A stretch of DNA of 64,000 nt, taken from positions 26,918-90,917 of the forward strand of contig JAFGIV010000022.1 in assembly GCA_016929435.1 (NCBI GenBank). The letters are read 5' to 3'. Origin of the DNA: Candidatus Uhrbacteria bacterium (GTDB lineage: Bacteria > Patescibacteriota > Patescibacteriia > SG8-24). This document shows, piece after piece, positions 1-64,000 of the stretch. The notes under the pieces were generated by a model that worked only from the letters and a program-made list of their open reading frames with translations, ran no database searches and was not told the origin of the DNA. Position 1 is the first letter of the stretch; every line of letters begins with the position of its first letter. Both the position numbers and the translations under genes were made by a program.

Positions 1-859
1 GACCGTTGGCGTCGGAGGTGATGAACGGCTGGTTGATTTCCGTTTCCTGGGCGCTGGAAAGCTCGATCTTGGCCTTCTCCACCGCTTCCTTGATCCGCTG
101 GACGGCCAGGACATCGGCCCCCAGGTCGATCCCCTCGTCGTTCTTGAACTCCTGGATCACCCACTTTATCAGGCGCTGGTCAAAATCGTCGCCGCCCAGG
201 TGGGTATCGCCGTTCGTGGCCTTCACCTCCACCGTATCCTCGGCCACCTCCAGGACGGAAACGTCGAAAGTGCCGCCGCCCAGGTCATAGATGACGATCT
301 TTCCGCCCTGCTTCTTGTCGAAACCGTAGGCCAGGGCCGCGGCCGTCGGCTCGTTGATGACCCGCTTGACCTTCAGGCCGGCGATCTCCCCGGCGGTCTT
401 GGTGGCCTGGCGTTGGGCATCGTCGAAATAGGCCGGCACGGTGATGACCGCCTCCTCGACCTTCTCCCCCAACCGCTCCTCGGCATCGGCCTTCATCTTC
501 TGCAGAATCATGGCGGCGATCTCCTCCGGCGTGTATTCCTTTCCGGACATCTTCACCTTGATCCCCTCCCCGGCCTGGACCAGCTCGAACGGCAGGAGCT
601 GCCTCTCATGTTGCACCTCCGGGTCGTTCCAGCGCCGGCCGATCAGCCGCTTGATGGAATAGAGGGTGTTCTGGGGATTGACGACGGACTGGCGCTTGGC
701 GGTCTGGCCGACCAGCCGTTCTCCGGCCTTGGTGACGGCCACGACCGAAGGCGTGGTCCGGGCGCCCTCCTTGTTCTCCAAAACCTTCGGCTGCCCGCCC
801 TCGATGACGGCCATGCAGGAATTGGTCGTTCCCAAATCGATTCCGAGTATCTTTGGCAT
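1..859 (-). CDS. dnaK: molecular chaperone DnaK (Hsp70), N-terminal portion; 3' end lies beyond window start
   Basis: Minus-strand ATG (complement of 857-859) translates to [65 protein letters not shown]..., the canonical Hsp70 ATPase N-terminus. The frame stays open to position 1, and it is absent from the ORF track because there is no in-window stop. Confidence 0.9.
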
Positions 860-1055
860 ATTTCTATATGGTTAATTGGTTGCGATAACGGGGCTTGGCC
901 CCTAAATCCCCTGAAGGGGCTTATTTTGAATAAACATTGTGTTTTAATGACTGATTACGCTTGACTTGACATAATGTCGACAACTTGATATGGTGATGGA
1001 CATCACGACAGGGGGAATCCGAACGGCTAACTGCCTAAGGGAACCCTCTTTTGTT

Positions 1056-1367
1056 TTATTCATTCGACACCTTACCCCAACCGTAAAAAACAGAACTCAA
1101 CTCTTTTGTTGTCTTTTCGGGATAGGCGTCGAAAACAACGCTATCTAATCTGTTTGACAACTCTGTTAAGGCTTTTTCTACTTTTAAAAATCCATCCCCA
1201 ATTTTAACCGGTTTTCCGGGTTGTCCATTACGCTGATGAACATTGGGCAATCTCTCATCAAACGCATAACTTAGGGCCTCAAGCCTTATGTTGTGCATCT
1301 TATTCACCATAGCCCCCAATTCTTTCCATTCCTCAAAACTCATGTACGGTATTTTTCGGCGTTTCAT
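1056..1367 (-). CDS. hypothetical 103-aa protein, low-GC insertion between grpE and dnaK
   Basis: Intact ORF (MKRRKIPYMSFEEWKELGAMVNKMHNIRLEAL...) at ~40% GC versus ~62% in the flanking genes. No recognisable family. Confidence 0.45.
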   Translation of the reverse strand: MKRRKIPYMSFEEWKELGAMVNKMHNIRLEALSYAFDERLPNVHQRNGQPGKPVKIGDGFLKVEKALTELSNRLDSVVFDAYPEKTTKELSSVFYGWGKVSNE

Positions 1368-1400
1368 ATTATCTAATCGGATAAAAACATTGTAGTCATA

Positions 1401-1979
1401 TCATTCCCCCACCACCACCCGCGCGGGCCTGATTACCCTGTCGTAAACCCGGCAGCCGGCCTCCAGCACCTCCACCACCTGTCCGGACCCGGATCCCTCC
1501 ACCGCCCGGGTCATCACCGCCTCGTGGATGTTCGGGTCAAAGGCGACTCCGACCCCGTCGATCATCTCCACCCCGACCTTGGCCAGGACCGAATCCAGCT
1601 GCTGCCGGATGGCCCTGATGCCCCCGATCCATTGGGCGATATCCGGCGGGTGTTCGCTGCCCTCGGCCGGTTTCGGCTCATGGACGGACGACTTCCGAAG
1701 GGCCTCGATGACCGGCAGGAGTTGGGCAACCAGATCGGCACAGGCATACCGGGACAGGTCCGACCGCTGGCGCTCCGCCTCCCGTTTCAGGTTGGCGTAA
1801 TCGGCCATGGCCCTCTGCCACCCGGCCCTATACTCGGCGCACCTTTCGGGGGTGTCGTCGGGCGAAGCGACGGTCGCGCCCCCGTCGTCAGGCGGCACCC
1901 CTGCCAGGGCCTCGTTAAGGTCATCCACCGAAACGGCCTCGTCCTTTTTTTCGATGTCGTCTTTCCGGTCTTCGTCCAT
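1401..1979 (-). CDS. grpE: nucleotide exchange factor GrpE
   Basis: 192 aa with the GrpE C-terminal signature (...VAFDPNIHEAVMTRAVEGSGSGQVVEVLEAGCRVYDRVIRPARVVV) and the conserved hrcA-grpE-dnaK context. Confidence 0.85.
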   Translation of the reverse strand: MDEDRKDDIEKKDEAVSVDDLNEALAGVPPDDGGATVASPDDTPERCAEYRAGWQRAMADYANLKREAERQRSDLSRYACADLVAQLLPVIEALRKSSVHEPKPAEGSEHPPDIAQWIGGIRAIRQQLDSVLAKVGVEMIDGVGVAFDPNIHEAVMTRAVEGSGSGQVVEVLEAGCRVYDRVIRPARVVVGE

Positions 1980-2076
1980 AGAAAGTCTCTTAAATAATCT
2001 TTCGCTTGGCTCCCCGTTTATGGCAGTCTCCCGAATGGCAGGAATTGGGGATAAACCTGATCCGGCTATTTTGGGT

Positions 2077-2808
2077 CTATCCGGGGGCGATCAGCGTCTC
2101 CCGCAGGCACCGCATCAGCGAATAGTTCGACTGGTAATCCATCCGCTGCGGACCGAGCAGGCCGATGATCCCCTCCCCCGTCTCCGGCGTCCCATAGCGC
2201 AGGACGATGATGCTGGTGCCGCGGCCGAACGGGTTTTCCTCACCGATCAGGACATCGACATCCCGGGTCATCCGCCCCTCCAGCTCGTTCAGGACCTGAT
2301 CAAGCCGATCCAGGGCATGAGTCACCGCAAACAGCAGCTTCTCGTCCCGAAACTCCGGGTGGCGGAAAAGGTTCTCCATGCCGGTCAGGTGGAACCGCCC
2401 GTCGTTCAGGCTGACGAAAACCGTCCCCTTAGTCAGTCGGGCCAGACTTTGGGCGAAAGACAGGGAACGGTCGGCAATTCCGGCCCGAACCGCCTGCTGG
2501 ACCTCAACCAACTGGCGCTCCTGCTCCGCCGACGGCCTGGTTTTGGGTTCCACGAACTCGCTGACGAAATACCGGTAACCAATCTCGGTAGGGATCCGTC
2601 CGGCCGAAGTGTGCGGCTGTCTCAAAAGCCCCTGCTCCTCCAAGACGGCCATGTCGTTCCTGACCGTGGCCGGGGAAACTCCGAAATCGTATTTTTCGAC
2701 GATCGAACCCGAACCGACCGGTTCGGCGGTATCGACGAATTCCCGGACCACTGCCCAGAGAACCTTTTTCCTTCGATTTTCGGCGGAATCACCCATTGAC
2801 ATACGCAT
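2077..2808 (-). CDS. hrcA: heat-inducible transcription repressor HrcA
   Basis: The N-terminus ([73 protein letters not shown]) is the HrcA winged-helix region. A CIRCE element lies immediately upstream. Confidence 0.85.
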
Positions 2809-2814
2809 GAAAGA

Positions 2815-2841
2815 TTAGCACTCCTGACAGGAGACTGCTAA
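2815..2841 (-). promoter_or_regulatory. CIRCE operator (HrcA binding site)
   Basis: TTAGCACTC-ctgacagga-GACTGCTAA is the 9-N9-9 CIRCE inverted repeat (consensus TTAGCACTC-N9-GAGTGCTAA) with one mismatch, located 7 nt upstream of the hrcA start. Confidence 0.85.
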
Positions 2842-2851
2842 TCCTAAAGGG

Positions 2852-2880
2852 ATTATGCCTCCCTTTTTTAAGGCTGTCAA
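2852..2880 (-). promoter_or_regulatory. sigma-A type promoter of the hrcA operon
   Basis: On the minus strand, -35 TTGACA (complement of 2875-2880), a 17-nt spacer and -10 CATAAT (complement of 2852-2857), placing CIRCE just downstream of -10. Confidence 0.5.
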
Positions 2881-2904
2881 GAGGGGCAGAAAATCCCGCA
2901 TCCG

Positions 2905-2948
2905 ATAAAAAAACGGCTTTGGTTATGGGCCCAAAGCCGTCTTTATTC
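2905..2948 (-). terminator. rho-independent terminator, bidirectional in shape, serving the 2974..3417 gene
   Basis: Perfect 10-bp stem acggctttgg/ccaaagccgt with an 8-nt loop. Flanked by an A7 run that becomes a T7 run after the hairpin on the minus-strand transcript. Confidence 0.6.
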
Positions 2949-2973
2949 AAGAAGAAGCCCTTCCTTCTGCCTA

Positions 2974-3417
2974 CTATTCCTCTTCTTCGTCCAATGCCTC
3001 TGCGGACGGTTTCCCGGTGCAGATACCGTCCAGACTGAAATCACATACCGTGTTCACAGGACAATCACGGTCTGACCAACAAAATATCGCGCAGAAGTAT
3101 GGGGCGTTTCCGTAGGCGTCGGATATTACACATTGTTCCTCCCCGGGAACGATGTCGGGGCAGTTTTTTTCGTCGGCAAAACCGTATCGAAAGCACTGGG
3201 TAGAACAAAACCCGTACTCGTCAGAGACGAGTTTTACACATTTCTGGCCACTTTGGTCACCTTCCCCGTTATCACAGTCCCAGTCTGAATTGCAGGACTG
3301 CCCCCACAACGGGGCCTTGTCTTCGTCATCCTCGCCATCCCCCTGACATGCCATCGTCAACACCACCGACATGACCATTACTGCCATTGTCATCATAATC
3401 AACCCCATTTTTCTCAT
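2974..3417 (-). CDS. cysteine-rich secreted lipoprotein, member of a paralogous family
   Basis: Start adjusted to MRKMGLIMMTMAVMVMSVVLTMAC (signal peptide plus lipobox). RBS GGAGGG lies 7 nt upstream. About 16 Cys in 110 mature residues, homologous to the central module of the 4870..5796 product (...YGFCS..C...DCP...IC.G). Confidence 0.7.
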   Translation of the reverse strand: MRKMGLIMMTMAVMVMSVVLTMACQGDGEDDEDKAPLWGQSCNSDWDCDNGEGDQSGQKCVKLVSDEYGFCSTQCFRYGFADEKNCPDIVPGEEQCVISDAYGNAPYFCAIFCWSDRDCPVNTVCDFSLDGICTGKPSAEALDEEEE

Positions 3418-3483
3418 TACACACCCTCCTGTTGGGTTTTGGATGCCGCCGTTCGGCGGACACCATTTGTTAAAGACACCGAA

Positions 3484-3512
3484 ATGTTGACATAAATTTG
3501 GCCATCTGTCAA
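3484..3512 (-). promoter_or_regulatory. promoter of 2974..3417 gene (TTGACA-N17-CAACAT)
   Basis: -35 TTGACA (complement of 3507-3512), 17-nt spacer and a weak -10. The same architecture and downstream leader motif recur in the paralog promoters at 4760-4788 and 5862-5890. Confidence 0.4.
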
Positions 3513-3542
3513 GAGCCAAGAAGGTCAAGCGACAACCCGAAC

Positions 3543-3578
3543 AAAAAAGCGGGCGACCGACGGAAAGTCGGCGCCCGC
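3543..3578 (-). terminator. rho-independent terminator of the M8 protease gene
   Basis: Stem gcgggcgaccgac/gtcggcgcccgc with loop ggaaa, preceded on the + strand by A6, which is a T-run after the hairpin on the minus-strand transcript. Confidence 0.55.
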
Positions 3579-3616
3579 AAAAACAGTCAGAAAGAACAAT
3601 GCGAAGCGGTCAGCGG

Positions 3617-4696
3617 TCAAATTGTCCTGAACGGCAGGCGCCTAATGTCCTGCGTCAGGTCAAATACCTTGCCGACTCCCCGCCTTGAGAAGGCGGTTGA
3701 GAGGCTGAAAACGTCGGCAGCGCCGTAGTTAACGGCGTAACCGATATCCTCCATTGATCCTATGGTGACTATACTCACCGGCTCAAACGCCGATCCGGAA
3801 GTGAATCCGGTCATCGCCTCGACTCCAAAAACCGACTCCCTCCAGTGGCCGTCCTGGGTTCCGGCACCGTAATTTCCGTTCTCCACCGGAACCTTATGGC
3901 CATCATAATACGCCCCACCTACCTGCTCGAAAGCCGCCAACGCCTCGGTCCCAACGAAATGGGTATCAGCCCCCGGGTTGTAAAGGGAGGGGTTTTTGAG
4001 AAGACCCATGGCTTCCCAAAAAATACCGAATCCCAAGGAGTGTCCCATCTCGTGGAAAGCCACATTAGACAGGACGCCCTCCGCCAGCATCTGATCGGCA
4101 TCACTGTCATCTATGACGATGATGCTGACTGCCGGCAGAAGACTCGACCCTCGCCAAACGCAGGGGCCGGAATACCCCAAAATGCCTCCTGCCCCGTCAA
4201 TCGGGGCGATCTGGACAATTATTACGATATCGTCGATATCGTAGTCAATCCGGGGATGGGGTAACCCGTCACAGTATCCGGCCTCTATCGGGCTGGCGGA
4301 AAAACTGGCGGTCGGCAAATCTCCCACGATGATTCGCTCCCAACGAGCGGATGCCTCGTCGAAGGCGGATTCCGCGGACCTGCTGACTTGAGACACGAAA
4401 ATGAAATCAATATCGTATTCCCCACCTATGTCCGTATCCGCATCCGTATCGGTATCCGTATCGGCGTCCGCATCGGCATCAGCGTCAGCATCGGCATCCG
4501 AGCCGCCTAGGTCAACGCAGAACCCGGAAGCGCAGGTCAAATCCCCATCACAAGCCCCGCCTTCCGTGCACTGGCAGCCTTCGCTGCCGATCGCACAACC
4601 CCCTTCTCCGCTGCCCTCATCCTCATCACAGGCCGAAAGGCCAATCACCATCAGAAACATCGCCACGGACAGAATCGTTACGTTCAGGTTTTGCAT
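3617..4696 (-). CDS. leishmanolysin-like (peptidase M8 family) zinc metalloprotease lipoprotein with an N-terminal Cys-rich EGF-like module and a (DA)n/(DT)n linker
   Basis: Start at MQNLNVTILSVAMFLMVIGLSAC (lipobox) with RBS GGAGGGG upstream. HEMGHSLGF matches the M8 HExxHxxGF motif, with a distal His/Met-turn candidate (...DGHWRESVFGVEAMTG). N-terminal module C-x5-C-x-C-x5-C-x5-C-x4-C, then DADADADADADTDTDTDADTD. Confidence 0.6.
   Translation of the reverse strand: MQNLNVTILSVAMFLMVIGLSACDEDEGSGEGGCAIGSEGCQCTEGGACDGDLTCASGFCVDLGGSDADADADADADADTDTDTDADTDIGGEYDIDFIFVSQVSRSAESAFDEASARWERIIVGDLPTASFSASPIEAGYCDGLPHPRIDYDIDDIVIIVQIAPIDGAGGILGYSGPCVWRGSSLLPAVSIIVIDDSDADQMLAEGVLSNVAFHEMGHSLGFGIFWEAMGLLKNPSLYNPGADTHFVGTEALAAFEQVGGAYYDGHKVPVENGNYGAGTQDGHWRESVFGVEAMTGFTSGSAFEPVSIVTIGSMEDIGYAVNYGAADVFSLSTAFSRRGVGKVFDLTQDIRRLPFRTI
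4431..4500. repeat. hexanucleotide microsatellite (GTATCC/GCATCG-like units) encoding the (DA)n/(DT)n linker
   Basis: tccgtatccgcatccgtatcggtatccgtatcggcgtccgcatcggcatcagcgtcagcatcggcatccg. An imperfect 6-nt periodicity lies inside the M8 protease gene. Confidence 0.8.
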
Positions 4697-4759
4697 TTCA
4701 CCCCTCCTATGGGTATGTGGGCGTTCCATTATGGAAACGCCATTTTCAAAGACGCCGAC

Positions 4760-4788
4760 ACCTTAGCGCTGTTTGCGGTTTTTGTCAA
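4760..4788 (-). promoter_or_regulatory. promoter of M8 protease gene (TTGACA-N17-TAAGGT)
   Basis: Minus strand TTGACA aaaaccgcaaacagcgc TAAGGT, followed by the conserved leader GTCTTTGAAAATGGCG plus a hairpin. Confidence 0.5.
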
Positions 4789-4796
4789 GAGATACC

Positions 4797-4838
4797 GAGA
4801 AACAAAAGGCGGATACAGGAGAAAATCCAGTATCCGCC
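4797..4838 (-). terminator. rho-independent terminator of the 4870..5796 gene
   Basis: Perfect 9-bp stem ggcggatac/gtatccgcc with a 13-nt loop, followed on the minus strand by TTTTGTTTCT. Confidence 0.55.
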
Positions 4839-4869
4839 GTAACCAAGCCCGAACCAAAGAACGTGATAA

Positions 4870-5796
4870 TCAGCAGTCTTCCTCTATATCGACAAAGAAA
4901 TCTTCTGTAACCCCCGCGCAAAAGGGATAGTCGCAGAAGCCGTCCCCTACCCAATCACACGGATCGTCGGCACCGCAGGTGCAGGCATCATATACCAAAT
5001 CTTCACATGCGCCGTCGCATCCGCCATCTTCCCCAATATGAGATCCAGCACAAATGCTTATGCCTTCACTCATCCAATAGTGGCAATAACCGTCCGGACA
5101 ATCGGAATCGTCTTCGCATGATATGGAACAGAAGTCTGTACCACCATCGATCAACTCAACGAAGCAACCTTCCGTGCCGCTCCCCATATCTGTGCAATAG
5201 GGATCGAGATCGCCAGAATTGCAGCACTCCTTGGAACAAAACCCGTAACCATCAATCAAGATGCATGTCTGCCCAGCCGTACAATCATCGTTGGATAGAC
5301 AATCGCCTCCCCAATCCCCAGATACCGGTTCCGCATCGCATACTCCGCTACCACAATCGTCACTGTCATCGAACGGACTGGAGACGGCCTGAGAACAGTC
5401 CTCATCGCAGTACCCGTCACCGACCCAGTTGCAGGGGTCATCGGAACCGCAGGTGCAGGCATCATATACCAAATCTTCACAGGCGCCGTAGCACTCGTCA
5501 GCGTCACCGTCAGCATCGGTGTCGGTGTCCGTATCGGTGTCAGTGTCCGTATCGGTGTCGGTATCCGTATCGGTGTCGGTGTCCGTATCGGTGTCAGACC
5601 CCGGATTTCCCGGATCAACGCAACGACCGGAAGCGCACACTAAGCCCGGATCGCATCCACCGCCCGGGGTGCACTCGCACCCCTTATTGCCGACCTGGCA
5701 ATCATCATCCATTTCATCCCCCCGGCAACCGGGTGCAAAAAGGGCCATTATTGCCGCTACCGCCACGAACAACATCCCAATCGATAGTTTCTTCAT
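4870..5796 (-). CDS. cysteine-rich secreted lipoprotein with (DT)14 linker and internally duplicated Cys modules
   Basis: Start at MKKLSIGMLFVAVAAIMALFAPGC (lipobox) with RBS AGGAGGGG. The N-terminal module (CQVGNKGCECTPGGGCDPGLVCASGRCVD) is paralogous to the M8 protein N-terminus. Then (DT)14 DADGDADE; the module YGACEDLVYDACTCGSDDPCNWVGDGYCD is repeated near the C-terminus, and the central module is paralogous to the 2974..3417 product. Confidence 0.7.
   Translation of the reverse strand: MKKLSIGMLFVAVAAIMALFAPGCRGDEMDDDCQVGNKGCECTPGGGCDPGLVCASGRCVDPGNPGSDTDTDTDTDTDTDTDTDTDTDTDTDTDADGDADECYGACEDLVYDACTCGSDDPCNWVGDGYCDEDCSQAVSSPFDDSDDCGSGVCDAEPVSGDWGGDCLSNDDCTAGQTCILIDGYGFCSKECCNSGDLDPYCTDMGSGTEGCFVELIDGGTDFCSISCEDDSDCPDGYCHYWMSEGISICAGSHIGEDGGCDGACEDLVYDACTCGADDPCDWVGDGFCDYPFCAGVTEDFFVDIEEDC
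5497..5598. repeat. hexanucleotide microsatellite (GTGTCG/GTATCC-like units) encoding (DT)n
   Basis: About 17 tandem 6-nt units (gtcggtgtccgtatcggtgtcagtgtccgtatcggtgtcggtatccgtatcggtgtcggtgtccgtatcggtgtc). Confidence 0.85.
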
Positions 5797-5861
5797 CCTT
5801 ACCCCTCCTATTGGGTATATGGGCCTCCCGTTCGGGAGCGCCATTTGTTAAAGACACCGAA

Positions 5862-5890
5862 ATTTTAATGCAAATCGCATATTTTGTCAA
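5862..5890 (-). promoter_or_regulatory. promoter of 4870..5796 gene (TTGACA-N17-TAAAAT)
   Basis: Minus strand TTGACA aaatatgcgatttgcat TAAAAT, followed by the conserved leader TTTCGGTGTCTTTAACAAATGGCG plus a hairpin. Confidence 0.55.
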
Positions 5891-5912
5891 GGGCCCATCC
5901 TGACACGGCCGA

Positions 5913-5951
5913 ACCAAAACAAAAACGGCTTTGAATTATGGCCAAAACCGT
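5913..5951 (-). terminator. rho-independent terminator of the small lipoprotein gene, paralogous to the terminator at 2905..2948
   Basis: Hairpin acggctttg-aattatggc-caaaaccgt, followed on the minus strand by TTTTTGTTTTGG. Near-identical in sequence to the 2905..2948 hairpin (gacggctttgg...ccaaagccgt). Confidence 0.5.
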
Positions 5952-5987
5952 CTTTCTTGAGAAGAAATCCCTCCCTCTCTCCCCTCT

Positions 5988-6161
5988 TTATCTTTCCTCT
6001 TTTTTTTCTTCCTCACCCGCATCAACTCCACCCATCGGAATGCTGACCAAGACCCGACCAGCATCCGACTTGTGTGCCGATGAGGATGAGGAAGTGGCGC
6101 AACCGCCAATTACCATAATCATCGTCAGTATCAACACCAACAAAACCCGAATTTCTCTCAT
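5988..6161 (-). CDS. small lipoprotein (57 aa), not in the ORF track because under 60 aa
   Basis: Minus-strand ATG (complement of 6159-6161) translates to MREIRVLLVLILTMIMVIGGCATSSSSSAHKSDAGRVLVSIPMGGVDAGEEEKKEER with stop TAA. RBS AAGGAG, its own promoter and its own terminator. Confidence 0.5.
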   Translation of the reverse strand: MREIRVLLVLILTMIMVIGGCATSSSSSAHKSDAGRVLVSIPMGGVDAGEEEKKEER

Positions 6162-6198
6162 CTATCTTCTCCTTTGTTTACCTGTTTTGATTGGACAA

Positions 6199-6227
6199 AC
6201 TATAGCGTTTTTAGGCGGTTTTGTCAA
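6199..6227 (-). promoter_or_regulatory. promoter of small lipoprotein gene (TTGACA-N17-TATAGT)
   Basis: Minus strand TTGACA aaaccgcctaaaaacgc TATAGT. This is the fourth promoter of the array with the same -35 and spacing. Confidence 0.55.
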
Positions 6228-6298
6228 GCCTGACAGGCAAAGACCGCCGGCTCTGGCCGACGGCCTTACCTGGCCAAATTCAACCGAAAGAAGTTGGG

Positions 6299-6892
6299 TT
6301 ATCCCTCCTTCTTCGCCCCCCCGGAATGGCTGATGTCGGACAGGAGAACGTTCTCCACGAAAATCCCCCGCGGATAGAATATCCTCTCCAGTTCGTTCTT
6401 GCATTCCACCTCCACGGCATCGCGCTTGGCGGAAACGACATCCTGATAGTCGTAGCGGGAGGCGATCATCCGCATCCGGGAACGGATGGTCGGCCGGACG
6501 ATCTTGGCCACGAAATCCTCCCCTATGTTCTGCCACATGGTCGGAACCTGGTTGATGTCCAAACGGAGCAGTACGGTCCCCTCAATGGATATCTGCTTGC
6601 CGTCCGCCGTCTGGGCGATGATCGGCAGGTCACCCAAGGCCTGCTCGTGTTCCGGGTTGAACTGCCGGCTGATGCCGTACTCCAGGGTCTGGGTATTGAA
6701 AAGCTTGGCCTTCTGCCAAAACGGTATCTTCAGGTGCAGTCCGGGGGTCAGAACCTTCTTCAGCACTCCCCGCCCCAGGTCATATACGCAGGCCACATAC
6801 CCCGGCGGAACGTGAACGAAAAGCCCCTTCAGGACATCCTCCACCACGAAGGAATACATTATCTTGTCCAGGCTGTCTCCGGATCGGGACAT
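6299..6892 (-). CDS. SPFH/Band 7 (prohibitin/HflK-like) domain protein
   Basis: VPPGYVACVYDLGRGVLKKVLTPGLHLKIPFWQKAKLFNTQT... resembles the SPFH domain beta-sheet core. Confidence 0.55.
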   Translation of the reverse strand: MSRSGDSLDKIMYSFVVEDVLKGLFVHVPPGYVACVYDLGRGVLKKVLTPGLHLKIPFWQKAKLFNTQTLEYGISRQFNPEHEQALGDLPIIAQTADGKQISIEGTVLLRLDINQVPTMWQNIGEDFVAKIVRPTIRSRMRMIASRYDYQDVVSAKRDAVEVECKNELERIFYPRGIFVENVLLSDISHSGGAKKEG

Positions 6893-6925
6893 AAGACGGA
6901 CGGTTAGGTTGAATTACGGGCTTCC

Positions 6926-7612
6926 CTATGATTCCCAGCCGGAAATCATGCGCCTGATCCAGAATATGACCATTCCGAAAAACAGGGAAGTCAGGATGAA
7001 AAGGGATTTCACCATCGGCAGGAGCATCAGGACGGCCAAGGTGAACAGGGGGAAGAAGATCATGTACATCACGTCGGCCTTGGTGACCAGGTGCTCGCGC
7101 TTCTTCTGGACGGCATATATCTGGGCGAACAGCACCGCCGCCACTGCCGTTGCCCAAAACCAGCTGCGGGCCGCCAGGTCAAAACCGAAAAAGTCGGTAT
7201 TAACGGCTGCGGGCGGACTGATCCAGGGGTAGATAAGGTCCGCGCCGGTGAAACGGATTCCTGCCATGAAAACCTGGTATATGAGCACCAAAACCAGACC
7301 CTGTACCCCCAAGACGAATACCTTCGACCAATAGCTGACCCTATGGTCCTTCAGTAGTTCCCGAATCTTCTCCTTCCGCCTTACCGGATCGGTCCTGAAC
7401 TCCCGCTCCAGTTCCCCGATTTTCTCGCTTAGCCTCTCATAGCTGGAACGGCTTCGCTCGTCGATGATCGTGAACGGCAAGAGAGCGACGCGCAGGACCA
7501 CGGTCAATTCCACGATAGCCAGCCCCAGGTTACCGAAAGCCGGCCCCTGATACAGCCAAATCAGGGCGTTCAGGAGCGGGACGTATAGCCAATCGTGCCA
7601 AAATGCACCCAT
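6926..7612 (-). CDS. yidC: membrane protein insertase YidC (short form)
   Basis: Polytopic 228-aa protein; N-terminal LIWLYQ...GLAIVELTVVLRVALLPFT and overall topology typical of short YidC/Oxa1. Confidence 0.7.
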   Translation of the reverse strand: MGAFWHDWLYVPLLNALIWLYQGPAFGNLGLAIVELTVVLRVALLPFTIIDERSRSSYERLSEKIGELEREFRTDPVRRKEKIRELLKDHRVSYWSKVFVLGVQGLVLVLIYQVFMAGIRFTGADLIYPWISPPAAVNTDFFGFDLAARSWFWATAVAAVLFAQIYAVQKKREHLVTKADVMYMIFFPLFTLAVLMLLPMVKSLFILTSLFFGMVIFWIRRMISGWES

Positions 7613-7723
7613 AGTGATTTCCTTGACGGAACAGAGAAATTATATCCGAACGGCGCTTGGGAAGCAACATCCAAAAGGCAAGGGGGCGTCTCCTGACGCC
7701 CCCTTCGCCGTGCCGATTCCGGC

Positions 7724-8062
7724 TTACATCTGCCTGTAGGCACCGTTCCGCCAGGCGTCGATCGACTGCCTGAGGAACGGGTTTTCCACGATCTCGTAGA
7801 TCATGGACTTTCCGTTGCGGTTCATGGTGACGATCCGGTACTTGCGGAGAATCCGCAGCTGGTGCGAGACCCGAGAAACGGAATATCCGAACAGCTTGGC
7901 GATCTCGCTGACCGTCAGCCCGTTTTTGGACTGGGCCAGGGCACAGATTATCCTGTATCGGACCTGTCCGGAAATCGCCCGGAGAACGTCATGATTCTTC
8001 CTGAACTTGTCGCTGGCAAGATATTGGCGTATCTTGTCCAGTTCCCTGTCGGTTACTGGCAT
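7724..8062 (-). CDS. ArsR/SmtB-family HTH transcriptional regulator
   Basis: 112 aa with a wHTH core (...RIICALAQSKNGLTVSEIAKLFGYSVSRVSHQLRILRKYRIVTMNRNGK). Confidence 0.65.
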   Translation of the reverse strand: MPVTDRELDKIRQYLASDKFRKNHDVLRAISGQVRYRIICALAQSKNGLTVSEIAKLFGYSVSRVSHQLRILRKYRIVTMNRNGKSMIYEIVENPFLRQSIDAWRNGAYRQM

Positions 8063-8105
8063 GTTTTTGCGTTATTAATTCTTAACATGATTTTTTTGCG
8101 CAAAA
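8060..8105. promoter_or_regulatory. nested inverted repeats overlapping the arsR-like start codon (putative autoregulatory operator)
   Basis: CATGTT-N18-AACATG nested inside TTTTTGCG-N27-CGCAAAA; the outer CATG includes the regulator's start codon. Confidence 0.35.
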
Positions 8106-8263
8106 TTTACGGTAGCAACGAACAGAAAAAGTGTCAAGCGGCAAAAACCTGCGGATATCCCCACCCGCTCCGGACCGCCCTTTTCACGGACCTTGACGGG
8201 ACCGCAAAAAGATGGTAAAAATAGGCAAACCAACGAAACAACCGCACCTTAAAGGAGGCCGAA

Positions 8264-8845
8264 ATGTATGAGGAGCAGAGTGCCAGGGACCTGACATTGG
8301 TCCTGGCCATGGGCCGCATTGGTCCCGAGCAGTTCGGGATCTTCGGACGGGGAAACATAGCGGATGGGGGGCCGCTCACCATCACGGCCACCGTGATAGG
8401 GGCGAGTCACGTAATCAACCTGTCCTACGACGACAGGGAGGTTTTCTCAGAGCTATTCGCATGCGTCGAATTCGCCTGCGATATCCCGCACCTGATCATC
8501 CCCCCGTGGGATGACCGGGGCCGGATTTCCAAAATTGAATTCAGGGCAGATTCCGCTACCCTGAGATATTCCTTCTGCCCCCGACTGCTTTCGGTCGGGG
8601 ACGGACGGAAAGAGACGGAACGGATAGCCGAAGCCGCTGTCCGAGCCGAAAACAACGGCCACGAGTTGGGTCTCATCCACGAGTTCCCTCCCGAACCGCA
8701 CGAAACATGCGGATCACGGACAATCGTCCTTGTCCGTTGGGACAGGGAAAAGAGGGCCATCTCAACCGAGACGGTCCACGAGTACCTCAATGAGGACCGG
8801 GTGGCATTCACCCGGTCGATAATTTCCATCCTCCCGCCGTCATAG
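8264..8845 (+). CDS. hypothetical protein
   Basis: 193-aa ORF with coding-like composition; no recognisable motifs. Confidence 0.35.
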   Translation: MYEEQSARDLTLVLAMGRIGPEQFGIFGRGNIADGGPLTITATVIGASHVINLSYDDREVFSELFACVEFACDIPHLIIPPWDDRGRISKIEFRADSATLRYSFCPRLLSVGDGRKETERIAEAAVRAENNGHELGLIHEFPPEPHETCGSRTIVLVRWDREKRAISTETVHEYLNEDRVAFTRSIISILPPS

Positions 8846-8948
8846 TAGCCCACCACGACACGACGCACCTTCCCCTCAAGCGCCTTTTCGGGCGCTTTTT
8901 CGTTCCCAAAACCCCAACAGGGAGCCGTCAGGCTGCGGGAAGGCGGAA

Positions 8949-9356
8949 TCAGGCCAAGACCTCCTGAATCACCCCGACCACGTCCTTCAGGCTGGAGGAG
9001 TCCTTCAGCAGGTGGCGGCTTATGTTGTGCTGAAATATGCCCTCCTGATTTTTCGTCCCGATGATATTGGTGAAGATGACCACGGGAACGTCCTTTCCCC
9101 AAACGGATTGCCGAAGGCCCTTCAGCATGGCGTAACCGTCCATTACCGGCATTATCAGGTCCAAAAGGACCAGGTCCGGCCTCTCCCTTTCCCCCAAATC
9201 CAGCCCGTCCCTGCCGTTGGCGGCCGTCACCACGTCGAAATCGGATTTTTCCAAAAACCGACGGAGGGGCTTGACCAGGACTTCCTCGTCCTCCACCACC
9301 ATCACCTTCCTCTTCCTTGCGCTCTTGCCGATCTTGACCATACTTCCCGATCCCAT
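8949..9356 (-). CDS. response regulator receiver (CheY-like, single domain)
   Basis: KVMVVEDEEVLVKPLRRFLEKSDFDVVTAANGRDGLDLGERERPDLVLLDLIMPVMDGYAMLKGLRQ... carries the receiver-domain acidic pocket and the phospho-acceptor D in LLDLIMP. Confidence 0.7.
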   Translation of the reverse strand: MGSGSMVKIGKSARKRKVMVVEDEEVLVKPLRRFLEKSDFDVVTAANGRDGLDLGERERPDLVLLDLIMPVMDGYAMLKGLRQSVWGKDVPVVIFTNIIGTKNQEGIFQHNISRHLLKDSSSLKDVVGVIQEVLA

Positions 9357-9476
9357 GATTTACGTGCAGTAATTATACACTGATTCCCGATACCGTAAAT
9401 GCCCGGTTTGGGTGGGGCAAATGCCGTTGGCGGAAAAACCGTTCCGACAGGAGACACCCGCCGAACGGATAGGGTC

Positions 9477-9505
9477 TGGACAACCGAAAAAGGACATGGT
9501 ATTGT
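9477..9505 (+). promoter_or_regulatory. candidate promoter of tRNA-Glu (TGGACA-N17-TATTGT)
   Basis: Hexamers with 17-nt spacing ending ~15 nt before the mature tRNA 5' end. Confidence 0.35.
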
Positions 9506-9520
9506 CCTTTCGGATATTGG

Positions 9521-9598
9521 GGTCCCATCGTCTAGCCCGGTCCAGGACGTCTCCCTCTCACGGAGAAAACAGGGGTTCGAATCCCCTTGGGACTACCA
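9521..9598 (+). tRNA. tRNA-Glu (anticodon CUC), CCA encoded
   Basis: Hand-folded cloverleaf: acceptor GGTCCCA/TGGGACT; anticodon stem TCTCC/GGAGA with loop CTCTCAC; T arm AGGGG-TTCGAAT-CCCCT. Closely resembles bacterial tRNA-Glu (GTCCCCTTCGTCTAG...CAGGGGTTCGAATCCCCT...). Confidence 0.85.
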
Positions 9599-9602
9599 GA
9601 AG

Positions 9603-9632
9603 CACTCACCGAATGGTGGGTGTTTTTATTTT
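9603..9632 (+). terminator. rho-independent terminator after tRNA-Glu
   Basis: Stem cactcacc/ggtgggtg (one G-U) with loop gaat, then TTTTTATTTT. Confidence 0.6.
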
Positions 9633-9694
9633 GTTCGCCTTTAAAAAACCGTGATATAGTTTTTGCGTAATCTAAGGCCTGTTTTCTTGGCTAT

Positions 9695-10081
9695 ATGTCT
9701 ATATCCATAAAAAATATTTTTACCGCCCATAACAATCGAAGCGCTTCTTTTCGGAAAAAAGCTCTTGGTTATTTTCTTGTCTTTCTGGGTGCGTTTCCAG
9801 CGGTTGCATTTGCTTTAGCCTTCGTATTTTGTTTGTTCTTTCCGAATAATCACCTGATGAGGACATACATCATGGTCGATTTTGCTCTTGTCGAAGTCGT
9901 TGGCCCTATGGCATACGTGTTGCTATTGCTGTTGGCTTTGGCTGTGTTTTCTGCGCCGTTTTTCCTGTTGGTCTATATTGGCTTTCTTCTTGTTGGTTCG
10001 AAGAAAAAGAAACCGTCGGGCCAAGCCGTGCTGTTCGCGGTGTTTGCCTATTTTATCTGCTTTTCCGTTTTTTTTTTCTGA
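9695..10081 (+). CDS. small polytopic membrane protein (3-4 TM), AT-rich islet
   Basis: Hydrophobic segments; stop TGA overlaps the next ATG (TGATG), so the two are translationally coupled. Confidence 0.5.
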   Translation: MSISIKNIFTAHNNRSASFRKKALGYFLVFLGAFPAVAFALAFVFCLFFPNNHLMRTYIMVDFALVEVVGPMAYVLLLLLALAVFSAPFFLLVYIGFLLVGSKKKKPSGQAVLFAVFAYFICFSVFFF

Positions 10082-10823
10082 TGACTGAGAATCTGAATAC
10101 GAAATTTGACAGGAAAGTCTCTGGAATGAAAAGTCTTAATACTGGAATCGGGCATCCTATCTTGCCCGAATTTGATGTCATTAACATTTCCAAGTATGTG
10201 AAGTACGATGACATTGTCATTTATCAGGGAGATAGCTACGGGTACAAGTATACGGGTGATGCCTATAGCCAGATCGCCTTGGACCTTGACGTTGAAGGTC
10301 GTACTCTGTTTGTCAGGCGCTCTGAGATGGAGACCTATGTCGTACTCTGTTTGTCAGGCGCTCTGAGATGGAGACCTATTACGATGTCGAAATAGGTCAT
10401 GTGAAGAACAGGTATCCTTTATACCCGGCCGGCACCAAGAAACTGACCATCGAAATCACCGTTCCTGACCTTGACCGCATCATTGTTGAGGGTGGACATG
10501 TCAGCCTAGAGGGTTTGGAAGTGAATGACCTGCGGATTGACCTAAATAAGCGGTTCGTTGAGCTGAAAGGGGATTTGGTGGTGAGAGACGGTTTTGTCCT
10601 GAATGCTAAAGGGGGAGTGGTAGATTTGGAGGGTTCCGCAAAAAACCTAGAAATAAATTCCGGGGACTGTTGGATTGATATGGAGAATTTTACGGCTGAG
10701 ACCGCCTCAATAAACGCCGTTAACACCAGTCGTTTGAACGTTTACGTAACGGAAAACATGGAGGTCATTTCCGGGGTTAATTCTGGGATAGTCAAACATT
10801 TCGATTTCCATCAGGAAGAGTAA
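10081..10823 (+). pseudogene. putative-adhesin/beta-helix-like (DUF2807/DUF4097-like) gene split into two ORFs (10081..10395 and 10368..10823) by a frameshifting 41-bp tandem duplication
   Basis: Removing one 41-bp copy joins ...GRTLFVRRSEMETY to YDVEIGHVKNRYPLY... in frame, giving a single 233-aa protein. Confidence 0.6.
10298..10379 (+). repeat. perfect tandem duplication, 2 x 41 bp (gtcgtactctgtttgtcaggcgctctgagatggagacctat)
   Basis: Copy 10298-10338 is identical to copy 10339-10379. 41 is not a multiple of 3, so the duplication causes a frameshift. Confidence 0.95.
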
Positions 10824-10841
10824 CCGTGTTTGAAAAGACGA

Positions 10842-10953
10842 CGTTCCAGCACGAAAAGCACTACCACCCGCATCCAGCACGGGGAGGCTGTCTCCAATAG
10901 CTGGAGACGGCCTTTAAAGCCTCGAAACAAAAACACCCGAAAGGGTGTTTTTG
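10842..10953 (+). repeat. intergenic palindromic repeat element copy A (~110 bp: hairpin GGCTGTCTCCAatagcTGGAGACGGCC plus terminator CACCCgaaaGGGTG-T5)
   Basis: ~88% identical to copy B (13580..13691); the core palindrome also occurs at 12390..12428. Sits 19 nt after a stop codon. Confidence 0.85.
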
Positions 10954-11118
10954 TGTGCTGGGTTATTTTAATTGCGAAGGGGGGGTGCTTTATGGTATTG
11001 TGCAAATAACATATTTCAATCTAGAAAATAATTTTCGCTTCGTTAGTGGCGGTGCTTTATATCGTTATTCGAAGCTATGTCGAGGGAATTATTAATAATA
11101 TACTTAACCATTGCAAAT

Positions 11119-11724
11119 ATGAAAAATAATATTTTTATTAGAGTGATGTTGGCCACAATGGGCCTCTTTTCTCTATCTTTGTTCTTTTTGGTCTCCAATG
11201 TATACGCATATGTAGCAAGTGGATACACCCGCCCTTCAGGAAACGTAAGTTTTTACTTGCATGGCGCACTGGTGAATGTGGGGTGGCAGGGAGCGATAGA
11301 CAACGCTCGTAGCGAATGGAACGGGGCAGGATCTTCCTTTACGTTCTCTCAAAGCGGTACCGCTACAAGAAGCCCGAGCTTGGTTCAAAGCAGCACGACT
11401 GATGGGTATAACGACATCGGAGCACTTTCGTTGGACCTCAGTTATGTTGGATTTACATCTTCTGTTGCTAGTGGAACATCGATCATTGAAACGGACACAG
11501 CTTATAACTTGGAGAAGTCCTTTGATGTAAATCCGAATATTTATCAGTATGATGTTGAGAGTGTTGCTGTACATGAATTGGGCCACTGGTTACATTTGGA
11601 CGAAACACAGTCGTGGCGATGCTTTGCGTCTCCGCCAAGTATGTGCGGATCAGTTTCTATGGGGAGCACATATATGCGTTCTATAGAATCCGACGACATT
11701 AACGGCATTCAATATATCTATTAA
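11119..11724 (+). CDS. secreted metzincin-like zinc metalloprotease (snapalysin M7 / matrixin M10-like)
   Basis: Signal peptide MKNNIFIRVMLATMGLFSLSLFFLVSNVYA. Zinc motif VAVHELGHWLHLDE, a Cys pair, Met-turn candidate STYM and C-terminal DDINGIQYIY (matrixin DDIxGIQxLY signature). Confidence 0.6.
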   Translation: MKNNIFIRVMLATMGLFSLSLFFLVSNVYAYVASGYTRPSGNVSFYLHGALVNVGWQGAIDNARSEWNGAGSSFTFSQSGTATRSPSLVQSSTTDGYNDIGALSLDLSYVGFTSSVASGTSIIETDTAYNLEKSFDVNPNIYQYDVESVAVHELGHWLHLDETQSWRCFASPPSMCGSVSMGSTYMRSIESDDINGIQYIY

Positions 11725-11725
11725 T

Positions 11726-12337
11726 ATGAAGAAAACAACATTAATTGTAGCGGGATTGGCGGTTATAGTGTCTCTTACGACGCTGATGTACGGACTTGAT
11801 GGCAAAGACCAGGGAGGCAGCGCAACCCCACAGGGCGACGGAACGAGATTGTTGGTCAATGCCTTGCGTACAGAGCCTGATTTTAGGGTTGATACCCTTG
11901 ATTCCAGTATGATAGTTCAGGGGGAGGTGATTGCGGTCGATGAACTGTCTGACCAACCCTTAAGCCACAATACGCGTATAACCATTTCTGTCGACCAGTT
12001 GATTAAGGGGGATGATGTCAGCGAAACGATAGAGGTTTATGCGTTAGGTGGCGGCGGTGTAGAGGTTGTAGGAGATAACGAGAAAATAGGTCTTGTTGCA
12101 GGTGACGTCGGCATTTTCTTCCTTGGTTGGATGCCTGTGTCTGAAGGGTTCTACACATTTTTTGGCGGTTCAAGGGGCGTTTATGTTGAAAAGGACGCAC
12201 ATATTCGTAATTGGGGTGGAAAATCAATTAAAACTGATAGGTTTGTGCGCGAGATTGAGAAAGTGCTAGCTGACCCTGATGATAGAGAACATCAAAAGAC
12301 TTTGGGAGAGATGATCCGTGATAAGGAGTCTGAATAG
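11726..12337 (+). CDS. secreted partner protein P1 (signal peptide; paralogous to 12898..13527)
   Basis: MKKTTLIVAGLAVIVSLTTLMYG signal peptide; starts 1 nt after the protease stop. Shares the core ...V.G.VI......V.V...IKGD....TV...GG with the P2 paralog. Confidence 0.5.
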   Translation: MKKTTLIVAGLAVIVSLTTLMYGLDGKDQGGSATPQGDGTRLLVNALRTEPDFRVDTLDSSMIVQGEVIAVDELSDQPLSHNTRITISVDQLIKGDDVSETIEVYALGGGGVEVVGDNEKIGLVAGDVGIFFLGWMPVSEGFYTFFGGSRGVYVEKDAHIRNWGGKSIKTDRFVREIEKVLADPDDREHQKTLGEMIRDKESE

Positions 12338-12389
12338 AAGGTGTAAGAGGATACTACTTTTTCTTGGGACTACCACTTACATAAAGCGC

Positions 12390-12428
12390 GAGGAGGCCGT
12401 CTCCAATAGCTGGAGACGGCCGTTAGGG
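12390..12428 (+). repeat. repeat element copy C (core palindrome only, perfect 11-bp stem GGCCGTCTCCA atagc TGGAGACGGCC)
   Basis: Identical core to copy A. Lies immediately upstream of, and truncating, the second protease ORF; an in-frame TAG sits inside the repeat. Confidence 0.8.
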
Positions 12429-12430
12429 TC

Positions 12431-12895
12431 TTGTTGGTTACGCCTTTAGGTTCTGCGCTTGCTTGTTCCCAGGATTCATTGTTTTGGACTAGCGCCGTTG
12501 ATAGCGGGGAGATACGTTGGGGCGGTTCCACAAAGTATTCGTGGGAGTGGCAAGATGCGAGGGGTGCATGGAACCAGTTGAGTCCCGTTGATATTCTTCC
12601 TGATACAATATACACATATGAGGATTTAAAAATTTCGGACGTTGACAGCCATTACTTGGGATATTGGGGGGCATACATTCCTTCGTTGGGGACTGATGAT
12701 TTGGAGCTTAATGAATATTTTATGGATGGGGGCTCATACGGAAACAGGGCACATATCGTCTCTCATGAACTTGGCCGTGCTTTAGGTCTCGACCATGTTG
12801 ATGGTTGCGATCATGTGATGGATGATTATCAATATTGCACTTCAGTCACACCGTCATCAAACGATGAATGTAGCTACGATGAATTATGGAACTAG
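12431..12895 (+). CDS. degenerate paralog of the metzincin-like protease (5'-truncated, no signal peptide, zinc-motif H->R); possible pseudogene
   Basis: The ORF begins at TTG with no upstream ATG, and an in-frame stop lies in the repeat just upstream. Motif HIVSHELGRALGLDHVDGCDH is snapalysin-like HExGHxLGLxDH, but the second His is Arg (CGT where His would be CAT). Confidence 0.5.
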   Translation: MLVTPLGSALACSQDSLFWTSAVDSGEIRWGGSTKYSWEWQDARGAWNQLSPVDILPDTIYTYEDLKISDVDSHYLGYWGAYIPSLGTDDLELNEYFMDGGSYGNRAHIVSHELGRALGLDHVDGCDHVMDDYQYCTSVTPSSNDECSYDELWN

Positions 12896-12897
12896 GG

Positions 12898-13527
12898 ATG
12901 AAAGGCAAAATTATAGGCGGGGGGGTACTGCTTCTTGGCGTGCTGGGTATTGGTCTTCACGCTAATGTTTTGAGGGTGCCGGGTATTGTTAACCAGGTTG
13001 GCACTGTTGCAATCGCTAACTTTTCGGATGATGCCGAACTCGTAGGAGCGGCACATAACGTTTTTGTTGGTAAGGTAATAAAGAAACAGGACAGCTTTGT
13101 TGAGGGCAGGCTTGCCTTCACTCCTTATGAGGTTGTCGTCCTTTCCAATATCAAAGGTGATTTAGAAGGAACGGTAACGGTCCTTCAAAATGGGGGGTAT
13201 AAAGATGGGTTCTTGCAAATCTTGCATGATTCCGAATCGCCTGATGGGAGACTTCCATTTCCTGAAGTCAATCAATTATATCTGTTTTCAAGCAGACATA
13301 ATGTTGAGGCCGATGTCCACTACCTTCTTCCTACGATTCATGCTATGGAAAAGGTGAGTTCGAATACAGAATTTGGTGCCCAGGCTGACATTGCCGCCAT
13401 AACCAAGAGTGTTCGCATAGAAGAGCTGAGGGAAGCATATAAAAATGAGGTAGTTCCTTTGGCGGATAGGGAGCACGGTAGTGATTTCAATAGCTACAAT
13501 AAAACTGTACCGCAAAAGATTGAGTAG
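12898..13527 (+). CDS. secreted partner protein P2 (paralog of P1)
   Basis: Start chosen at MKGKIIGGGVLLLGVLGIGLHA (signal peptide), 3 nt after the upstream stop. Similar to P1. Confidence 0.5.
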   Translation: MKGKIIGGGVLLLGVLGIGLHANVLRVPGIVNQVGTVAIANFSDDAELVGAAHNVFVGKVIKKQDSFVEGRLAFTPYEVVVLSNIKGDLEGTVTVLQNGGYKDGFLQILHDSESPDGRLPFPEVNQLYLFSSRHNVEADVHYLLPTIHAMEKVSSNTEFGAQADIAAITKSVRIEELREAYKNEVVPLADREHGSDFNSYNKTVPQKIE

Positions 13528-13579
13528 GTTACGGGTTTGTGACAGAACTGATGTCGCACTGCCGTCTTGAAAAATCACC

Positions 13580-13691
13580 GCTCCAGCACGAAGGACACTG
13601 CCGCCCACATCCAGCACGGGGAGGTTGTCTCCACTATCTGTAAACGGCCGTTAAAGCCTCGAAACAAAAACACCCGAAAGGGTGTTTTTTG
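13580..13691 (+). repeat. repeat element copy B (~110 bp), at the islet boundary
   Basis: gctccagcacgaaggacactgccgcccacatccagcacggggaggttgtctcc...aaacacccgaaagggtgtttttt aligns to copy A; its palindrome is partly degraded. Confidence 0.85.
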
Positions 13692-13723
13692 CCTTTTTGC
13701 CGCGGTTTGTTCCAGGGTAGGCC

Positions 13724-14992
13724 CTACACCAGAAGCTCCGCGGCCCGTTGGGGGTCGGCCATCAGCTCCCGGGTCACCTCCTCCATGCGCATGCCGCGCG
13801 AACCCTTTATCAGGACGATGTCGCCGGAACGCATCCGTCCCTGGACGAACATGCCGGCCCTTTCCGTATCCGGAAAATGGAACACCTTTTCCCTGGGCAT
13901 TCCGGCCTCCAGGGCGGCCCGTTCCGTCTCTGTCGTCCTCTCCCCCACCAGAACCAACGTGTCCAGGCCGATTTCCGCCGCCTTGCGGCCGATTTCCCCG
14001 TGAAGCCCGGGTGAAGACCCCCCCAAATCGAGCATATCGCCCAAAACCGCAATGCGTCCGGACTCCGGGCCAACCGGCAGGTCCCCAAGAACGTCCAGGG
14101 CCGCGGATACGGATTTGGGGGAGGCGTTGTAGGTGTCGTCTATCAGGACCGTCCGCTTGATTCCGCCCAGACAACGGACCCTGCCGGGCAAGGGACGGAA
14201 ACTGCGGAGATTTTCGGCGATCTCCACCAGGTTCATTCCCTTGACCAGTCCCACCGCCATGCCGACCAAGGCGGCGTAGGCCACCTGACGGCCCAAAACC
14301 CCGGGAACGAACACCGGGACCGTGCTGCCGAAAGCCGATACCTTGAAACGCATGCCGCAATCCCCCTCCGGATCAAAAGCGTAGCCGAGCGATTCCGGCA
14401 GGGCGCGAACGTCGGCCTCCCCGTCAAACCCGTAGCTCACGACCCGACCGGCGGCCCTTTCCCGCATCTTCCAGACCCGCTCGTCGTCCCGGTTCAGGAT
14501 GGCCACCCCGTCCTTGCCCAAAGACTCTACCATCACCCGCTTTTCGCGAAAAACCTCGTCAATCGTCCTGAAAAGCTCCAGGTGCGATTGGGCACAGGCC
14601 GTCACCACGCCAATGGCCGGCGGGGCGATGCCGGTAAGCTTCTCGATATCCCCGGGACGATCCGCCGCCATCTCCAGCACCAGGATCGGCGGCAGTTCCG
14701 CCTTCCCGATATTGGCCCGAAACCAGGCCATAACCGCCACCTTAAGCCATTGCCAAGCGGATTTCCCCCCGCCCGGCAACCCCAAGACGGCCAAAGGCAT
14801 CCCGATTTCCGTATTCATGTTCCGGGGGCTGACCCTGATCGGAAAGCCTCCGGACAGGACGGCCCGAACCGCCTCCCTGGCCGACGTTTTTCCCACTGAA
14901 CCGGTAATCCCGATGATCTCCGGATTTCCGGACCGAATCAGGTATTTCCTGGCGCTTTTGGCCAAAAAAACCTCCAAGGACTTTCTGTACAT
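13724..14992 (-). CDS. murF: UDP-N-acetylmuramoyl-tripeptide--D-alanyl-D-alanine ligase MurF
   Basis: Mur ligase P-loop GITGSVGKTS, DDTYNASP motif and C-terminal LIKGSRGMRMEEV. Confidence 0.8.
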   Translation of the reverse strand: MYRKSLEVFLAKSARKYLIRSGNPEIIGITGSVGKTSAREAVRAVLSGGFPIRVSPRNMNTEIGMPLAVLGLPGGGKSAWQWLKVAVMAWFRANIGKAELPPILVLEMAADRPGDIEKLTGIAPPAIGVVTACAQSHLELFRTIDEVFREKRVMVESLGKDGVAILNRDDERVWKMRERAAGRVVSYGFDGEADVRALPESLGYAFDPEGDCGMRFKVSAFGSTVPVFVPGVLGRQVAYAALVGMAVGLVKGMNLVEIAENLRSFRPLPGRVRCLGGIKRTVLIDDTYNASPKSVSAALDVLGDLPVGPESGRIAVLGDMLDLGGSSPGLHGEIGRKAAEIGLDTLVLVGERTTETERAALEAGMPREKVFHFPDTERAGMFVQGRMRSGDIVLIKGSRGMRMEEVTRELMADPQRAAELLV

Positions 14993-15015
14993 ATCGTTGT
15001 CTCGGACAGGCCGGC

Positions 15016-16767
15016 CTAATACGGCCGATCGGGCGGAATCTTTATGTATTGTAGCAAAAACGATGCCAGTTCGCCAAAGAGCGGGGCTGCCGTCGATTCG
15101 GCGAAAGAAACGCCCTGGGGACTCTCTATCTTCACCAGCATGACAAAAGCCGGATCGTCCACCGGGGCAAAGCCGACGAACGTGCCGATGAACCGATCTT
15201 TGTCATACCCCCCGCCGTCAGCCCGCGCCATCTGAGCCGTGCCGGTCTTCCCCGCCACCCAATATCCGGGGACACCGGCCCGTTTGCCGTGCCCGTTCTC
15301 CACCACCTGGACCAACATGCCGCTGACCATGTCGGCGGTCCTTTTCGATACCACCTGACGAACGGACTGCGGCTCGATCCGGTTTCCGGTGCCGTCCGGA
15401 TAGCGAACCTCGGAAACGACATGGGGACGCATCAGCCGCCCCCCGTTGGCCAGGGCGCCAAAGGCGGCCACAAGCTGGATTGGGGTGGCCGTAATGCCCT
15501 GACCGTAGGAACCCGTAGTGCTCCAGATGTCCCCGCGTTTCCGGAGGGAAGAGATGTCCCCGGCGGTTTCGGCGGCGATTTCCACGCCGGTCGGCTGACC
15601 GAAACCGAACGCCTCCACGTACTCGAGGAAACGGTCGGGTCCCAGTTCCCGGACCGCAAAAATCGCCCCGGTGTTCAGGGACTTCTCCAGGACCTGGGTC
15701 ATGGTCTGCCGGCCGTTAGCCTTACCGTCGGAATTGCTGATCGTGTAGGGACCGATCTTCACCTGACCGGTATCCTCATAGGTGGTGTTCGGGGACACCT
15801 TACCGGCGTCTATTGCCGCCGCCATCGTCAGGGGCTTCATGACCGAACCCGGCTCATAGGCATGATAGGTGGCCGGATTGTTGAAGACCGACATGTCCCT
15901 GACGGACGAGTAGTCGTTGGGGTCAAAATCCGGATAGCCGCAGACCGCCAATAGGCGGCCGGTATCCGGCTCCATCACCACGACCGAACCGCCAACGGCC
16001 TGAAAACCGATGACCGCCTCCCGCAGTTTGGAGCAGGCCACGAACTGGATGCTGCGGTCAACCGTAAGGACGATATCCGCCCCGTCCTGGGCCGGTCGGA
16101 AACCGCTGCCGCCGACCGCCACCCCATCGGTCGAATTGCCCCTTGAATCCAGGTAACCGGCCTGTCCGGAAAGCTCCGTGTTCCAGTACCCCTCCACCCC
16201 ATACCGACCGACCAGGTTTCCGCCCTCGTCCGAACCCACGAAGCCGGTCAGGTGACAGGCCGTTTCGGACTCCGGATAAAAGCGGAAGGATTGGGGACTG
16301 AATGCAATCCCCCTGACCTTCAGGCTACGCAGCCTCTCGACCGTATCCTCATCCAACCGGGACTTCAGGGGAACGTAGGGGTCGTCCTCCACCCCCAATT
16401 TCCCGTCCAAAACCGGCTCGTCAATACCGAGGATCGGCGACAGGGCCCGGACGGCCGCTTCCCGATCGGCCGGCTCCATCTTCCTGGTGTCGGCGTAGGC
16501 CGTATACATGGTCTTGTTCACGGCCACCGGAAACCGGCCGTCCGGGGAATCCGGATCCGCCAGGAACACCCCTCCCCTTTCCGGAAAAAGCTCGCGGAAA
16601 ATGTCGTGCTGATCCGATGCCAGGGCCGAATAGAACGAGTGCGAGATGACCTGGATATGGAACAGCCTACCGGCCAATACGGCCGCCGAAACGGCCAGGA
16701 TCACCCGAAGGAAAACCATCCGCCCGGCAAACGGGTCCGGCATTCGCCTGATACCGAACCGCCTCAT
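15016..16767 (-). CDS. ftsI: peptidoglycan D,D-transpeptidase (PBP2/FtsI family)
   Basis: N-terminal TM helix, a KSLNTG-like motif and the KTGTAQ transpeptidase motif. Confidence 0.8.
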   Translation of the reverse strand: MRRFGIRRMPDPFAGRMVFLRVILAVSAAVLAGRLFHIQVISHSFYSALASDQHDIFRELFPERGGVFLADPDSPDGRFPVAVNKTMYTAYADTRKMEPADREAAVRALSPILGIDEPVLDGKLGVEDDPYVPLKSRLDEDTVERLRSLKVRGIAFSPQSFRFYPESETACHLTGFVGSDEGGNLVGRYGVEGYWNTELSGQAGYLDSRGNSTDGVAVGGSGFRPAQDGADIVLTVDRSIQFVACSKLREAVIGFQAVGGSVVVMEPDTGRLLAVCGYPDFDPNDYSSVRDMSVFNNPATYHAYEPGSVMKPLTMAAAIDAGKVSPNTTYEDTGQVKIGPYTISNSDGKANGRQTMTQVLEKSLNTGAIFAVRELGPDRFLEYVEAFGFGQPTGVEIAAETAGDISSLRKRGDIWSTTGSYGQGITATPIQLVAAFGALANGGRLMRPHVVSEVRYPDGTGNRIEPQSVRQVVSKRTADMVSGMLVQVVENGHGKRAGVPGYWVAGKTGTAQMARADGGGYDKDRFIGTFVGFAPVDDPAFVMLVKIESPQGVSFAESTAAPLFGELASFLLQYIKIPPDRPY

Positions 16768-18086
16768 AGGTATTTCCGCCCCTTCAGCCTTTCCGGCAGG
16801 TATTCCTGCCCATCGTCGGCATGGCCGTCCGGACGCTTTTTCCCGATGTCTGGGGGATAGGCGTAACCCCTGCCGAAACCGAGATCTCCCATCAGTTTGG
16901 TGGGGGCATTGCGCAGGTGCAGCGGAACCGGTTCATTGGCCGTTTCCGCCACATCGGCCCTGACCTTTCCGTAGGCAACGTAAACGGCGTTGGATTTTGG
17001 GGCCCTGGCCAGATAGGCCGTGGCCTGGGCCAGACAGACGTCGCATTCCGGCATCCCCAGCCGACGGACCGCATCAAAGGCGGCATTGGCCTGGACCAGG
17101 GCGTTCGGATCAGCCAAACCGATGTCCTCCGACGCAAACCGAACCAGCCGTCGGGCTACATATTCCGGCTTCTCCCCGGATTCCAGTATCCGTCCCAACC
17201 AATACAGGGCGGCATTGCCGTCCGAACCCCGCAGGCTCTTCTGAAGGGCGGAAATCAGGTTGTAGTGCTCTTCCCCGGTCTTGTCGTACCGAAAATGCGG
17301 CCGTTTCAGCTGTTCGGACAGCGACGATCTGGTAAGCACCGGCCCCTGTCCCCCACCCTTTCCGCCTTCCGCCACCGCGGACCTGACGGCCATCTCCAGG
17401 GCATTCAGGGCCACTCGGGCATCGCCGTCCGCCACGGCGGCAATGAACTCCAGGGCACCATCCTCAACCCCGACCCCGAACCCCCCCAAACCGCGTCCGT
17501 TGTCGGTCAGGGCCCGGTTCAGCAACCTGACGATATCCCCGGTCTCCAACCGCTTCAGCACGAAAACCCGCGCCCGGGACAGGAGGGCGGAATTCACCTC
17601 AAACGAGGGATTTTCCGTGGTCGCCCCGATCAGGACCACTGTCCCGTCCTCCACATACGGCAGGAACGCATCCTGTTGGGCCTTGTTCCAGCGATGGATC
17701 TCGTCGACGAAAACAATCGAGCGGATTCCGCTGAACTTCAGGGACTCCTCGGCCTCAAAAACGATCTTCCGAAGGTCCGCCACGCCGCTCGATACGGCGG
17801 ACATGGGAACGAAACGGTGCTTGGTCGTCTTGGCGATCAGCCGGGCCAGGGTGGTCTTTCCGGTTCCCGGCGGCCCCCAGAAGATCATGGACGGCACCTG
17901 GTCGGAATCGATCAGCCGCCGCAGGGCCTTCCCCTCGCCGATCAGGTCCCCCTGACCGACGAACTCGCCGAAATCCGCCGCCCGGATCCGGTCCGCCAGC
18001 GGAGAGTCTTTCCTCTTCTGCCTGTCTGCCCCATAGCCGAATAGATCCATACCAAAAAACCGACATCGTCCCCCGTTCCTTTCCAA
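16764..18086 (-). CDS. rarA: replication-associated recombination protein A (RarA/MgsA AAA+ ATPase)
   Basis: Walker A FWGPPGTGKTTLARLIA, Walker B VFVDEIHRWNKAQQDAFL and a MgsA C-terminal domain. ATGA overlap with ftsI. Confidence 0.85.
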   Translation of the reverse strand: MERNGGRCRFFGMDLFGYGADRQKRKDSPLADRIRAADFGEFVGQGDLIGEGKALRRLIDSDQVPSMIFWGPPGTGKTTLARLIAKTTKHRFVPMSAVSSGVADLRKIVFEAEESLKFSGIRSIVFVDEIHRWNKAQQDAFLPYVEDGTVVLIGATTENPSFEVNSALLSRARVFVLKRLETGDIVRLLNRALTDNGRGLGGFGVGVEDGALEFIAAVADGDARVALNALEMAVRSAVAEGGKGGGQGPVLTRSSLSEQLKRPHFRYDKTGEEHYNLISALQKSLRGSDGNAALYWLGRILESGEKPEYVARRLVRFASEDIGLADPNALVQANAAFDAVRRLGMPECDVCLAQATAYLARAPKSNAVYVAYGKVRADVAETANEPVPLHLRNAPTKLMGDLGFGRGYAYPPDIGKKRPDGHADDGQEYLPERLKGRKYL

Positions 18087-18145
18087 TTATATAGAAATAT
18101 CGATTAAACAGGAACGTTTAACGTTTCCCGGGTCCTTTTTTACGC

Positions 18146-18174
18146 AAAAGCAACCCCTTTAGGGGGTTGCTTTT
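18146..18174. terminator. bidirectional rho-independent terminator 3' of tRNA-Pro
   Basis: gcaacccc-ttta-ggggttgc hairpin flanked by A-runs and T-runs on both strands. Confidence 0.5.
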
Positions 18175-18176
18175 CA

Positions 18177-18252
18177 TGGTCGGGGCGACAGGACTTGAAC
18201 CTGCGGCCTCATCGTCCCGAACGATGCGCGCTACCAACTGCGCTACGCCCCG
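18177..18252 (-). tRNA. tRNA-Pro (anticodon CGG), CCA encoded, 76 nt
   Basis: Reverse complement CGGGGCG-TA-GCGC-AGTTGGTA-GCGC-G-CATCG-TTCGGGA-CGATG-AGGCC-GCAGG-TTCAAGT-CCTGT-CGCCCCG-A-CCA folds as a canonical cloverleaf with anticodon loop TTCGGGA. Confidence 0.85.
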
Positions 18253-18407
18253 CGACCCCCAAGACAATACCCCAATCCTCCAAAAAAGGCAAGCCGTGCC
18301 GGCCGAACGAGCCGGCTTTCTGTCCGAAAATTCAGGTAAGGATTACCCAAACCCGAAAACCCGCCAATGGGGCGGCCTAATTGCTTACTTGAAAATATTT
18401 CAATGTA

Positions 18408-18872
18408 TTATTGTGTCCGACCGCGGTTCCCTCCAGCACCCCGGTCCCCTTCCCGGGAGTCGGTTCGCTGATTGCCCTTAGGGTGACGGGTTCCCCCCCC
18501 GTTTTCCAGGTTGGCGAAAAGGGCACAGTTTTTACCGTCATCCGACAGGATATAGGAATAGAGGGTCCGTTCGTCACTCCCGCCGTTGGGGTCCCGCGGA
18601 ACCCTGGGGATCATGGCCTTGGCCTGCGGATACCTGGCCGTCAGCTCCCCGAACAGGTCGGCCAAATCGTATGTCCCGGGTCCTCCGTCCGGACTGTAGC
18701 AGGAACCGCCGGCCATGAACCGGCCGATCTGGGCCAGTTCAAGCTTCCGCCTGGAATCCCGGGCCTTCCGCCGGACCGATCCGGTAGCCGCCAGGACCAC
18801 GGTCGCCAAGACGGCGACGATGCCGACCGTGACCAACAGCTCGATTACGGTGAAACCCCTTTTTCGGCGCAT
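18408..18872 (-). CDS. type IV pilin / pseudopilin-like protein (prepilin N-terminal methylation motif)
   Basis: MRRKRGFTVIELLVTVGIVAVLATVV is the class III signal peptide G|FTxIE plus hydrophobic helix. The 3' end carries a G8 homopolymer (complement of 18493-18500), so the C-terminus is uncertain. Confidence 0.7.
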   Translation of the reverse strand: MRRKRGFTVIELLVTVGIVAVLATVVLAATGSVRRKARDSRRKLELAQIGRFMAGGSCYSPDGGPGTYDLADLFGELTARYPQAKAMIPRVPRDPNGGSDERTLYSYILSDDGKNCALFANLENGGGTRHPKGNQRTDSREGDRGAGGNRGRTQ

Positions 18873-18875
18873 ACG

Positions 18876-19436
18876 TCAATAGTCAATCCCTTCCCTGGCC
18901 GGGGTGCCTTCCCGGAAATAGTGTTTGGTGTCGTTGATCTCGCTGACCAGGTCGGCCAAACCGATGATGTCCGGAAACGCCCCGCGGCCGGTCAGGACAA
19001 GCTCCGATTCCGGGCGTTTTTTCTCGATCAGGGCCAGGATGCCCTCCAGCCCAAGCAGGCCGATCCGGACGGCCGTTACCGCCTCGTCCAGTATCACCAG
19101 ATCGAAACGCGGATCGGCGACCGTCTCCCCGGCCAGGTCCAATCCGCGACGGGCCTCGGCCAGGTCCTCCGTTCCGTTCCCGAACCGAAAACGGCCACCC
19201 TCGGAAAAATCCGCCCGTACGGATCCGGTCACCCAATACTCGACATCCGGCTTCAGCCGATCCAGGGCCTTCCGCTCCGAATACCGTTCCCCGCCCTTGT
19301 CGAAAAAGACGATGCCGACCCTCTTGCCGGCCCCCACCGCCCGAAGCGCCAGGCCCAAGGCCGCCGTGGTCTTTCCCTTCCCGTTGCCGGTGTAGACGTG
19401 AACCATCCCCGGCGTTTTCCCGTCTGGCGTTCCCAT
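18876..19436 (-). CDS. cobO: cob(I)yrinic acid a,c-diamide adenosyltransferase (CobO/CobA/BtuR family)
   Basis: VHVYTGNGKGKTTAALGLALRAVGAGKRVGIVFFDKG is the P-loop signature of ATP:corrinoid adenosyltransferases. The true start may be the internal MVHVY. Confidence 0.8.
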   Translation of the reverse strand: MGTPDGKTPGMVHVYTGNGKGKTTAALGLALRAVGAGKRVGIVFFDKGGERYSERKALDRLKPDVEYWVTGSVRADFSEGGRFRFGNGTEDLAEARRGLDLAGETVADPRFDLVILDEAVTAVRIGLLGLEGILALIEKKRPESELVLTGRGAFPDIIGLADLVSEINDTKHYFREGTPAREGIDY

Positions 19437-19441
19437 GGCGG

Positions 19442-20005
19442 CTACCTGACCAAATAATCCCGGAGCAGCCGAACGGCCTTTCCCCGATGGCTGATCCCGT
19501 TCTTTTCCTCCCTGTCCATTTCGGCGAAAGTCTTAGTCCGCCCTTCGGGCCGGAAGACCCGGTCCCAACCGAAATCGCTTTCGCCCCGCGGGGCGACGAT
19601 CGTCCCCCTGGTGATGCCCTCGAAAAAACGGGTGTCTTTTGGACCGCAGGCCAAACCGATCGTCGTGCGGGCTTCGGCGCCATAGACGCCAAAACGATCT
19701 GCCAATTGCCACAGACCCTCCTGGCCGACGGTCTTCACGAACCACTTGACCAACGGTCCCGGCAAACCGGGCTGATCGGGCGATGCGCTTAGGCAATCGA
19801 GAAACAGGCTGGTATCCTCTACGATAAGTCCCCCCTCCTGGCCGTGCCGCATTGCCTCCCGCAGCTTCGCCTCAATGACCGCCTTCGGATCAACCTCCTG
19901 TATCTCCGGCAAATCAATGTCCACCTGCTCAAGAACGCCGTCGCCCACGATGGCGACAACCTCCGCAAACTTATGCCTGGAGCCGGTGATGAATTTCACG
20001 GACAT
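19442..20005 (-). CDS. rdgB: non-canonical purine NTP pyrophosphatase (RdgB/Ham1, dITP/XTP pyrophosphatase)
   Basis: KFITGSRHKFAEV... with the C-terminal SHRGKA motif typical of the Ham1 family. Confidence 0.8.
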   Translation of the reverse strand: MSVKFITGSRHKFAEVVAIVGDGVLEQVDIDLPEIQEVDPKAVIEAKLREAMRHGQEGGLIVEDTSLFLDCLSASPDQPGLPGPLVKWFVKTVGQEGLWQLADRFGVYGAEARTTIGLACGPKDTRFFEGITRGTIVAPRGESDFGWDRVFRPEGRTKTFAEMDREEKNGISHRGKAVRLLRDYLVR

Positions 20006-20114
20006 ATTGCCTTCAATTTTCCGCCAAGGCGGTTAGGCGTGAATTATACCAAAATCGGCAGTAAAAAGGCGACTGCACAGTGCAGTCGCCGAAAATTACC
20101 TTGCTTCAGAGCCG

Positions 20115-20483
20115 TCAGACCGTCGTCATCTGGAGTTTGAAATGTCCAAACTCTTCCGTGTATGCGTGGACTGTTATGTCCAGCATACCCCCCGGACGGT
20201 TTTCGCTCGACAAGATACCCTCCCTGATCTCATCGATCCCCTCCGCCACATTCTTAAGAATGGCGATTGGCCCGGATTCGGCGGCGTCATCAATCTTTTT
20301 GGAAATTGATCTTTCCATCTTTTCCATCTCTTTCGCCTCTTCCACAGGCGACGAACCTTTAGAACCACCGATCCTTACCACCATTACCTTACTTGCCAAC
20401 AATGTCATTTGAGACCTCCTTTCGTTTGTTTTTGATCCCTTAACATCGCCGAAACACCTTATCACGGCACGGATTATTGTCAA
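20115..20483 (-). CDS. hypothetical small protein (start uncertain)
   Basis: ORF between rdgB and nrdJ on the same strand; no recognised family. Confidence 0.35.
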   Translation of the reverse strand: MTIIRAVIRCFGDVKGSKTNERRSQMTLLASKVMVVRIGGSKGSSPVEEAKEMEKMERSISKKIDDAAESGPIAILKNVAEGIDEIREGILSSENRPGGMLDITVHAYTEEFGHFKLQMTTV

Positions 20484-20632
20484 GTCCGACCGGGATTGGG
20501 TCGATATCGGCTCACCGAAAACCCGCCCCGGCCACAGGGTAACCGGCCCGCGTTAGCCGCCCAAAGAAAGGCAAAATGACCGGGTAACCTGGTAAAAATC
20601 CCCGCAAAAACGCATTGATCCGGGACGTTTCC

Positions 20633-23600
20633 CTATGAGCAACCGCTTGTGCTGCCGCAGTTCAGGCACTTGTAGCAGGCCCCGTTCCTGACCATCAGGG
20701 CACCGCAGGTGTCGCAGGCCGGGGCATCCGACTGGACATCGAATCCGGCGGTCAGGGCATCGCTCCCCGCCGACTGGCCGTCCCGAACGGACACCGCTTC
20801 GGTGATGTTCATCTGCCGCCCGTCGCGGGCCGGACCGGAAGCGGTCGTCTCCGGCATCACGGATTCGGTCTGGTCCTGCTGGCGGTCAGCCACCTCGGTA
20901 TTGGAGACATCGACATCGGATTTGCCCTTTTCGGCCAGGGTCGGCAGGTCCAAATTGACGCCACAGGCCAACTGTTCCTCCGGAGCCATGAAACGCAGGG
21001 CCAACCAGCGGAAAATGTAGTCCACGAGCGATTTGGCTATCCTGATGTTCGAGTTGCCCGTGAAACCGGACGGCTCAAACCGGACGTGGGCGAACTTGTT
21101 GACCAGGACCTTGAGCGGCACGCCGTACTGCAGGGCAATGGAGGTGGAGACCGCAAAGGCGTCCATCAGCCCGGAGATGACCGAACCTCCCTTGGACATC
21201 CGGAGGAAAATCTCCCCCGGCCGGCCGTCGTCATAGAGACCGACGGTGATGAACCCGGCGTGCCCGGCAACCGAAAACTTATGGGTAACGGACCGTCGCT
21301 CCTCCGGCAGGCGGCGGCGCAGCGGGCGGTATTCAATGCGGGTCTCTACCGCCGCTGCCGGCTTTTCGGCCCCGCCGCCGTCTTCCGCCCCTTTCCCCTC
21401 AGACGAGGTCTTCAGGACCTGCTGGCCCTTCGAGCCGTCCCGGTATATCGCCACGGCCTTCAACCCGAGCTTCCAGGCCTCCATGTAGGTCCTCTCGATA
21501 TCCTCGACAGTCGCCTCGTTGGGCATGTTGACCGTCTTGGAAATGGCGCCGGAAAGGAAAGGCTGTATCGCCCCCATCATCCGGATGTGCCCCATGGGCC
21601 GAATGGAACGGTGTCCGTTGGAAGGGCGGAAGGCGCAGTCGAAGACCGGCAGGTGTTCCTCCTTCAGGTTCGGGGATCCCTCAATGGTCTCGTTCCGGTC
21701 CAGGTAATCGAGAATCTCCTTCCTCTGGTCCTCCGCATACCCCAACCGTTCCAGGGCCTCCGGAACGGTCTGGTTAACGATCTTCATCAGTCCGCCGCCG
21801 ACCAGCCACTTGTATTTGACGAGGGCAATGTCCGGCTCCACGCCAGTGGTATCGCAGTCCATCAGGAAACCGATGGTTCCGGTCGGGGCCAGGACGGAAA
21901 CCTGGGCGTTCCGGAAACCGAACCTCATGCCGAGCTCCAAGGCGCTTTCCCATGACCGTTTGGCCTGGTCCACCAACTCGTCAGGAACGCCCTGGACGGG
22001 TATCGACATGGCACTGTCGCGGTGCTGCCCGATCACCTTCAGGAACGGTTTCTCGTTAAGCCGGTATAGGGCGAACGGCCCCATTGATTCGGCGATCCGG
22101 GACGATTGGCAGTAGGCGTAACCGGTCATCATGGCGGTAAGGGCGGCCGCATAGTTCCGCCCCTCATCGGAATCGTAGGCCAGGCCCCGGGACATCAGAA
22201 GCGCACCCAGGTTGGCGTAACCCAACCCGAGCGGACGGAAATCGTGGCTGTTCCGGTCAATGGCCGGGGTCGGATACGAGGACCGGCCCACCAGTATCTC
22301 CTGGGCGGTAATCATTACGTCAACCGCGTGCCTGAACGCCTCATGGTCGAATTCCCCGTCCTCGCGGCGAAACCGCATCAGGTTCAGGGACGCCAGGTTG
22401 CAGGAGCTGTCGTCCAGGAACATGTACTCGCTGCAGGGATTGGACCCGTTGATGCGCCCGGAATTGGGGACCGTATTCCAGCGGTTGACGGCCGTATCGA
22501 ACTGCATTCCGGGGTCGCCGCATTCCCAGGTGGCCTGGGCAATATGCCGCATCAGGTCCCGGGCCGGCACGGAATCCACCGTTTCCCCGGTGACGACCGC
22601 CTTGGTCTTCCACTCTCCTCCGTCCGCCACCGCCTGCATGAAACCGTCGGTCACCCGGACCGAATTGTTGGCGTTCTGGAAAAAAATCGATCCGTAAGCC
22701 TCCCCGTCCAGGGACGGGTCATAGCCGGCCCGTATCAGGGCCTTGGCCTTGGCCTCTTCCCGGATCTTGCAGGTTATGAAATCTACGATATCCGGGTGGT
22801 CGACGTTCAGGATGACCATCTTGGCCGCCCGCCTGGTCTTCCCCCCCGACTTGATGACCCCCGCAAAGGCGTCGTACCCCTTCATGAAGGAAACGGGACC
22901 GGAGGACCTGCCGCTGGAGTTGGCCAGGTTTTCCCTGGAGGAACGGAGGGTGGAGAGGTTGGTTCCCGTTCCGGATCCGTACTTGAAAAGCATCCCTTCC
23001 GTAACGGCCAGGTTCAGGATGGACCGAAGATCATCGCTGACCGAATTGATGAAACACGCCGAGCACTGCGGCCTTTCCTGGACGCCTACATTGAACCAGA
23101 CCGGGCTATTGAAGGCGGCCTTTTGGCTGACCAGAAGGGCGGTCAGTTCGGACTCGAAAGTCCGGTAATCGTCCTCCGTGGCGAAATATCCGTCCTCCCC
23201 TCCCCACCGGGAAATCGTCCGGGACACCCGATCGACCATCTGCCGCACGGAACTCTCCCGTTCGGGATCACCCAGCTTACCCCTAAAATACTTGGAGACC
23301 ACGATGTTGGTCGCCCCCTGACTCCAGGACTTGGGGACCTCCACCCCCCGCTGTTCGAATACCGGTCTCCCCTTTCCGTCGTTTATCACCGCATCCCTAA
23401 CCTCCCACTCGACGCCGTCATACGGGCCTGAACCTTCCTTGACGAAAAACCTCCGAAAACGGAGTCCGGAACCGCCGAAACGGAATTCGGAAGGCCGGAT
23501 CGAATCGGACCGGAGGATGCCCTTGGCCACGTGCGGCAGGTTGTTGTCGATCAGGGTGACGGCTACCGTTCGGCTGATGTCATCCGTACCGGGTATGTTT

Positions 23601-23854
23601 TGGGCACCGAAACGCCGGTCAATGTCAAGGAGAACCTGGTAGGTCATCCTGGCCAACAGGGCCCGGTCGTCGATTCCGGCCCTGGCCAAACCGGATTCCA
23701 GCACCCGGCCGATCGTTTCCGGAGCGAAATCGTCCAGGCTTCCGTCGTTTCGCCTGACCTGCCTGACCCTCAAAACCCCCGGAACCTGGTCCAAAACGGC
23801 GGAAACGGCCTGGTTATCCTCCTGATCTCTGGGGATGGGTTGGGAAACCGACAT
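20633..23854 (-). CDS. nrdJ: adenosylcobalamin-dependent ribonucleoside-di/triphosphate reductase (class II RNR, NrdJ) with N-terminal ATP-cone and C-terminal Cys4 zinc ribbon
   Basis: Class II RNR active-site region CGDPGMQFDTAVNRWNTVPNSGRINGSNPCSEYMFLDDSSCNLASLNL, and the C-terminal CDTCGALMVRNGACYKCLNCG. Confidence 0.85.
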   Translation of the reverse strand: MSVSQPIPRDQEDNQAVSAVLDQVPGVLRVRQVRRNDGSLDDFAPETIGRVLESGLARAGIDDRALLARMTYQVLLDIDRRFGAQNIPGTDDISRTVAVTLIDNNLPHVAKGILRSDSIRPSEFRFGGSGLRFRRFFVKEGSGPYDGVEWEVRDAVINDGKGRPVFEQRGVEVPKSWSQGATNIVVSKYFRGKLGDPERESSVRQMVDRVSRTISRWGGEDGYFATEDDYRTFESELTALLVSQKAAFNSPVWFNVGVQERPQCSACFINSVSDDLRSILNLAVTEGMLFKYGSGTGTNLSTLRSSRENLANSSGRSSGPVSFMKGYDAFAGVIKSGGKTRRAAKMVILNVDHPDIVDFITCKIREEAKAKALIRAGYDPSLDGEAYGSIFFQNANNSVRVTDGFMQAVADGGEWKTKAVVTGETVDSVPARDLMRHIAQATWECGDPGMQFDTAVNRWNTVPNSGRINGSNPCSEYMFLDDSSCNLASLNLMRFRREDGEFDHEAFRHAVDVMITAQEILVGRSSYPTPAIDRNSHDFRPLGLGYANLGALLMSRGLAYDSDEGRNYAAALTAMMTGYAYCQSSRIAESMGPFALYRLNEKPFLKVIGQHRDSAMSIPVQGVPDELVDQAKRSWESALELGMRFGFRNAQVSVLAPTGTIGFLMDCDTTGVEPDIALVKYKWLVGGGLMKIVNQTVPEALERLGYAEDQRKEILDYLDRNETIEGSPNLKEEHLPVFDCAFRPSNGHRSIRPMGHIRMMGAIQPFLSGAISKTVNMPNEATVEDIERTYMEAWKLGLKAVAIYRDGSKGQQVLKTSSEGKGAEDGGGAEKPAAAVETRIEYRPLRRRLPEERRSVTHKFSVAGHAGFITVGLYDDGRPGEIFLRMSKGGSVISGLMDAFAVSTSIALQYGVPLKVLVNKFAHVRFEPSGFTGNSNIRIAKSLVDYIFRWLALRFMAPEEQLACGVNLDLPTLAEKGKSDVDVSNTEVADRQQDQTESVMPETTASGPARDGRQMNITEAVSVRDGQSAGSDALTAGFDVQSDAPACDTCGALMVRNGACYKCLNCGSTSGCS

Positions 23855-24072
23855 AGGACAGCAAAAATCATGTTAGAATCCGCCAAAAAACCAACGGCAG
23901 ACGCCAACGGATTGGTTAGGGGTTGTTTCCGTACCCGTGTCGGTTTCCGACCATGCTTGTCTTTTGGGCGGAACCACCAAGGGTGCGTTGAGGCAATTTT
24001 ACCCCCCGCAACACCAAATCGCAACCGGCAAAAAAACGGTCGTTTTTATGCCTTCCGCAATTCTGTGGATAA

Positions 24073-24098
24073 CAAAAAACCCGGCTCCAAGCCGGGTT
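24073..24098 (-). terminator. rho-independent terminator between the exonuclease gene and nrdJ
   Basis: aacccggc-tccaa-gccgggtt hairpin followed on the minus strand by TTTTTGTT. Confidence 0.5.
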
Positions 24099-24109
24099 GT
24101 CCGTCTCCC

Positions 24110-24691
24110 TCAAAAAGGCAAGGTCATGCTGACCGGCGTCGGTTCCACCCCTTCCTTAAGGAGAAAATCGACCCTTGCCTCAACCGGCCTGCCCATCCTG
24201 TCCAGAAAGCGGACGAACCCGCCGGTCCTCCCGAACTCGTACACCTCCTTGGTGACCTTGACGTCCTGCATGCAGTAGTCACGGAGCCTGTCAATCTCCC
24301 CCCGCCGGAAATACTCGATGGCCATCAGCCCGTTCCCGCTCTTCCCCGTTCCGAGGGATCCGTGGGCAACGTCATCAAGCTTGAGACGGCGGCCGACGGT
24401 TTTCTCTATCTCCACCATCAGGTCCAGGGTCGGCAGTTTGGTCAGGTCCCCCGGATAGTAGGAATTGAGGACCTTGTAGTCAAAACCGAAAAGGTTATAC
24501 CCAATGACCCGGTCGGCCCTCTCCAGAAACGGCCATAGCCTGGAAAGCTCGCTCTCCAAAAAGGAGTGGTACCGGTCCTCGGCGTACGAGTACAGGCAGA
24601 CCATGGAGACCTTCAGCAGGGAAGGGTCATACTTGCCGACATCAGCGAAACTGTTGGACGTCTCGATATCGAAAACGACTTCGTTGGGCAT
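24110..24691 (-). CDS. DEDD-family 3'-5' exonuclease (PolB-exonuclease-like / RNase H-like fold)
   Basis: Exo I VVFDIETS, Exo II YNLFGFDYKVL and Exo III YCMQDV (YxxxD) motifs. Confidence 0.6.
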   Translation of the reverse strand: MPNEVVFDIETSNSFADVGKYDPSLLKVSMVCLYSYAEDRYHSFLESELSRLWPFLERADRVIGYNLFGFDYKVLNSYYPGDLTKLPTLDLMVEIEKTVGRRLKLDDVAHGSLGTGKSGNGLMAIEYFRRGEIDRLRDYCMQDVKVTKEVYEFGRTGGFVRFLDRMGRPVEARVDFLLKEGVEPTPVSMTLPF

Positions 24692-24825
24692 AACGAATCG
24701 GTAAAATTACTGGGATAGATTACCATAACGATAACCGGTTTACAAACCGGGCGGGGCCCCAAGAAACCGGTTTCGGCCGCCATCCGCCCCGGAAAGGAGG
24801 GGCGGGAACGGTACCCGGCGGCAAC

Positions 24826-25980
24826 CTAACGGACCTCCACCCTGATGTTGTCGGCCACGGTCGGCAGGCGGACGGCCCAAAACGGGGAAAGCCGGACCGA
24901 GGCCGAAGCGACTCCCTTGACCTGCTCCAGGTATTCGACGGCCGCCTCACCGGTCACGCCAGCCAGTTTTGCCGGGTCAAGGGCCGGGGAATCCTCGGAC
25001 AGGACGGCGTTGCCCATGGCCGATACCCGCAGGTTGGCCCGACCGCCGGCCAGGTCGGCCTTCTCCAGCTCAATGACCGTGGCCTTTTCCTCCATTCCCG
25101 CCAAACGGCGGCCGAAAGGAACGATTTCCCTGACCTTGGCCTCCGCCAAACGGTCGAGCTGGTTCCGGTCAAAGAATACCCCTACTGCCTTCACGGTAAC
25201 GGTCACCGAAAAACTCTCGGCCTCCTCCCCTACCGCCGGGGAGGAATGGCGGTCGGACATGACCGCCTGAATCGCCTCCCCGCTGACCGGCAGGCCACCG
25301 GCCAAAGCCTCCTTTCGCATCCGTTCGGTCAGGTCCCTGACCAGGTCGGATTTCAGCTGGGCAACCGCCACCTCAAAATCGGCGTTCCCGACCACCCTAA
25401 GGTCCCGAACGCCGCCGGAAACCGGCTCCACCGTTTCCACGGAAAACCTCTCCCGCAGGACCGGATTCAGTCCGGGAATGGTGAACGTCGAGTCTCCGAT
25501 GTCGTTCCCCGGACCGGTCCCGTCGGAAAATATGCCCACTTCCACCGAACCCAAGGCCGGAACCGTCACCTGATCCTTGATCCGAAACAGCATGCCGTTA
25601 CGGTCCAGCAGGCGGGTGGTGGCGACCAGTGTCTGGGGACTGGCCAGGCGACTTGTTATCCTGACCCGACCCTCGGCATGGCCTTCCACCCGGGAAACCA
25701 CGGCGGTCGGAAAGGTTCGGGTAGCGGTATCGGTCAGGGAAAGGACCGTCCCGGACAGTTCCCCGCCTCTCGGCTGCCGGGAAACGTCCGCAATGAACTC
25801 GGCCCGAATCTCCTCCTGCCGGGACAGGACTATGACCGTGGCCTTGGCCCAAACGACATAGAACACCAGGGCAGCCACGGCCAGGGTCATTATGACGAAA
25901 ACCGTGGCCAAACGCCGATATAGCGCCAGGTGGGTCGGCGGCAATTCCGAGAACGGCCGGTTTTGGGGCGGATAGTCCAT
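24826..25980 (-). CDS. membrane-anchored hypothetical protein
   Basis: Single N-terminal TM helix (LATVFVIMTLAVAALVFYVVWA) and a large extracytoplasmic domain. Confidence 0.45.
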   Translation of the reverse strand: MDYPPQNRPFSELPPTHLALYRRLATVFVIMTLAVAALVFYVVWAKATVIVLSRQEEIRAEFIADVSRQPRGGELSGTVLSLTDTATRTFPTAVVSRVEGHAEGRVRITSRLASPQTLVATTRLLDRNGMLFRIKDQVTVPALGSVEVGIFSDGTGPGNDIGDSTFTIPGLNPVLRERFSVETVEPVSGGVRDLRVVGNADFEVAVAQLKSDLVRDLTERMRKEALAGGLPVSGEAIQAVMSDRHSSPAVGEEAESFSVTVTVKAVGVFFDRNQLDRLAEAKVREIVPFGRRLAGMEEKATVIELEKADLAGGRANLRVSAMGNAVLSEDSPALDPAKLAGVTGEAAVEYLEQVKGVASASVRLSPFWAVRLPTVADNIRVEVR

Positions 25981-26100
25981 GACTGTAATATATCATAATC
26001 AGGGGCTTGGGGGTTGACACGGCGGCCGTTTCCTGATACCCTGAAAATCAAACAAGACGCCGGCGGACGAATGCGCCACCGGACGGAAAAGGACCTTGAA

Positions 26101-26343
26101 ATGAGAAAAAAAATTAGAAGACACAAGCGGAAGGCAAGAAATTGCCTCCCCCCGCCACTCCCTCCATATGACATCTATGGGGAATCAGAAAACTGCCTCC
26201 CGCCGCCCCCTCCATGCTGCTCATCTTCGTCAGACGATTCGTTATCGGACGGAAGGTTGTTCCCGAACTACGAGGTCGATGACCTCGACGATGTGAACGG
26301 GGAAAGAGGGAGAAAATCCCTTAACTTCGAGGAAAAAGAATGA
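26101..26343 (+). CDS. small basic/proline-rich protein (80 aa) in an AT-rich cassette
   Basis: RBS AAGGA 7 nt upstream of the ATG. MRKKIRRHKRKARNCLPPPLPPYDIYGESENCLPPPPPCCSSSSDD... with an acidic tail. The Pro codons derive from a GC-rich 25-28 bp direct repeat. Confidence 0.35.
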   Translation: MRKKIRRHKRKARNCLPPPLPPYDIYGESENCLPPPPPCCSSSSDDSLSDGRLFPNYEVDDLDDVNGERGRKSLNFEEKE

Positions 26344-26540
26344 ATCCGTTAATTAAAAAAATAATAGAGGACTTGTTGTCAAATGAGCCGATTTCGGCTC
26401 CCGTCACACCTGAAATGAAGGTGATGGTTCTGAAAGAGACCATCGCCTTCGCCGAAAAAATAATGGCGTTGGCGGAAGAAAGGATCAAAAAAATCCAAAA
26501 CGCCAACGCCAATATGGAAGCCCAATTATTGGGCAAATAA
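26340..26540 (+). CDS. small helical protein (66 aa), ATGA-overlapped with the upstream ORF
   Basis: MNPLIKKIIEDLLSNEPISAPVTPEMKVMVLKETIAFAEKIMALAEERIKKIQNANANMEAQLLGK, with translational coupling to the upstream ORF. Confidence 0.4.
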   Translation: MNPLIKKIIEDLLSNEPISAPVTPEMKVMVLKETIAFAEKIMALAEERIKKIQNANANMEAQLLGK

Positions 26541-26583
26541 ACCCGATTACTGGGCAAAAAACAACAACAAAGACGATTTCTCA

Positions 26584-26613
26584 AACGCCACTCCGGCTGG
26601 GGGTGGCGTTTAT
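26584..26613 (+). terminator. candidate terminator after the small two-gene cassette
   Basis: aacgccac...gtggcgtt 8-bp stem followed by TTTAT (weak U-tract). Confidence 0.3.
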
Positions 26614-26675
26614 GATTGCGGCGAGACCCCTAAATCCCCCTTCGGGGGACTTATGATGGTATGGGGGCGAAAACC

Positions 26676-29600
26676 CTATCCCCCCAACACCGCCCCCCGA
26701 CCGACCACTCCCTCCACCTCCCGAATGAAATCCCCGGAAAATGCGATCCGAAAACTGGTGTCGATGCTCTTTTCCGTTCCGTCCGGCTCTTGGGTCACCA
26801 GGACGACCCGCCGGTTTCCGGGATGTTCGGCCAAGACCCGCTTCATCTCCTCGGCGAAAACCTTGGTCATGGTGGCCGGTACGGCGATCCGGACGATTTC
26901 CGCCTCATGTGCCATGGCGTCGCCGCCGGACGGAGGGGCGCCATCCGGCGAATACATCGCCAACCGATCCCGAAGCTCCGCTGACGTCTCCGGATCGATC
27001 GGATAGAGACGCTCCAGGAGCAGGCTATCCTCCCCTTCCCGGTCCTGGTACTTGACCTCGGCGATGACCGCCCCCTCCTGGGCTATGATTTCCCGATACT
27101 CCTTATATGACCTGGGAAACACGACCATTTCGGACGGACCGCTCATGTCCTCCAGCCGGCAGAAGGCCATCTGATCCCCCTTCTTGGTGGTGATCTCGTG
27201 GACGTTGGTGATGTATCCGCCGACCCGCAGCAATCCCGGCTGCCTGAAGGACACCTCCTTGACCCGCTTCAGGGGCGTCAGCAGCCTGCCGAAAAATTCC
27301 GAATAGTCCTTGAAGGGGTGTTCGGAGACGTAAAGGCCCAAGAGCTCCTTCTCCCAAGCCAACCGCTCCCGCTTGGTGGCCGGAGGCACCTCCCTCATGG
27401 ACAGCTCGGCCTTCGGAACGTCCAGGGCCCCCTGCCCGAATATGCTGGACTGCCCGGACTCGGCGTCATGCCGCGCCTTCCTGTGGTAGGCCAGGATGGC
27501 GTCCATGCTGGCCAGCATCCGGTTCCGTTCGCCGAGCGAATCCATGGCTCCGGCCTTGATCAGGGACTCCAGGGCCCGCTTATTGAAGCCCTTGGTGCTG
27601 ACGCGGCCTGCCAGTTCGGCGATGCTCCCGAACGGGCCGTTTTTATTCCTCTCGTCCAGGATTTCGGCTATGGAATCCGATCCGAGATTCTTGATCGCCT
27701 TCAGCCCGAACCGGATCGTTCGGTCGTCGATGTACGTGAACTCGGCCAGGGAGGAATTGACGTCCGGAGGCAGGACGGCGATTCCCAGGCGGACACACTC
27801 CTGGACCGCATCGGCCACGGTCTCGATGTCCCCCGATTCGCAGGTCATGAGTGCGGCCATGTACTCGGCCGTATAGTTGGCCTTCATGTATCCGGTCCAA
27901 TAGGACACGACGGCATAGGAGGCGGAATGGGACTTGTTGAAGCCGTAGGCGGCAAACGGGACGATCAGCTCCCAGAGCTCGTCGGCCCGCTTCCGGGACA
28001 GCCCCCCGGCGACGCAACCGTCCTTGAACTTTGGCTCCTGCTTGGCCATTTCCGCCGGAATCTTCTTTCCCATCGCCTTCCGGAACTTGTCTGCCTCATC
28101 CCAGTTGTACCCGGCCAGGGTGATGGCCGACATCATGATGTCCTCCTGGTAGATGAGCATCCCCAGGGAGGCCTTCAGCAGGTCCTCCATCCTGGGGTCG
28201 ATCGGGACGATGAGCGACGGGTCATGCTTGCGGCGGATGTATTCCGGAATGTTGGCGATCGGACCCGGACGGTAAAGGGCAACCATGGCCGCCAAGTCAA
28301 AAATCGTCGTCGGACGGAGTTCCGTCAGGTACTTGGTCATCCCCGAGCTGGCGAACTGGAAGACACCCATGGTTTCGCCCCTGGCCAGCATCTCATAGGT
28401 CCTGGCGTCGTCGTACGGCAGGGATACCAAATCGATATCCACCCCCTTGGTGCCCCTGACCATATCCACCGCCTTTCCCAGGATCGAAAGGTTCCGTATC
28501 CCCAAAAAGTCCATCTTCAGGACCCCGGCATCCTCAACCGCATGCATGTCGAATTGGGTGATCAGCTTCTCCCCGCCCGCCTCCCTCTGTAGGGCCATGT
28601 ATTCGGTCAGCGGCCTGTCGGCGATGACCACGCCGGCGGCATGGACGGAAACGTGTCGGGCGCAACCCTCTATTTTCTGGGCCAATTCCAGGAGACGGGC
28701 GACCTGCGGATCGTCGTCGGACATCTCCTTCAGCTCGTTGCACTCCTCCAGGGCCCGGGCGATGGTCATGGCAAAACCCTGCGATCCCATGGGGATGGTC
28801 TTGGCGATCCGGTCGACGAACCCGAGCGGGTAGCCCAAGGCCCGACCAACGTCACGGACTGCCCCTCGGGCGGCCATGGTGCCGAAGGTACCGATCTGGG
28901 CGACATGGTCATGCCCGTACTTACCGGTGACATAGGCGATCACCTCATCCCGGCGGTCATCGGCGAAATCGGCATCGACATCGGGCGGCGAGGGCCGGAA
29001 AGGGTTCAGGAACCGCTCAAACGGCAGCTTGAAAAAAAGAGGGTCAATGGAGACGATGCCGACGGCATAGCCGACCAGCGAACCGGCCGCCGAACCGCGG
29101 GTATGGGAGACGATTCCCTGTCGCCTGGCCCAAATCATGTAATCGGCGACAACCAGGAAGTATTTGGAGTAGCCCTTCTGGTCCAATATCCCCAACTCGT
29201 AATCCAGCCGCTCCGTCTCATCCTCGGTCAGTTTCCGTCCCCGCTTGGACTCCAAGCCGCCGTAGGCCAACTCCCGCAGGTAGGAGGAGGGGTCGTGGCC
29301 TTCGGGAATGTCGAACCTGGGGAAGTTCCACTTGCCCAAATCCAGCCGCAGGTCACACCGCTCGGCGATCCTCACCGTATTTTCCACCGCCTCCGGACAG
29401 TCGGCGAAGGCCCTGGCCATGTGGTCCCCGTCCACGAACGAATAGTCCACGCCGGTCATCCGGTGGCGGTCGTCCTGGTCAACGGTCTTTCCGGCCCCGA
29501 TGCAGATCAGTAGGTCGTGCGGTTCGGAATCCTCCGGATTGAGGTAATGGACATCCTTAGTCGCCACCACGGGAATGTCCAGCCTTTTCCCCAACTCGAT

Positions 29601-30176
29601 AAGGTCGCGGTTCCGGGCCACCTGTTCGTCCATCTCCGGATGGTCCACCAGCTCCAGGAAAAAGTTTCCCTTACCCATGATACTCTCGTATTCCGCAGCC
29701 AACCGTTCGGCCCTTTCCCAGTCGTTCATCTCCAGGGACTTGCAGATGTCGCCCCGCAAGCCTCCGGAAAGGCATATCACCCCCTGGGCATGCCGCCCCA
29801 ACAGTTCCTTGTCAATCCGGGGCTTGTAGTAGAAGCCCTCAAGGTGTGCGGCGGTCGTCATTTTCAGGATATTCCTGTATCCAACCTCGTTTTCCGCCAA
29901 AAGGACCAGGTTGTGGGGCCGATCGTCGATCCGCGGCCGCCTGTCGGTCATCCGGTTCTGGGCCAGATAGGCCTCCACCCCGATGATCGGCTTGATTTCC
30001 TGCTTGAGGCATTCCTTGTAGAACTCAATGGCCCCATAAACCGCCCCGTAGTCGGTAATGGCCAAGGCCGTCATCCCCAACTCCTTTGCGCGCCTGACCG
30101 CATCCCTGACCTTCGGTAGTGCCTGAAGCAGGGAGTAGTGGGTATGGTTATGGAGATGGACGAAGGGGGCGGGCAT
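26676..30176 (-). CDS. dnaE: DNA polymerase III alpha subunit
   Basis: N-terminal PHP domain (HLHNHTHYSLLQA...) and polymerase core; 1166 aa. Confidence 0.9.
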   Translation of the reverse strand: MPAPFVHLHNHTHYSLLQALPKVRDAVRRAKELGMTALAITDYGAVYGAIEFYKECLKQEIKPIIGVEAYLAQNRMTDRRPRIDDRPHNLVLLAENEVGYRNILKMTTAAHLEGFYYKPRIDKELLGRHAQGVICLSGGLRGDICKSLEMNDWERAERLAAEYESIMGKGNFFLELVDHPEMDEQVARNRDLIELGKRLDIPVVATKDVHYLNPEDSEPHDLLICIGAGKTVDQDDRHRMTGVDYSFVDGDHMARAFADCPEAVENTVRIAERCDLRLDLGKWNFPRFDIPEGHDPSSYLRELAYGGLESKRGRKLTEDETERLDYELGILDQKGYSKYFLVVADYMIWARRQGIVSHTRGSAAGSLVGYAVGIVSIDPLFFKLPFERFLNPFRPSPPDVDADFADDRRDEVIAYVTGKYGHDHVAQIGTFGTMAARGAVRDVGRALGYPLGFVDRIAKTIPMGSQGFAMTIARALEECNELKEMSDDDPQVARLLELAQKIEGCARHVSVHAAGVVIADRPLTEYMALQREAGGEKLITQFDMHAVEDAGVLKMDFLGIRNLSILGKAVDMVRGTKGVDIDLVSLPYDDARTYEMLARGETMGVFQFASSGMTKYLTELRPTTIFDLAAMVALYRPGPIANIPEYIRRKHDPSLIVPIDPRMEDLLKASLGMLIYQEDIMMSAITLAGYNWDEADKFRKAMGKKIPAEMAKQEPKFKDGCVAGGLSRKRADELWELIVPFAAYGFNKSHSASYAVVSYWTGYMKANYTAEYMAALMTCESGDIETVADAVQECVRLGIAVLPPDVNSSLAEFTYIDDRTIRFGLKAIKNLGSDSIAEILDERNKNGPFGSIAELAGRVSTKGFNKRALESLIKAGAMDSLGERNRMLASMDAILAYHRKARHDAESGQSSIFGQGALDVPKAELSMREVPPATKRERLAWEKELLGLYVSEHPFKDYSEFFGRLLTPLKRVKEVSFRQPGLLRVGGYITNVHEITTKKGDQMAFCRLEDMSGPSEMVVFPRSYKEYREIIAQEGAVIAEVKYQDREGEDSLLLERLYPIDPETSAELRDRLAMYSPDGAPPSGGDAMAHEAEIVRIAVPATMTKVFAEEMKRVLAEHPGNRRVVLVTQEPDGTEKSIDTSFRIAFSGDFIREVEGVVGRGAVLGG

Positions 30177-30437
30177 TTTAATCCGGGGTTATTTCAGTTG
30201 TCACTTTAGGCCATTTCCCGGGTTTGGGGAAGGGACGGACGGAAACGAAAACCGGACTGTGGAGCCCGGTTTTCGCGTCACCCATTGGAGTTATCCCTCT
30301 TCCGGGCAGGACACCGTCGCGGAGACGATCACCTTATCGGCCAAAAACTAACGTTTACCGCAGCGATCCCGCCGCCGTCGGTAACCCTCATGCCGATTTT
30401 CGGGGTCAATCGGATGTCCCTGTCCATGGGTGCGGGG

Positions 30438-30869
30438 TCAACCTGTCCGTTGGATACCGTTTCCCCGTTCAGGTTCGGATTTTCCCGCAGGCGCCAACCG
30501 GTCCCTGATCTCCCTCAACAGCAGGACCTCCTCGGCCGGTTCCGGCGGTTTGGCCTCTTCCCTCTTCCTGAACCTGTTTATCTGCCTGACGGCAACAAAA
30601 ACGGCAAAGGCGATAATGAGGAAATCAACGACGGTATTGACGAACAGGCCGTAGTTCAGGGTGAGGGCCTCCGCCGTTTCGGTCGATTCCCTTAAGGTGA
30701 CGGACAGCCCGGAGAAATCGATTCCCCCGAGCAGCAGTCCTATCGGGGGCATGACAATGTCGGAAACGAACGAGCTGACGATCTTCCCGAATGCCGTTCC
30801 CACGATGACCCCGACGGCCATGTCCATGACATTCCCCCTGACTATGAACTGCCTGAATTCCCCCAGCAT
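30438..30869 (-). CDS. mscL: large-conductance mechanosensitive channel
   Basis: [44 protein letters not shown] is the canonical MscL TM1/periplasmic-loop region. Confidence 0.8.
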
Positions 30870-30898
30870 AGCGCAACTCGTTACGGCTAACGGCCTCC

Positions 30899-31225
30899 CT
30901 AAACCCTTCCCCTATCCCCGGTCCGTTGGGGATAATCCGGCGGCAATCGCGGCTCGACCGGCATGAAAGCCCACAGGAGAACATAGGCCAGGATACCCCA
31001 ACCCATTCCGGTAACGGTCACGAACACCCAAACCATTCGGATGGCCCAAGTCGGGACACTGACGGAATAGGCGATGCCCGCACAGACCCCGCCGATCCAG
31101 GCGACGGAGGGAAGGCGACGCAGGGGACGAAAACGATCGCGGTCAATCATACCGATTCCGCCAATCCAGGTGCCGCCTGTTTTTATCCCGTTGAACATCC
31201 ATGGAGAAAAACCGTTAGTCAACAC
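30899..31225 (-). CDS. PspC-domain membrane protein
   Basis: [38 protein letters not shown] matches the PspC domain. Confidence 0.55.
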
Positions 31226-31308
31226 CCTTGGGTACCTTAATTAAGTATACACCAGTGCCGCCCTGCCACCAACGGCCCCCGTCAGGTCCGCAACGTGCTG
31301 CCGCCCGG

Positions 31309-32991
31309 TCACCGGAACCGGGCATAGAAGGTCGTCCCCTTTCCCTCCTCCGACTCGAACCAAAGGTTGCCGTCATGCCGTTCTATTATGGTTTTGGCGA
31401 TATAGAGCCCCAGACCGGTCCCCTCAACGTCCTCCGGAGCGTTTTCCGCCCGGAAAAACCTCTCGAAAATACGCGGCTGCTGGTCGTCCGGGATGCCAAT
31501 ACCGTCATCCCGGACGAAAATGACGCTTCCCTCATGGCCATCGGGCAGCAGGCCGATCTCGACATGTCCGCCGTCCCTGGAATATTTTATGGCGTTATGG
31601 ACAAGGTTCATGAGGGCCTCCCTGAACCTGTCTCCGTCGACCGAAAGGGTGAGGCTCTCCGGCAGGGAGGACATTGACACGGAAACCCGCCTCTTCCCCG
31701 CCGCGGTCGCCAGTTCCCTCACCACCGACCCGATGATGGGGATGACATCGGCCGGCTTGCGAACGACGTCGAACTTCCGCCCGGACTCGATCCGAGAGAC
31801 GCTCATCAGGTCGTTGACCAGACCGATCAGGCGCCCGACGACAGAGGCGGCCTCGTTGGCCAGGTCGGACTGTTCCCTGCCCATCCTGTCCCCCACCCCC
31901 GCTATCAGCTCATCGATCGACCACTTGAGTCCGGTCAGCGGCGTCCTCAACTGGTGGCTGACCAGGGATATCAGCTCCGACTTTATCCGATCGACCTCGT
32001 AATCCTTGGTCATGTCGTCGAAAATCGCCACGGCCCCGATGACCCGTCCGTGGTTTCCGCGTATCGGCGCCGCCGAACAACGGATGACCATGCCGGTCCC
32101 GTCCGGGCGCCGGGCAAGAATCCTTTGGGAAATCACGCTTTTGCCGCGCGACATGGCCTCAAAAAGGGGGAAGTCCCCGCCGGAGTACGGTTCGCCGTTT
32201 TCCCTCGTCAGCCGATACTCGTTCGGAAAATCCCTCACTGCGGTGCCGACCGTGACCGGACGGCCGAAAATGATGTCCATGCCGCCGTTGGTCAGGGTCA
32301 GGGAACCGCTGCGGGAATCGGCCATCAATACCCCTACCGGCAAGTTGTCCAAAAGGGTCTGGAGCCGATTCCGCTGTTCCCGAATCTTTGTTTCCAGCCT
32401 TTCCCGGGAGGTCTGGATGACGTATCCCAAAACCGTATAGACGACAACGATCACGGACATTTCCTGAATCTGCCCCGGCGTATAGTATGTCGAAACTATT
32501 CCGTATCTGCCCATGACCGATACGGCGATTATGTAGGCGAAAAACAAAAAATTGAAGATTAGCCCCAATCGCATGCCCATGAGCATGAAGGCGGCCATGG
32601 GAAAACCCAGCACCCAATAGGCCCCGGTTCCCCCCGGAGCCCCGTGATAAAGCGCACAGGTGATGATGTACGCCGTCAGGAAGGTCAGCAGGACGGACGA
32701 GACGGCACGTCGGTGATGAAAACGGAAAAAGGCGACGTTGACGACTATCAGGAGACCGGCCGCCAGCTGATTGACCGCAAAACCCCATCCAACCCCGTCT
32801 TGGTATATGGAATAGCTGTAAAAAATGGCGGTTCCGGAGATTATCCAGGAAAACACGTAAAAGATGAAACGTTCCCGCGCCTCATCCTCATACCGAGGGA
32901 ATGAGGCGACGAAAAACCCCGCTATTTTCCCAAAAAAATTCCTCGAAAAAAATTGGAGCTTACCGAAATCCGCCATAACCCCAATCCGCAC
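31309..32991 (-). CDS. sensor histidine kinase (multi-TM sensor, PAS, HisKA, HATPase_c)
   Basis: H-box LISLVSHQLRTPLTGL, N-box HNAIKYS, and G boxes DDGIGIP and GTGLGLYIAK. Confidence 0.8.
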   Translation of the reverse strand: MRIGVMADFGKLQFFSRNFFGKIAGFFVASFPRYEDEARERFIFYVFSWIISGTAIFYSYSIYQDGVGWGFAVNQLAAGLLIVVNVAFFRFHHRRAVSSVLLTFLTAYIITCALYHGAPGGTGAYWVLGFPMAAFMLMGMRLGLIFNFLFFAYIIAVSVMGRYGIVSTYYTPGQIQEMSVIVVVYTVLGYVIQTSRERLETKIREQRNRLQTLLDNLPVGVLMADSRSGSLTLTNGGMDIIFGRPVTVGTAVRDFPNEYRLTRENGEPYSGGDFPLFEAMSRGKSVISQRILARRPDGTGMVIRCSAAPIRGNHGRVIGAVAIFDDMTKDYEVDRIKSELISLVSHQLRTPLTGLKWSIDELIAGVGDRMGREQSDLANEAASVVGRLIGLVNDLMSVSRIESGRKFDVVRKPADVIPIIGSVVRELATAAGKRRVSVSMSSLPESLTLSVDGDRFREALMNLVHNAIKYSRDGGHVEIGLLPDGHEGSVIFVRDDGIGIPDDQQPRIFERFFRAENAPEDVEGTGLGLYIAKTIIERHDGNLWFESEEGKGTTFYARFR

Positions 32992-33009
32992 CCAACCCCT
33001 TACCGATCC

Positions 33010-33327
33010 CTACTTACCCGCCTTTTTGGCGGTAGCGGTCCGCTTGCGGGCCGCCGAGGACGTCTTCTGCTCGATCGCCCAGGTGACGACCTCCTTCATG
33101 GCCTTGGCCACCAGGGAAAAGCTGGCGGCGGACCTGTCGAGCTTCTCGTTCAGGCTGGACGCCAAACCGTCGATTTTGGTCGCAACGACCTTTATCAGGC
33201 GTATGACCCTGTCGACATCCCGAACGATGGCGATGACGTAATACAGGAGCCACGACAGGAAGACTGTCAGCCACAGGACACACAGTGCCAGGACCACGAA
33301 CAGCAGGTCTTTTGACGTTTCGATCAT
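33010..33327 (-). CDS. small membrane protein, hypothetical
   Basis: One TM helix and a Lys/Ala-rich tail. Confidence 0.4.
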   Translation of the reverse strand: MIETSKDLLFVVLALCVLWLTVFLSWLLYYVIAIVRDVDRVIRLIKVVATKIDGLASSLNEKLDRSAASFSLVAKAMKEVVTWAIEQKTSSAARKRTATAKKAGK

Positions 33328-33474
33328 AGGTTTTTTGCTTAAATTTCCGATTGATTGGTTTCCGCCAACATTATATCACCGATCTTCAAGCCTGCCAAAA
33401 CCCCGCCCTGTTTCAGGACGGGGTTCGCCTTTTTATAATCCGCAAAAGACCGTGACGGCTTGCGCCGGACCGGA

Positions 33475-35925
33475 CTAACCCCTGACCGTTGCCCCGAACC
33501 GTTCGGACAGTTCGCCGGTGATGGCCGACATCTCCCGATCCACCTCCTCGGCGGTCAGGGTCCGGTCTTCCCGGGCAAACTCCAGATGCAGGGCCAGGCT
33601 CTTGTGTCCCGCCTCCACGCCCTTCCCCCGGTAGATGTCGAACGGCTCGATTTCCCGGAGCAGGCACCCGGATGCGCGGACGGCGGACTCGATATCGGCG
33701 TAGTCCACGGACTCCCTGACGGCAAAGGCCAGGTCGCGCCGGACCGCCGGAAAGGTCGGGGGCGGGACGTATTTCAGTCCGGTCCTCGGGACCCGGGACA
33801 GGATTCCCGTCAGGTCAACCTCCAGGGCCGTAACCGAACGGTCAATCCCGAATTTTTCCCGCACCGACGGATGGATTTCCCCGATCCGTCCCAGGACAAC
33901 ATCGCCGAAAACCACCGCAGCCGAACGGCCGGGATGCCAAGGGGAAGGAACATCGGCCTCCCGCCGCAGTTCCGGCATCCGAACGGACAGGCGGCCGCAC
34001 CAGGCCTCCAAAATTCCCCGCGCCTGACGAAAGGCAGTCTCCGGATCAGCGGCCCCGTAGGACAGGACCGACAGGTGACTCGGTTCCTCCGGCAGTTGGG
34101 CACCGGGTTGCCTGACATAGACCCGGCTGGCCTCGAACAGTTGGCCTTCCGGGAACAGGCCCTGATTCTCCGCAACTGCCTTCAGCATGCCCGGGATCAG
34201 GCTTGGGCGCATGAACTCAAAATCTCCGGACAGCGGATTGGCCAGGCGGAGGGCACGGTCCGGGTCGAACCCGGTCCGCTCAAGCAATTCCCGGCTGACG
34301 AACGAATAGTTTATCAGTTCGGTATAGCCGGCCCCGCGAAGCATCTGGCGGCTGGATTCCTCCATGGCCATGAGGGCATCCGGCGGATCAAGCGGCAATT
34401 CCCCGGAAGGGATGACTGACGGCAGGTTGTGGTATCCGTAGATGCGGGCGATCTCCTCGACAATGTCCCGCTCCCCCTCGATGTCCCGCTCCCGCCAATA
34501 CGGCACGGTAACCTCATACCGTGCCCTGACCCCAGAGCCGTGCGGGGCGGAAACCTGGAAACCGAGCGATTTCAGTATCCTGACCATCTGCGGTTTGGGA
34601 ATCCTGGTGCCGATCAGGCCCTCGGCCTTGACCGGACGAAAATTGTACTTGACCTTTTTTGCCGGGACAAGGCGATGGTCATGGACCGGACTGGCCACCC
34701 TCCCGCAGGCAACTTCCTGGCAGAGCTCCACGGCCCGGGCCAGGGCAACCATGGCCTGATCTTCGGGCAACCCCTTCTCGAACCGGAGGGAAGCGTCGGT
34801 ATGGGCGTTTATGCTCCGGGCCGTCCGCCGGACGGATACCGGATCAAAGGTGGCCGACTCGAAAACGACCGTCTTGGTGCCGTCGGTTACGGCTGACCCC
34901 ATCCCGCCGATGACCCCGGCCACGGCCACCGGCCGCTCGGCATCGGCGATCACCGGCATCGAGTCATCCAGGTCCGCCTCCCGGCCGTCGAGCATCGCGA
35001 TCCTCTCCCCTTTTCTGGCCCGCCGAACCCTGATCTCCGGCCCGGCCAGGCGGTCGTAGTCAAAGGCATGCATCGGCTGGCCGAGTTCCAGCATGACGTA
35101 GTTGGTGATGTCCACGACGTTGTTGATCGGTCGGATGCCGGCCAAACGCAGGCGATTCTTCATCCACCACGGCGACGGCCCGACACTGATGTCCTCCATG
35201 ACAACGGCCGTGTAGCGGGTGCAGTTTTTCCTGTCCTCCACCCTAACCGACAAGGGCTTTGGCTTGACGGATTTGGGCATTGGCAGGAGAACGGGTTCCT
35301 TCCAGGTGAACGGGCAGCCGAGGATGGCGGAGGCTTCCCTGGCCAGACCGACCGCGGAAAAGGCGTCCGGGCGGTTGGTCGTCACCTCAATGTCGAAAAC
35401 CGTATCGTCCAAACCCAGGGCCTTGGCCAGAGACGTGCCCGGTTTGGCCTTACACCAGCTCAAGTCCAATATCTCGTGTTCGGCATGGGGAAAGGCTTCG
35501 GCCAAACCGATTTCACCGGCCCCACAGACCATCCCCAGGCTCTCCACCCCCCGAATGCTGGCCGGCTGTAGCTCAATCAGGTCCCCCTGACCGTGCCAAC
35601 GGACCCTGGCGCCGACAAGCGCCACGGCCACCTTCATGCCGACCGCCAGGTTGGAGCCTCCGCACACCAGGGTCAGGCTGTCTTTCGGGCCGATCTCCAC
35701 GGCGGCCAAACGGAGCCTGTCGGCGTTCGGATGCGGCTTCACCCCAACGACCCTTCCGATCACCATCCGATCGAACATCGGCGCCTGCGGATAGGAACGC
35801 TCGACCGCCGGGCCGCACAGGGAAACCTTCCGGGCGAACTGCTCGGCCGAATCGCGGCCCTTCAGGTATTCCCTGATCCAATTGTATGAAACGAGAAGGT
35901 TCATAGTAGGGTGTTCGGAAATCAA
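33475..35925 (-). CDS. pheT: phenylalanine--tRNA ligase beta subunit
   Basis: 816 aa with tRNA-binding, B3/B4 and B5 domains; overlaps pheS by 4 nt. Confidence 0.9.
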   Translation of the reverse strand: MISEHPTMNLLVSYNWIREYLKGRDSAEQFARKVSLCGPAVERSYPQAPMFDRMVIGRVVGVKPHPNADRLRLAAVEIGPKDSLTLVCGGSNLAVGMKVAVALVGARVRWHGQGDLIELQPASIRGVESLGMVCGAGEIGLAEAFPHAEHEILDLSWCKAKPGTSLAKALGLDDTVFDIEVTTNRPDAFSAVGLAREASAILGCPFTWKEPVLLPMPKSVKPKPLSVRVEDRKNCTRYTAVVMEDISVGPSPWWMKNRLRLAGIRPINNVVDITNYVMLELGQPMHAFDYDRLAGPEIRVRRARKGERIAMLDGREADLDDSMPVIADAERPVAVAGVIGGMGSAVTDGTKTVVFESATFDPVSVRRTARSINAHTDASLRFEKGLPEDQAMVALARAVELCQEVACGRVASPVHDHRLVPAKKVKYNFRPVKAEGLIGTRIPKPQMVRILKSLGFQVSAPHGSGVRARYEVTVPYWRERDIEGERDIVEEIARIYGYHNLPSVIPSGELPLDPPDALMAMEESSRQMLRGAGYTELINYSFVSRELLERTGFDPDRALRLANPLSGDFEFMRPSLIPGMLKAVAENQGLFPEGQLFEASRVYVRQPGAQLPEEPSHLSVLSYGAADPETAFRQARGILEAWCGRLSVRMPELRREADVPSPWHPGRSAAVVFGDVVLGRIGEIHPSVREKFGIDRSVTALEVDLTGILSRVPRTGLKYVPPPTFPAVRRDLAFAVRESVDYADIESAVRASGCLLREIEPFDIYRGKGVEAGHKSLALHLEFAREDRTLTAEEVDREMSAITGELSERFGATVRG

Positions 35926-36980
35926 AACTGCTCAAGAAACCGGCGGTCATTGCGGTAGATGTCGCGGATGTCGGGGATGTTCAGGCCGGAACGCATCATC
36001 ATGGTCCGTTCCACTCCCCATCCGAAGGCAAACCCGCCCCACTCTTCCGGATCCAGGCCGCCGGACCTGAAAACGTTAGGGTGGACCATGCCGGCGCCCC
36101 CCAACTCCAGCCAGCCGTCCTTGCACAGGCGGCATTTTCCGTCCCCCAACCTTCCGGTTCCGCCACAGACCCCGCAGGAAACGTCGACCTCAAACGACGG
36201 TTCGGTGAACCTGAAATGGAAGGGGCGGAGGCGGGTCTTCCTGCCTGCCCCGAAAAAGGTCCTGGCAAAATGATCCAAAACGCCTTTCAGGTGCGTGACG
36301 GATACGCCCCTGTCGACCATCAGCCCCTCGAACTGGTGGAACATCGGGACATGGGAGACGTCCATCTGACGGCGGTAGCATTTGGAGATGCCGATCATCC
36401 GAATCGGCGGTTTCCGGCGCTGCATTTCCCTCACCTGGCCGGAGGAGGTGTGCGGGGTCAGGACCATCTTTCCCAGCTTGGGGTGATTGGGGGCATCGAC
36501 GAAAAAGGTCTCCCACTCGTCCCGGGCCGGGTGGTCAGACGGCATGTTCAGGGACTCAAAGGCATACCAGTCCCATTCCACCTCCGGCTGAACGGAACGG
36601 TGGAATCCGATCCGCCCGAAAATCGACCCTATCTCGGCGATCGCCTGGCTGACCAGGTGCAGGTGACCGGTCGCCGGCTTGATTCCCGGCAGGCTGACGT
36701 CAATCCGTTCGGTTTCCGACAGGCCGGAGAGGGAAACCGAGGACAGCTCCCGACGGCGGTTCGCCAGGGCCGCAGCCAACTCGTCCCTTATCCCGTTGGC
36801 CTGCTGTCCGACCGTCTTCCGGTCTTCGGACGACAGGTTGCCCAAGCCTTTCAGCAAAAGATTGAACCGGCTCTTGCGCCCCAAAAACCCGGTTTCCCAA
36901 ACCCCCAATGACGGCAGGTCGCCTATCTTGCCCAAGGCCGACAATGCCTCCTCCCTTAACGATTCGAGCCTGTCTTTCAT
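35922..36980 (-). CDS. pheS: phenylalanine--tRNA ligase alpha subunit
   Basis: Class II aaRS motifs (FRPSYFPFTEPS-like: FHFRFTEPSFEVD, GAGMVHPNV). Confidence 0.9.
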   Translation of the reverse strand: MKDRLESLREEALSALGKIGDLPSLGVWETGFLGRKSRFNLLLKGLGNLSSEDRKTVGQQANGIRDELAAALANRRRELSSVSLSGLSETERIDVSLPGIKPATGHLHLVSQAIAEIGSIFGRIGFHRSVQPEVEWDWYAFESLNMPSDHPARDEWETFFVDAPNHPKLGKMVLTPHTSSGQVREMQRRKPPIRMIGISKCYRRQMDVSHVPMFHQFEGLMVDRGVSVTHLKGVLDHFARTFFGAGRKTRLRPFHFRFTEPSFEVDVSCGVCGGTGRLGDGKCRLCKDGWLELGGAGMVHPNVFRSGGLDPEEWGGFAFGWGVERTMMMRSGLNIPDIRDIYRNDRRFLEQF

Positions 36981-37017
36981 AATCGATGGTCAATACCGAT
37001 AACCGTCCGAACGGACC

Positions 37018-38115
37018 TCAACCCCCGAACACCTGACCGATCCGATCGCCCAAGTGAACGATGTCGCCGTAGGTAACCAGCAGGATAAGGATCATCAGGA
37101 TGGCAAAACCGACATTGTGAACCATGGCCTCGACCTTCGGGCTTACGGCCCGCCGCCGCACCGTTTCGATCGCCAGGAAAAGAAGGCGTCCGCCGTCCAG
37201 GGCCGGAAAGGGCAGGATGTTTATTACCGCCAGGTTGACCGACAGCAGGGCCGCAAACTGAAGCAGGTACAGGAACCCCATCTGGGCAACCTCGGCCGTA
37301 ATGACGGCGATGCCGATCGGACCGGATAATTCCACCCCAACCGGCTGTCCAAGGGCCAGGTTACGGATAACGCCACCGAAGGCGGAAAGGATTTCCTGGA
37401 AAAAATAGCCCACCGTACCGGCCGCCTGGATCGGCGCCAGCCAAACCGGATAGGAAACGATGCCGGTCTGGATTATGGCCACCCCGAATCCGGCCCGTTC
37501 CGTTTCGGGAACCAGCTGCGGCACCAGGTTGGCCGCCACCGTTTCCTGATCCCGGCCGTAGGTCACGGCGATCTCCTGTCCCTCCCGCTGACCGGTATAT
37601 TCCCTGAACCACTCAACGCTTTCCGGTTTCCGTCCGTCCAGGGAAAGGATGACGTCACCGGCCTGGAGCCCGACGGATTCGGCCGCCGAACCCGGTAGAA
37701 CTGACATCACCTGGATGTTGTCCTGGCTGATGCTGGCGTATGCCGGCAGGTCATCAACCGCCGCCGGCAACCCGACCGCATATCCGACGGTCAGGAGCGC
37801 CCAGGCCAGGACCAGGTTCATGAAAACCCCGGCACAGAGGACGGCTGCCCTCTGCCAGGGCCTCTTGCCCGCGAACCCGCGGGGATCGTCCGGTTCCGAA
37901 CCGTTCTCCCCCCTGATCCTGACAAAACCCCCAAGCGGAATCCAGTTGACGGAATAGGTGGTCTCCCCCCTCTTGATCCCGAAGATTCGCGGCGGAAACC
38001 CGAAACCGAACTCCTCCACCCCGATCCCAAACAGCTTGGCCACCGCAAAATGCCCCAACTCATGGACAAGGATCAGGACGGACAGGACGATGGCCAAAAT
38101 CAAAACGGTATTCAT
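37018..38115 (-). CDS. rseP: site-2 protease RseP (M50 zinc metalloprotease with PDZ)
   Basis: HELGHF in TM1 and a PDZ domain. Confidence 0.8.
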   Translation of the reverse strand: MNTVLILAIVLSVLILVHELGHFAVAKLFGIGVEEFGFGFPPRIFGIKRGETTYSVNWIPLGGFVRIRGENGSEPDDPRGFAGKRPWQRAAVLCAGVFMNLVLAWALLTVGYAVGLPAAVDDLPAYASISQDNIQVMSVLPGSAAESVGLQAGDVILSLDGRKPESVEWFREYTGQREGQEIAVTYGRDQETVAANLVPQLVPETERAGFGVAIIQTGIVSYPVWLAPIQAAGTVGYFFQEILSAFGGVIRNLALGQPVGVELSGPIGIAVITAEVAQMGFLYLLQFAALLSVNLAVINILPFPALDGGRLLFLAIETVRRRAVSPKVEAMVHNVGFAILMILILLVTYGDIVHLGDRIGQVFGG

Positions 38116-38960
38116 CTGATTTTTTCGCTATCCAAATTAACCAAACCAAGGGGGATCGGGCGCTTCAGCCAGGCCGAAGCCAGACGGGAAAACTGTCCGG
38201 TCCGGTCACTGACGTAAAAAAGGTGGCGATGGCGTTTGGACAGGGACCGTTCCAGGCCCGAGTCATTGGCCAGAACCCGTTTCAGGGCCAAGACCGCCTC
38301 CCGGGCCGGATCGATCAGCCTGACCTCCGTGCCGACCGCCTTTCTTATGGCGGAACGGAGAAACGGATAGTGGGTGCAGCCCAAAATCAAAACGTCCACC
38401 TTAGGCCATTTTAGCGGTGTCAGGTATCTCTTGGCAACCATGGCGGTTTCCGGACGGTTCAGCCACCCCTCTTCCGCCATCGGGACGAAAAGCGGACAGG
38501 CCCTGCTTTTGACCCGAATTTCCCCTGACGACCGTTCGGACAGCTTACGGCCATAAATGCCGCTCATCACCGTTGCCCTGGTTCCGATTACCCCGATTTT
38601 TGGGATTGCCCTTTTTGGGGATCCCGCCGCCCCTTTCGGGGAAAGTCTGGAGACGGAAACTATCGCCGCCTCGACAGCCGGCGTGACCACCTCGATCACC
38701 GGCACGCTAACGTGCCTCCTCAATTCGTCGATCGCCACCGCCGAAACCGTATTGCATGCCACGACGATCATCTTGGCTCCCCGGGACAGCAGGAAATCGG
38801 CGTCCTCCAGGGCAAAACGACGCACTGCCTCCGGGCTCTTGTTGCCGTAGGGGGTGCGGGCCGTGTCTCCAAAATAGATTGTGTCATATCCCGGCAACTG
38901 ACGGAAAATTTCCCTGACCACCGTCAACCCGCCGATTCCGGAATCGAAAATGCCGATCAT
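38112..38960 (-). CDS. murI: glutamate racemase
   Basis: MIGIFDSGIGGLTVVREI... plus the conserved Cys-containing motifs (VVACNT, LGCTHYP). Confidence 0.85.
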   Translation of the reverse strand: MIGIFDSGIGGLTVVREIFRQLPGYDTIYFGDTARTPYGNKSPEAVRRFALEDADFLLSRGAKMIVVACNTVSAVAIDELRRHVSVPVIEVVTPAVEAAIVSVSRLSPKGAAGSPKRAIPKIGVIGTRATVMSGIYGRKLSERSSGEIRVKSRACPLFVPMAEEGWLNRPETAMVAKRYLTPLKWPKVDVLILGCTHYPFLRSAIRKAVGTEVRLIDPAREAVLALKRVLANDSGLERSLSKRHRHLFYVSDRTGQFSRLASAWLKRPIPLGLVNLDSEKIR

Positions 38961-39096
38961 ACCCCCTGATTCTACCGGAAAATGCGGCCAACGGGCAATT
39001 TTGCGACGATTTCCCCAATACCTTGACCAAAAAATCCTTTTTGTTAGGATTCAGGGCGGATGGTACGTTAAAAAAACGAACGAAAGGAAAGAAAAG

Positions 39097-40737
39097 ATGC
39101 CAAAAAAACGTCACCAAGACCCCCTCCATCTTCAGGACGATAACGTTGACTACCGGTTGGTCCGAAAGGCGGACGACAAACTGGTCTGCCTATCCGAATT
39201 CGAAGGGCAGACCGTGCTTAAGGTTTCCGATAGGGCCCTGCGTCTCTTGGCCAGATTATGCCTAAGGGAAATCAATTTCCGCATGAGGCCGGGCCATAAC
39301 GAAGCGGTTGCGGCCATCCTGGCCGATCCGAAGGCCTCCGAAAACGACCGCGCCGTTGCCGAAACCCTGCTCCGAAACGCCCAAATCGCCTCTGACGGCA
39401 TGCTGCCGATCTGCCAGGATACGGGTACGGCCATCGTCATCGGCCATAAGGGACGGCTCATCTGGACCGAAGGGAATGATGCGGATGAGATCGCTGCCGG
39501 CATCCGGGAAACATACCGGCGAAACAGCCTAAGATACAGCCAAATCGCACCTCTCGAGATATTCAGGGAGAAAAACACCGGTGACAACCTGCCGGCACAG
39601 ATCGACCTGTTCGTCGGCGGAAAGGAACATGGGGAGGAATACCGTTTCCTGTTCATGGCCAAGGGTGGCGGTTCGGCGAACAAGACCCAACTGTTCCAGG
39701 AAACCCCGGCCATCCTCAACCCGAAATCCCTGAAGGATTTCCTGTCCGAAAAAATCCGGGCCCTGGGAGTATCCGCCTGTCCGCCCTACCACATTGCCGT
39801 GGTGATCGGCGGAACCTCGGCCGAATCGGTGATGAGGGCCGTAAAGTTGGCTTCCGCCAGGTGTCTCGATGGCCTGCCGTCCGAAGGCAATGCCGAAGGC
39901 CAGGCTTTCCGAGATTATAATCTGGAGGCGGAACTTCTGGAAATTGCGAACCAATCCGGTTTCGGCGCCCAGTTCGGCGGCCGTCATTTTGCCCTCGATG
40001 TCCGGGTAATCCGGATGTCCAGGCACGGGGCCTCCTGCCCGATCGGTCTGGGGGTCGGCTGTTCCGCTGACCGGCAGGCCTTCGCCAAGATTGACCGGCA
40101 CGGCCTCTGGATGGAACGGCTGGACAGCAGTCCGGGCCGACTCCTGCCGAAGGACACGGATACCCCCCGCCGTTCCCGTGACCCGATTCCGTCCATTGAC
40201 CTGAACCGTCCGATGGACGAGATCCGGTCCGAACTGTCGAAATTTGAAGTCGGGACATTGCTGCACCTGAACGGCACGATTCTGGTGGCGCGGGATCTGG
40301 CCCACGCCAGATTTGCGAAACTGCTGTCCGAAGGGAAGCCGTTACCCGAATATCTGACGGGACATCCGATCTTCTACGCCGGTCCGGCCAAGACACCTTC
40401 CGGAAAGCCGTCCGGATCGTTCGGACCTACCACGGCCGGCCGGATGGACGGTTATGTCGATACACTGCAGTCGCACGGCGCCAGCCTGGTCATGATCGCC
40501 AAGGGCAACCGCTCCCCGCAGGTGACTGAAGCCTGCCGGAAACACGGCGGTTTCTATCTCGGCTCGATCGGCGGGGCGGCCGCCGTACTGGCCAAGGAAA
40601 ACATCGTATCCGTCCAATGCCTGGACTACCCCGAATTGGGGATGGAAGCCGTCTGGATGATGGAAGTCAGGGACTTCCCGGCCTTCCTCCTGACGGACGA
40701 CAAGGGGAACGACTTCTACCGGGACATCCCGAGCTGA
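39097..40737 (+). CDS. class I (Fe-S) fumarate hydratase, fused alpha/beta form
   Basis: N-terminal catalytic domain with PICQDTGTA and a C-terminal beta domain. Start set at MPKKRH with a purine-rich RBS; the ORF-track start at 38950 is an over-extension. Confidence 0.75.
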   Translation: MPKKRHQDPLHLQDDNVDYRLVRKADDKLVCLSEFEGQTVLKVSDRALRLLARLCLREINFRMRPGHNEAVAAILADPKASENDRAVAETLLRNAQIASDGMLPICQDTGTAIVIGHKGRLIWTEGNDADEIAAGIRETYRRNSLRYSQIAPLEIFREKNTGDNLPAQIDLFVGGKEHGEEYRFLFMAKGGGSANKTQLFQETPAILNPKSLKDFLSEKIRALGVSACPPYHIAVVIGGTSAESVMRAVKLASARCLDGLPSEGNAEGQAFRDYNLEAELLEIANQSGFGAQFGGRHFALDVRVIRMSRHGASCPIGLGVGCSADRQAFAKIDRHGLWMERLDSSPGRLLPKDTDTPRRSRDPIPSIDLNRPMDEIRSELSKFEVGTLLHLNGTILVARDLAHARFAKLLSEGKPLPEYLTGHPIFYAGPAKTPSGKPSGSFGPTTAGRMDGYVDTLQSHGASLVMIAKGNRSPQVTEACRKHGGFYLGSIGGAAAVLAKENIVSVQCLDYPELGMEAVWMMEVRDFPAFLLTDDKGNDFYRDIPS

Positions 40738-40854
40738 ATCCCAAAAAACAAAAAAATATTGCCCTTTCTCCGCTAAATTATTCACGACCCGGAAACCGCC
40801 GGACCCCCTTGCGATCACGCAACGGGGGTCCGTTTTCATTTCACCGGAAAAAAC

Positions 40855-42234
40855 CTATACCGCCTCCGCCGGGCCGACCTCCCGGATGGCGGCGATCAGC
40901 TCGGCCCTCCTGTCCAGCATCATCCCTTCGGTCGGGCATTCCAGGTTGAGGCGAAGCAGGGGTTCGGTGTTCGATGCCCGGACGCTGAAGAACCACGGGG
41001 CATCCGAACCGTCGAAATCGACCCGCAGGCCGTCGATCTTCGTGACCCGGTTGCCGGAGCCGTATTTTTCCTCAATGCGCCCCATCACGGCCCGAGCGTC
41101 ACTGACCCGGAAATTAAGCTCCCCGGAATGGGAATAGCGCATCAGCGGGGCGACCAGCTCGGAAAGCGGCCGACCGGTCTCGGACATCATGTCCAGGACC
41201 AGGAGCGTCACCAGGTCCGTCGCCTCGACATGGGACAGGTCCCGAAAATAGAAATGCAGGGAAAGCTCCCCCCCAAGCAGGGCGTCGTCCCGTCTCATCA
41301 GCGGCTTGATCAGGCCGTGTCCGACCGGCCCCATCCTGGAGACGCCGCCGGCCTTTTTTACCTCATCAGCCACCACCCGCGAGCAGCGGACATCGTAATA
41401 GACGATGCCGCCGGGATTGCCCTTCAGGAGCCGGGGGGCGATCAGGGCCAGGATTATGTCCCCCCGAACCGTCTGTCCCCTCTCGTCCACCAACCCGAAC
41501 CGGTCCGCATCGCCGTCAAAGGCAATGCCCAGGTCGGCCTTCTTCTCCAGAACCAATCCCTTCAGGTCATCCAAGGTCTCGTCTTTCAGGGGATTGGCCT
41601 CGTGGTTCGGGAAATTGCCGTCAGGGTCATCGTAGAGGACATCGGCGTTGACCGTCGGAAGGCGCTTGAGGAAATCGTGGATCAGGATGCCCTCCATGCC
41701 GTTGCCGCAATCCACGGCCATCCGGAAATCACGGAATCGAGAGACGTCAACCAGGCTGAATATGCGGTCCAGGTAGGCTGACTTGACGTCGGTTTCCACG
41801 ACCCGTCCGGCCGCCTTCTCCGGATACGGGCCGGCCAGGGCGATTTCCCTGACCTTGTCCATTCCGGTATTGCCGCCGATCGGCTGCACGTCCCCGTGAC
41901 AGAGCTTGAAACCGTTATATTCCCCGGGATTGTGGGAAGCGGTGATCATCACCCCGGCATCGTGCAGGTCATGGTCCCCGACCGCAAAATAGAGCATGGG
42001 GGTGGTCGCAAGCCCGATGTCAATGACATCAGCCCCCTGTCCGACTGCACCGCGGGAAAAAGCCGAAAAAAACCCGGGGGAGGTCAGGCGCATGTCCCGA
42101 CCGACGACAATCGTCCTGGCGCCGGTATGGCGGGCCATCGCCTGTCCGATCAGGAATGCCCCCTCCTCATCGATCTGTTCCGGAACCACCCCGCGGATGT
42201 CATAGGCCTTAAAAACTTTTGGGTCTAAAGTCAT
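40855..42234 (-). CDS. phosphomannomutase/phosphoglucomutase family enzyme
   Basis: Active-site TASHNPGEYNGFK and Mg site FDGDADR. Confidence 0.8.
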   Translation of the reverse strand: MTLDPKVFKAYDIRGVVPEQIDEEGAFLIGQAMARHTGARTIVVGRDMRLTSPGFFSAFSRGAVGQGADVIDIGLATTPMLYFAVGDHDLHDAGVMITASHNPGEYNGFKLCHGDVQPIGGNTGMDKVREIALAGPYPEKAAGRVVETDVKSAYLDRIFSLVDVSRFRDFRMAVDCGNGMEGILIHDFLKRLPTVNADVLYDDPDGNFPNHEANPLKDETLDDLKGLVLEKKADLGIAFDGDADRFGLVDERGQTVRGDIILALIAPRLLKGNPGGIVYYDVRCSRVVADEVKKAGGVSRMGPVGHGLIKPLMRRDDALLGGELSLHFYFRDLSHVEATDLVTLLVLDMMSETGRPLSELVAPLMRYSHSGELNFRVSDARAVMGRIEEKYGSGNRVTKIDGLRVDFDGSDAPWFFSVRASNTEPLLRLNLECPTEGMMLDRRAELIAAIREVGPAEAV

Positions 42235-42482
42235 GGTCGTTGTTCCTAATTTTTCTTAGCGTATCGTGCCTACCCTATTGGAAGTGTTACATCAGCGGGG
42301 CCTTTGTGGCAACCCGTTCCGCAACCGCCTGCCGTTCCCGCACCCCAACACGCCAAAACAAGACCGTGCGGTATTCGGCGGTGTGGACAAAGGTTTTGAT
42401 ACTTCGCCATAGACAATGTAAGATTAGGTGTGGGTAAACATAATTTTTAGGCAGACCGGCGGACTTCCGCCGCAACAAGACT

Positions 42483-43046
42483 ATGCCGACAACGACAATC
42501 GTTCTGGTCGCCATCCTGGCACTGGCCATCATGGCCGCAATCTGGGTAATCGTCACCTATAACGGGCTGGTTACCCTGCGTAACCGGACCGACGAGGCCT
42601 GGTCGGACATTGATGTCCAGCTCAAGCGGCGCCATGACCTCATCCCCAACCTGGTGGAAACGGTCAAGGGATACGCCCGACACGAGAGCGAAACCTTCGA
42701 AAAGGTCATCCGGGCCCGATCGTCGGCCATGGGTGCCCAGGGGACCGAGGCCAAGGCCCAGGCCGAAAGTGCCCTTAGCCAGACCCTGAAATCGATTTTT
42801 GCCCTGGCCGAGAACTATCCGGACCTCAAGGCCTCCCAGAATTTCCTCCAGATGCAGGATGACCTGAAGGACACGGAGGACAAGATACAGGCCGCCCGCC
42901 GCTTCTACAACGCCAATGTCCGGGACTTCAACACCCGCATCCAGGTCTTCCCGAACAGCCTGATCGCCGCCCAGCTGAAGTTCAGCAAATACGATTTCTT
43001 CGAGATCGCCGGCCCCGAACGGGAAAACATCCAGGTGAAATTTTAA
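42483..43046 (+). CDS. lemA: LemA family protein
   Basis: N-terminal TM then LemA domain (VTLRNRTDEAWSDIDVQLKRRHDLIPNLVE...). Confidence 0.75.
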   Translation: MPTTTIVLVAILALAIMAAIWVIVTYNGLVTLRNRTDEAWSDIDVQLKRRHDLIPNLVETVKGYARHESETFEKVIRARSSAMGAQGTEAKAQAESALSQTLKSIFALAENYPDLKASQNFLQMQDDLKDTEDKIQAARRFYNANVRDFNTRIQVFPNSLIAAQLKFSKYDFFEIAGPERENIQVKF

Positions 43047-43078
43047 GCTAAAAGATAAGAGCTTAAAGCTTAAGGTTA

Positions 43079-43963
43079 ATGACGACCTACGATTTCATCG
43101 AGTCCAACAAGCGCAAATCGACCCTACTGATGGTCGTCTTTTTCGCGTTCGTGATGGGAATCGGATACCTTTTCGACCGCCATTACGGGTTGGGCGGGAT
43201 GGCCTTGGCTGCGGCGGCCGCCTATTCCTCGGTTTCCGCCCTGGTCGGGTTCTATACCGGGGACCGGGTGGCCCTGGCGATGAGCGGGGCCAAGCCGATC
43301 CGGGAGACGGACAACCCCTACCTGTACAGGATGGTGGAAAATCTCTGCATCGCCACCGGCACCCCCATGCCGAAAGTGCATGTCATCGATGACCCGGCCA
43401 TAAACGCCTTTGCCGCCGGACGCAACCCGGAACACGCCTCGATCGCCGTCACCACCGGAGCCCTGCGGAAACTGGAAAACGAGGAGCTGGAAGGCGTCCT
43501 GGCCCATGAGATGTCCCATATCCGCAACTACGACATCCGCCTGATGACCCTGGTCATCGTCCTGGTCGGAACCGTCTCCATACTGGCCGACATCTTCCTG
43601 CGATCCACCCTGTTCGGCAGGAGACGCGACAGCCAGGACGGCGGCGGAAACGGCCTTCTGGCGATAGTCGGGATTGTCATGGTCGTCCTTTCCCCGATCG
43701 TCGCCCAGCTGGTCAAGCTGGCCGTATCCCGCCGCCGCGAGTTCCTGGCCGACTCGTCCGCCGCCCTGATCACCAGGTTCCCGGAAGGGCTGGCCCGCGC
43801 CCTGGCGAAAATCAGGGACGACAACACCCCGATGCGCCGGGCCTCCGGGGCTACGGCCCACCTGTTCATCTCCAATCCCCTCCGCGGGAACGCCCTGTCC
43901 AGGATGTTCTCCACCCACCCGCCGATAGAGGACCGGATCGCTGCCCTGAAAAGGATGGGGTAA
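43079..43963 (+). CDS. htpX: zinc metalloprotease HtpX (M48)
   Basis: HEMSHIRNYD zinc motif; the lemA-htpX pairing is common. Confidence 0.8.
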   Translation: MTTYDFIESNKRKSTLLMVVFFAFVMGIGYLFDRHYGLGGMALAAAAAYSSVSALVGFYTGDRVALAMSGAKPIRETDNPYLYRMVENLCIATGTPMPKVHVIDDPAINAFAAGRNPEHASIAVTTGALRKLENEELEGVLAHEMSHIRNYDIRLMTLVIVLVGTVSILADIFLRSTLFGRRRDSQDGGGNGLLAIVGIVMVVLSPIVAQLVKLAVSRRREFLADSSAALITRFPEGLARALAKIRDDNTPMRRASGATAHLFISNPLRGNALSRMFSTHPPIEDRIAALKRMG

Positions 43964-43996
43964 CCAGTGCCGTTTCCGAAAAAAACACTAAAGACT

Positions 43997-46570
43997 ATGG
44001 ACATACTCGATAAGTTCACCCAACACCTGAAGGACTGCCTGGCCCGGTCGTTTTCCCTGGCCGCGGAGATGGGCGATCCGGAAATCAACCCGGAACACCT
44101 GGTGCTTTCCCTGCTCCTCCTGCGGGGCTCCGTCGGGGGCGAGCTGCTCCGAAAGGCCAACCTGAGTCCGGAAGAGGTCCGGAGGATGCTCCGGCTGGCG
44201 AACGACCTGGCCCTCCGGGCGGATCCCGAACGGGCCGGCACCAAGATGCCGGATTCCGGCCCGCGGCTTTCCGACGAGTCCAAACGGACCATCGAAAAGG
44301 CGGTGCTCACGGCCAATACCCGCGGTCACCGCTATGTCGGCACGGAACACCTGCTGTCCGGACTTCTTCAGATCGATTCCCCGGCAGTGGAAGCCATCCT
44401 GACCGACCAGGACGTTTCCGCCTCCAGCCTTCGTGAGGAAACCGAAACCGTCCTTAAGGGCGCAAGCCGTTTCCCGGAAATCACGGGTTCCCAAGTCAGC
44501 GGCCAGGAAAGGGAAACGGCCCCGGATAAAAAAGATGAAACCCTTGGGGATGACGTCCCGGACGGACGGAGGGAGGGGAAAGGCGCCAACGCACTGGAAT
44601 TCTTTGCGGTAGAGCTGACCGACGAGAAGGCCCAAAAGAAGATCGATCCGGTCATCGGCAGGGACGGGGAAATCGAACGGATGGTACAGATACTCTGCCG
44701 ACGGACCAAGAACAACCCCGTTCTCCTCGGCGAACCGGGGGTCGGAAAAACGGCGATCGTCGAGGGGTTGGCCAAGAGGATTTTCGAGGGTAACGTTCCG
44801 GACATCCTCCGCGGCAAGCGGATATTCTCCCTGGACCTGGGCCTGATGGTCGCCGGCACCATCTATCGCGGCGAGTTCGAGGGGCGCGTCAAGCAGGTCG
44901 TGGATGAGGTGAAGGCCGACGCGGACATCATCGTCTTCATCGACGAGCTCCACAACATCACCGGGGCCGGATCCACCAACGGTTCCATGGACCTGGCCAA
45001 CATACTGAAACCGGCCCTGGCCCGCGGTGACCTGCGCTGCATCGGCGCCACCACCATCGCCGAATACAAGAAAAGCATCGAAAGCGACGGTGCCCTGGAA
45101 CGGCGGTTCCAGCCGATTGAGGTCAAGCAGCCGTCCCCGGAGGCGACCATCGGCATACTCAAGGGCCTGCGCCCGCATTACGAAAGGTGGCACGGGGTAA
45201 AGATCAGCGACGAGGCCATCGAGGCGGCCGTAACGCTTTCGGACCGTTACCTGACCGACCGGTTCCTCCCGGACAAGGCCATTGACCTCATCGATGAGGC
45301 CTCGGCCTGCCTGCGGGTCAGGGACAGCCGGACGGAAGGCAAATCCCGGGACAGCGACATCGAAAAACGGATGCGGGAGCTTGCTTCCCAAAAACAGCGT
45401 CTGGTGGCCGCGGAAAACTTCATCGAGGCCCTTAAGCTGAAGGCAAGGGAGCGGGAACTGTCGGAAATGCGGGAAGACGGGGGAAGTACGGAAAAGGAGG
45501 GGCAAAAGGCCTGCATCGGAACCATCGGCCGGCCCGAAGTGGCGGCGGTGATTTCCCGGGCCACCGGCATTCCCCTATCCGATTTGGTGCGGGAGGAACG
45601 GCAGCGGGCCCTGGAGCTGGAGAGCCTGATCGGCAAAAGAATCATCGGGCAGGACGAGACCGTAACCGCCATCGCCGAAATGGTCCGTCGGGCAAAATCC
45701 GGCATATCCGACCCGGACCGTCCGTTGGCCTCCTTCCTGTTCGTCGGCCCGTCGGGGGTGGGAAAGACCGAACTGGCCAAGGTCCTGGCGGAAACGGTCT
45801 TCAGCGATCCGGAAGCCCTGATCCGGCTGGACATGTCGGAATTTGCCGAGGGCTTCAACATCTCAAAGCTGATCGGCGCTCCGGCCGGATACGTCGGATA
45901 CCGAGACCGAACCAAGCTGACTGACGCCATCAAGCGCAAGCCGCACGCCGTTGTCCTGTTCGACGAGATAGAAAAGGCACATGACGAGGTCCTTAACCTC
46001 CTTCTCCAGGTCCTGGAGGACGGGGTCCTGACCGATGCCACCGGCCGGCAGGTCAATTTCCGGAACTCAATAATCATCATGACGTCCAACGCCGGTTCCG
46101 GGCAGCTGATACGGGAAGACATCGGATTCAGCCCAAAGGTTGACGGGGAAATCAGCCGTCAGGATACCGAGGACGCCAAGGCATCGGTGTTGAGGGAAAT
46201 GGAGGGCCAATTCCGACCGGAATTCCTCAACCGCATCGACCGCATCGCCGTATTCCAGCCCCTTTCCGGAAAGGACCTCGACCGAATCGCCCGGCTCCAG
46301 CTCGGTGAGCTTACCGACCGCATCGGGAAAGACTACGGCATAAGGATATCCTTTGCCCAAAAGGTATCCGAAACGATTGCCGAAAGGAGCTGGGATCCCC
46401 GATACGGGGCCCGAAACATCCGACGGCAAATCCAGGAGATGGTGGAAACCCCCCTGGCCAAGGAGCTTCTGAACGAAAAGTTCCGCCGTGGCGACCGGGT
46501 AACCGCCGGGATAAGGGACGGTCACCTGTCGCTCTCAAGACAACGGACCCATGCCAAACCCAAAGCCTGA
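43997..46570 (+). CDS. clpC: Clp/Hsp100 AAA+ ATPase (ClpC-like, two AAA modules, Clp_N repeats)
   Basis: Clp_N repeats, AAA1 [18 protein letters not shown]2 [15 protein letters not shown]. Start set at the ATG MDILDKF; the ORF track uses an upstream GTG at 43967. Confidence 0.8.
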
Positions 46571-47177
46571 AAACGTTTCGGAAACGGAAAGGCAGGCCAA
46601 TCGGCTGGAGAGGGCGCGGTTGGCCATGATCCGGACCGGGCAGGAAGGGTTGGCCGTTCCGGACCGCATTTCCTCCGCGGCAGCCGCCGAACCGCTGCCG
46701 CAGGCATACGGCCCCGAAGCCCGTCTCCGAACGGACCGGATTGCCAGACAGTCGTCCGATGGGGAAGAACCTCTGGAACCGGAAACAGGGGAAGGCGACA
46801 GGGAACCGAACGGAAATCCGGACGAAGAGCCGATGGACATTCCATTCGAAAAGGGCGACGAGAAGAACGGTTTGGCCCAACTCCGATGGCGAAAGGTGTT
46901 TTGGGTCAATGCCCTCTACGGATTCTGGTTCTTCCTCCCTCTCCTCACGGTATTTTTCCATAAGCTGGCTACGGATCACGTTATCCTGTCCGCCGTAAAG
47001 ATAAGGCACCTCCGTTACCTGCTGCTGGCCGAATGGATCGCCATTTCCGTCATGATCGCCTTGGTCGGAATGGTATACCTGGCCGTTATCGCAATCCTGG
47101 TGCTGATCGTCCATTGCGCAACCTCGCCCATAGAGTGCGTCACCCAGGGACTTAACTCCTTTTTCGGGCAACAATAG
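46551..47177 (+). CDS. hypothetical membrane protein with disordered N-terminus
   Basis: C-terminal TM helices; overlaps the clpC end by 20 nt. Confidence 0.4.
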   Translation: MPNPKPENVSETERQANRLERARLAMIRTGQEGLAVPDRISSAAAAEPLPQAYGPEARLRTDRIARQSSDGEEPLEPETGEGDREPNGNPDEEPMDIPFEKGDEKNGLAQLRWRKVFWVNALYGFWFFLPLLTVFFHKLATDHVILSAVKIRHLRYLLLAEWIAISVMIALVGMVYLAVIAILVLIVHCATSPIECVTQGLNSFFGQQ

Positions 47178-47188
47178 CCAAAAAAAAT

Positions 47189-48409
47189 ATGACTGAAAAA
47201 ACCAGGAAACTGCTCGTCCTGCTGATGATGTTCGCCGTGGTCGCCGCCGTCGGCCTTGCCCTCTGGTACCTCTTTTTCCGGGGAACGCCGCCCGCCTTAC
47301 GGCCGAGCGGGGAAGGGCCGGCCGTTGAGGTGCCTCCCGGCGGACTCCAACCGTCCCAAACCGGCGAACCGACCGTCATCGAACCGACCGTTCCGGGGGG
47401 CCTGCCGCCCGGCGTATCCGACATCGCCCAGGGCGGCCTGACGGCCGTATCCCTGGCCGTCCCGGACCGGACGTCCGGTGCCTCCATGGACGGTTCTGGA
47501 AACGTCAGCTTCTACAACCGCAACGACGGCCGTTTCTACCGTTTGGACGGTGACGGCAATCCCGTTTCCCTTTCCGGACAGCAGTTCTACAACGTCGATT
47601 CCGTCACCTTCGACCCCAAAGGCTCCAAGGCGATAATCGAATATCCGGACGGGTCGAACATCTTCTATGACTTCGACGTGAACCGCCAGGTCACCCTACC
47701 GAAACACTGGGAGGGTTTCGATTTCAGTCCGGACGGCGAAAGGATAGTCGCCAAGAGCCTGGGCCTGGACGCAAGCAACCGGTACCTGGTGATATCCAAC
47801 CCGGACGGCGGCGGTGTCCGTCCTGTCCAGGAGCTGGGGGACAACGCCGGAAAGGTTACGGTCGCCTGGTCCCCCAACAACCAGGTGGTGGCCATGGCCG
47901 AAACCGGACAGAGCTTTGGGGTAGATTCCCACGAGATATACCTGATCGGACAGAACAACGAGAACTTCAAGTCCCTCAAGGTGGAGGGGGTGGATTTCCG
48001 GCCCCTCTGGTCCCCGGACGGGGAACGGATCCTGTATAGCGTGGCCGGATCGACCAACGACTACCGTCCCCAGCTCTGGGTCACGGACGGTTCCGGGGAC
48101 AACATCGGCAACAACCGCCGCAGCCTGAACGTCGAAACTTGGGCCGACAAGTGCACTTTCGTCGATTCCGGCACCCTCTATTGCGGCATACCGAACCGCC
48201 TGGAGGACGGCTGGGGGCTGCAGCCGTCCCTGGCCGCCGGCATATCGGACACCATATACAGGATCGACGTCAACACCGGCGCCAGGACGCGGATCGCCAC
48301 CCCCGAGGGGTCCCACACCATCGGCAGCATCATGGTCTCCCCGGACGGCCGGTGGCTATACTTCACGGACAGCGGCTCCGGGTTTCTCAACCGGATCCAA
48401 CTGAAATAG
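47189..48409 (+). CDS. membrane-anchored TolB-like beta-propeller (PD40 repeat) protein
   Basis: N-terminal TM helix and repeated SPDG/WSPDGERI blades. Confidence 0.6.
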   Translation: MTEKTRKLLVLLMMFAVVAAVGLALWYLFFRGTPPALRPSGEGPAVEVPPGGLQPSQTGEPTVIEPTVPGGLPPGVSDIAQGGLTAVSLAVPDRTSGASMDGSGNVSFYNRNDGRFYRLDGDGNPVSLSGQQFYNVDSVTFDPKGSKAIIEYPDGSNIFYDFDVNRQVTLPKHWEGFDFSPDGERIVAKSLGLDASNRYLVISNPDGGGVRPVQELGDNAGKVTVAWSPNNQVVAMAETGQSFGVDSHEIYLIGQNNENFKSLKVEGVDFRPLWSPDGERILYSVAGSTNDYRPQLWVTDGSGDNIGNNRRSLNVETWADKCTFVDSGTLYCGIPNRLEDGWGLQPSLAAGISDTIYRIDVNTGARTRIATPEGSHTIGSIMVSPDGRWLYFTDSGSGFLNRIQLK

Positions 48410-48422
48410 GGACGGAAAAAAT

Positions 48423-49112
48423 ATGCGAAAGGCCCCAATATTCCCCATCCTGACCGTCATGTTGGCCGTGGCCGTACTGGCCATCCACTACCTTTCGGTT
48501 CGGATGATCGATACGAAAGGTTCCGAAACGAATCCGGATGTCGGTTCCCCTACTCCGCTGGAGATGCCGACGATCGTCTTCGGCAACCCGATGGTCGGAA
48601 ACAACTCCGCCAGGGTGACGATCGTGGAATTCAGCGATTACCTCTGCGGACCGTGCGGATCCCTGGACCAGACCCTAACACGGCTGGCCGGCGAGTATCC
48701 GAACGACGTCCGGTTGGTCTGGAAGGATTTCCCGAACGAGAAGAGCCATCCCGGATCGGTTGAGGCGGCCATGGCCGCCCGCTGTGCCGCCGATCAGGGG
48801 GCCTTTTGGGAATATCACCGGGCGATCTTCAGCGACCAGACCGGCCTGAATACGGACGGTTACGTCCAGATCGCCGATTCCCTTGGCCTGGACACCGAAA
48901 AGTTCCGGAACTGCCAGGAAAACCGGCTGTCCGAACCGCTGGTCAGGCGGGACCTGGAGGAAGCCCTCCGGCTTCGCCTTGATGCCACCCCCTACATCTT
49001 CGTGAACGACCGGAGACTCTCCGGCGCCCTGAGCTACGAGATACTGAAGAGCATCGTGGACGGGGAGATCAGCGAATCGCTGCGGACCGAAAACGCCCCC
49101 TCCGGCCTATGA
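48423..49112 (+). CDS. DsbA-like thiol:disulfide oxidoreductase (thioredoxin fold)
   Basis: N-terminal TM helix plus a CGPC active site. Confidence 0.65.
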   Translation: MRKAPIFPILTVMLAVAVLAIHYLSVRMIDTKGSETNPDVGSPTPLEMPTIVFGNPMVGNNSARVTIVEFSDYLCGPCGSLDQTLTRLAGEYPNDVRLVWKDFPNEKSHPGSVEAAMAARCAADQGAFWEYHRAIFSDQTGLNTDGYVQIADSLGLDTEKFRNCQENRLSEPLVRRDLEEALRLRLDATPYIFVNDRRLSGALSYEILKSIVDGEISESLRTENAPSGL

Positions 49113-50275
49113 CAAAAACCCTCAAGAAAACGGCGGTCATCGCGCTGGCCACGGCGGCCATCGTCTGGCTGGCGGCCCTTTCCCCCACCCCTCCGGCCCT
49201 GGCCCAATCCGGTGACAAGAACTTCCTGGAACGGGCCGTCGATGCGGTCACTCCGGGGGACGTCAAGCCGAGGCTGACGGTCGATATCCCGACGGTCAAA
49301 TTCTCCGACGTCATCGTCCATGATGACCGGATCGACATCCCCTGGCTGGCCGAGTACATCTCCGGCCTATACAAGTATGCCCTGGGGATCGGTTCGCTGC
49401 TGGCGGCGGTGATGATGGTGATCGGCGGGTTCATCTACCTGACGGCCGGGGATTCCAGACGGACCGGACAGGCTAAGGAGATGATCACGGACTCTATCCT
49501 GGGCCTCAGTGTCCTCATCGGATCGTATGTCCTCCTGAACGCCGTCAACCCGGACCTGACCAGACTGGACGCACTACAGATAGTCAATGTCAATCCGGAA
49601 AAATTCATCGTGGAAAATCCCGGGGGGATGGATGAGGGAACCGATCCGGATCCCAATGTCGACTACAGCGGAAAACCCGTCCCCACCAAAGGAACGGCTC
49701 CATCCGGTTCGGATATCTACGATGACATCTTCAAGCGATATGCCGGTTGTGCCGGTGTGGATTGGCGGGTTCTAAAGGCGGTCGCAAAGAAAGAAAGCGC
49801 CTTTCGATCCGATCTGGTAAACAAATTCGGCTTCATCGGCCTTTTCCAGACAAAGCCCAGTTTCTGTTCGCTCAAGCGTTACGGTCGGGCCGAAGACTGC
49901 ACTTACGAAAAATTGGCTGATCCGGAAATAAATACCGCATCAGCCGCCGGTGGCCAGCTTAAGAACGCCACCAACACGATTAGGACCAAATGTCCGAACA
50001 TCAAAGATACCGACACTTTCGTCATGCTGATGTATTTCGGACACAACAGCGGCAACGGTGCCCTGAAATCCGTACTTGACGATGTCGGATGCAACGGAAC
50101 AAGAGAGGACTATTACGAGGGCGGAAAAAACTTCTGGATGAAACAGGCGGAAAGAAAGGGGACGGAACCAATTCACAATTATGACAAACGGATGCAATAC
50201 GCATCGAAAGTGGCCGATGCGGCAAAAAGCTACGGGGTGACGGAACCGATCGTACCTGGACCGTGTCCACTATAG
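49109..50275 (+). CDS. membrane-anchored lytic transglycosylase (SLT-domain) protein
   Basis: Signal peptide, two closely spaced TM helices, then AKKESAFRSDLVNKFGFIGLFQ (catalytic ES...G-[LF]-Q motif of the SLT family). Confidence 0.5.
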   Translation: MTKTLKKTAVIALATAAIVWLAALSPTPPALAQSGDKNFLERAVDAVTPGDVKPRLTVDIPTVKFSDVIVHDDRIDIPWLAEYISGLYKYALGIGSLLAAVMMVIGGFIYLTAGDSRRTGQAKEMITDSILGLSVLIGSYVLLNAVNPDLTRLDALQIVNVNPEKFIVENPGGMDEGTDPDPNVDYSGKPVPTKGTAPSGSDIYDDIFKRYAGCAGVDWRVLKAVAKKESAFRSDLVNKFGFIGLFQTKPSFCSLKRYGRAEDCTYEKLADPEINTASAAGGQLKNATNTIRTKCPNIKDTDTFVMLMYFGHNSGNGALKSVLDDVGCNGTREDYYEGGKNFWMKQAERKGTEPIHNYDKRMQYASKVADAAKSYGVTEPIVPGPCPL

Positions 50276-50310
50276 GAAAAAGGACCCGAGCCGAGCTCGG
50301 GTCTTTTGTT
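50276..50310. terminator. bidirectional rho-independent terminator between convergent genes
   Basis: Perfect 9-bp stem gacccgagc/gctcgggtc, flanked by A5 upstream and TTTTGTT downstream. Confidence 0.6.
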
Positions 50311-50711
50311 CAGAAATCGCACAGCAGCATGTTCGACAGGCCGATACGGAATCCCCGAACCGTCGCCAATTCCTCCTTCGGGACCGAATCCGTCCCGACC
50401 CGGTCGATCGCCGCCTCAATCCTCCGAAAGGCGGCTTGGGCCAATTCAATGGCCTGATCCCGGTCAATCCTCGTCCTGCGGAAAAATTTCGGATGGAACA
50501 GGATCAGGCAGCTGCCCTTTCCCCCATCCAGGTTCTCGGCGAAATTGCCCATCTCCCCCAGCAGCCGCAGGAAAGCGGTGGTCCGGTCCCTGTTCCCCAG
50601 TATGCAGCGGCGATGGGCGATCTTCTGTCCGTGGCGGACACACCCCCCCGAATTTCCCATCGGAACGGCGATGTTGCATAAGGTACAGTATTCCGTTGTT
50701 GTTTTTTTCAT
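50310..50711 (-). CDS. hypothetical protein with N-terminal CxxC...C...C cluster
   Basis: 133-aa ORF; AT-rich upstream region carrying a direct repeat. Confidence 0.4.
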   Translation of the reverse strand: MKKTTTEYCTLCNIAVPMGNSGGCVRHGQKIAHRRCILGNRDRTTAFLRLLGEMGNFAENLDGGKGSCLILFHPKFFRRTRIDRDQAIELAQAAFRRIEAAIDRVGTDSVPKEELATVRGFRIGLSNMLLCDF

Positions 50712-50839
50712 TCCCTATCCTCTTTCTTTTTTCGATTATTTTTCCCCAGCCGGTGCACCGCTGGGGCCCGCCCCTACCATGTCATTTTATATCCGTGGTT
50801 ATTTTATATCCGTATTTTTTACCGTCTAAATGCTGAAAT

Positions 50840-51283
50840 TCAACTTTTTTCCCTTGGTTCGGTGATGTTCGGTTCGCCTCCGTAGGCAGCCCGGATCCAT
50901 TCCCCGGGTTTGGCGGCCAGGGCCGCCGATCGAATTGATTCAGCCAGTCCCTTCCGATCCTCCCGGCCGCTGGTCTCCAGGGCGGCTACCGGCACGCCCC
51001 AGGCAAAAGCCAGGCCGTTCGCCAGGGCCACGGCTGTCCGGCCCATGCTCCATGAAGCCCTAAAATCCGGATTGTCTCCGGCCAATTGTCCGCAAACCAC
51101 GGCTAGGGGCCTTTCCTCCCCGAACCGCTCCAGTATCACGGACAGGCCAGGGAAAGGGTTCCGGTCAGCGGAAAATTCCATCCATTCGGCCGCCTGACCG
51201 CCGACAAGCCCGAAAACCGATCCCTGATCGCCTATCTGGAGGAACAGGACCATATCACCCCGAAACCTCGCTGATGGTGTCAA
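50840..51283 (-). CDS. tsaB: TsaB/YeaZ-like (inactive Kae1 homolog) N-terminal domain protein
   Basis: GRTAVALANGLAFAWGVPVAALETS resembles the TsaB dimer-interface region; short at 147 aa. Confidence 0.45.
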   Translation of the reverse strand: MTPSARFRGDMVLFLQIGDQGSVFGLVGGQAAEWMEFSADRNPFPGLSVILERFGEERPLAVVCGQLAGDNPDFRASWSMGRTAVALANGLAFAWGVPVAALETSGREDRKGLAESIRSAALAAKPGEWIRAAYGGEPNITEPREKS

Positions 51284-51914
51284 TGACGGTCAGCTTCTTG
51301 GATTCCAGGATGCTGTACAGGAACCGGTCGGTGACATCCTTGCGGTAACGGAACTCCTGGGGGGTCATGACCGTATAGTTGACTTCCTTCCCTATCTCCT
51401 TCTCGAAAGACCGTATCATCGGGGCCAACCGCTCCCGCTTGACCCGCCCGACGATCAGCATGTCCGTCGGGGATTCCTTTTCCCCGGTGAACGTTCCGGT
51501 CAGGACCAGGTAGGAAATGCTGCCGACAGACGCCAGGCGGCGGACAAAATCCTTTTCCATCAGAACCCGGGACTTGGTGAACAGGGCCAACAGCTCCGGA
51601 TATACCAGGGAATCGGCATTCAGACGAAAGTATTTCCGCTGCCCGGAAGATTGCCGCTTGGGCCTTTCCTTTCCGGTTTTGGCCCCGTCACCATCGAATG
51701 ACAGTCCCTCTGACTCCGGATCATCCACCTCCACCACCAATTCCATGTCCTGAAGGTTCTTCAGTTCCGTTCGGACGGCGTTTATTTGGGCCCCAACACG
51801 GCGGGTCAGCTCCCGAACGAAATAGGCCTCTTTCGGGTTATGCAAAAAGAGCCTAAGGAGACGGACTCGGGTTTTCGAACCAAACAGCTGTTCAAGCATC
51901 TTAAATTTATCCAA
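51255..51914 (-). CDS. winged-helix DNA-binding protein, hypothetical regulator
   Basis: N-terminal wHTH-like TRVRLLRLFLHNPKEAYFVRELTRRVGAQINAVRTELKNLQDMELV. Confidence 0.4.
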   Translation of the reverse strand: MDKFKMLEQLFGSKTRVRLLRLFLHNPKEAYFVRELTRRVGAQINAVRTELKNLQDMELVVEVDDPESEGLSFDGDGAKTGKERPKRQSSGQRKYFRLNADSLVYPELLALFTKSRVLMEKDFVRRLASVGSISYLVLTGTFTGEKESPTDMLIVGRVKRERLAPMIRSFEKEIGKEVNYTVMTPQEFRYRKDVTDRFLYSILESKKLTVIDTISEVSG

Positions 51915-51980
51915 AAACCAAAAAGACGGGAGTGGGGGGGAATCAGGCCTTATTCTTGCCTTCCGCTGGATGTAGTATAA

Positions 51981-54245
51981 TTGCCCAAGGGGAAGCGGTC
52001 AACATCAGACCGCCAACAGCACCAAAACATGGCCGCGCCAGGAAACCGAATTTTCGGGATGACCCAGTCCCCAAACCGGAATTCCCGAATCTGCACCAGA
52101 ATGATCAGGATAGACCTTTCCGAAACCGCCCAAAAGCGGATCGGGGACGTTTTCGGTATCCTGAAGGCGGAAGCGTCGGAACGAAACTGCGATGCCCTAA
52201 CGGCCCACATCGAGGATGCCCTGGTTAGGGGGGTCTTCGATTCCCTGCGGAAACTGCCGAAGGATGCCCCCCAAGAGTCCGTCCTGGAATCGTCCGTATC
52301 CAAGGTCAACGACGCCCTGTTCCGCCTGCTTGGGGAGGACGGACTTTCCCTTGGTCCGGAAACGATCAGCGGGGCGATCATCTCCCAGAAAGGCCGGGAC
52401 ATCAGCATGGCCGTGTGGGGCCGCCCCTCCCTGCTGCTTTTCCACCCCACCCCATCCGGACAGTCCCGGATATACGACCTGACCGAGGATGGCGGGCGGT
52501 CCGAACCCCCGGGGCACGGATTTTCCCAGATTATTTCAGGGCGGATGACCGCCCATGACCGGTTCCTGGTCTCGAGCGATGACCTGCGTAATCCGATCGG
52601 CGACGTCAACCTTTCCCCCCTGGTTCTCCAAACCACCCCGGAAACGGCGGTCGAGGCCATCCGAAAGGCCCTGAACGGGATGCGTTCCGGATTCCCCGTC
52701 AGTCTCTTCGTCAGTGACGGGTCCACGGTCCCGTCGGCAAGCGTCCGGGACGTTCCGGTTCCCAGGGACCAAAAGGCGAAAAGCCATCCCGAAAACGTCC
52801 GGTCAATAGAGCGGCTGATCGCCACCGAATCGCAGACATCCGAAATCATGTCCCCGCCGATAATGCGGTCCATGGTCCGGAAGCTGGCCGGCGCCCTTAC
52901 GGCCGTCTCTGGCGGTCTTTCGGAAAAAATCCAGAAATGGAGGGAAGGGCGGGCCGAAATGAACATCGCACCCGGCATTCAGGCGGGGATCCAGGATCAG
53001 CCGCTTGAATCGACCGACAAAATCCCGCAAAAGACGGAAGGGGAACGCCCGCCGTTGGCCGACGACACGGATGGCGGCCAGAAAGACCCTGACGGGGAAG
53101 ACCGCGATTCCGGCCTGTCCAACCTTACCGAAGCCGTCAACGGGCTTTCGAGATCCGGAAAGGCCCTGCTTATCCTCGTATTGGCGGGACTGTCGGCCAT
53201 AAACCTGAGCGGACTGGTTATCGACTGGCACGGGAAACGGATGGCGGCGATCAGGGATTACGAGGCTGCCGTCAGGCAAATTGAGCAGGAGATCGATTCG
53301 GCTGACGCCAGCCTGATCTACCGCGACTACAGCCGAGCCGGGGAAATTCTCGATCGGGCCGAGACAATGGCCGCTGCCCTGCAGGAAGGCGACCAAAGGC
53401 GGTCGGAAACCAAAAAACGCCTGACGGCAGCCGTTGGGGAAAGACGGGAAATGGCCAACCGGATCGTCCGCCTTCCCGAACCGGAAATAATCGCCAGCCT
53501 AAACGGGACAGACGGCCCGGTGGCCCTGAAACGGCTGGCCGAATCGGGAAACCGCATCTATGCCGCCGCTGACGACGGTCAAATCGTCAACGTCAACCCG
53601 ACCGGGGGGCTGAACGAGGCGTCCAAGACCGATGGCCTTCCAACGCTTTTCCTAACCGACGGCAGCCGACTTCTGGCTGCCGAAACGGACGGCCAGCTCC
53701 TCATCGTTTCCCCTGACGGGAAGACCGGCACCGGCCGCATCTCCTGGGGCAAGGAAACGGTTCACCCGACCGATGCCGTCACCTGGGGATCCAGGCTCTA
53801 TGTCCTGGACTCGCCGCATAACCGATTGTTGAGGCACCAGGCCACGGACAGCGGGTACGGCAACCCTCAATTTTACCTAAAGGACGGGACGGACGTATCC
53901 AGGGGAGTTTCCATTGCCGTGGACGGCAACCTTTACGTCCTCCAGGGAGACGGCCAGGTGACCAAGATTCGCCTGGGGGAAAGGCAGGACTTTGCCCTCT
54001 CCCCCGTCGAACCGGCCCTGACGAACGCCAAGCGCATCCGAACCTCGGAAAGCGACGGAAACCTCTGGCTGCTCGACACCGCCAACCGACGCCTGCTGGC
54101 CTTCAGCAAGGAAAGCGGGGAGCTGCAGGCCCAATACAGGCACGAAACCCTCGCCGAAACGGACGACTTCCTGGTCAATGAGGCCGAACGGAAAATTCTG
54201 GCCGCCAACGGCAACAGCGTATTGCGGTTTGAACTGCCGGAATAG
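51981..54245 (+). CDS. large hypothetical protein with central TM helix and C-terminal repeated beta-propeller-like blades
   Basis: Repeats ...RIYAAADDGQIVNV / RLLAAETDGQLLIVSPDG / RLYVLDSPHNRLL / NLYVLQGDGQV / NLWLLDTANRRLLAF. Start uncertain. Confidence 0.45.
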   Translation: MPKGKRSTSDRQQHQNMAAPGNRIFGMTQSPNRNSRICTRMIRIDLSETAQKRIGDVFGILKAEASERNCDALTAHIEDALVRGVFDSLRKLPKDAPQESVLESSVSKVNDALFRLLGEDGLSLGPETISGAIISQKGRDISMAVWGRPSLLLFHPTPSGQSRIYDLTEDGGRSEPPGHGFSQIISGRMTAHDRFLVSSDDLRNPIGDVNLSPLVLQTTPETAVEAIRKALNGMRSGFPVSLFVSDGSTVPSASVRDVPVPRDQKAKSHPENVRSIERLIATESQTSEIMSPPIMRSMVRKLAGALTAVSGGLSEKIQKWREGRAEMNIAPGIQAGIQDQPLESTDKIPQKTEGERPPLADDTDGGQKDPDGEDRDSGLSNLTEAVNGLSRSGKALLILVLAGLSAINLSGLVIDWHGKRMAAIRDYEAAVRQIEQEIDSADASLIYRDYSRAGEILDRAETMAAALQEGDQRRSETKKRLTAAVGERREMANRIVRLPEPEIIASLNGTDGPVALKRLAESGNRIYAAADDGQIVNVNPTGGLNEASKTDGLPTLFLTDGSRLLAAETDGQLLIVSPDGKTGTGRISWGKETVHPTDAVTWGSRLYVLDSPHNRLLRHQATDSGYGNPQFYLKDGTDVSRGVSIAVDGNLYVLQGDGQVTKIRLGERQDFALSPVEPALTNAKRIRTSESDGNLWLLDTANRRLLAFSKESGELQAQYRHETLAETDDFLVNEAERKILAANGNSVLRFELPE

Positions 54246-54315
54246 GCGCACATACCAAAACCCCGAGGCGTTTCCGCCTCGGGGTCTTTTTCTTCGATTC
54301 CGGAAGATACCGCCG

Positions 54316-54717
54316 TTATTTCAACGTCACCTTGGCGCCGGCCTCCTCCAGCTTCTTCTTCCACTCGTTGGCCTGATCCTTCCCGACACCCTCCTGAAGC
54401 ATCTTCGGGGCACCGTCCACCAGGTCCTTGGCGTCCTTCAGTCCCATCTGGGTGATTTCCCGGATGGCCTTAATGACGCCGATCTTGTTGGAGCCGCCTT
54501 CGGTCAGCTCGACATCGAAGGTGCTCTTCTCCTCAACGGCCTCAACGGCAGCCGGGGCGGCGGCCATGGCCATCATCGGGGCGGCGGCGGAAACGCCGAA
54601 CTTGTCCTCCAGGACCTTGACCAGCTCGGCCAGGTCCAGGACGGACATATTCCCAATGGTCTCGACCAGTTCCTTGAACTTGGCCGGAACCTCCACGTTC
54701 TTGTTTTCTTCTGACAT
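54316..54717 (-). CDS. rplL: 50S ribosomal protein L7/L12
   Basis: C-terminal [56 protein letters not shown]. Confidence 0.9.
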
Positions 54718-54741
54718 AATTCTGGGTTTAACACGGATTAA

Positions 54742-55266
54742 TTAGGTCTTTGATTCCTTGACGGCGTTCAGCACCTGGACCAGGCCGCGCAGGTTGCCCT
54801 GCATGACCCCCACCAGGCCGGAAAGCGGCGCCCGAATCGATCCGACCACCTGGGCAATCAGCTGCTCCTTGGACGGGAGCGTGGCCAATGACCTGACCTC
54901 CGCGGCCGTGAGCCACTTGGACTCCAGAAGACCGCCGAGAATGGTGACCTTGTCGTTCTTCCTGCTGATTCCGGCCACCAGCTTGGCCGGAACTATCTGG
55001 TCGCCCCGGGCGGCCAGCATATAGACACTGCCGGAAAGGGCGGCCTCATCCACCTGGCCGATCCCGGCTTCCTTCAGGGCCCGGCGCAGGAGGGTCTTCT
55101 TGGAGGCGATTATTCCGACTTCGGATTTCTCGGCCTCCCGCCGCAGGCTGCCGTTGTCAACCACCTTCAGGGCGGCCAAATCGGCGAACACCACGGCAGT
55201 CGCCCCCTTCAGGGCCTCTACGTACCGGCCGACATCGTCCTCTTTTTTGATTCTGGTTTTAGCCAT
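54742..55266 (-). CDS. rplJ: 50S ribosomal protein L10
   Basis: L10 family sequence upstream of rplL. Confidence 0.9.
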   Translation of the reverse strand: MAKTRIKKEDDVGRYVEALKGATAVVFADLAALKVVDNGSLRREAEKSEVGIIASKKTLLRRALKEAGIGQVDEAALSGSVYMLAARGDQIVPAKLVAGISRKNDKVTILGGLLESKWLTAAEVRSLATLPSKEQLIAQVVGSIRAPLSGLVGVMQGNLRGLVQVLNAVKESKT

Positions 55267-55440
55267 AATTCGTTCGTTTTCCCCATACGGGGAACGGTTA
55301 CGGGGTTTCCCGTCTCGACCTTTAGGTGTCCCTTGCCAACGGGCGTCTCGGCTGCGGTTCGGACAAAAAAACCGCGGCCGGAAAACCGCAGCCCTAACGA
55401 AACAGACACCTAAGCGCTGATCGTCACCTGCATGGGAGTG
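55267..55440 (-). ncRNA. candidate L10 leader (autoregulatory 5' UTR structure)
   Basis: Long structured 5' region with several hairpins (e.g. ggctgcggtt...aaccgcagcc 10-bp stem) upstream of rplJ. Assigned by position only. Confidence 0.25.
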
Positions 55441-55592
55441 CCGCCAAGCGGATTATCCCCCGGAGGGGACCCATGGTCTGCGGTAACCGTTGTTATGGAT
55501 AGGTTATCCCCTCCCGAAAGTAAAGTCAAGGGGCACAAAAAAAGCCTGCCGAAATTCGGCAGGCGCAACGAGAAAGCACCGTTGCTTTCCGT

Positions 55593-55934
55593 TTAGAAAC
55601 GAGTGTCCTCTTTACGAGTGTCCTCAACGTAACTGTCCAAAACTTCGATGACTTTTTCCCGAATATCCTCGGGAATTTTCCAGTCAAACGACTGTTCGGA
55701 CCTGTCCGACCAGTTTTCACCACGCCAGAAACGACTGCCGTCGGAACGGAAGGCTTTATGACGTTCGACGGCATAAAATATATTGTCTCTCGATTTTTGG
55801 ACAAAAATCGATACCTCTCCTCCCCTAAAGGCCTTATAGAGCAGGTCGGCTGCCCGGTTCAGGTCCGGGATGCCGACCGATCCGTTCCTTGCCAACAGAC
55901 GGGCGAGGATCGGTTCAATCGGGATGCTTTTCAT
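55593..55934 (-). CDS. hypothetical protein
   Basis: 113-aa ORF with coding composition. Confidence 0.4.
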   Translation of the reverse strand: MKSIPIEPILARLLARNGSVGIPDLNRAADLLYKAFRGGEVSIFVQKSRDNIFYAVERHKAFRSDGSRFWRGENWSDRSEQSFDWKIPEDIREKVIEVLDSYVEDTRKEDTRF

Positions 55935-56113
55935 CTTATTAACCTTTCTTTTTTAATGTCCTGTCGGACCAAACATGTTTGAAATGAGATTACACCATCC
56001 CTTTCGGGATGTCAAGCCGATTTCCCCATCCCAATGGCCGTGATAGAATACGGACAGATGCCACTGCGCCAAAGACATAACTAACCCGTGCCCATGCCTG
56101 ACCTTGGCAGCCG

Positions 56114-57832
56114 ATGGGCACAACGAAAGAATACGTTATGCCCAAATTCACGGATGAGGAGAGGAAAAGGCTGGAACCGTATGTCACCGATACGGAATCG
56201 GATGTCTTTGCCGTAAGGGGCCTGGACGGGGTGGTCGGGGCGGTCTTTGCCCGATACAGCCGGGCCTCGACCGGATTCAGGGAAACCCTGCTCAAGGAAT
56301 TCGTGGATGAGGGGCAGATTGACGCCAAGAAGGCAGCGGACCTGATAGAGCGGGTCCTGATAGCCTTCGGCGACGATTCGGTCGGCGAGCTGGAAGGGGC
56401 CCACCTGTCCTTCGAGAACATCTCCGTTCTGGCGACGAAAGAGATAGAGGACCGCCGTATCGGCGGTTCCCCGATCGAAAAATCGACCCGGTATGTCCTC
56501 TATGACCAGAAGGACGATGGGGGGCAATACCGCTATTACCGCGATCCGGACATCATGGCCTCACCGCTGGCCAAGGACTACACGACCACGATGGATTTCG
56601 TTTTCGATACCTACTCCCGCCTGGTCGAACCGATGCAGCAATACTACAGGGGATTGAAGCCGATGGAGGAGGCCGAATACGACATCAACGGCGATGGCGT
56701 CAAGGAAAAGATGTCCGTCTTAAAAGAGGAAAACGACATCAAGGCCTTTAAAATCACCTATAGGATGGATATCCGCACCAAGGCCTGCGATACCCTCCGC
56801 TATCTCCTGCCCCTTTCAACGCTGACCAATGTCGGTATTTTCGGCAACGGCCGCTTCTTCCAGAACATGGTTTCCTGCCTCTGGACATCCGACCTTCCGG
56901 AAGCCAACCGCCTCGGTGACGCGTCCAAGGCCCAGCTGGATCAGGTGATACCCCGTTACGTCAAGCGGGCCTGCCGAAACGAATACCTGGCCACGGTCCG
57001 CCGGAACATGGGCCTTCTGGCCGACCGGATGCTGACCGGAATCGAACCGGAGGAAACCGACCGGATATCCCTGGTCGACCGGAGTGAGGCCGATATGGCC
57101 ACCTATCTCTCCAAAACGCCCGTTAGCGTGGATTCGGTCCGGAAGGCCCTGACCGCAGCCGAAGATGACATGATCCTGGCCCAGGCTCTCTATCCGCATG
57201 CCCGTCTCCCCCTGACTACCCTACGGGGTTTTGTCCGCCGGCTGTCCGGGGAGGACCGTCGGGAAATAATCCGGACCTATGTGGGGGAAAGGCAGACCCG
57301 CCGCGACCGGCCAGGGCGGGCATTCGAGGCCGGCTATGCCTGGACCTTCGATTGCCTGACCGATTTCGGGACATACAAGGACATCATGCGCCACCGGATG
57401 ACAACCCAAATGCGCCAGCGGTTCACCCCGCTCCTTGGTTTCGAGATGCCGGACGACCTGGCCAAGGCCGGATTTTCGGCCGAAGCCGAAGCCTGCGTGG
57501 CCAGGGCCTCGGAACTGTACCGCCTCCTGGAATCGGACTTTCCGGCGGCGGCGGCCTATGCCACCCTGCACGGCTCCAAGGTCCGCTGGCTGATCGGCAT
57601 GAACGACCGGGAGGCCCACCACATGATAGAGCTCCGCACCACCCCGCAGGGGCACGTCTCCTACCGCCGGGCCTGTCAGGAAATGCACCGACTGATCCGC
57701 AACCGTTCCCCCTGGCGGTCCGACGTGTTAAGGTTTGCCGACCATAACGACTATTTCTGGAGCCGGGCCGATTCCGAAGCCCGCCAACGGTCCGAGGAGC
57801 GGCAACTGGAAAAAAAGAGCGAAAAAACATAA
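56114..57832 (+). CDS. thyX: flavin-dependent thymidylate synthase ThyX-like, long (tandem-domain) form
   Basis: N-terminal FARYSRAS (ThyX ARxSYGS-like) and distal IMRHRMTTQMRQRF resembling the ThyX RHRxxxxxxxQRY signature. Adjacent tmk. Confidence 0.5.
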   Translation: MGTTKEYVMPKFTDEERKRLEPYVTDTESDVFAVRGLDGVVGAVFARYSRASTGFRETLLKEFVDEGQIDAKKAADLIERVLIAFGDDSVGELEGAHLSFENISVLATKEIEDRRIGGSPIEKSTRYVLYDQKDDGGQYRYYRDPDIMASPLAKDYTTTMDFVFDTYSRLVEPMQQYYRGLKPMEEAEYDINGDGVKEKMSVLKEENDIKAFKITYRMDIRTKACDTLRYLLPLSTLTNVGIFGNGRFFQNMVSCLWTSDLPEANRLGDASKAQLDQVIPRYVKRACRNEYLATVRRNMGLLADRMLTGIEPEETDRISLVDRSEADMATYLSKTPVSVDSVRKALTAAEDDMILAQALYPHARLPLTTLRGFVRRLSGEDRREIIRTYVGERQTRRDRPGRAFEAGYAWTFDCLTDFGTYKDIMRHRMTTQMRQRFTPLLGFEMPDDLAKAGFSAEAEACVARASELYRLLESDFPAAAAYATLHGSKVRWLIGMNDREAHHMIELRTTPQGHVSYRRACQEMHRLIRNRSPWRSDVLRFADHNDYFWSRADSEARQRSEERQLEKKSEKT

Positions 57833-57865
57833 CATGAATCAGGCTGGGTAAAGAAAGGCAAAAAC

Positions 57866-58552
57866 ATGGAAAAGACCGACAGCAAAAAAAACCGGGGCCT
57901 GTTCCTGGTGATTGACGGGACTGACGGTTCCGGAAAGGCGACCCAAACCAAACTCCTCATCGAGCGGATGGGGCGGGAAGGGTGGCCGGTGGAGACCGTT
58001 TCCTTCCCCCAATACGGCCAGCCGAGTGCCGGACCGGTGGAGGACTACCTGGCCGGCAAATACGGCGCGGCCGAGACGGTCGGACCGAAACGGGCCTCCA
58101 TCCTGTTCGCCGTTGACCGTTACGCCGCCAGCGCCAAGATCAGGCAATGGCTGGGGGAGGGAAAGATCGTCGTCGCCGACCGCTACGTGGCCTCGAACAT
58201 GGGCCACCAGGGCGGGAAGATCGCCGATCCAACCGAACGGGAAGCGTATTTTCGCTGGAACGACGACTTGGAATATGGGGTATTCCAGATTCCCCGGCCA
58301 GACCTGAACCTGATCCTTCATGTCCCCTGCGAAATCACCCAAGGCCTGCTGCAAGAACGGGACGGTGACCGGCAGGATATCCATCAGGCGGATGCCGACC
58401 ACCTGAAAAACGCCGAAAAGACCTACATCCAGATGGCCGAAATGTTTCCGGAAATGAGCCTGATCAGGTGCTGTAAGGGCCGAAAAATCCTGACTCGGGA
58501 AGAGATTCACGAGATGGTCTGGGAAAAGGTCGAAATCCTGTCGAAAAGGTAA
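57866..58552 (+). CDS. tmk: thymidylate kinase
   Basis: P-loop VIDGTDGSGKATQ and a DRY-like VADRYV. Confidence 0.85.
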   Translation: MEKTDSKKNRGLFLVIDGTDGSGKATQTKLLIERMGREGWPVETVSFPQYGQPSAGPVEDYLAGKYGAAETVGPKRASILFAVDRYAASAKIRQWLGEGKIVVADRYVASNMGHQGGKIADPTEREAYFRWNDDLEYGVFQIPRPDLNLILHVPCEITQGLLQERDGDRQDIHQADADHLKNAEKTYIQMAEMFPEMSLIRCCKGRKILTREEIHEMVWEKVEILSKR

Positions 58553-58638
58553 GAACCTCCGAGCAAGAGAAGGCCATGCCCCGGACCGATGTCCGGGGCG
58601 TTTTTGTTGTGATATACTTCCAGCATAAATGACATGAT

Positions 58639-59487
58639 ATGCCCAAAAACGACAAGCCGACCGGAATAATCGACACGATTACAGCATCCTGGCTAAACCT
58701 GATAAAAAACATCAGGGTTTACCTGAATTTCACCGCCGTTTCGGTATTCCTTGGCCTGGCCCTTTGGCTCCTGAAACTGGTTACCCAAGACCTGGCCACT
58801 GGCCGGATGGCTTCCGTGGCGGTCACGGTCGCCGTTTCCGTGCCGTTTACCCTGGCCTTCATGGTCCTGACGCTGGGACTGATTATTGCCACCTGGACCG
58901 GTTTAGGCAAAAAGCGGCCCGACTTTAGGGAATCGGTCGTTTCCGGGGCCAAAATGCTGAAATCGTTTGTATGGCTTTCGGTCCTAACGGGATTGGCCTT
59001 CATGGCCGCTCCAATAACGGTTCTCATCTCATCCTTTACGGCCGCCGTCATGGCGGCCCCCATCCTATCCCAAAACCCCTGGCTTTATGTGCTGGCGGCT
59101 GGGGCAATGGCGACCCTGACGGGACTGGTAATCGCCATCCCGGCCTATTATGCCCTGCCCCTGTCCTTCATCGCCAACCACCTGTCAATCGACGGCATCA
59201 AGGGATGGTCCTGCCTGAAACGGGCATCAGGACTGGTTCGGGGACGGTGGTGGCGGACCCTTTGGAGACTGTCTGTCCCCAGCCTGTTTTTCTGGCTGGC
59301 TGTCCAATTGGCCCTGAAACTGGTCGGCATCCTGACCGGAATGGCCTTTGGCGATTCGGAATCCGTCTGGTACGCATCACTTGGCCTGGTCATTTCCCAG
59401 TCAATATACGGCCTTTCCTATCCCCTTTTCGTCGGCACCAACCTTATGGTCTGGAATGACCTGAAACGGCTGGAGGGCAGGGAATAA
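58639..59487 (+). CDS. polytopic membrane protein, hypothetical
   Basis: At least six hydrophobic helices. Confidence 0.45.
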   Translation: MPKNDKPTGIIDTITASWLNLIKNIRVYLNFTAVSVFLGLALWLLKLVTQDLATGRMASVAVTVAVSVPFTLAFMVLTLGLIIATWTGLGKKRPDFRESVVSGAKMLKSFVWLSVLTGLAFMAAPITVLISSFTAAVMAAPILSQNPWLYVLAAGAMATLTGLVIAIPAYYALPLSFIANHLSIDGIKGWSCLKRASGLVRGRWWRTLWRLSVPSLFFWLAVQLALKLVGILTGMAFGDSESVWYASLGLVISQSIYGLSYPLFVGTNLMVWNDLKRLEGRE

Positions 59488-59497
59488 CGAATAAACC

Positions 59498-61018
59498 ATG
59501 AAACTGGAACCGGTAATCGGGCTGGAGATTCATGTCCAGCTGAAGACAAGGTCGAAAATGTTCTGCGGCTGCTCCAACCGGGGGGAATTCGAGCCGCCCA
59601 ACACCGCAGTTTGCCCGATTTGCCTTGGGCATCCGGGAGCCCTCCCTTCCGTCAACCGTGAGGCAGTCCGGATGGGAATCAGGATCGGCCTGGCCCTGAA
59701 CGGAAAGATCGCCCACCGGACCAAATTCGACCGAAAGAACTACTTCTATCCGGACCTGCCGAAGGGATACCAGATTTCCCAATTCGACCAGCCGATAGTC
59801 GAGGGCGGACGGCTTTCCTTTTCGGTGGGAAGGGGCGGGGAACAGCGGACCGAAACGGTCGAGCTGGAACGGGTCCATCTGGAGGAGGACGCCGCCAAAC
59901 TGTCCCATTCCCCGGACGGACGGCATTCTTTTGTCGATTTCAACCGCGGCGGAACGCCATTGGCGGAAATCGTCACCAAACCCGATATCCGCTCCCCGGA
60001 ATCGGCCAAGGCCTTCCTCCAGGAACTCCGGCTGGTCATGCGGTACCTGGACGTTTCGGATGCCGACATGGAGAAGGGGCACCTGCGCTGCGACGCCAAC
60101 ATCTCCATGCGGGAGGTTTCGGATGACCCCAAACGTGACGGTCCCGCCGCCCGCCTGAACCCCAAGACCGAGATCAAGAACCTCAATTCCTTCCGGGCCG
60201 TGGAACAGGCCCTGGAACACGAGATCCGCCGGCAGACCGCCCTTTGGGAGGAAGGCAATCCGGTCAGCGAACAGTCCACGCGCGGCTGGGACGAGGGCAA
60301 AAGGGAGACCGTGATCCAACGCACCAAGGAAGAGGCCCACGATTACCGGTATTTCCCGGAACCCGACCTTCCGCCGCTGGAACTTTCCGAAATGACCGAG
60401 GACGTAAGGCTCCGGCTGCCCGAACTTCCGGACAGCCGCCGAAACCGGATGGTTGAGGAACACGGGTTCACCGCGGAAGCCAGCCGAACGATCTGTGACG
60501 ACCGGCACCTGGCCGACTACACCGAACGGGTAATGTCCGAACTCGCCGAGTGGGTTACCTCTGCCGAAAGCGGGAATTGGGAGGAAAAAAGGGCGGAAAC
60601 GGCCAAACTGGCTTCCGGCTGGATCCTGACCAGGCTGGCCGGCGTAATGGCCGAACACGGGATCGATATCCGCATCCTGAAGATCACCCCGGAAAACTTC
60701 GCCGAACTCCTGACGATGATCCGCGGAGGAAAGGTTACCGGGCCGAACGCCATGCTGATCCTGGAGGAGATGGCCCTGTCCGGCCAGGATCCCTCACAGA
60801 TCATGGATGAGAGGAACCTGGGGCAGACTGACGACACTGAAGGTCTGGAAAGGACGGCTGCCGAAATCATCGCCGCCAACCCCAAGGCCGTGGGGGACTG
60901 GAAAGGCGGCAAGCAGGCCTCGGTCCAGTTCCTGGTCGGGCAGATGATGCGGGCCACCAAGGGGAAGGCGTCCCCCCAACTGGTCAGGGAAATCATTGAG
61001 CGCCAGCTGGGATCATGA
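59498..61018 (+). CDS. gatB: Asp-tRNA(Asn)/Glu-tRNA(Gln) amidotransferase subunit B
   Basis: MKLEPVIGLEIHVQLKTRSKMFCGCSN... is the canonical GatB N-terminus. Confidence 0.9.
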   Translation: MKLEPVIGLEIHVQLKTRSKMFCGCSNRGEFEPPNTAVCPICLGHPGALPSVNREAVRMGIRIGLALNGKIAHRTKFDRKNYFYPDLPKGYQISQFDQPIVEGGRLSFSVGRGGEQRTETVELERVHLEEDAAKLSHSPDGRHSFVDFNRGGTPLAEIVTKPDIRSPESAKAFLQELRLVMRYLDVSDADMEKGHLRCDANISMREVSDDPKRDGPAARLNPKTEIKNLNSFRAVEQALEHEIRRQTALWEEGNPVSEQSTRGWDEGKRETVIQRTKEEAHDYRYFPEPDLPPLELSEMTEDVRLRLPELPDSRRNRMVEEHGFTAEASRTICDDRHLADYTERVMSELAEWVTSAESGNWEEKRAETAKLASGWILTRLAGVMAEHGIDIRILKITPENFAELLTMIRGGKVTGPNAMLILEEMALSGQDPSQIMDERNLGQTDDTEGLERTAAEIIAANPKAVGDWKGGKQASVQFLVGQMMRATKGKASPQLVREIIERQLGS

Positions 61019-61129
61019 CGCGGTTTTTTCCAATCCCTTGCCAAACCCCAAAAACCGTGTATAATGCCTGTAGATACGCAAATAAGCCGCCGTCAGGCGG
61101 TTTTTAGAACCGAAACCTAAGCCAATTTT

Positions 61130-61318
61130 ATGGTCAACAAGGTCAAGCAATACCTCCGCGAATGCCGGGACGAGCTGAAGAAGGTCACCTGGCCCTCCAG
61201 ACAGCAGGTGGTCCGGGACACGATCGTGGTCATCGGCATATCCCTGTTCGCCGCCGCCTTCTTCGGCGCCACGGATTACGGCCTGATGAAGATTTTCGAT
61301 TTCTCCATCCGTCAATAA
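61130..61318 (+). CDS. secE: preprotein translocase subunit SecE
   Basis: 62 aa ending in a TM helix; precedes nusG. Confidence 0.8.
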   Translation: MVNKVKQYLRECRDELKKVTWPSRQQVVRDTIVVIGISLFAAAFFGATDYGLMKIFDFSIRQ

Positions 61319-61340
61319 CAAGAGACCGAACAACAACACT

Positions 61341-61886
61341 ATGGCCAAACAAACAGCCCACCTGGGCCGGCGCTGGTACGCCATCCACACCGCCTCCGGA
61401 TATGAGGAGAACGTCTCCCATAACATGGTCCAACGCATCGAGTCCATGGATATGCATGACAAGATATTCAATGTCATGATCCCGAAGGAGAAGAAGATCA
61501 AGATAAAGAACGGCAAGCGCCGGACCGTGGAGGAGAAGATATTCCCGGGATATGTCCTGGTGGAGATGGTCGTTACCGACGATTCCTGGTATGTGGTCCG
61601 GAACACCCCGAACGTCACCGGTTTCATCGGCACCGGCACCATCCCCACCCCGATCGCCGACGAGGAGATCAAGGCCCTGCAGAAGCGGATGGGCGTGGAG
61701 GAGCCGGAATTCAAGATTGACGTTGAGGTCAACGCTCCGGTCATGATAACCGACGGGCCGTTCAAGAACTTCGAGGGTAAGGTCTCGGAAATCGACGAGT
61801 CCCGCGGGAAGATCAAGGTCCTGGTCTCCATGTTCGGACGGGAAACCCCGGTGGAGCTGGATTTCCTCCAAGTTAAGAAAATCTAG
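61341..61886 (+). CDS. nusG: transcription termination/antitermination protein NusG
   Basis: NGN domain (WYAIHTASGYEENV) and a C-terminal KOW motif. Confidence 0.85.
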   Translation: MAKQTAHLGRRWYAIHTASGYEENVSHNMVQRIESMDMHDKIFNVMIPKEKKIKIKNGKRRTVEEKIFPGYVLVEMVVTDDSWYVVRNTPNVTGFIGTGTIPTPIADEEIKALQKRMGVEEPEFKIDVEVNAPVMITDGPFKNFEGKVSEIDESRGKIKVLVSMFGRETPVELDFLQVKKI

Positions 61887-61926
61887 GGTCCGACACTTCG
61901 TTTTTTATCCATTTTGAGCCAAAGAG

Positions 61927-61955
61927 AAAAGGCCCGCCGAAATGCGGGCCTTTTA
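61927..61955. terminator. bidirectional rho-independent terminator (nusG 3' end and NUDIX gene 3' end)
   Basis: ggcccgc-cgaaat-gcgggcc hairpin with a T-run on + and an A-run upstream. Confidence 0.6.
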
Positions 61956-62029
61956 GATATGCGGCTTAAAGGTCGAAAGAAAAGAAATGACCGCCGCGGC
62001 AAGGGCCGGGGCGGTCAATCAAGAAATTG

Positions 62030-62782
62030 CTATTTTTTTACTGTCACCTTCTCAATCGAGATATAACCTCGATTGGTGATTTTTTCTCGATAGCTCGAGT
62101 CAACCATCAAACGCCTTACTTTCTCGAAGAAAGCAAAAGGAATGATGCCCGCCTGTCCGGAATGGACAATCCCATTCATGATGTTCTCCTCGACCTCTTC
62201 CTCCGACAGGGAAAATACCCGCAACCCACCGTCATTGTCAACCCGGTCGGGAAGATACAGTCCGGAGAGAAAAATCACGCCGATCCGGTTTCTGATGCTG
62301 ATATCCGACCCGAATGGATACACGGGTCGGGTACAGAGATATAAGGTCGACTTCTGGCTCTCCTCCACCCCAGTTTCTTCGACCAATTCCCTTAAGAACC
62401 CCGACCTTACCCCCTCTCCGGGTTCGATCGCCCCGCCGGGGAATTCCAAGGAACTGTCTTTCCCGAAAATTCCGAGGTCAACATCCTTCCCCCCGATCCT
62501 GGCCACCATGGGCCGATCGGAATAGCGGCCTTCCGGCGGTCGCTGCTCGACGATCATCACCAGGCGTCCGTCCGGCAGGACGGGAACGATTGCCGTCCCC
62601 TCTTCTGTCCATTTTCCCTCTGAGTCAACAAGCTCAAGATAACAGAAATATCTGTTGGGTCCATTCTTAAAGATCGCCTGTTGGCGGCCTCCTGACGAAC
62701 AGACGAGTATGATTCGGTGCCTATATGGTCCCGAAATCAACTCAACTCTCCTTCCCTCACTCCAAAAAATTTTCTCAAGCAT
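62030..62782 (-). CDS. NUDIX hydrolase
   Basis: Nudix box GGAIEPGEGVRSGFLRELVEETGV. Inserted antisense between nusG and rplK. Confidence 0.7.
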   Translation of the reverse strand: MLEKIFWSEGRRVELISGPYRHRIILVCSSGGRQQAIFKNGPNRYFCYLELVDSEGKWTEEGTAIVPVLPDGRLVMIVEQRPPEGRYSDRPMVARIGGKDVDLGIFGKDSSLEFPGGAIEPGEGVRSGFLRELVEETGVEESQKSTLYLCTRPVYPFGSDISIRNRIGVIFLSGLYLPDRVDNDGGLRVFSLSEEEVEENIMNGIVHSGQAGIIPFAFFEKVRRLMVDSSYREKITNRGYISIEKVTVKK

Positions 62783-62972
62783 GCCTACTACCTCCGTTTT
62801 GAGAAAGAACCGTTTCAGGCACCTTAGGAGGAAAACGGCAAAAAGTCAAGATAAACCTGGGGACTTGCGTTTTTTGCCCATACATTGTAATGTTCCTTCC
62901 GAACAGGCGGTTCGGTTTTCCAAACCGGACAAAGCTTCTCGCCTTTCCCCCTAAACAAGAAATTCCCTAAAT

Positions 62973-63398
62973 ATGGCCAAGAAAATCAAGGCTTACATCA
63001 AACTGCAGATTCCGGCCGGAAAGGCCAATCCGGCCCCGCCGGTCGGTCCGGCCTTGGGCCAACACGGACTGAACATCGCCGAGTTCTGCCAGAAATTCAA
63101 TGCCGCCACGGCCCACCTGTCCGGGGAAATCACTCCCTGCGTCATTTCCGTCTATGACGACCGGACCTACGATTTCATCCTGAAGACTCCGCCGGCTTCG
63201 GCCCTCCTGAAGAAGGCCGCCGGAATCGAGAAGGGTTCGGCCAAGGCCCTATCCTCCAAAATCGGAAAGGTCACCAAATCCCAGGTCAGGGAAATCGCCG
63301 AAAAGAAACTGCCGGACCTGAACACCACGGATGTGGAGGCCGCCATGCGGATGATCGAGGGTACGGCCCGCCAAATGGGCCTGGAAATCAAGGATTGA
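62973..63398 (+). CDS. rplK: 50S ribosomal protein L11
   Basis: [43 protein letters not shown]... is canonical L11. Confidence 0.9.
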
Positions 63399-63495
63399 AC
63401 ACGGTAATGGGCGGGCCCCCGTGCCCGCACGCACCAAAATTATTTATTAATGTGGGAGGCCGTTTGGGCCGCAAATACCACTGACGAAACAGCCT

Positions 63496-64000
63496 ATGAA
63501 ACGCGGAAAGCGCTACGGCGAGCTGGCTGCCAGCTTTGACGCCAAGAAGACATACGGTCCGGATGAGGCCATTGAATTGGCCCAAAGGACATCAAACACC
63601 AAATTCGATTCCTCCATTGAGGTTCACGTCCTTTTGGGGATTGACCCGAAAAAAAGCGACCAGCTGGTCCGGTCAACGGTCGCCTTGCCGCACGGCACGG
63701 GAAAGACCAAGCGCATCGCCGTATTTACCAGCCAGCCGGATAAGGAGAAGGAAGCCAAGGAGTCCGGAGCTGACCTGATCGGTGGGGAGGACCTGATCGC
63801 CGAAATTGCCCAAAAGGGGAAGATTGAATTTGACGTGGCCGTTGCCACCCCGGAACTGATGCCGAAGATGGCCAAGATCGCCAAGATTCTCGGACCGCGG
63901 GGCCTGATGCCGAGCCCAAAGAACGAAACCGTAACCCCGAACGTCAAGAAGACGGTCGAGGAACTCCGGAAAGGTAAGGTTGCCTTCAAGAACGACGATA
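63496..64000 (+). CDS. rplA: 50S ribosomal protein L1, 5' part (runs off window end)
   Basis: MKRGKRYGELAASFDAKKTYGPDEAIELAQ...HVLLGIDPKKSDQLVRSTVALPHGTGK is canonical L1. No stop inside the window. Confidence 0.85.
   Translation, partial: MKRGKRYGELAASFDAKKTYGPDEAIELAQRTSNTKFDSSIEVHVLLGIDPKKSDQLVRSTVALPHGTGKTKRIAVFTSQPDKEKEAKESGADLIGGEDLIAEIAQKGKIEFDVAVATPELMPKMAKIAKILGPRGLMPSPKNETVTPNVKKTVEELRKGKVAFKNDD

What the first reader, a model, noticed from the sequence alone, without database searches (positions are those of the whole stretch)
1056..1367. 40% GC orphan ORF inserted inside the otherwise conserved hrcA-grpE-dnaK heat-shock operon
The 103-aa ORF lies in the 33-bp and ~195-bp gaps between grpE and dnaK on the same strand. 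It is compositionally foreign (~40% vs ~62% GC), so it is a recent insertion that would be co-transcribed from the CIRCE-controlled promoter and hence heat-inducible. No family could be assigned. The gap to dnaK (862-1055) contains GC-rich hairpins (ccccttcagggg, ggggccaagcccc) and a + strand TTGACA-N17-TATGGT motif around the TGTCGACA palindrome. Small cargo genes riding a stress operon are often toxin/antitoxin-like or phage-derived.
Basis: seen in the sequence. Interest (0 to 1): 0.55.

Follow-up and report, generated by a model that had tools for sequence, protein, structure and literature searches.

The report
Foreign orphan gene splitting grpE-dnaK
About 500 bases of foreign, low-GC DNA carrying one small gene of a very rare, uncharacterised protein family sit between the heat-shock genes grpE and dnaK of an uncultured Uhrbacteria-like bacterium; it is a real horizontal acquisition, but nothing shows it to be a toxin-antitoxin or phage module.

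Summary
ORF 1056-1367 (- strand, 103 aa) has 40% GC and GC3 of 0.41. Its neighbours hrcA, grpE and dnaK have 61-66% GC and GC3 of 0.76-0.87. The closest available relatives (DnaK 88-92%, HrcA 82%, GrpE 58-59% identical) have only 32-36 nt between grpE and dnaK. The window has 541 nt, so about 500 nt were inserted. A second assembly of the same run is 100% identical across both junctions.

The ORF is a real gene. An exhaustive search of 1.8 billion proteins plus a profile search found a tiny family of about 12 sequences of roughly 85 aa. A profile built without the ORF hits it alone in the window (41 bits). No Pfam, NCBIfam, PHROG or PADLOC match exists. The AF2 model is a generic helical hairpin plus a short helix.

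The homologues lie in variable arrays of small genes next to PIN, MazE, ApeA-HEPN, PLD and AriA-like defence genes. In the window the gene is solo, with no supported partner, attC, terminal repeats or integrase.

The operon promoter and CIRCE operator are intact. No - strand promoter or U-tailed terminator lies in the insert, so heat-inducible read-through is likely but inferred. Function is unknown. Interest is modest.

The parts
1056..1367 (-). Protein-coding gene, 103 aa (NCBI: hypothetical protein JW899_04240, MBN1585547.1). It belongs to a very rare, uncharacterised family of ~85-aa helical proteins. Homologues begin at its Met9, so the true start may be ATG 1343 (95 aa).
   Evidence: ORF. 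Self-hit and name. Homologue P0005 by exhaustive phmmer, E 2e-4 in 1.84 billion proteins. Profile search finds P0034-36. Alignment. Reciprocal HMM built without the ORF hits it alone in the window, 41 bits. AF2 model with helices 3-29, 48-73 and 79-86, pLDDT 69.
886..1400 (.). Low-GC block (~40-43% GC, about 500 nt) that is absent from relatives: the inserted DNA. The exact ends are uncertain within a few nt. It starts at or just after the grpE stop codon.
   Evidence: Composition. Spacer is 32-36 nt in L005/L006/L007 and 99-125 nt in L009/L010/L001. Independent Logan assembly L008 is 100% identical over window 480-2196.
862..885 (-). Remnant of the ancestral grpE-dnaK spacer, now the dnaK leader (CAACCAATTAACCATATAGAAAT before the ATG). 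It is alignable with relatives (CAACCAAACATTAATAAGTTTATAGAAT).
   Evidence: Direct reading; alignment.
886..925 (-). Two short GC hairpins (CCCC-TTCA-GGGG, then ATTTA, then GGGGC-CAA-GCCCC) at the dnaK-proximal end of the insert, with no U-tract. A near-identical motif (CCCTAAATCCCC + hairpin + CTTAT on the + strand) recurs at 26625-26656, downstream of dnaE. Role unexplained.
   Evidence: Folds. Motif searches. No terminator call by the T-tail criterion.
966..994 (+). Sigma-70-like promoter match (TTGACA-17-TATGGT, 10/12, TG-extended) pointing antisense into the ORF and grpE. This is a consensus match only.
   Evidence: 3 matches in 700-3000 against 1.2 expected.
944..1063 (-). 39-codon ORF overlapping the stop of the 103-aa gene (ATGAATAA). 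It was considered as a partner gene and has no support.
   Evidence: No Pfam hit. Its length is well within chance, since the mean longest ORF in shuffles is 56-66 codons.
1401..1979 (-). grpE
   Evidence: Pfam GrpE, E 2e-33.
1..859 (-). dnaK, N-terminal 286 codons (runs off the window).
   Evidence: Pfam HSP70, E 4e-129.
2077..2808 (-). hrcA
   Evidence: Pfam HrcA, E 2e-17.
2815..2841 (.). CIRCE operator TTAGCACTC-N9-GACTGCTAA, 1 mismatch to consensus.
   Evidence: 0 expected by chance.
2852..2880 (-). Operon promoter TTGACA-17-CATAAT (11/12).

Best explanation
About 500 nt of foreign, low-GC DNA carrying a single intact gene was inserted at or just after the grpE stop codon. It split what was a ~33-nt grpE-dnaK spacer in a Candidatus Uhrbacteria-labelled MAG. 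The gene encodes a small (95-103 aa), basic, hydrophilic, all-helical protein: a long helical hairpin plus a short C-terminal helix with the conserved motif LDxxVFxxYPxKxTxELxxVFYG. It belongs to a very rare, undescribed family. The other members are single, shuffled modules in hypervariable arrays of small accessory genes beside TA and anti-phage defence genes, on mid-GC environmental contigs (45-50% GC; the genes themselves 41-47%). In this genome the gene has no partner and no recognisable mobility signature. Inferred, not shown: dnaK has no promoter of its own, so the HrcA/CIRCE-controlled transcript must read through the insert. The gene would then be a heat-inducible passenger of the operon. 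The protein is too small, and too poor in conserved catalytic-type residues, to be an enzyme, so it most likely acts by binding another macromolecule. Its target is unknown.
For: Insertion: the grpE-dnaK spacer is 541 nt here, against 32-36 nt in the closest relatives and 99-125 nt in more distant ones, none of which has an ORF there. Foreign origin: GC 0.40 and GC3 0.41 against GC3 0.76-0.87 in neighbours; the homologous genes have 41-47% GC. Not an assembly artefact: the Logan contig is 100% identical across both junctions. Real gene: the homologues are collinear at both N- and C-terminal motifs, and the reciprocal HMM scores 41 bits with a unique hit in the window. Helical fold. Context of homologues: MazE, PIN, PDC-S58/ApeA-HEPN (1e-70), AriA/NsnB-like ATPase (5e-30) and PLD; a conserved ~290-nt module sits between different neighbours. 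Operon control: promoter 11/12 and CIRCE with 1 mismatch; no - strand promoter match or U-tailed terminator between 860 and 1400.
Against: Nothing here bears on expression, either of RNA or of protein. The Logan gene calls did not include this ORF, so gene finders disagree. Neither candidate start codon has a Shine-Dalgarno sequence, although dnaK, grpE and hrcA lack one too. Two GC hairpins lie between the ORF and dnaK and could attenuate read-through. A + strand promoter-like site would give antisense transcription. The nearest comparator genomes are distant (GrpE 58-59%), so neither the time nor the mechanism of insertion is known. The family is too small and too shallow for a confident structure (pLDDT 69) or any functional inference.
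Confidence: 0.7

Rival explanations
1. The ORF is a dead passenger. The foreign fragment landed in the spacer, is tolerated because transcription reads through it, and the ORF is not translated or has no function in this host. In that case the block is effectively a long spacer.
For: No SD at either start. The Logan gene caller did not call the ORF. ORF length is only borderline versus chance. Relative to homologues it has a 13-residue loop insertion and an 8-residue N-terminal extension. It is solo, unlike the arrayed homologues.
Against: The frame is intact over 103 codons, and all 22 family-invariant positions are retained at ~33% identity. The native neighbours also lack an SD. A low-GC region is rich in potential stop codons, so an unselected frame would decay quickly.
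Confidence: 0.2
2. It is half of, or a complete, toxin-antitoxin or abortive-infection module riding the stress operon. The partner would be the overlapping 39-codon ORF 944-1063 or an antisense RNA from the + strand promoter at 966-994.
For: Homologues sit among MazE, PIN and defence genes. The overlap with a downstream small ORF has the form ATGAATAA. An antisense sigma-70-like site scores 10/12.
Against: There is no PADLOC, Pfam or NCBIfam hit for the protein, its homologues or the 39-aa ORF. The protein is hydrophilic (GRAVY -0.65) and 103 aa long, unlike type I toxins. The homologues have no constant partner; their neighbours differ between loci. The 39-codon ORF is of chance length.
Confidence: 0.07
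3. The functional payload is RNA or regulatory, not protein. On this view the hairpins at 886-925 and/or an antisense transcript from 966-994 modulate dnaK expression (processing or stability element, attenuator), and the ORF is incidental.
For: The 197-nt 3' flank folds better than shuffles (RNA z -2.9). The hairpin motif recurs downstream of dnaE at 26625-26656. The CCCC/GGGG/GGGG/CCCC arrangement allows alternative pairings.
Against: No Rfam hit. The hairpins end 27 nt before the dnaK ATG and cover no ribosome-binding site. Only two copies of the motif exist in 64 kb. The ORF has genuine protein homologues.
Confidence: 0.08
4. Assembly or binning artefact: a low-GC fragment from another organism was joined in chimerically.
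For: Sharp GC step; it is a MAG.
Against: An independent assembler's contig from run SRR13394437 is 100% identical over 1,717 nt spanning both junctions. The flanks are the two halves of one operon in the correct order and orientation.
Confidence: 0.03

Closest known systems
Class I heat-shock operon hrcA-grpE-dnaK(-dnaJ) under HrcA/CIRCE control, as in Bacillus subtilis and many Gram-positives (established knowledge)
   Same: Gene order hrcA-grpE-dnaK on one strand; a sigma-70-type promoter followed by a CIRCE inverted repeat (1 mismatch) just upstream of hrcA.
   Different: An extra foreign gene and ~500 nt lie between grpE and dnaK. The relatives examined have 32-125 nt and no ORF there.
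Accessory 'orphan' genes of defence islands and hypervariable gene arrays
   Same: The homologues are small modular genes with their own SD. They lie between different neighbours that include PDC-S58/ApeA-HEPN, an AriA/NsnB-like ATPase, a PLD nuclease, PIN and MazE. The family is unannotated and rare.
   Different: In the window the gene is alone inside a housekeeping stress operon, not in an island. No defence function is known or testable for the family itself; it has no PADLOC hit.
Integron gene cassettes (promoterless small ORF + attC, expressed from an upstream promoter)
   Same: A small ORF without its own promoter, inserted downstream of a resident promoter. The homologue arrays have recurrent 60-90 nt intergenic repeats and junctions inside the 3' end of the ORF.
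   Different: No attC-like long imperfect hairpin was found, either in the window flank or in the array repeats (z -0.2 to -1.1 for the repeats; only two 4-5 bp hairpins in the window). There is no RYYYAAC...GTTRRRY pair and no IntI. The array repeats sit in 5' leaders.

Membership tests
HrcA/CIRCE heat-shock operon (context) | hrcA, grpE and dnaK co-oriented and adjacent | tested here: met
   Pfam hits and coordinates.
HrcA/CIRCE heat-shock operon (context) | CIRCE inverted repeat TTAGCACTC-N9-GAGTGCTAA at the promoter | tested here: met
   2815-2841, 1 mismatch, 0 expected by chance; promoter at 2880-2852 scoring 11/12.
HrcA/CIRCE heat-shock operon (context) | Heat-inducible co-transcription of all genes, including the inserted ORF | not testable with these tools
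   Only the absence of an internal promoter or U-tailed terminator could be checked.
Horizontally acquired insertion | Absent from the orthologous site in relatives | tested here: met
   L005, L006, L007, L001 and L009/L010 have spacers of 32-125 nt with no homologue of the ORF.
Horizontally acquired insertion | Composition and codon usage deviate from the host | tested here: met
   GC3 0.41 against 0.76-0.87.
Type II toxin-antitoxin module | Two adjacent co-oriented small genes, at least one with a recognised toxin or antitoxin domain | tested here: not met
   No Pfam, NCBIfam or PADLOC domain in the ORF or in the 39-aa overlapping ORF. No conserved partner among the homologue loci.
Type I toxin-antitoxin module | Small hydrophobic (membrane) toxin peptide | tested here: not met
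   103 aa, GRAVY -0.65, pI 9.2, no hydrophobic segment.
Type I toxin-antitoxin module | Overlapping antisense RNA | tested here: inconclusive
   A + strand promoter-like match at 966-994 points into the ORF. It is a consensus match only.
Integron gene cassette | attC site: imperfect hairpin with RYYYAAC / GTTRRRY cores at the 3' end of the cassette | tested here: not met
   ssDNA folds of window 880-965 show only two short hairpins. The array repeats of the homologues fold no better than shuffles. No core-site pair was seen by eye.
Integron gene cassette | Integron integrase (IntI) nearby | tested here: not met
   There is no room for one in the operon. The 450-aa ORF next to a homologue in L015 has no Pfam, PADLOC or PDB match.
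IS / MITE | Terminal inverted repeats and a target-site duplication | tested here: not met
   Only 9-nt direct repeats and 78-80% complementary 15-18-nt inverted repeats, none at the insert's ends. By my own estimate about one exact 9-mer repeat is expected by chance in a 571-nt region of this composition. No other copy in the window.
Phage-derived gene | Homologues in phage or viral sequence collections or families | tested here: not met
   PHROGs best E 0.024 over 24 residues. No hit in IMG/VR. INPHARED tblastn best E 4. BFVD fold search best E 3.

The most novel reading that the evidence does not exclude
A small helical protein from the defence-island gene pool has been captured into the heat-shock operon and is kept there because it works with the chaperone system. 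It could be a heat-induced modulator or client-adaptor of DnaK/GrpE, or a stress-triggered anti-phage or anti-plasmid factor whose dose is set by HrcA. That would be a new accessory component of the Hsp70 operon in a CPR bacterium and a first functional handle on an undescribed protein family.
Probability: 0.05. Interest if true: 0.6.

Novelty: new member of a known kind. Interest (0 to 1): 0.3.

Why it matters
If the gene is expressed as inferred, it is a clean natural case of a foreign gene gaining regulated, stress-inducible expression simply by landing inside an essential operon that the host cannot silence. It also flags an undescribed, extremely rare small-protein family (about 12 sequences among about 15 billion) that otherwise travels with TA and anti-phage genes. 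In practical terms it is a well-delimited HGT event in a CPR-type genome, with an intact empty-site comparison. It does not open or resolve a major question.

Tried and rejected
- **Curated family searches** (Pfam, NCBIfam, PHROGs, PADLOC) on the ORF and on its family alignment gave nothing above noise.
- **PDB sequence profile search** gave nothing; best E 0.09.
- **Phage and plasmid tblastn** gave only chance hits.
- **IMG/VR and JGI metagenome scans.** With the single protein they returned nothing. With the alignment the IMG/VR scan again returned nothing, and the metagenome scan returned only 2 short contigs, one already known.
- **Integron-cassette hypothesis.** It was prompted by recurrent intergenic repeats in the homologue arrays. 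It was rejected because there is no attC-like hairpin, no core sites and no IntI.
- **IS/MITE hypothesis** was rejected.
- **Rfam** on 1-4000 and on the homologue loci gave nothing.
- **Partner-gene search.** The 39-aa overlapping ORF and the + strand 52-aa ORF have no support.
- **The 450-aa ORF beside a homologue in L015** looked by eye like a tyrosine recombinase. It has no Pfam, PADLOC, PDB, phage or plasmid match, so the idea was dropped.
- **MAFFT alignment across the junction** misplaces the GC-shifted grpE 3' end. The boundaries therefore rest on gene coordinates and on the alignable last ~25 nt before dnaK.
- **Literature search** for genes between grpE and dnaK, and for this MAG, found nothing relevant.

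Full report
**1. Observation**

The window begins inside dnaK on the - strand. The ATG is at 859, and Pfam HSP70 scores E 4e-129. Upstream on the same strand lie grpE (1401-1979; Pfam GrpE, E 2e-33) and hrcA (2077-2808; Pfam HrcA, E 2e-17).

Between grpE and dnaK lies the 103-codon ORF 1056-1367 (-). It is 33 nt from grpE and 196 nt from dnaK.

Composition contrasts sharply:

| Feature | GC | GC3 |
|---|---|---|
| ORF 1056-1367 | 0.404 | 0.41 |
| 3' flank 862-1055 | 0.433 | n/a |
| grpE | 0.663 | 0.82 |
| hrcA | 0.608 | 0.76 |
| dnaK | 0.625 | 0.87 |

The two GC hairpins and the + strand TTGACA-17-TATGGT site at 966-994 are present as described.

ORF length alone is only borderline. The chance of an ORF of at least 103 codons in shuffles of the 541-nt block is 0.017-0.06.

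**2. It is an insertion, not an artefact**

The annotated protein is 'hypothetical protein JW899_04240 [Candidatus Uhrbacteria bacterium]' on a 98.9-kb contig.

GrpE homologues were used to fetch comparator loci. The grpE-dnaK spacers are as follows:

| Locus | Identity to window | grpE-dnaK spacer |
|---|---|---|
| L005/L006 | DnaK 92%, HrcA 82%, GrpE 59% | 32 nt |
| L007 | DnaK 88%, HrcA 82%, GrpE 58% | 36 nt |
| L009/L010 | more distant | 99 nt |
| L001 | more distant | 125 nt |

- None of these loci has an ORF in the spacer, and a family profile finds no homologue of the ORF anywhere in them.
- One Magasanikbacteria locus (L002) has hsp20 after grpE instead.
- In the window the spacer is 541 nt.
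- The last ~25 nt before the dnaK ATG (window 862-885) are still alignable with the relatives' spacer. The extra ~500 nt therefore lie between the grpE stop and about position 885.
- A Logan assembly of run SRR13394437 (L008) is 100% identical to window 480-2196, across both junctions. This argues against a chimeric join.
- The closest relatives have about 48.5% GC overall. This lineage has therefore shifted to ~60% GC while the insert has not followed. That fits acquisition after most of the shift, but this is an inference and the date cannot be fixed.

**3. The ORF is a real gene of a very rare family**

- The word-indexed search of 5.8 billion clusters found only the protein itself.
- The exhaustive phmmer search of 1.84 billion representatives gave one credible relative, P0005 (86 aa, E 2e-4). 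It also gave a few repeat-protein hits, which I discount.
- The ORF and P0005 align collinearly at both ends: MSFEEWKELGAM with MNFEKWVEIGEM, and KALTELSNRLDSVVFDAYPEKTTKELSSVFYG with KAMTKMRDKLDNLVFEQYPDKPTQELCNVFYG.
- A profile search added P0034, P0035 and P0036, and cluster look-up added seven more near-identical members. That makes about 12 sequences in all.
- A profile built only from the other members hits the ORF, and nothing else, among 1,192 six-frame segments of the window (41 bits).
- The homologues start at the ORF's Met9, so ATG 1343 (95 aa) may be the true start.
- Relative to the homologues the ORF has a 13-residue loop insertion.
- There is no detectable DNA similarity between the window and the homologue loci. 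The similarity is at protein level only.

**4. What the protein looks like**

- There is no match in Pfam, NCBIfam, PHROGs or PADLOC, and none to PDB sequences.
- The AlphaFold2 model from the 5-sequence alignment has mean pLDDT 69. It shows helix 3-29, a disordered loop, helix 48-73 and a short helix 79-86.
- The protein is basic (pI 9.2) and hydrophilic (GRAVY -0.65), with no membrane segment.
- I infer a small binding or adaptor-type protein rather than an enzyme. This is inference only.

**5. Where the homologues live**

All homologues are on short environmental contigs of 45-50% GC, and the genes themselves have 41-47% GC.

- A ~290-nt module is 84-99% identical between contigs. It runs from 58 nt upstream, including a GGGAGG SD, to codon ~78 (...VFYG).
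- The module sits between different neighbours, and the protein C-termini diverge just after VFYG at (GC)n runs.
- The arrays carry a recurrent 60-90-nt leader repeat between genes.
- Neighbours include a MazE-type antitoxin (L014), a PIN protein, a PDC-S58/ApeA-HEPN protein (PADLOC 1e-70), an AriA/NsnB-like ATPase (5e-30) and a PLD nuclease (L015).

So the family belongs to the shuffled accessory gene pool of TA and defence islands, with no constant partner.

I tested whether these are integron cassettes. The repeats fold no better than shuffles, no attC core pair is present, and no IntI was found. That hypothesis is rejected.

**6. Anatomy in the window and likely working**

- The operon promoter (TTGACA-17-CATAAT, 2880-2852) and a CIRCE element (2815-2841, 1 mismatch, 0 expected by chance) are intact.
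- Inside 860-1400 the scan finds no - strand promoter and no U-tailed terminator.
- In relatives dnaK follows grpE by ~33 nt and so depends on the upstream promoter. The simplest model is therefore that the HrcA-controlled transcript reads through the insert. The foreign gene would then be a heat-inducible passenger. This step is inferred, not shown.
- No mobility signature was found. There are no terminal inverted repeats, only chance-level 9-nt direct repeats, no second copy in the window and no integrase.
- No partner gene has support. The overlapping 39-codon ORF 944-1063 is of chance length and has no family hit.

Two items remain unexplained:

- The hairpin motif at 886-925 has a near-twin at 26625-26656, just downstream of dnaE.
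- The 10/12 antisense promoter match at 966-994.

**7. Comparison, novelty and verdict**

The context is a canonical class I (HrcA/CIRCE) heat-shock operon. The novelty is the foreign gene between grpE and dnaK. That gene is a new, divergent and solo member of an undescribed small-protein family from defence and TA gene arrays.

The TA, phage, integron and IS readings each fail at least one defining feature tested here. I therefore file it as an ordinary kind of event, the horizontal acquisition of an orphan accessory gene, in an unusual place.

- Confidence that it is a genuine insertion carrying a genuine gene: about 0.85.
- Confidence that it is co-transcribed with the operon: about 0.6.
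- Function: unknown.
- Interest: 0.3.

Noticed in passing
window 9452-13597 (tRNA-Glu at 9521-9598): A 4-kb low-GC island (~45% against ~60%) starts right at a tRNA-Glu(CTC) gene. It carries + strand ORFs that include two matrixin-like M10 peptidase ORFs (11077-11724, 12431-12895) and a DUF2807 protein (10368-10823). This looks like a tRNA-associated genomic island.
   Followed up: partly
window 26340-26656: A second small low-GC ORF (66 aa, + strand, 26340-26540, no Pfam hit) is followed by a strong hairpin-T terminator (26588-26612). After that comes a motif CCCTAAATCCCC + hairpin + CTTAT (26625-26656) that is nearly identical to window 897-925 in the grpE-dnaK insert. On the - strand both copies read GC-hairpin + ATTTAGGGG, and the second copy lies just downstream of the dnaE stop at 26676.
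   Followed up: partly
L011-L015 (e.g. L011 1-94, 450-543, 1665-1722; L015 1513-1588, 6878-6955, 8335-8417, 8746-8825): The environmental contigs holding the homologues are arrays of small ORFs. The ORFs are separated by a recurrent ~60-90-nt leader repeat (consensus TAAGCGGTGATGTGCGCCAGCGCCACATATGCGTAACCCTTAAGCGGAGATGAACCCCATT), and module junctions fall at (GC)n runs. The repeat is not attC-like by folding. The host lineage and the recombination mechanism are unknown.
   Followed up: partly
L015 4867-10242: A defence-island-like run: a PDC-S58/ApeA-HEPN protein (PADLOC 1e-70), a PLD-family nuclease with an Ada Zn-binding domain, an AriA/NsnB-like AAA ATPase and a PIN protein. A 450-aa ORF (2766-4118) next to the family gene has no match in any library.
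   Followed up: partly
window 2974-5844: Three - strand ORFs encode secreted-looking proteins. They are Cys-rich and carry long (Asp-Thr)n or (Asp-Ala)n repeats, and the 370-aa one at 3617-4729 has an HEMGH metalloprotease-like motif. They lie directly upstream of the heat-shock operon at intermediate GC (~50-56%).
   Followed up: no
L002 6592-7038: A Magasanikbacteria relative has hrcA-grpE followed by an hsp20 gene instead of dnaK, so the operon is not invariant across CPR lineages.
   Followed up: yes
window 5903-6243, 61838-62200, 62589-63034: Further short low-GC patches (~46-47%) of unknown content.
   Followed up: no

What the first reader, a model, noticed from the sequence alone, without database searches (positions are those of the whole stretch)
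2905..6240. Tandem array of four self-contained transcription units for modular, cysteine-rich secreted lipoproteins (incl. an M8 leishmanolysin-like protease)
Four consecutive minus-strand genes (2974-3417, 3617-4696, 4870-5796, 5988-6161) each carry their own near-consensus promoter (TTGACA-N17-TAnnnT), their own rho-independent terminator and a lipoprotein-type signal peptide. The proteins are built from shuffled Cys-rich modules. An EGF-like C-x5-C-x-C-x5-C-x5-C-x4-C N-module is shared by the M8 protease and the 4870 gene. A ...YGFCS..C...DCP...IC.G module is shared by the 2974 gene and the centre of the 4870 gene. A third module is duplicated within the 4870 gene. The array's GC is lower (~50%) than the core genome. 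Terminators at 2905-2948 and 5913-5951 are near-identical, so whole cassettes (gene plus terminator) have been duplicated. This looks like a diversifying surface/secreted protein family, for example for host or partner-cell interaction.
Basis: seen in the sequence. Interest (0 to 1): 0.8.

Follow-up and report, generated by a model that had tools for sequence, protein, structure and literature searches.

The report
Accessory surface-lipoprotein gene island in Uhrbacteria
A 3.3-kb lineage-specific island in a tiny "candidate phyla radiation" bacterium carries four separately transcribed genes for membrane-anchored surface proteins, one of them a compact leishmanolysin-type protease. Three of the four are assembled from shared, uncharacterised cysteine-rich modules, and three share a conserved 5' leader; the kind of locus is ordinary and only the details are new.

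Summary
Four minus-strand genes lie between hrcA and an SPFH/YidC pair in a Candidatus Uhrbacteria (CPR) genome: A 5988-6161, B 4870-5796, C 3617-4696, D 2974-3417. Each has a perfect TTGACA -35 box, a strong hairpin+U terminator and a lipoprotein-type signal peptide.

All three claimed module homologies are significant (BLASTP 1e-9, 1e-9; the intra-B repeat is 63% identical in protein and 82% in DNA). Each module also recurs in proteins from other metagenomes. C has the full M8 zinc site.

Corrections:
- A is not cysteine-rich.
- The N-module is not EGF by any HMM.
- The two "near-identical" terminators are about 74% identical.
- GC is 53%, not 50%.
- D's -10 box is CAACAT.

New findings:
- B, C and D share a 65-nt 5' leader whose hairpin differs in sequence but keeps its pairing. 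I found it nowhere else.
- Two relatives have other genes at this site.
- GC3 is 0.50-0.63 in the array against 0.76-0.82 in the flanks.
- The closest homologues I could place lie on non-CPR-type contigs, so the island was probably acquired horizontally.
- A DsbA-like oxidoreductase is encoded in the window.

Function (surface display, host or substrate interaction) is inferred. "Diversifying" is untested. Interest is modest.

The parts
6199..6227 (-). Promoter of gene A: TTGACA-17-TATAGT
   Evidence: Scores 11/12 in the scan. Intergenic, upstream of an AGGAG Shine-Dalgarno site and the ATG.
5988..6161 (-). Gene A: 57-aa lipoprotein (MREIRVLLVLILTMIMVIGG|C...). Ser-rich, with an acidic tail. 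Not cysteine-rich and carries no module.
   Evidence: ORF and sequence. The exact protein is also called in the Logan assembly. No Pfam or NCBIfam family.
5913..5955 (-). Terminator of A. Homologous to the terminator of D.
   Evidence: Detected by the scan. Fold -27.4 kcal/mol, z -2.3. Aligns with the region after D.
5862..5890 (-). Promoter of gene B: TTGACA-17-TAAAAT
   Evidence: Scores 11/12.
5797..5861 (-). 5' leader of B: UCGGUGUCUUUAACAAAUGG, then a hairpin (CUCCC/GGGAG), then CCAUAUACCCAAUAGGAGGGG
   Evidence: Alignment of the three leaders. Hairpin z -3.1. nhmmer E=6e-22.
4870..5796 (-). Gene B, 308 aa. Layout: signal peptide and Cys24; N-module (nt 5620-5700); Asp-Thr linker (5515-5595); module 3a (5338-5487); module 2 (5035-5337); module 3b (4873-5034). 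37 Cys in total.
   Evidence: Homologues of each module found.
4800..4838 (-). Terminator of B (GGCGGAUAC...GUAUCCGCC followed by UUUUGUUU)
   Evidence: Fold -24.9 kcal/mol, z -4.0.
4760..4788 (-). Promoter of gene C: TTGACA-17-TAAGGT (weak -10 box)
4697..4759 (-). 5' leader of C: UCGGCGUCUUUGAAAAUGG, then a hairpin (GGCGUUUCC/GGAACGCC), then CACAUACCCAUAGGAGGGG
   Evidence: z -3.3; E=3e-18.
3617..4696 (-). Gene C, 359 aa. Layout: signal peptide and Cys23; N-module (nt 4517-4597); Asp-Ala/Asp-Thr linker (4431-4500); compact M8 metalloprotease domain (about 3620-4414). Zinc-site residues: HEMGH at residues 215-219 (nt 4040-4054), His284, Met295.
   Evidence: Pfam PF01457 at 1.5e-9, 37.5 bits against a cutoff of 21. 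Aligned to leishmanolysin 1LML. Homologues at 40-46% identity. Catalytic residues conserved.
3541..3578 (-). Terminator of C (GCGGGCGCCGAC...GUCGGUCGCCCGC followed by UUUUUUGUU)
   Evidence: Fold -28.7 kcal/mol, z -2.9. Also found by the scan.
3484..3512 (-). Promoter of gene D: TTGACA-17-CAACAT with an extended-type TG just upstream
3418..3483 (-). 5' leader of D: UCGGUGUCUUUAACAAAUGG, then a hairpin (CCGCC/GGCGG), then AUCCAAAACCCAACAGGAGGG
   Evidence: z -2.8; E=2e-21.
2974..3417 (-). Gene D, 147 aa. Layout: signal peptide and Cys24, then a single module 2 (nt 2998-3315; 12 Cys), then an acidic tail.
   Evidence: The module-2 family has 111 cluster representatives among 1.84 billion proteins. 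AlphaFold2 mean pLDDT is 75, about 85 within the domain.
2903..2944 (-). Terminator of D. Homologous to the terminator of A.
   Evidence: Fold -29 kcal/mol, z -3.3. Repeat families D6 and I2.
2815..2880 (-). Right-hand boundary of the island: the hrcA promoter (TTGACA-17-CATAAT) and the CIRCE operator TTAGCAGTC-N9-GAGTGCTAA. DNA similarity to the closest relative starts at position 2856.
48423..49112 (+). Not part of the island, but relevant to it: a membrane-anchored DsbA-like thiol-disulfide oxidoreductase with a CGPC active site.
   Evidence: Pfam Thioredoxin_4 at 3e-24 and DSBA at 1e-16. Sequence.

Best explanation
WHAT IT IS. The region is a lineage-specific accessory island of about 3.35 kb in a Candidatus Uhrbacteria (Patescibacteria/CPR) chromosome. 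It lies between the conserved ArsR-YidC-SPFH genes and the hrcA-grpE-dnaK operon.

HOW IT IS EXPRESSED. It holds four monocistronic units. Each has a sigma-70-type promoter, a Shine-Dalgarno site, a gene for a Sec-exported lipoprotein, and an intrinsic terminator.

WHAT THE PRODUCTS DO (inferred).
- After lipidation of the +1 Cys, the products would stay tethered to the outer face of the single cell membrane.
- In B and C a small six-Cys N-module and an Asp-Thr / Asp-Ala dipeptide repeat follow the anchor. I read this as an anchor-proximal knob plus an acidic, extended stalk that holds the functional part away from the membrane.
- The functional parts are a compact leishmanolysin-type zinc protease (C), a 12-Cys 'module 2' (D, and the centre of B), and two copies of an 8-Cys 'module 3' (B).
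- The Cys modules are expected to be disulfide-locked by an extracytoplasmic DsbA-like enzyme, which the window encodes.

HOW IT AROSE. The array was built by duplicating and recombining cassettes. These include the promoter, leader and signal peptide; the N-module and linker; module 2; module 3; and the 3' end with its terminator. It was probably acquired from non-CPR bacteria, where the same modules sit in front of many different secreted enzymes.

REGULATION. B, C and D share a 5' leader that is under constraint, so I expect them to be co-regulated through it, at the RNA level or via an operator at +1 to +20.

LIKELY ROLE. Surface display of a protease and of binding modules, or possibly protease-modulating modules, for contact with or digestion of a host or partner's surface or of environmental protein.

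SHOWN VERSUS INFERRED.
- Shown: gene structure, motifs, module homology, absence of the island at this site in the two relatives I could check, compositional deviation, leader conservation.
- Inferred: export and lipidation, stalk function, disulfides, horizontal transfer, co-regulation, biological role.
For: ORGANISM. GrpE, YidC and D match proteins named Candidatus Uhrbacteria bacterium, from a 98.9-kb contig.

TRANSCRIPTION SIGNALS..

SIGNAL PEPTIDES AND LIPOBOXES..

MODULE HOMOLOGIES.
- Within the array.
- Outside the array: 38 homologues of B. In these the N-module plus D/T linker precedes domains hit by Pfam CAP (PF00188), GH10 (PF00331) or DUF1566 (PF07603). Module 3 sits N-terminal to a PA-domain region, and module 2 follows a trypsin-like protease.
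- Two of these homologues (P0006 and P0008) come from one assembly, GCA_028278265.1, whose contigs carry CheR, PAS kinases, GGDEF and a faint Pfam porin (Porin_O_P) hit, which is not a CPR gene set.

M8 DOMAIN. Pfam score above its gathering threshold, and HEMGH...GHWRESVF..EAMT aligned to 1LML and to 9 homologues. The nearest homologue lies on a contig with a purine-biosynthesis operon, also non-CPR-like.

ISLAND STATUS.
- A relative with 64% HrcA identity has ArsR-YidC-SPFH-[histidine kinase + 93-aa protein]-hrcA-grpE-dnaK.
- A closer relative (83% HrcA identity) has an unrelated gene upstream of hrcA, and DNA similarity starts only at window 2856.
- GC3 is 0.50-0.63 in A-D against 0.76-0.82 in five flanking genes.

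NOT AN ASSEMBLY CHIMERA. Junction-spanning Logan contigs are 100% identical to the window.

LEADER.
- It has three copies only in the window.
- It is 67-77% identical between paralogues, against 53-62% for the adjacent promoter spacer and the signal-peptide DNA.
- A 20-nt block, TCGGTGTCTTTAACAAATGG, is identical in B and D.
- Each copy has a stable hairpin of different sequence at the same place, z -2.8 to -3.3.

DISULFIDE MACHINERY. A DsbA-like CGPC protein is encoded in the window.
Against: - No expression data exist. Promoters, terminators and transcript boundaries are predictions.
- B's lipobox has Pro at -2, and C's signal peptide lacks a basic n-region, so lipidation of these two is less certain.
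- Lgt and LspA could not be looked for, because only 64 kb is available.
- Horizontal origin rests on composition, on absence from two relatives, and on the gene content of a few homologue contigs. Only two homologues carry a taxon name (Deltaproteobacteria bacterium). No phylogeny was made.
- The low GC3 could partly reflect repeat and amino-acid composition.
- The leader has only three paralogous copies. RNAalifold on the MAFFT alignment proposes a different, weak consensus structure, so the fold is not settled. Its conservation could also reflect DNA-level binding or gene conversion.
- The centre of B (5002-5567) is not confirmed by the second assembly.
Confidence: 0.68

Rival explanations
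1. The four genes are one operon. The hairpins would be weak attenuators or stabilisers, and most transcription would read through from the promoter of A, or from SPFH.
For: All four genes are on the same strand and close together, with 165-199 nt gaps. The -10 boxes of C and D match the consensus at only 3 of 6 positions.
Against: Every gene has a perfect -35 box at the correct spacing. Every gene also has a long GC-rich hairpin with a U-tract, and 0-4 of 200 shuffles fold as well. The intergenic regions are long for an operon.
Confidence: 0.12
2. The leader similarity is only a remnant of cassette duplication or gene conversion and has no regulatory function.
For: The copies are paralogues within 2.4 kb. 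The motif was found nowhere else, either in 596 Gb of genomes or in the JGI metagenomes. Three copies cannot give real covariation statistics.
Against: The leader is better conserved than the promoter spacer upstream and the coding sequence downstream. The hairpin arm sequences differ while pairing is kept in all three copies. Gene conversion would homogenise the hairpin as well.
Confidence: 0.3
3. The array is native and vertically inherited in this Uhrbacteria lineage. Its low GC3 would be a by-product of repeats, amino-acid bias or weak selection.
For: The array's promoters look like the neighbouring hrcA promoter. Most homologues carry no taxon name, so homologues within CPR cannot be excluded.
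Against: Two relatives lack the island at this site. GC3 is 0.15-0.3 lower than in all five flanking genes. Every homologue contig I inspected has non-CPR gene content.
Confidence: 0.22
4. C and D form a protease and modulator pair. Module 2 would be a knottin-like inhibitor or a substrate-targeting domain for proteases, not a host-binding adhesin.
For: Five module-2 proteins checked with Pfam carry the module C-terminal to a trypsin-like protease, and about seven more of the 111 cluster representatives have the same length and module position. D lies next to the M8 protease gene. Foldseek's best local matches to the D model are squash trypsin inhibitors and spider knottins, with target-normalised TM about 0.7 over 27-28 residues.
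Confidence: 0.15
5. The island is a mis-assembly or binning contaminant from a non-CPR bacterium.
For: Its composition is atypical and its homologues are non-CPR.
Against: An independent assembly spans SPFH-A-B and B-C-D-hrcA at 100% identity. The flanks on both sides are syntenic with a CPR relative.
Confidence: 0.03

Closest known systems
Leishmanolysin / GP63 (MEROPS family M8; PDB 1LML)
   Same: It shares the HExxHxxGF zinc motif, a distal third His (GHW here, SHI in 1LML) and a Met-turn (EAM here, ELM in 1LML). Both are membrane-tethered extracellular enzymes. The Pfam PF01457 score is above the gathering threshold.
   Different: Only the catalytic core matches (profile positions 165-336 of 529), and I found no match to the regions that flank it in leishmanolysin. 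The domain is about 265 aa. It is anchored by an N-terminal lipid rather than a C-terminal GPI. It is preceded by a six-Cys module and an acidic repeat. The E-value against 1LML itself is only 0.003.
Bacterial M8-like proteins with Big_1/Big_2, PPC or PKD domains (metagenomic; P0044-P0062)
   Same: They share the same compact catalytic domain at 35-46% identity, with an invariant H..H...HWRESVF..E.M core.
   Different: They carry Ig-like accessory domains instead of the Cys N-module and acidic linker. The one contig I inspected is from a non-CPR-type genome.
Ser-Asp dipeptide-repeat stalks of staphylococcal MSCRAMM adhesins (ClfA, SdrC/D)
   Same: Both have a long acidic dipeptide repeat between the anchor and the functional domain. 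The repeat gives weak NCBIfam hits to these models.
   Different: The repeat here is Asp-Thr / Asp-Ala rather than Ser-Asp. It lies next to an N-terminal lipid anchor rather than a C-terminal LPXTG anchor. The hits are far below cutoff and reflect composition only, not homology.
Myxococcal Cys-rich repeat (TIGR04201 Myxo_Cys_RPT)
   Same: Module 2 contains the C-x4-DC-x4-6-C motif twice. B gives a weak hit of 15.8 bits.
   Different: The hit is below the 25-bit cutoff. Module 2 is a larger unit of about 105 aa and 12 Cys with its own conserved W-G, GFC and DCP positions.
Structured 5' leaders of bacterial mRNAs (stabilising 5' hairpins; hairpins that occlude the Shine-Dalgarno site, such as RNA thermometers)
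   Same: The leader has a conserved single-stranded 5' block, then a hairpin, then a short ACCC...GGGG pairing around the Shine-Dalgarno site.
   Different: It matches no Rfam family, even at E of 1 or lower. Only three copies exist, all in one locus. No function was tested.

Membership tests
Peptidase family M8 (leishmanolysin) | Pfam PF01457 score above the gathering threshold | tested here: met
   37.5 bits against 21, E=1.5e-9.
Peptidase family M8 (leishmanolysin) | HExxHxxGF zinc-binding and catalytic motif | tested here: met
   HEMGHSLGF at residues 215-223, aligned to HEMAHALGF of 1LML.
Peptidase family M8 (leishmanolysin) | Distal third His ligand and Met-turn downstream of an insertion | tested here: met
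   His284 lies in GHWRESVF and Met295 in EAM. Both are invariant in 10 aligned homologues and aligned to 1LML.
Peptidase family M8 (leishmanolysin) | Full-length, multi-domain leishmanolysin architecture | tested here: not met
   The match covers only profile positions 165-336 of 529. The domain is about 265 aa.
Peptidase family M8 (leishmanolysin) | Zinc-dependent proteolytic activity | not testable with these tools
   Needs the recombinant protein.
Bacterial lipoproteins (Lgt/LspA substrates) | Signal peptide ending in a lipobox, roughly [LVI][ASTVI][GAS]-C (pattern from established knowledge) | tested here: met
   A has VIGG|C, C has GLSA|C and D has LTMA|C. B has FAPG|C, with Pro at -2, which deviates. 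C has no K/R in its n-region.
Bacterial lipoproteins (Lgt/LspA substrates) | Lgt and LspA encoded in the genome | not testable with these tools
   Only 64 kb of the genome is available, and neither gene was seen in it.
   None of 13 N-module instances hits an EGF Pfam model at E of 10 or lower. There is no significant PDB relative either; the best is ADAMTS-5 at E=0.29.
Myxo_Cys_RPT (TIGR04201) | Score above the curated cutoff of 25 bits | tested here: not met
   15.8 bits for B. E=1.1 for one N-module instance.
Intrinsic (rho-independent) terminators | GC-rich hairpin directly followed by a U-tract, downstream of the stop codon | tested here: met
   Present after all four genes, z -2.3 to -4.0.
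Sigma-70-type promoters | -35 TTGACA and -10 TATAAT, 16-18 nt apart | tested here: met
   The -35 box is perfect in all four. The -10 box matches 5/6 in A and B and 3/6 in C and D; D has an upstream TG. Activity was not tested.
Any described RNA family (Rfam 15), for the shared leader | Covariance-model match | tested here: not met
   No hit on the leaders at gathering score or at E of 1 or lower.

The most novel reading that the evidence does not exclude
The 65-nt leader shared by B, C and D may be a previously undescribed structured cis-regulatory element. It would have a single-stranded 5' recognition block, a hairpin kept by compensatory changes, and partial occlusion of the Shine-Dalgarno site. 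It would put a horizontally acquired surface-protein set under common control in a CPR episymbiont. In the same reading, modules 2 and 3 would be new disulfide-rich folds, with module 2 acting as a protease-associated, double-knottin-like domain that partners the adjacent M8 protease.
Probability: 0.2. Interest if true: 0.55.

Novelty: new member of a known kind. Interest (0 to 1): 0.35.

Why it matters
CPR/Patescibacteria live attached to other cells, and very little is known about what they display on their surface. This locus gives concrete candidates:
- a lipid-anchored leishmanolysin-type protease;
- two rare, unclassified cysteine-rich domains, one of them with only about 110 sequence clusters among 1.84 billion proteins;
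- a generic 'lipid anchor, Cys knob, acidic stalk' N-terminal cassette that other bacteria place in front of many secreted enzymes.

It also suggests that a CPR bacterium borrowed this toolkit from non-CPR neighbours and wired three genes to a common leader. All of this can be tested by expression, structure determination and metatranscriptomics. It does not change any general concept: accessory islands of modular surface lipoproteins are common in bacteria.

Tried and rejected
1. LEADER ELSEWHERE. Exact-pattern scans found nothing real.
- GTDB genomes gave 55 hits. All are single matches in unrelated taxa; those I read look coding (a GVFENG-type peptide), and none has the downstream ACCCA...GGAGG part.
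- JGI metagenomes gave 5 chance hits.
- nhmmer on the window found only the three known copies.
- Upstream regions of distant homologues P0005 and P0006 show no leader.

2. LEADER AS CODING SEQUENCE OR uORF. Rejected. The conserved AUG in AAAUGG is in frame with B, out of frame with D, and followed by a stop after 4 codons in C. It has no Shine-Dalgarno site.

3. LEADER AS AN ECF-TYPE PROMOTER (GTCT -10). By eye, there is no conserved -35 element at the right distance.

4. KNOWN-FAMILY ASSIGNMENT OF THE MODULES. Pfam, NCBIfam and PDB sequence profiles gave nothing significant. My recollection that module 3 resembles Notch LNR repeats (DGxCDxxC...DDxxDC) got no support and is dropped.

5. STRUCTURES.
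- The AlphaFold2 model of module 3 had pLDDT 53 and is unusable.
- The afdb50 library was unavailable.

6. TAXON NAMES OF HOMOLOGUES. The cluster look-up returned none.

7. EXTENDING THE CONTIG BEYOND THE WINDOW. Only short Logan contigs came back.

8. LITERATURE. No paper links Uhrbacteria or Patescibacteria with cysteine-rich proteins or with leishmanolysin.

9. RNAalifold ON THE 3-SEQUENCE MAFFT ALIGNMENT. It gave a weak, different consensus structure because the hairpins are out of register. It was not used as evidence.

Full report
WHAT IS THERE. The window comes from a Candidatus Uhrbacteria (CPR/Patescibacteria) metagenome-assembled genome. The window's GrpE and YidC, and (in its 90%-identity cluster) D, match NCBI proteins of that name on a 98.9-kb contig. 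On the minus strand, four ORFs lie between hrcA (2077-2808, with a CIRCE operator at 2815-2841) and an SPFH/Band_7 gene (6299-6892) followed by YidC and an ArsR-type regulator:
- A: 5988-6161, 57 aa
- B: 4870-5796, 308 aa
- C: 3617-4696, 359 aa
- D: 2974-3417, 147 aa

An independent Logan assembly of run SRR13394437 reproduces window 2387-5001 and 5568-10327 at 100% identity and calls the same C and D proteins. Both junctions between the array and core genes are therefore real. That assembly breaks inside B, at the Asp-Thr repeat and at the internal duplication, so 5002-5567 rests on the MAG assembly alone.

TRANSCRIPTION SIGNALS.
- Each gene is preceded by a perfect TTGACA followed 17 nt later by a -10 box. 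Five of the 18 minus-strand TTGACA in the 64-kb window fall in the 3.35 kb from hrcA's promoter to A's, all in intergenic DNA.
- A and B score 11/12 against consensus. C (TAAGGT) and D (CAACAT with an upstream TG) have weak -10 boxes.
- Each gene ends with a long GC-rich hairpin and a U-tract: -25 to -29 kcal/mol, z -2.3 to -4.0.
- The regions after A and D are homologous over about 75 nt but only about 74% identical, not near-identical.
- Four monocistronic units is the best reading of the sequence. No expression data exist.

PROTEINS.
- All four start with a hydrophobic signal peptide ending in Cys. A, C and D have canonical lipoboxes. B has Pro at -2, and C lacks a basic n-region.
- A has no other Cys and no recognisable domain.
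- B and C share an N-terminal six-Cys module (C-x6-C-x-C-x5-C-x5-C-x4-C; 43% identity over 65 aa, E=1e-9). It is followed by an Asp-Thr or Asp-Ala dipeptide repeat.
- D and the centre of B share a 12-Cys module of about 105 aa (E=1e-9).
- B carries two copies of an 8-Cys module: 63% protein identity, and 82% DNA identity over 104 nt.
- C's C-terminal 265 aa is a compact M8 metalloprotease. Pfam PF01457 scores above threshold. HEMGHSLGF, GHWRESVF and EAMT align to the zinc ligands and Met-turn of leishmanolysin 1LML and are invariant in homologues.

THE MODULES ARE REAL BUT UNCLASSIFIED FAMILIES.
- A search with B found proteins in which the N-module plus D/T linker sits behind a lipoprotein signal and in front of unrelated domains (Pfam CAP, GH10, DUF1566, others). 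It also found proteins with one to three copies of module 3, and small lipoproteins or trypsin-like proteases carrying module 2.
- A profile of module 2 finds only 111 cluster representatives among 1.84 billion proteins. Most are 130-200-aa proteins like D. About a dozen are around 460 aa with the module after a region of about 280 aa; five checked with Pfam carry a trypsin-like protease domain there.
- None of the three modules matches Pfam, NCBIfam or PDB sequences significantly. 'EGF-like' is not supported.
- The module 3 model is unusable.
- A membrane-anchored DsbA-like CGPC protein is encoded at 48423-49112. Extracytoplasmic disulfide formation is therefore plausible.

- From just after the -10 box to the start codon, B, C and D share UCGG(U/C)GUCUUU(A/G)A(C)AAAUGG, then a hairpin, then CC-A-A-ACCCA--AGGAGGG. 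A lacks it.
- The 20-nt block TCGGTGTCTTTAACAAATGG is identical in B and D.
- The leader is 67-77% identical between paralogues, against 53-62% for the promoter spacer and the signal-peptide DNA on either side.
- The hairpin arms differ (CUCCC/GGGAG, CCGCC/GGCGG, GGCGUUUCC/GGAACGCC), but each hairpin is stable relative to shuffles, z about -3.
- It matches no Rfam family. It was not found in GTDB genomes or JGI metagenomes.
- With three linked paralogous copies, I can say it is under constraint. I cannot prove an RNA structure or exclude a DNA operator at +1 to +20.

ORIGIN.
- A relative with 64% HrcA identity, on a 1.5-Mb contig, has the same ArsR-YidC-SPFH ... hrcA-grpE-dnaK-dnaJ backbone. 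Between SPFH and hrcA it has a histidine kinase and a 93-aa cytoplasmic-looking protein.
- A closer relative (83% HrcA identity) has yet another gene upstream of hrcA, and DNA similarity to the window begins only at 2856, in the hrcA promoter.
- Array genes have GC3 of 0.50-0.63 against 0.76-0.82 in five flanking genes. Overall GC is 52.9% against about 59%.
- Homologue contigs that I could inspect carry chemotaxis, GGDEF and purine-biosynthesis genes and a faint Pfam porin hit, a gene set I would not expect in a CPR genome.
- The two homologues that carry a taxon name are 'Deltaproteobacteria bacterium'.
- Together this makes a horizontally acquired accessory island the most likely history. 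No phylogeny was made.

HOW IT MOST LIKELY WORKS. There are four independent transcripts, three of them tied together by the common leader. The products are exported by Sec, lipidated, and held on the outer face of the single membrane. A Cys knob and acidic stalk would project the protease (C) and the module 2/3 domains (B), while D presents module 2 close to the membrane. Disulfides would stabilise the modules. The recurrent fusion of module 2 to trypsin-like proteases, and D's position next to C, suggest that module 2 works with proteases, by substrate or target binding or by modulation. For a CPR episymbiont, the obvious targets are a host cell's surface or scavenged protein. All of this is inference.

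VERDICT. The locus is a new member of a familiar kind, an accessory island of modular surface lipoproteins. It has three modestly new details: the uncharacterised Cys domains, a compact lipid-anchored M8 protease in a CPR genome, and a private conserved leader.

Noticed in passing
window 9521-13600: A low-GC stretch (44-46% against about 60%) starts right after a tRNA at 9521-9595. Its plus-strand ORFs include a DUF2807 adhesin-head-like protein (10368-10823) and a signal-peptide-bearing matrixin-like HExxH protease (11077-11724). A second small protein (12431-12895) has a degenerate HELGR..GLDH motif. Each of these two is followed by an exported-looking protein (11726-12337 and 12886-13527). 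There is a perfect 41-bp x2 tandem repeat at 10298-10379. It looks like a second accessory island encoding secreted proteases.
   Followed up: partly
window 48423-54245: A membrane-anchored DsbA-like CGPC oxidoreductase (48423-49112) is directly followed by a protein with T4SS_pilin and SLT transglycosylase domains (49109-50275) and then by large ORFs without Pfam hits (for example 51981-54245). This may be part of the type IV secretion-like apparatus.
   Followed up: partly
window 2815-2880; L059 9940-10000; L073 400-470: The hrcA promoter carries a CIRCE inverted repeat (TTAGCAGTC-N9-GAGTGCTAA). The repeat is conserved, and a TTGACA -35 box is present, in the two relatives as well.
   Followed up: yes
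L059 3744-4268 and 8286-9791: The 1.5-Mb relative encodes a VKOR-family protein a few kb from the syntenic site. Where the window has the lipoprotein array, it has a HisKA/HATPase kinase plus a 93-aa protein.
   Followed up: partly
window 3464-3466, 4742-4744, 5842-5844 (minus strand): The conserved leader block contains an AUG (AAAUGG). Its frame relative to the gene differs in the three copies: an in-frame extension in B, a 46-codon out-of-frame ORF in D, and a 4-codon ORF in C. The exact 308-aa (B) and 359-aa (C) sequences are absent from the protein collection, which may mean other annotation used upstream starts (324 and 370 aa) that run through the leader.
   Followed up: yes
proteins P0026, P0200, P0201, P0203, P0205 (module-2 family): A recurrent architecture places a trypsin-like serine protease in front of module 2, followed in P0026 by an acidic D/T tail. 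One protein (P0191) has four tandem copies of module 2.
   Followed up: partly
proteins P0057 and P0060 (M8 homologues): Two homologues of C have lost the catalytic Glu (HAFGH and HQMAH) while keeping the HWRESVF..ELM core. They may be pseudo-proteases.
   Followed up: no
window 5002-5567: The independent short-read assembly breaks at the Asp-Thr repeat (near 5568) and at the 82%-identical internal duplication (near 5001). The repeat number and the central architecture of B are therefore not independently verified.
   Followed up: yes

Follow-up and report, generated by a model that had tools for sequence, protein, structure and literature searches.

A conserved 5′ leader with a compensatory hairpin is shared by three paralogous promoters in a Candidatus Uhrbacteria genome

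Introduction

The leaders of E. coli ompA, B. subtilis aprE and B. thuringiensis cry3A (STAB-SD) act as stabiliser modules or modules that present the Shine-Dalgarno sequence (SD). Comparative genomics has also found orphan cis-regulatory 5′-UTR RNA motifs, of the Rfam type 'Cis-reg; leader', for which example candidates are given in PMC5737381 and PMC1950547. In Mycoplasma agalactiae and M. bovis, the vpma/vsp genes have a conserved 72-nt 5′ UTR, which is the target of the Xer1 recombinase (PMC2268961). In Borrelia burgdorferi, the operator of the erp genes (ospE/F, 'upstream homology box') comprises about 145 bp of DNA on the 5′ side of the start site and is bound by BpaB, BpuR and EbfC (PMC9112904).

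Gene regulation in the CPR (Patescibacteria) is almost unexplored, and few regulators are recognisable in these genomes. Here we describe, in a 64-kb stretch of DNA (64,000 nucleotides, hereafter the window) of such a bacterium, which is uncultured and ultrasmall, three adjacent surface-protein genes, A, B and C, that carry the same mRNA leader of about 65 bases. The leader opens with a 5′ box of 18 nt, continues with a hairpin and ends in a 3′ box that contains the SD.

The leader resembles the orphan 5′-UTR motifs in being structured, in its position between promoter and start codon, in its conserved single-stranded boxes, compensatory helix and SD in the 3′ part, and in serving one functional class of genes. 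It differs from them in coming from one genome and in having no Rfam match, whereas orphan motifs are normally defined from many species. Like the ompA, aprE and cry3A STAB-SD leaders, with which we compared general features and not sequences, it combines a strong SD with a stable hairpin close to the 5′ end of an mRNA for an envelope protein; unlike them, it has a predicted conserved single-stranded tail of 12-14 nt ahead of the hairpin. With vpma/vsp it shares paralogous surface-lipoprotein genes of divergent coding sequence and a common segment of ~70 nt immediately before the start codon (PMC2268961). Mycoplasma, however, has one promoter, a nearby xer1 gene, both orientations and no covarying hairpin, and the array described here has none of the first three. 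As in erp, a surface-lipoprotein family has highly conserved upstream DNA, which in erp means coordinated control (PMC9112904), but the conserved part lies here downstream of the -10 element and has a compensatory helix as its core.

Results

An array of secreted-protein genes

Four short-spaced genes (D, C, B and A), all on the minus strand, form an array between a Band_7/SPFH gene (6299-6892) and hrcA (2077-2808):

Gene A, 2974-3417, minus strand: 147 aa, Cys-rich, secreted or lipoprotein-like, without a Pfam domain
Gene B, 3617-4696, minus strand: lipoprotein of 359 aa; N-terminal Cys-rich module, then an acidic (DA/DT)n linker and an M8 peptidase domain of leishmanolysin-like type
Gene C, 4870-5796, minus strand: 308 aa, Cys-rich
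Gene D, 5988-6161, minus strand: 57 aa

Each of the four proteins starts with a signal peptide ending in cysteine; on our reading of the sequences, B and D have a canonical lipobox and A and C a looser one. The peptidase domain of gene B was recognised as Pfam PF01457 (E = 1.5e-9). The N-terminal module of gene C is common to gene B (51% amino-acid identity) and its central module to gene A (39%). The cluster mate of gene A at 90% identity is NCBI MBN1585550.1, called 7 residues shorter, and the 90%-identity clusters held no variants. Sequence reading and a promoter/terminator scan gave each of the four genes its own promoter and its own terminator, a hairpin followed by a T-run. Genes A, B and C are separate cassettes, each with its promoter, leader, coding sequence and terminator. 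The terminator scan flagged hairpins downstream of genes B and D, and flagged the terminator hairpin of gene A as a plus-strand reading.

The setting invites comparison with Mycoplasma vpma/vsp, in which the 5′ UTR is cut by Xer1, and the leader might by this analogy be a site-specific recombination site for shuffling or switching surface-lipoprotein genes. The analogy is a broad one, consisting of a reduced genome, a variable lipoprotein cluster and a conserved stretch of ~65-70 nt directly upstream of each start codon. It breaks down in the particulars: no integrase or recombinase domain was present among the 47 ORFs scanned (the large ORFs of the 64-kb window); the four genes all point one way, so that recombination would delete rather than invert; each gene has a promoter of its own (four, vs one in the vpma locus); and the copies differ at many positions, vs at most 5 of 72 between vpma sites (PMC2268961). 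We regard this reading as already largely refuted, with a very small probability left to it.

Promoters, boxes and the predicted transcript start

Genes A, B and C have sigma-70-like promoters, read from the sequence (A and B) or returned by the promoter scan (C), and the leader begins directly after each:

Promoter A, 3484..3512, minus strand: -35 TTGACA (3512-3507), 17-nt spacer that is not conserved, -10 CAACAT (3489-3484)
Promoter B, 4760..4788, minus strand: -35 TTGACA (4788-4783), 17-nt spacer, -10 TAAGGT (4765-4760)
Promoter C, 5862..5890, minus strand: -35 TTGACA (5890-5885), 17-nt spacer, -10 TAAAAT (5867-5862); 11 of 12 matches

The leader had been brought to attention by an earlier note, and the sequences quoted there were all found on the minus strand where it had placed them. 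The 3′ consensus that it proposed fits copies C and B, but copy A deviates from it (CCAAAACCCAACAGGAGGGTGT). The boxes are as follows:

Leader A 5′ box, 3466..3483, minus strand: TTCGGTGTCTTTAACAAA; spans the predicted start site
Leader A 3′ box, 3418..3439, minus strand: AAACCCAACAGGAGGGTGTGTA, with SD AGGAGGG (3430-3424); start codon 3417-3415
Leader B 5′ box, 4743..4759, minus strand: GTCGGCGTCTTTGAAAA; 1-nt deletion relative to A and C
Leader B 3′ box, 4697..4717, minus strand: CATACCCATAGGAGGGGTGAA, with SD 4708-4701; start codon 4696-4694
Leader C 5′ box, 5844..5861, minus strand: TTCGGTGTCTTTAACAAA
Leader C 3′ box, 5797..5819, minus strand: TATACCCAATAGGAGGGGTAAGG, with SD 5809-5802; start codon 5796-5794

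The 5′ box of leader A is identical to that of copy C at 18 of 18 positions and to that of copy B at 14 of 18, and the box pattern GTCTTT-N(1-4)-AAATGG occurs three times in the 64-kb window, vs 0.03 occurrences expected. On the other side of the hairpin, whose helix we call P1, runs the conserved single strand (A/U)AUACCCA(A)(U/C)AGGAGGG, with the ribosome-binding site 5-7 nt ahead of the AUG. Folding predicts the SD to be mostly unpaired and in a loop: a weak hairpin P2 (ACCC/GGGU) is possible in the 3′ box and would display the GGAG of the SD, this core being predicted unpaired in the P2 loop in three of three leaders. P2 hardly varies among the copies, which makes it uninformative, and it is neither supported nor refuted.

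By standard sigma-70 geometry, the predicted +1 is one G of TCGG(Y)G, about 5-7 nt past the -10, which in leader A would fall at about G3479-G3477, inside the 5′ box. The box would then occupy about -6 to +14, its first bases (TTCGG) probably being promoter DNA and not RNA. The predicted RNA would have its 5′ end near G(U/C)GUCUUU, with ~12-14 conserved single-stranded bases (G[U/C]GUCUUUAACAAA) ahead of P1. As sigma-70-type promoters put the predicted +1 upstream of P1, the hairpin lies inside the predicted transcript. The covariation in the leader had earlier been taken as the sign of an RNA structure or of an operator; for the hairpin itself the predicted start upstream of it favours RNA structure, but for the 5′ box an operator stays the main rival.

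An operator would mean that the 5′ box, TCGGYGTCTTT..AAATGG, is a DNA site at about -6 to +14 to which a transcription factor binds, hindering or assisting RNA polymerase at the three promoters, while the hairpin is a separate, generic feature of the mRNA. We consider this unlikely, though deserving serious weight. The box does overlap the predicted start, with its first bases probably untranscribed, and some of the conservation in its first part, at or upstream of that start, may reflect promoter or operator function. The -35 region is conserved past the hexamer (CTCTTGACA), and a direct-repeat site is conceivable, since GGTGTC occurs again 16 nt downstream in A, and GGCGTC recurs as GGCGTT 15 nt downstream in B. 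That repeat is, however, degenerate in copy C (3 of 6 positions), and its spacing of 15-16 nt fits no usual half-site phasing. There is no convincing dyad in the box, only the quasi-dyad TTT-N3-AAA, which becomes TTT-N2-AAA in copy B through the 1-nt deletion inside the box; a deletion in the middle of the 5′ box is likelier to be tolerated by a single-strand RNA site than by a DNA operator with two half-sites. The compensatory helix and the conserved 3′ box would be left unexplained. Moreover, no array-specific regulator was found for an operator to bind. Two candidates had been put forward, and neither is supported: relatives that lack the array have the gene for the ArsR-like protein in the same place, beside yidC and the Band_7 gene, so that this gene is not tied to the array, and the response regulator consists of a receiver domain only, without a DNA-binding domain.

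The GG(Y)GTC that starts the 5′ box is repeated at the 5′ foot of P1 (A GGTGTC/GGTGTC, B GGCGTC/GGCGTT, C GGTGTC/GGCGCT; 3440-3483, 4718-4759 and 5820-5861), and in A, as in B, the two occurrences agree in their T/C state. Judged from these sequences, the repeat may offer the 3′ strand of P1 an alternative partner, or it may be a feature of the DNA. On the plus strand (3440-3475 in A, and the corresponding stretches of B and C), TTTGTTAAAG, or TTTTCAAAG in copy B, comes immediately after P1 and gives it the look of a terminator. No gene on the plus strand reads into P1, and the resemblance probably just reflects the A-richness of the 5′ box.

Compensatory changes in helix P1

The apical stems of 5 bp reported earlier (CCGCC/GGCGG in A, CTCCC/GGGAG in C and TTCCA/TGGAA in B) are as they had been described. 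The pairing is indeed kept among the copies, but 'short hairpin' understates its size: it is really a helix of 10 bp with two bulges at fixed positions:

Leader A helix P1, 3440..3465, minus strand: UGGUG-U-CCGCC-GAAC-GGCGG-CA-U-CCA; 10 bp, two bulges; -13.7 kcal/mol
Leader B helix P1, 4718..4742, minus strand: UGGCG-U-UUCCA-UAA-UGGAA-CG-C-CCA; 10 bp, both bulges placed as in A; -11.2 kcal/mol
Leader C helix P1, 5820..5843, minus strand: UGGC-G-CUCCC-GAAC-GGGAG-GC-C-CA; 9 bp, register shifted by one, same bulge layout; -14.0 kcal/mol

In all three copies a segment of 3 bp is separated by a one-base bulge on the 3′ side from one of 2 bp, and this by a one-base bulge on the 5′ side from one of 5 bp, which is capped by a loop of 3-4 nt. 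MAFFT misaligned the stems, and the covariance model was therefore built from leader A alone with its predicted structure, to which Infernal aligned B and C; the structural alignment is in this sense fitted to one helix, that of copy A, and the one-base register shift is needed to accommodate copy C. When the leaders were aligned in this way and tested, the covariation proved stronger than had been claimed: in seven of ten pairs both partners had changed, in no pair had just one, and all 29 scorable cells of the three copies were Watson-Crick, although with n = 3 tandem paralogues of one genome, linked by ancestry, the statistics of covariation are weak and a test of the R-scape type is low in power. 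In a control in which the 3′ partners were slid by 1-3 columns, 40-50% of cells were paired and 0-1 double changes were seen. When random substitution was simulated at the observed density, all pairs were kept with P ~1e-4 for A to B, and likewise for A to C. A calculation by hand for the gap-free apical stem of 5 bp only gave P values near 0.01 and 0.004. There is no G-U among the 29 pairs, and a palindrome at the DNA level would look alike; the bulges at the same two positions in all copies argue against simple palindrome homogenisation. The folding z-scores of the whole leaders were unremarkable (-0.6 to -2.0).

A stable helix near the predicted 5′ end (-11 to -14 kcal/mol) could also belong to a constitutive expression module that has no regulator, in which P1 shields the mRNA from 5′-end-dependent decay and the 3′ box is an optimised context of the ribosome-binding site for highly expressed envelope proteins. 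Such a module would agree with the strong SD (AGGAGGG/G), which is predicted to be accessible, and with the strong promoter and own terminator of each cassette. A stabiliser, however, requires a shape and not 18 invariant single-stranded bases, and the predicted tail of 12-14 nt before P1 exceeds that of known protective 5′ hairpins. Gene D and all other genes of the window, moreover, do without the leader. We judge this explanation rather improbable.

Selection on the leader since an old divergence

The aligned domains of A, B and C are 39-51% identical in protein sequence, and their third codon positions are 28-40% identical. The 17-nt spacers between -35 and -10 are 29-47% identical, that of A sharing 35% with C (11 of 17 positions different) and 29% with B (12 of 17). 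Judged by these identities, A, B and C are old paralogues. In 20-nt windows, by contrast, the leader boxes are 75-90% identical, vs an aligner background of ~50% for spacers and coding regions. Between A and C there are no differences among the 18 positions of the 5′ box, vs 11 of 17 in the adjacent spacer (Fisher p = 3e-5), and P1 differs at 9 of 27 alignment columns with every pair kept. Since the boxes are near-invariant and the shape of P1 is kept despite the old divergence, we infer purifying selection on the two boxes and on that shape, and the selection on the leader that had been proposed is upheld in its conserved flanks, by the contrast of A/C box and spacer and by the third codon positions.

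It is conceivable that the leaders have no selected function and are duplication remnants held similar by gene conversion, with the perfect stems produced by intrastrand template switching (quasi-palindrome correction). The copies all lie in one 3.5-kb stretch of tandem paralogues, the 29 pairs are Watson-Crick throughout and include no G-U, and the paralogous terminators of D and A, described below, speak for recombination at the level of cassettes. A conversion tract would, however, homogenise P1 too, which does not agree with the absence of differences in the A/C box next to the nine in P1; template switching would erase the two bulges, which persist at fixed positions; and the adjacent spacer and coding sequence are at background identity. 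This is, in our estimation, very unlikely.

The terminators and 3′ ends of genes D (5912-5960) and A (2906-2945) are mutually paralogous on the minus strand (…CTTCTTC..AA.AAAGACGG.TTTGG…CCAAAGCCGTTTTT), and both proteins have Glu-rich tails at the C-terminal end. Whole cassette ends, beyond the leaders alone, seem to have been duplicated or exchanged.

Search for further copies

Covariance models run on the window with filters off found only the three leaders, at 72-90 bits with model R1 and 75-94 bits with R3, the three-sequence model; the next best matches scored 10-13 bits. One of these, at 24736-24810 (12.7 bits, E = 0.36), does not precede a gene and is without the boxes. The fourth promoter of the array (6199-6227), for which a looser version of the leader had been suspected, has only the -35 region and the SD in common with the others and matched neither model (E ≤ 10 for R1, E ≤ 5 for R3).

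At gathering thresholds, Rfam 15 returned two tRNAs only from the whole window. With E ≤ 10, the 4227 Rfam models gave sub-threshold chance matches only in the region 2900-6400 and in the isolated leaders, for example ROSE_2 with 16 bits vs a threshold of 65.

We also scanned public collections with the exact pattern GTCTTTN{1,3}AAATGGYGN{24,36}AGGAGGG. There were 16 matches in 185,579 GTDB species genomes and 21 in JGI/ENA metagenomes, about the chance number as estimated by hand, the source contig itself being absent from the collections scanned; the pattern demanded about 20 exact bases in both of these large scans and would miss diverged homologues. All of these matches were singletons without a hairpin, for example in tRNA genes or in an unrelated upstream region of Lachnospiraceae. 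In viral contigs, two looser patterns gave 82 chance matches and 0 matches, and the covariance model found nothing real among the 82.

The closest homologues are distant, being at most 45% identical for gene B, and at most 40% over 28% of the query for gene C. Those of B and C that have a source name are from 'Deltaproteobacteria' MAGs. The leader is absent from the loci of B/C homologues L039, L040, L043 and L045. In two family-level relatives, L041 and L042 (HrcA 62-64% identical), the order is ArsR - YidC - Band_7 - X - HrcA - GrpE, on to DnaK in the longer locus. The place of the array (window 2974-6161) is there taken by X (8286-9791 in L041, 8013-9519 in L042), a HisKA histidine kinase and a gene of 93 aa. 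A third relative, L129 (83% identity), has an unrelated gene upstream of hrcA. None of L041, L042 and L129 has the leader. The gene order of these loci points to a lineage-specific replacement or insertion of the array between the Band_7 gene and hrcA. By these searches, the array is lineage-specific and the leader at present an orphan. The regulon of wider reach that had been suggested thus did not materialise: no copy was found beyond the three tandem paralogues in the 64-kb window, in related genomes or in the public genome, metagenome and viral scans.

Six of the chance matches (L005, L010-L013 and L033, Lachnospiraceae/gut metagenome) have a common conserved upstream region of their own, …ATTGGTCTTTTGAAATGG.G…GGTGTG.TA.AAT…AGGAGGGATA.AATGCC.GAAC, which appears to be the conserved promoter and leader of one gut Lachnospiraceae gene.

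Comparison with known regulatory classes

An RNA thermometer (ROSE/fourU) was rejected: the GGAG core is predicted unpaired in three of three leaders and ROSE_2 is far below threshold. Sequestering of the SD by the 5′ UCUUU is too weak on inspection of the sequence (5 bp with GGAGG, mostly G-U, across a loop of ~45 nt). An intrinsic terminator or attenuator would need a U-run after P1, which is followed instead by AAAACCC, UAUACCC or CAUACCC, and the terminator scan placed no site at the leaders. With respect to riboswitches, conserved single strands around a variable helix are compatible with one; the loop varies (GAAC, GAAC, UAA), we found no pseudoknot partner or known class, and the pattern scans gave no homologue from any other genome. 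A pseudoknot of loop and tail was dismissed for want of complementary sequence. Similarity to sites of the CsrA type, as generally described with GGA in a loop, exists in that P2 would show GGAG in its loop; a second GGA, however, has no consistent position, and there is no CsrA among the ORFs of the window that were scanned.

The ATG in AAATGG opens a +1-frame ORF in A, an ORF of four codons in B and an in-frame extension in C. As these are three different frames and lengths, a conserved leader peptide (uORF) is excluded. Three further readings were likewise discarded: an ECF-sigma promoter with GTCT as its -10 lacks a conserved AAC-type -35 at the right spacing, a sigma-dependent pause or -10-like element in the box lacks the key positions A2 and T6 in A and C, and the integron attC core lacks the RYYYAAC motif.

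Discussion

The leader is a real, selected and structured element, novel as a motif and familiar in kind, and it is confined to three paralogues of one CPR genome. As the evidence comes from one genome only, it is for now a candidate and not a new RNA class. Our best explanation, to which we give even weight for and against, is that it is a lineage-specific cis-acting 5′-UTR RNA element of three anciently diverged paralogues, which would control translation or the lifetime of the mRNA. This reading accounts for every part of the leader, that is, for both boxes, the helix, the SD and the position. The data show how the leader is conserved, that its helix is compensatory, that promoters and terminators are independent and that no known family matches. 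The start site, the action as RNA, the existence of a trans factor and the direction of control are what we infer from these features.

In a mechanism of this kind, P1 would be a scaffold of conserved shape and free sequence, at whose base the two conserved single strands are joined beside the SD. A sequence-specific trans-acting partner, perhaps a protein or a small RNA, possibly even a small ligand, would read this junction and set the access of ribosomes and/or the lifetime of the mRNA, jointly for all three genes. Because the unbound leader is predicted to leave the SD accessible, we lean, as a guess, to a default-on state that the bound partner represses.

A bolder version, which we put forward as a long shot, would make the leader a new class of sensor RNA in a CPR lineage, in which the P1-base junction binds a dedicated protein or small molecule and thereby switches the translation of horizontally acquired disulfide-rich surface proteins and of a leishmanolysin-like protease used in the interaction with host cells. 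A conserved, structured leader common to three separately transcribed surface-protein genes would give a concrete and testable handle on how envelope or host-interaction proteins are coordinated in such cells. The promoter-plus-UTR module, being compact and natural, could in addition serve as a genetic tool.

Several observations concern the array proteins themselves. The N-terminal ~75 aa of genes B and C (window about 4470-4696 and 5570-5796) are a Cys-rich module of the pattern C.[IV]G..GC.CT.GG.CD.[GD]L.C.S..CVD, after which come (D[TA])n linkers, and module and linkers of this type also occur in proteins P0020, P0021, P0023, P0024 and P0034 of unrelated MAGs, including GCA_028278265.1. 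This distribution suggests that the module is widely exchanged among secreted proteins and may have been acquired horizontally by this CPR genome. Gene C contains an internal duplication of a Cys-rich domain of ~50 aa (aa ~97-148 and ~255-308; window about 4870-5035 and 5350-5510; motif ACEDLVYDACTCG.DDPC.WVGDG.CD). Its two copies are 62% identical in protein sequence and 52% at third codon positions, and are by this measure younger than the split of A, B and C.

The window holds other likely envelope or secreted genes, for an M10 matrixin-like peptidase (11077-11724, plus strand), a DUF2807 adhesin-head protein (10368-10823, plus strand) and a DsbA-like thioredoxin (48423-49112, plus strand), and the leader is absent from all three. 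The thioredoxin fits the disulfide-rich array proteins. Next to the array, the hrcA-grpE-dnaK operon has the promoter TTGACA-17-CATAAT (2880-2852, minus strand) and, after it at about 2840-2814, a CIRCE inverted repeat of textbook form, TTAGCAGTCTCCTGTCAGGAGTGCTAA. CIRCE is also found upstream of hrcA in the relatives L041 (about 9963-9989) and L129 (about 437-463).
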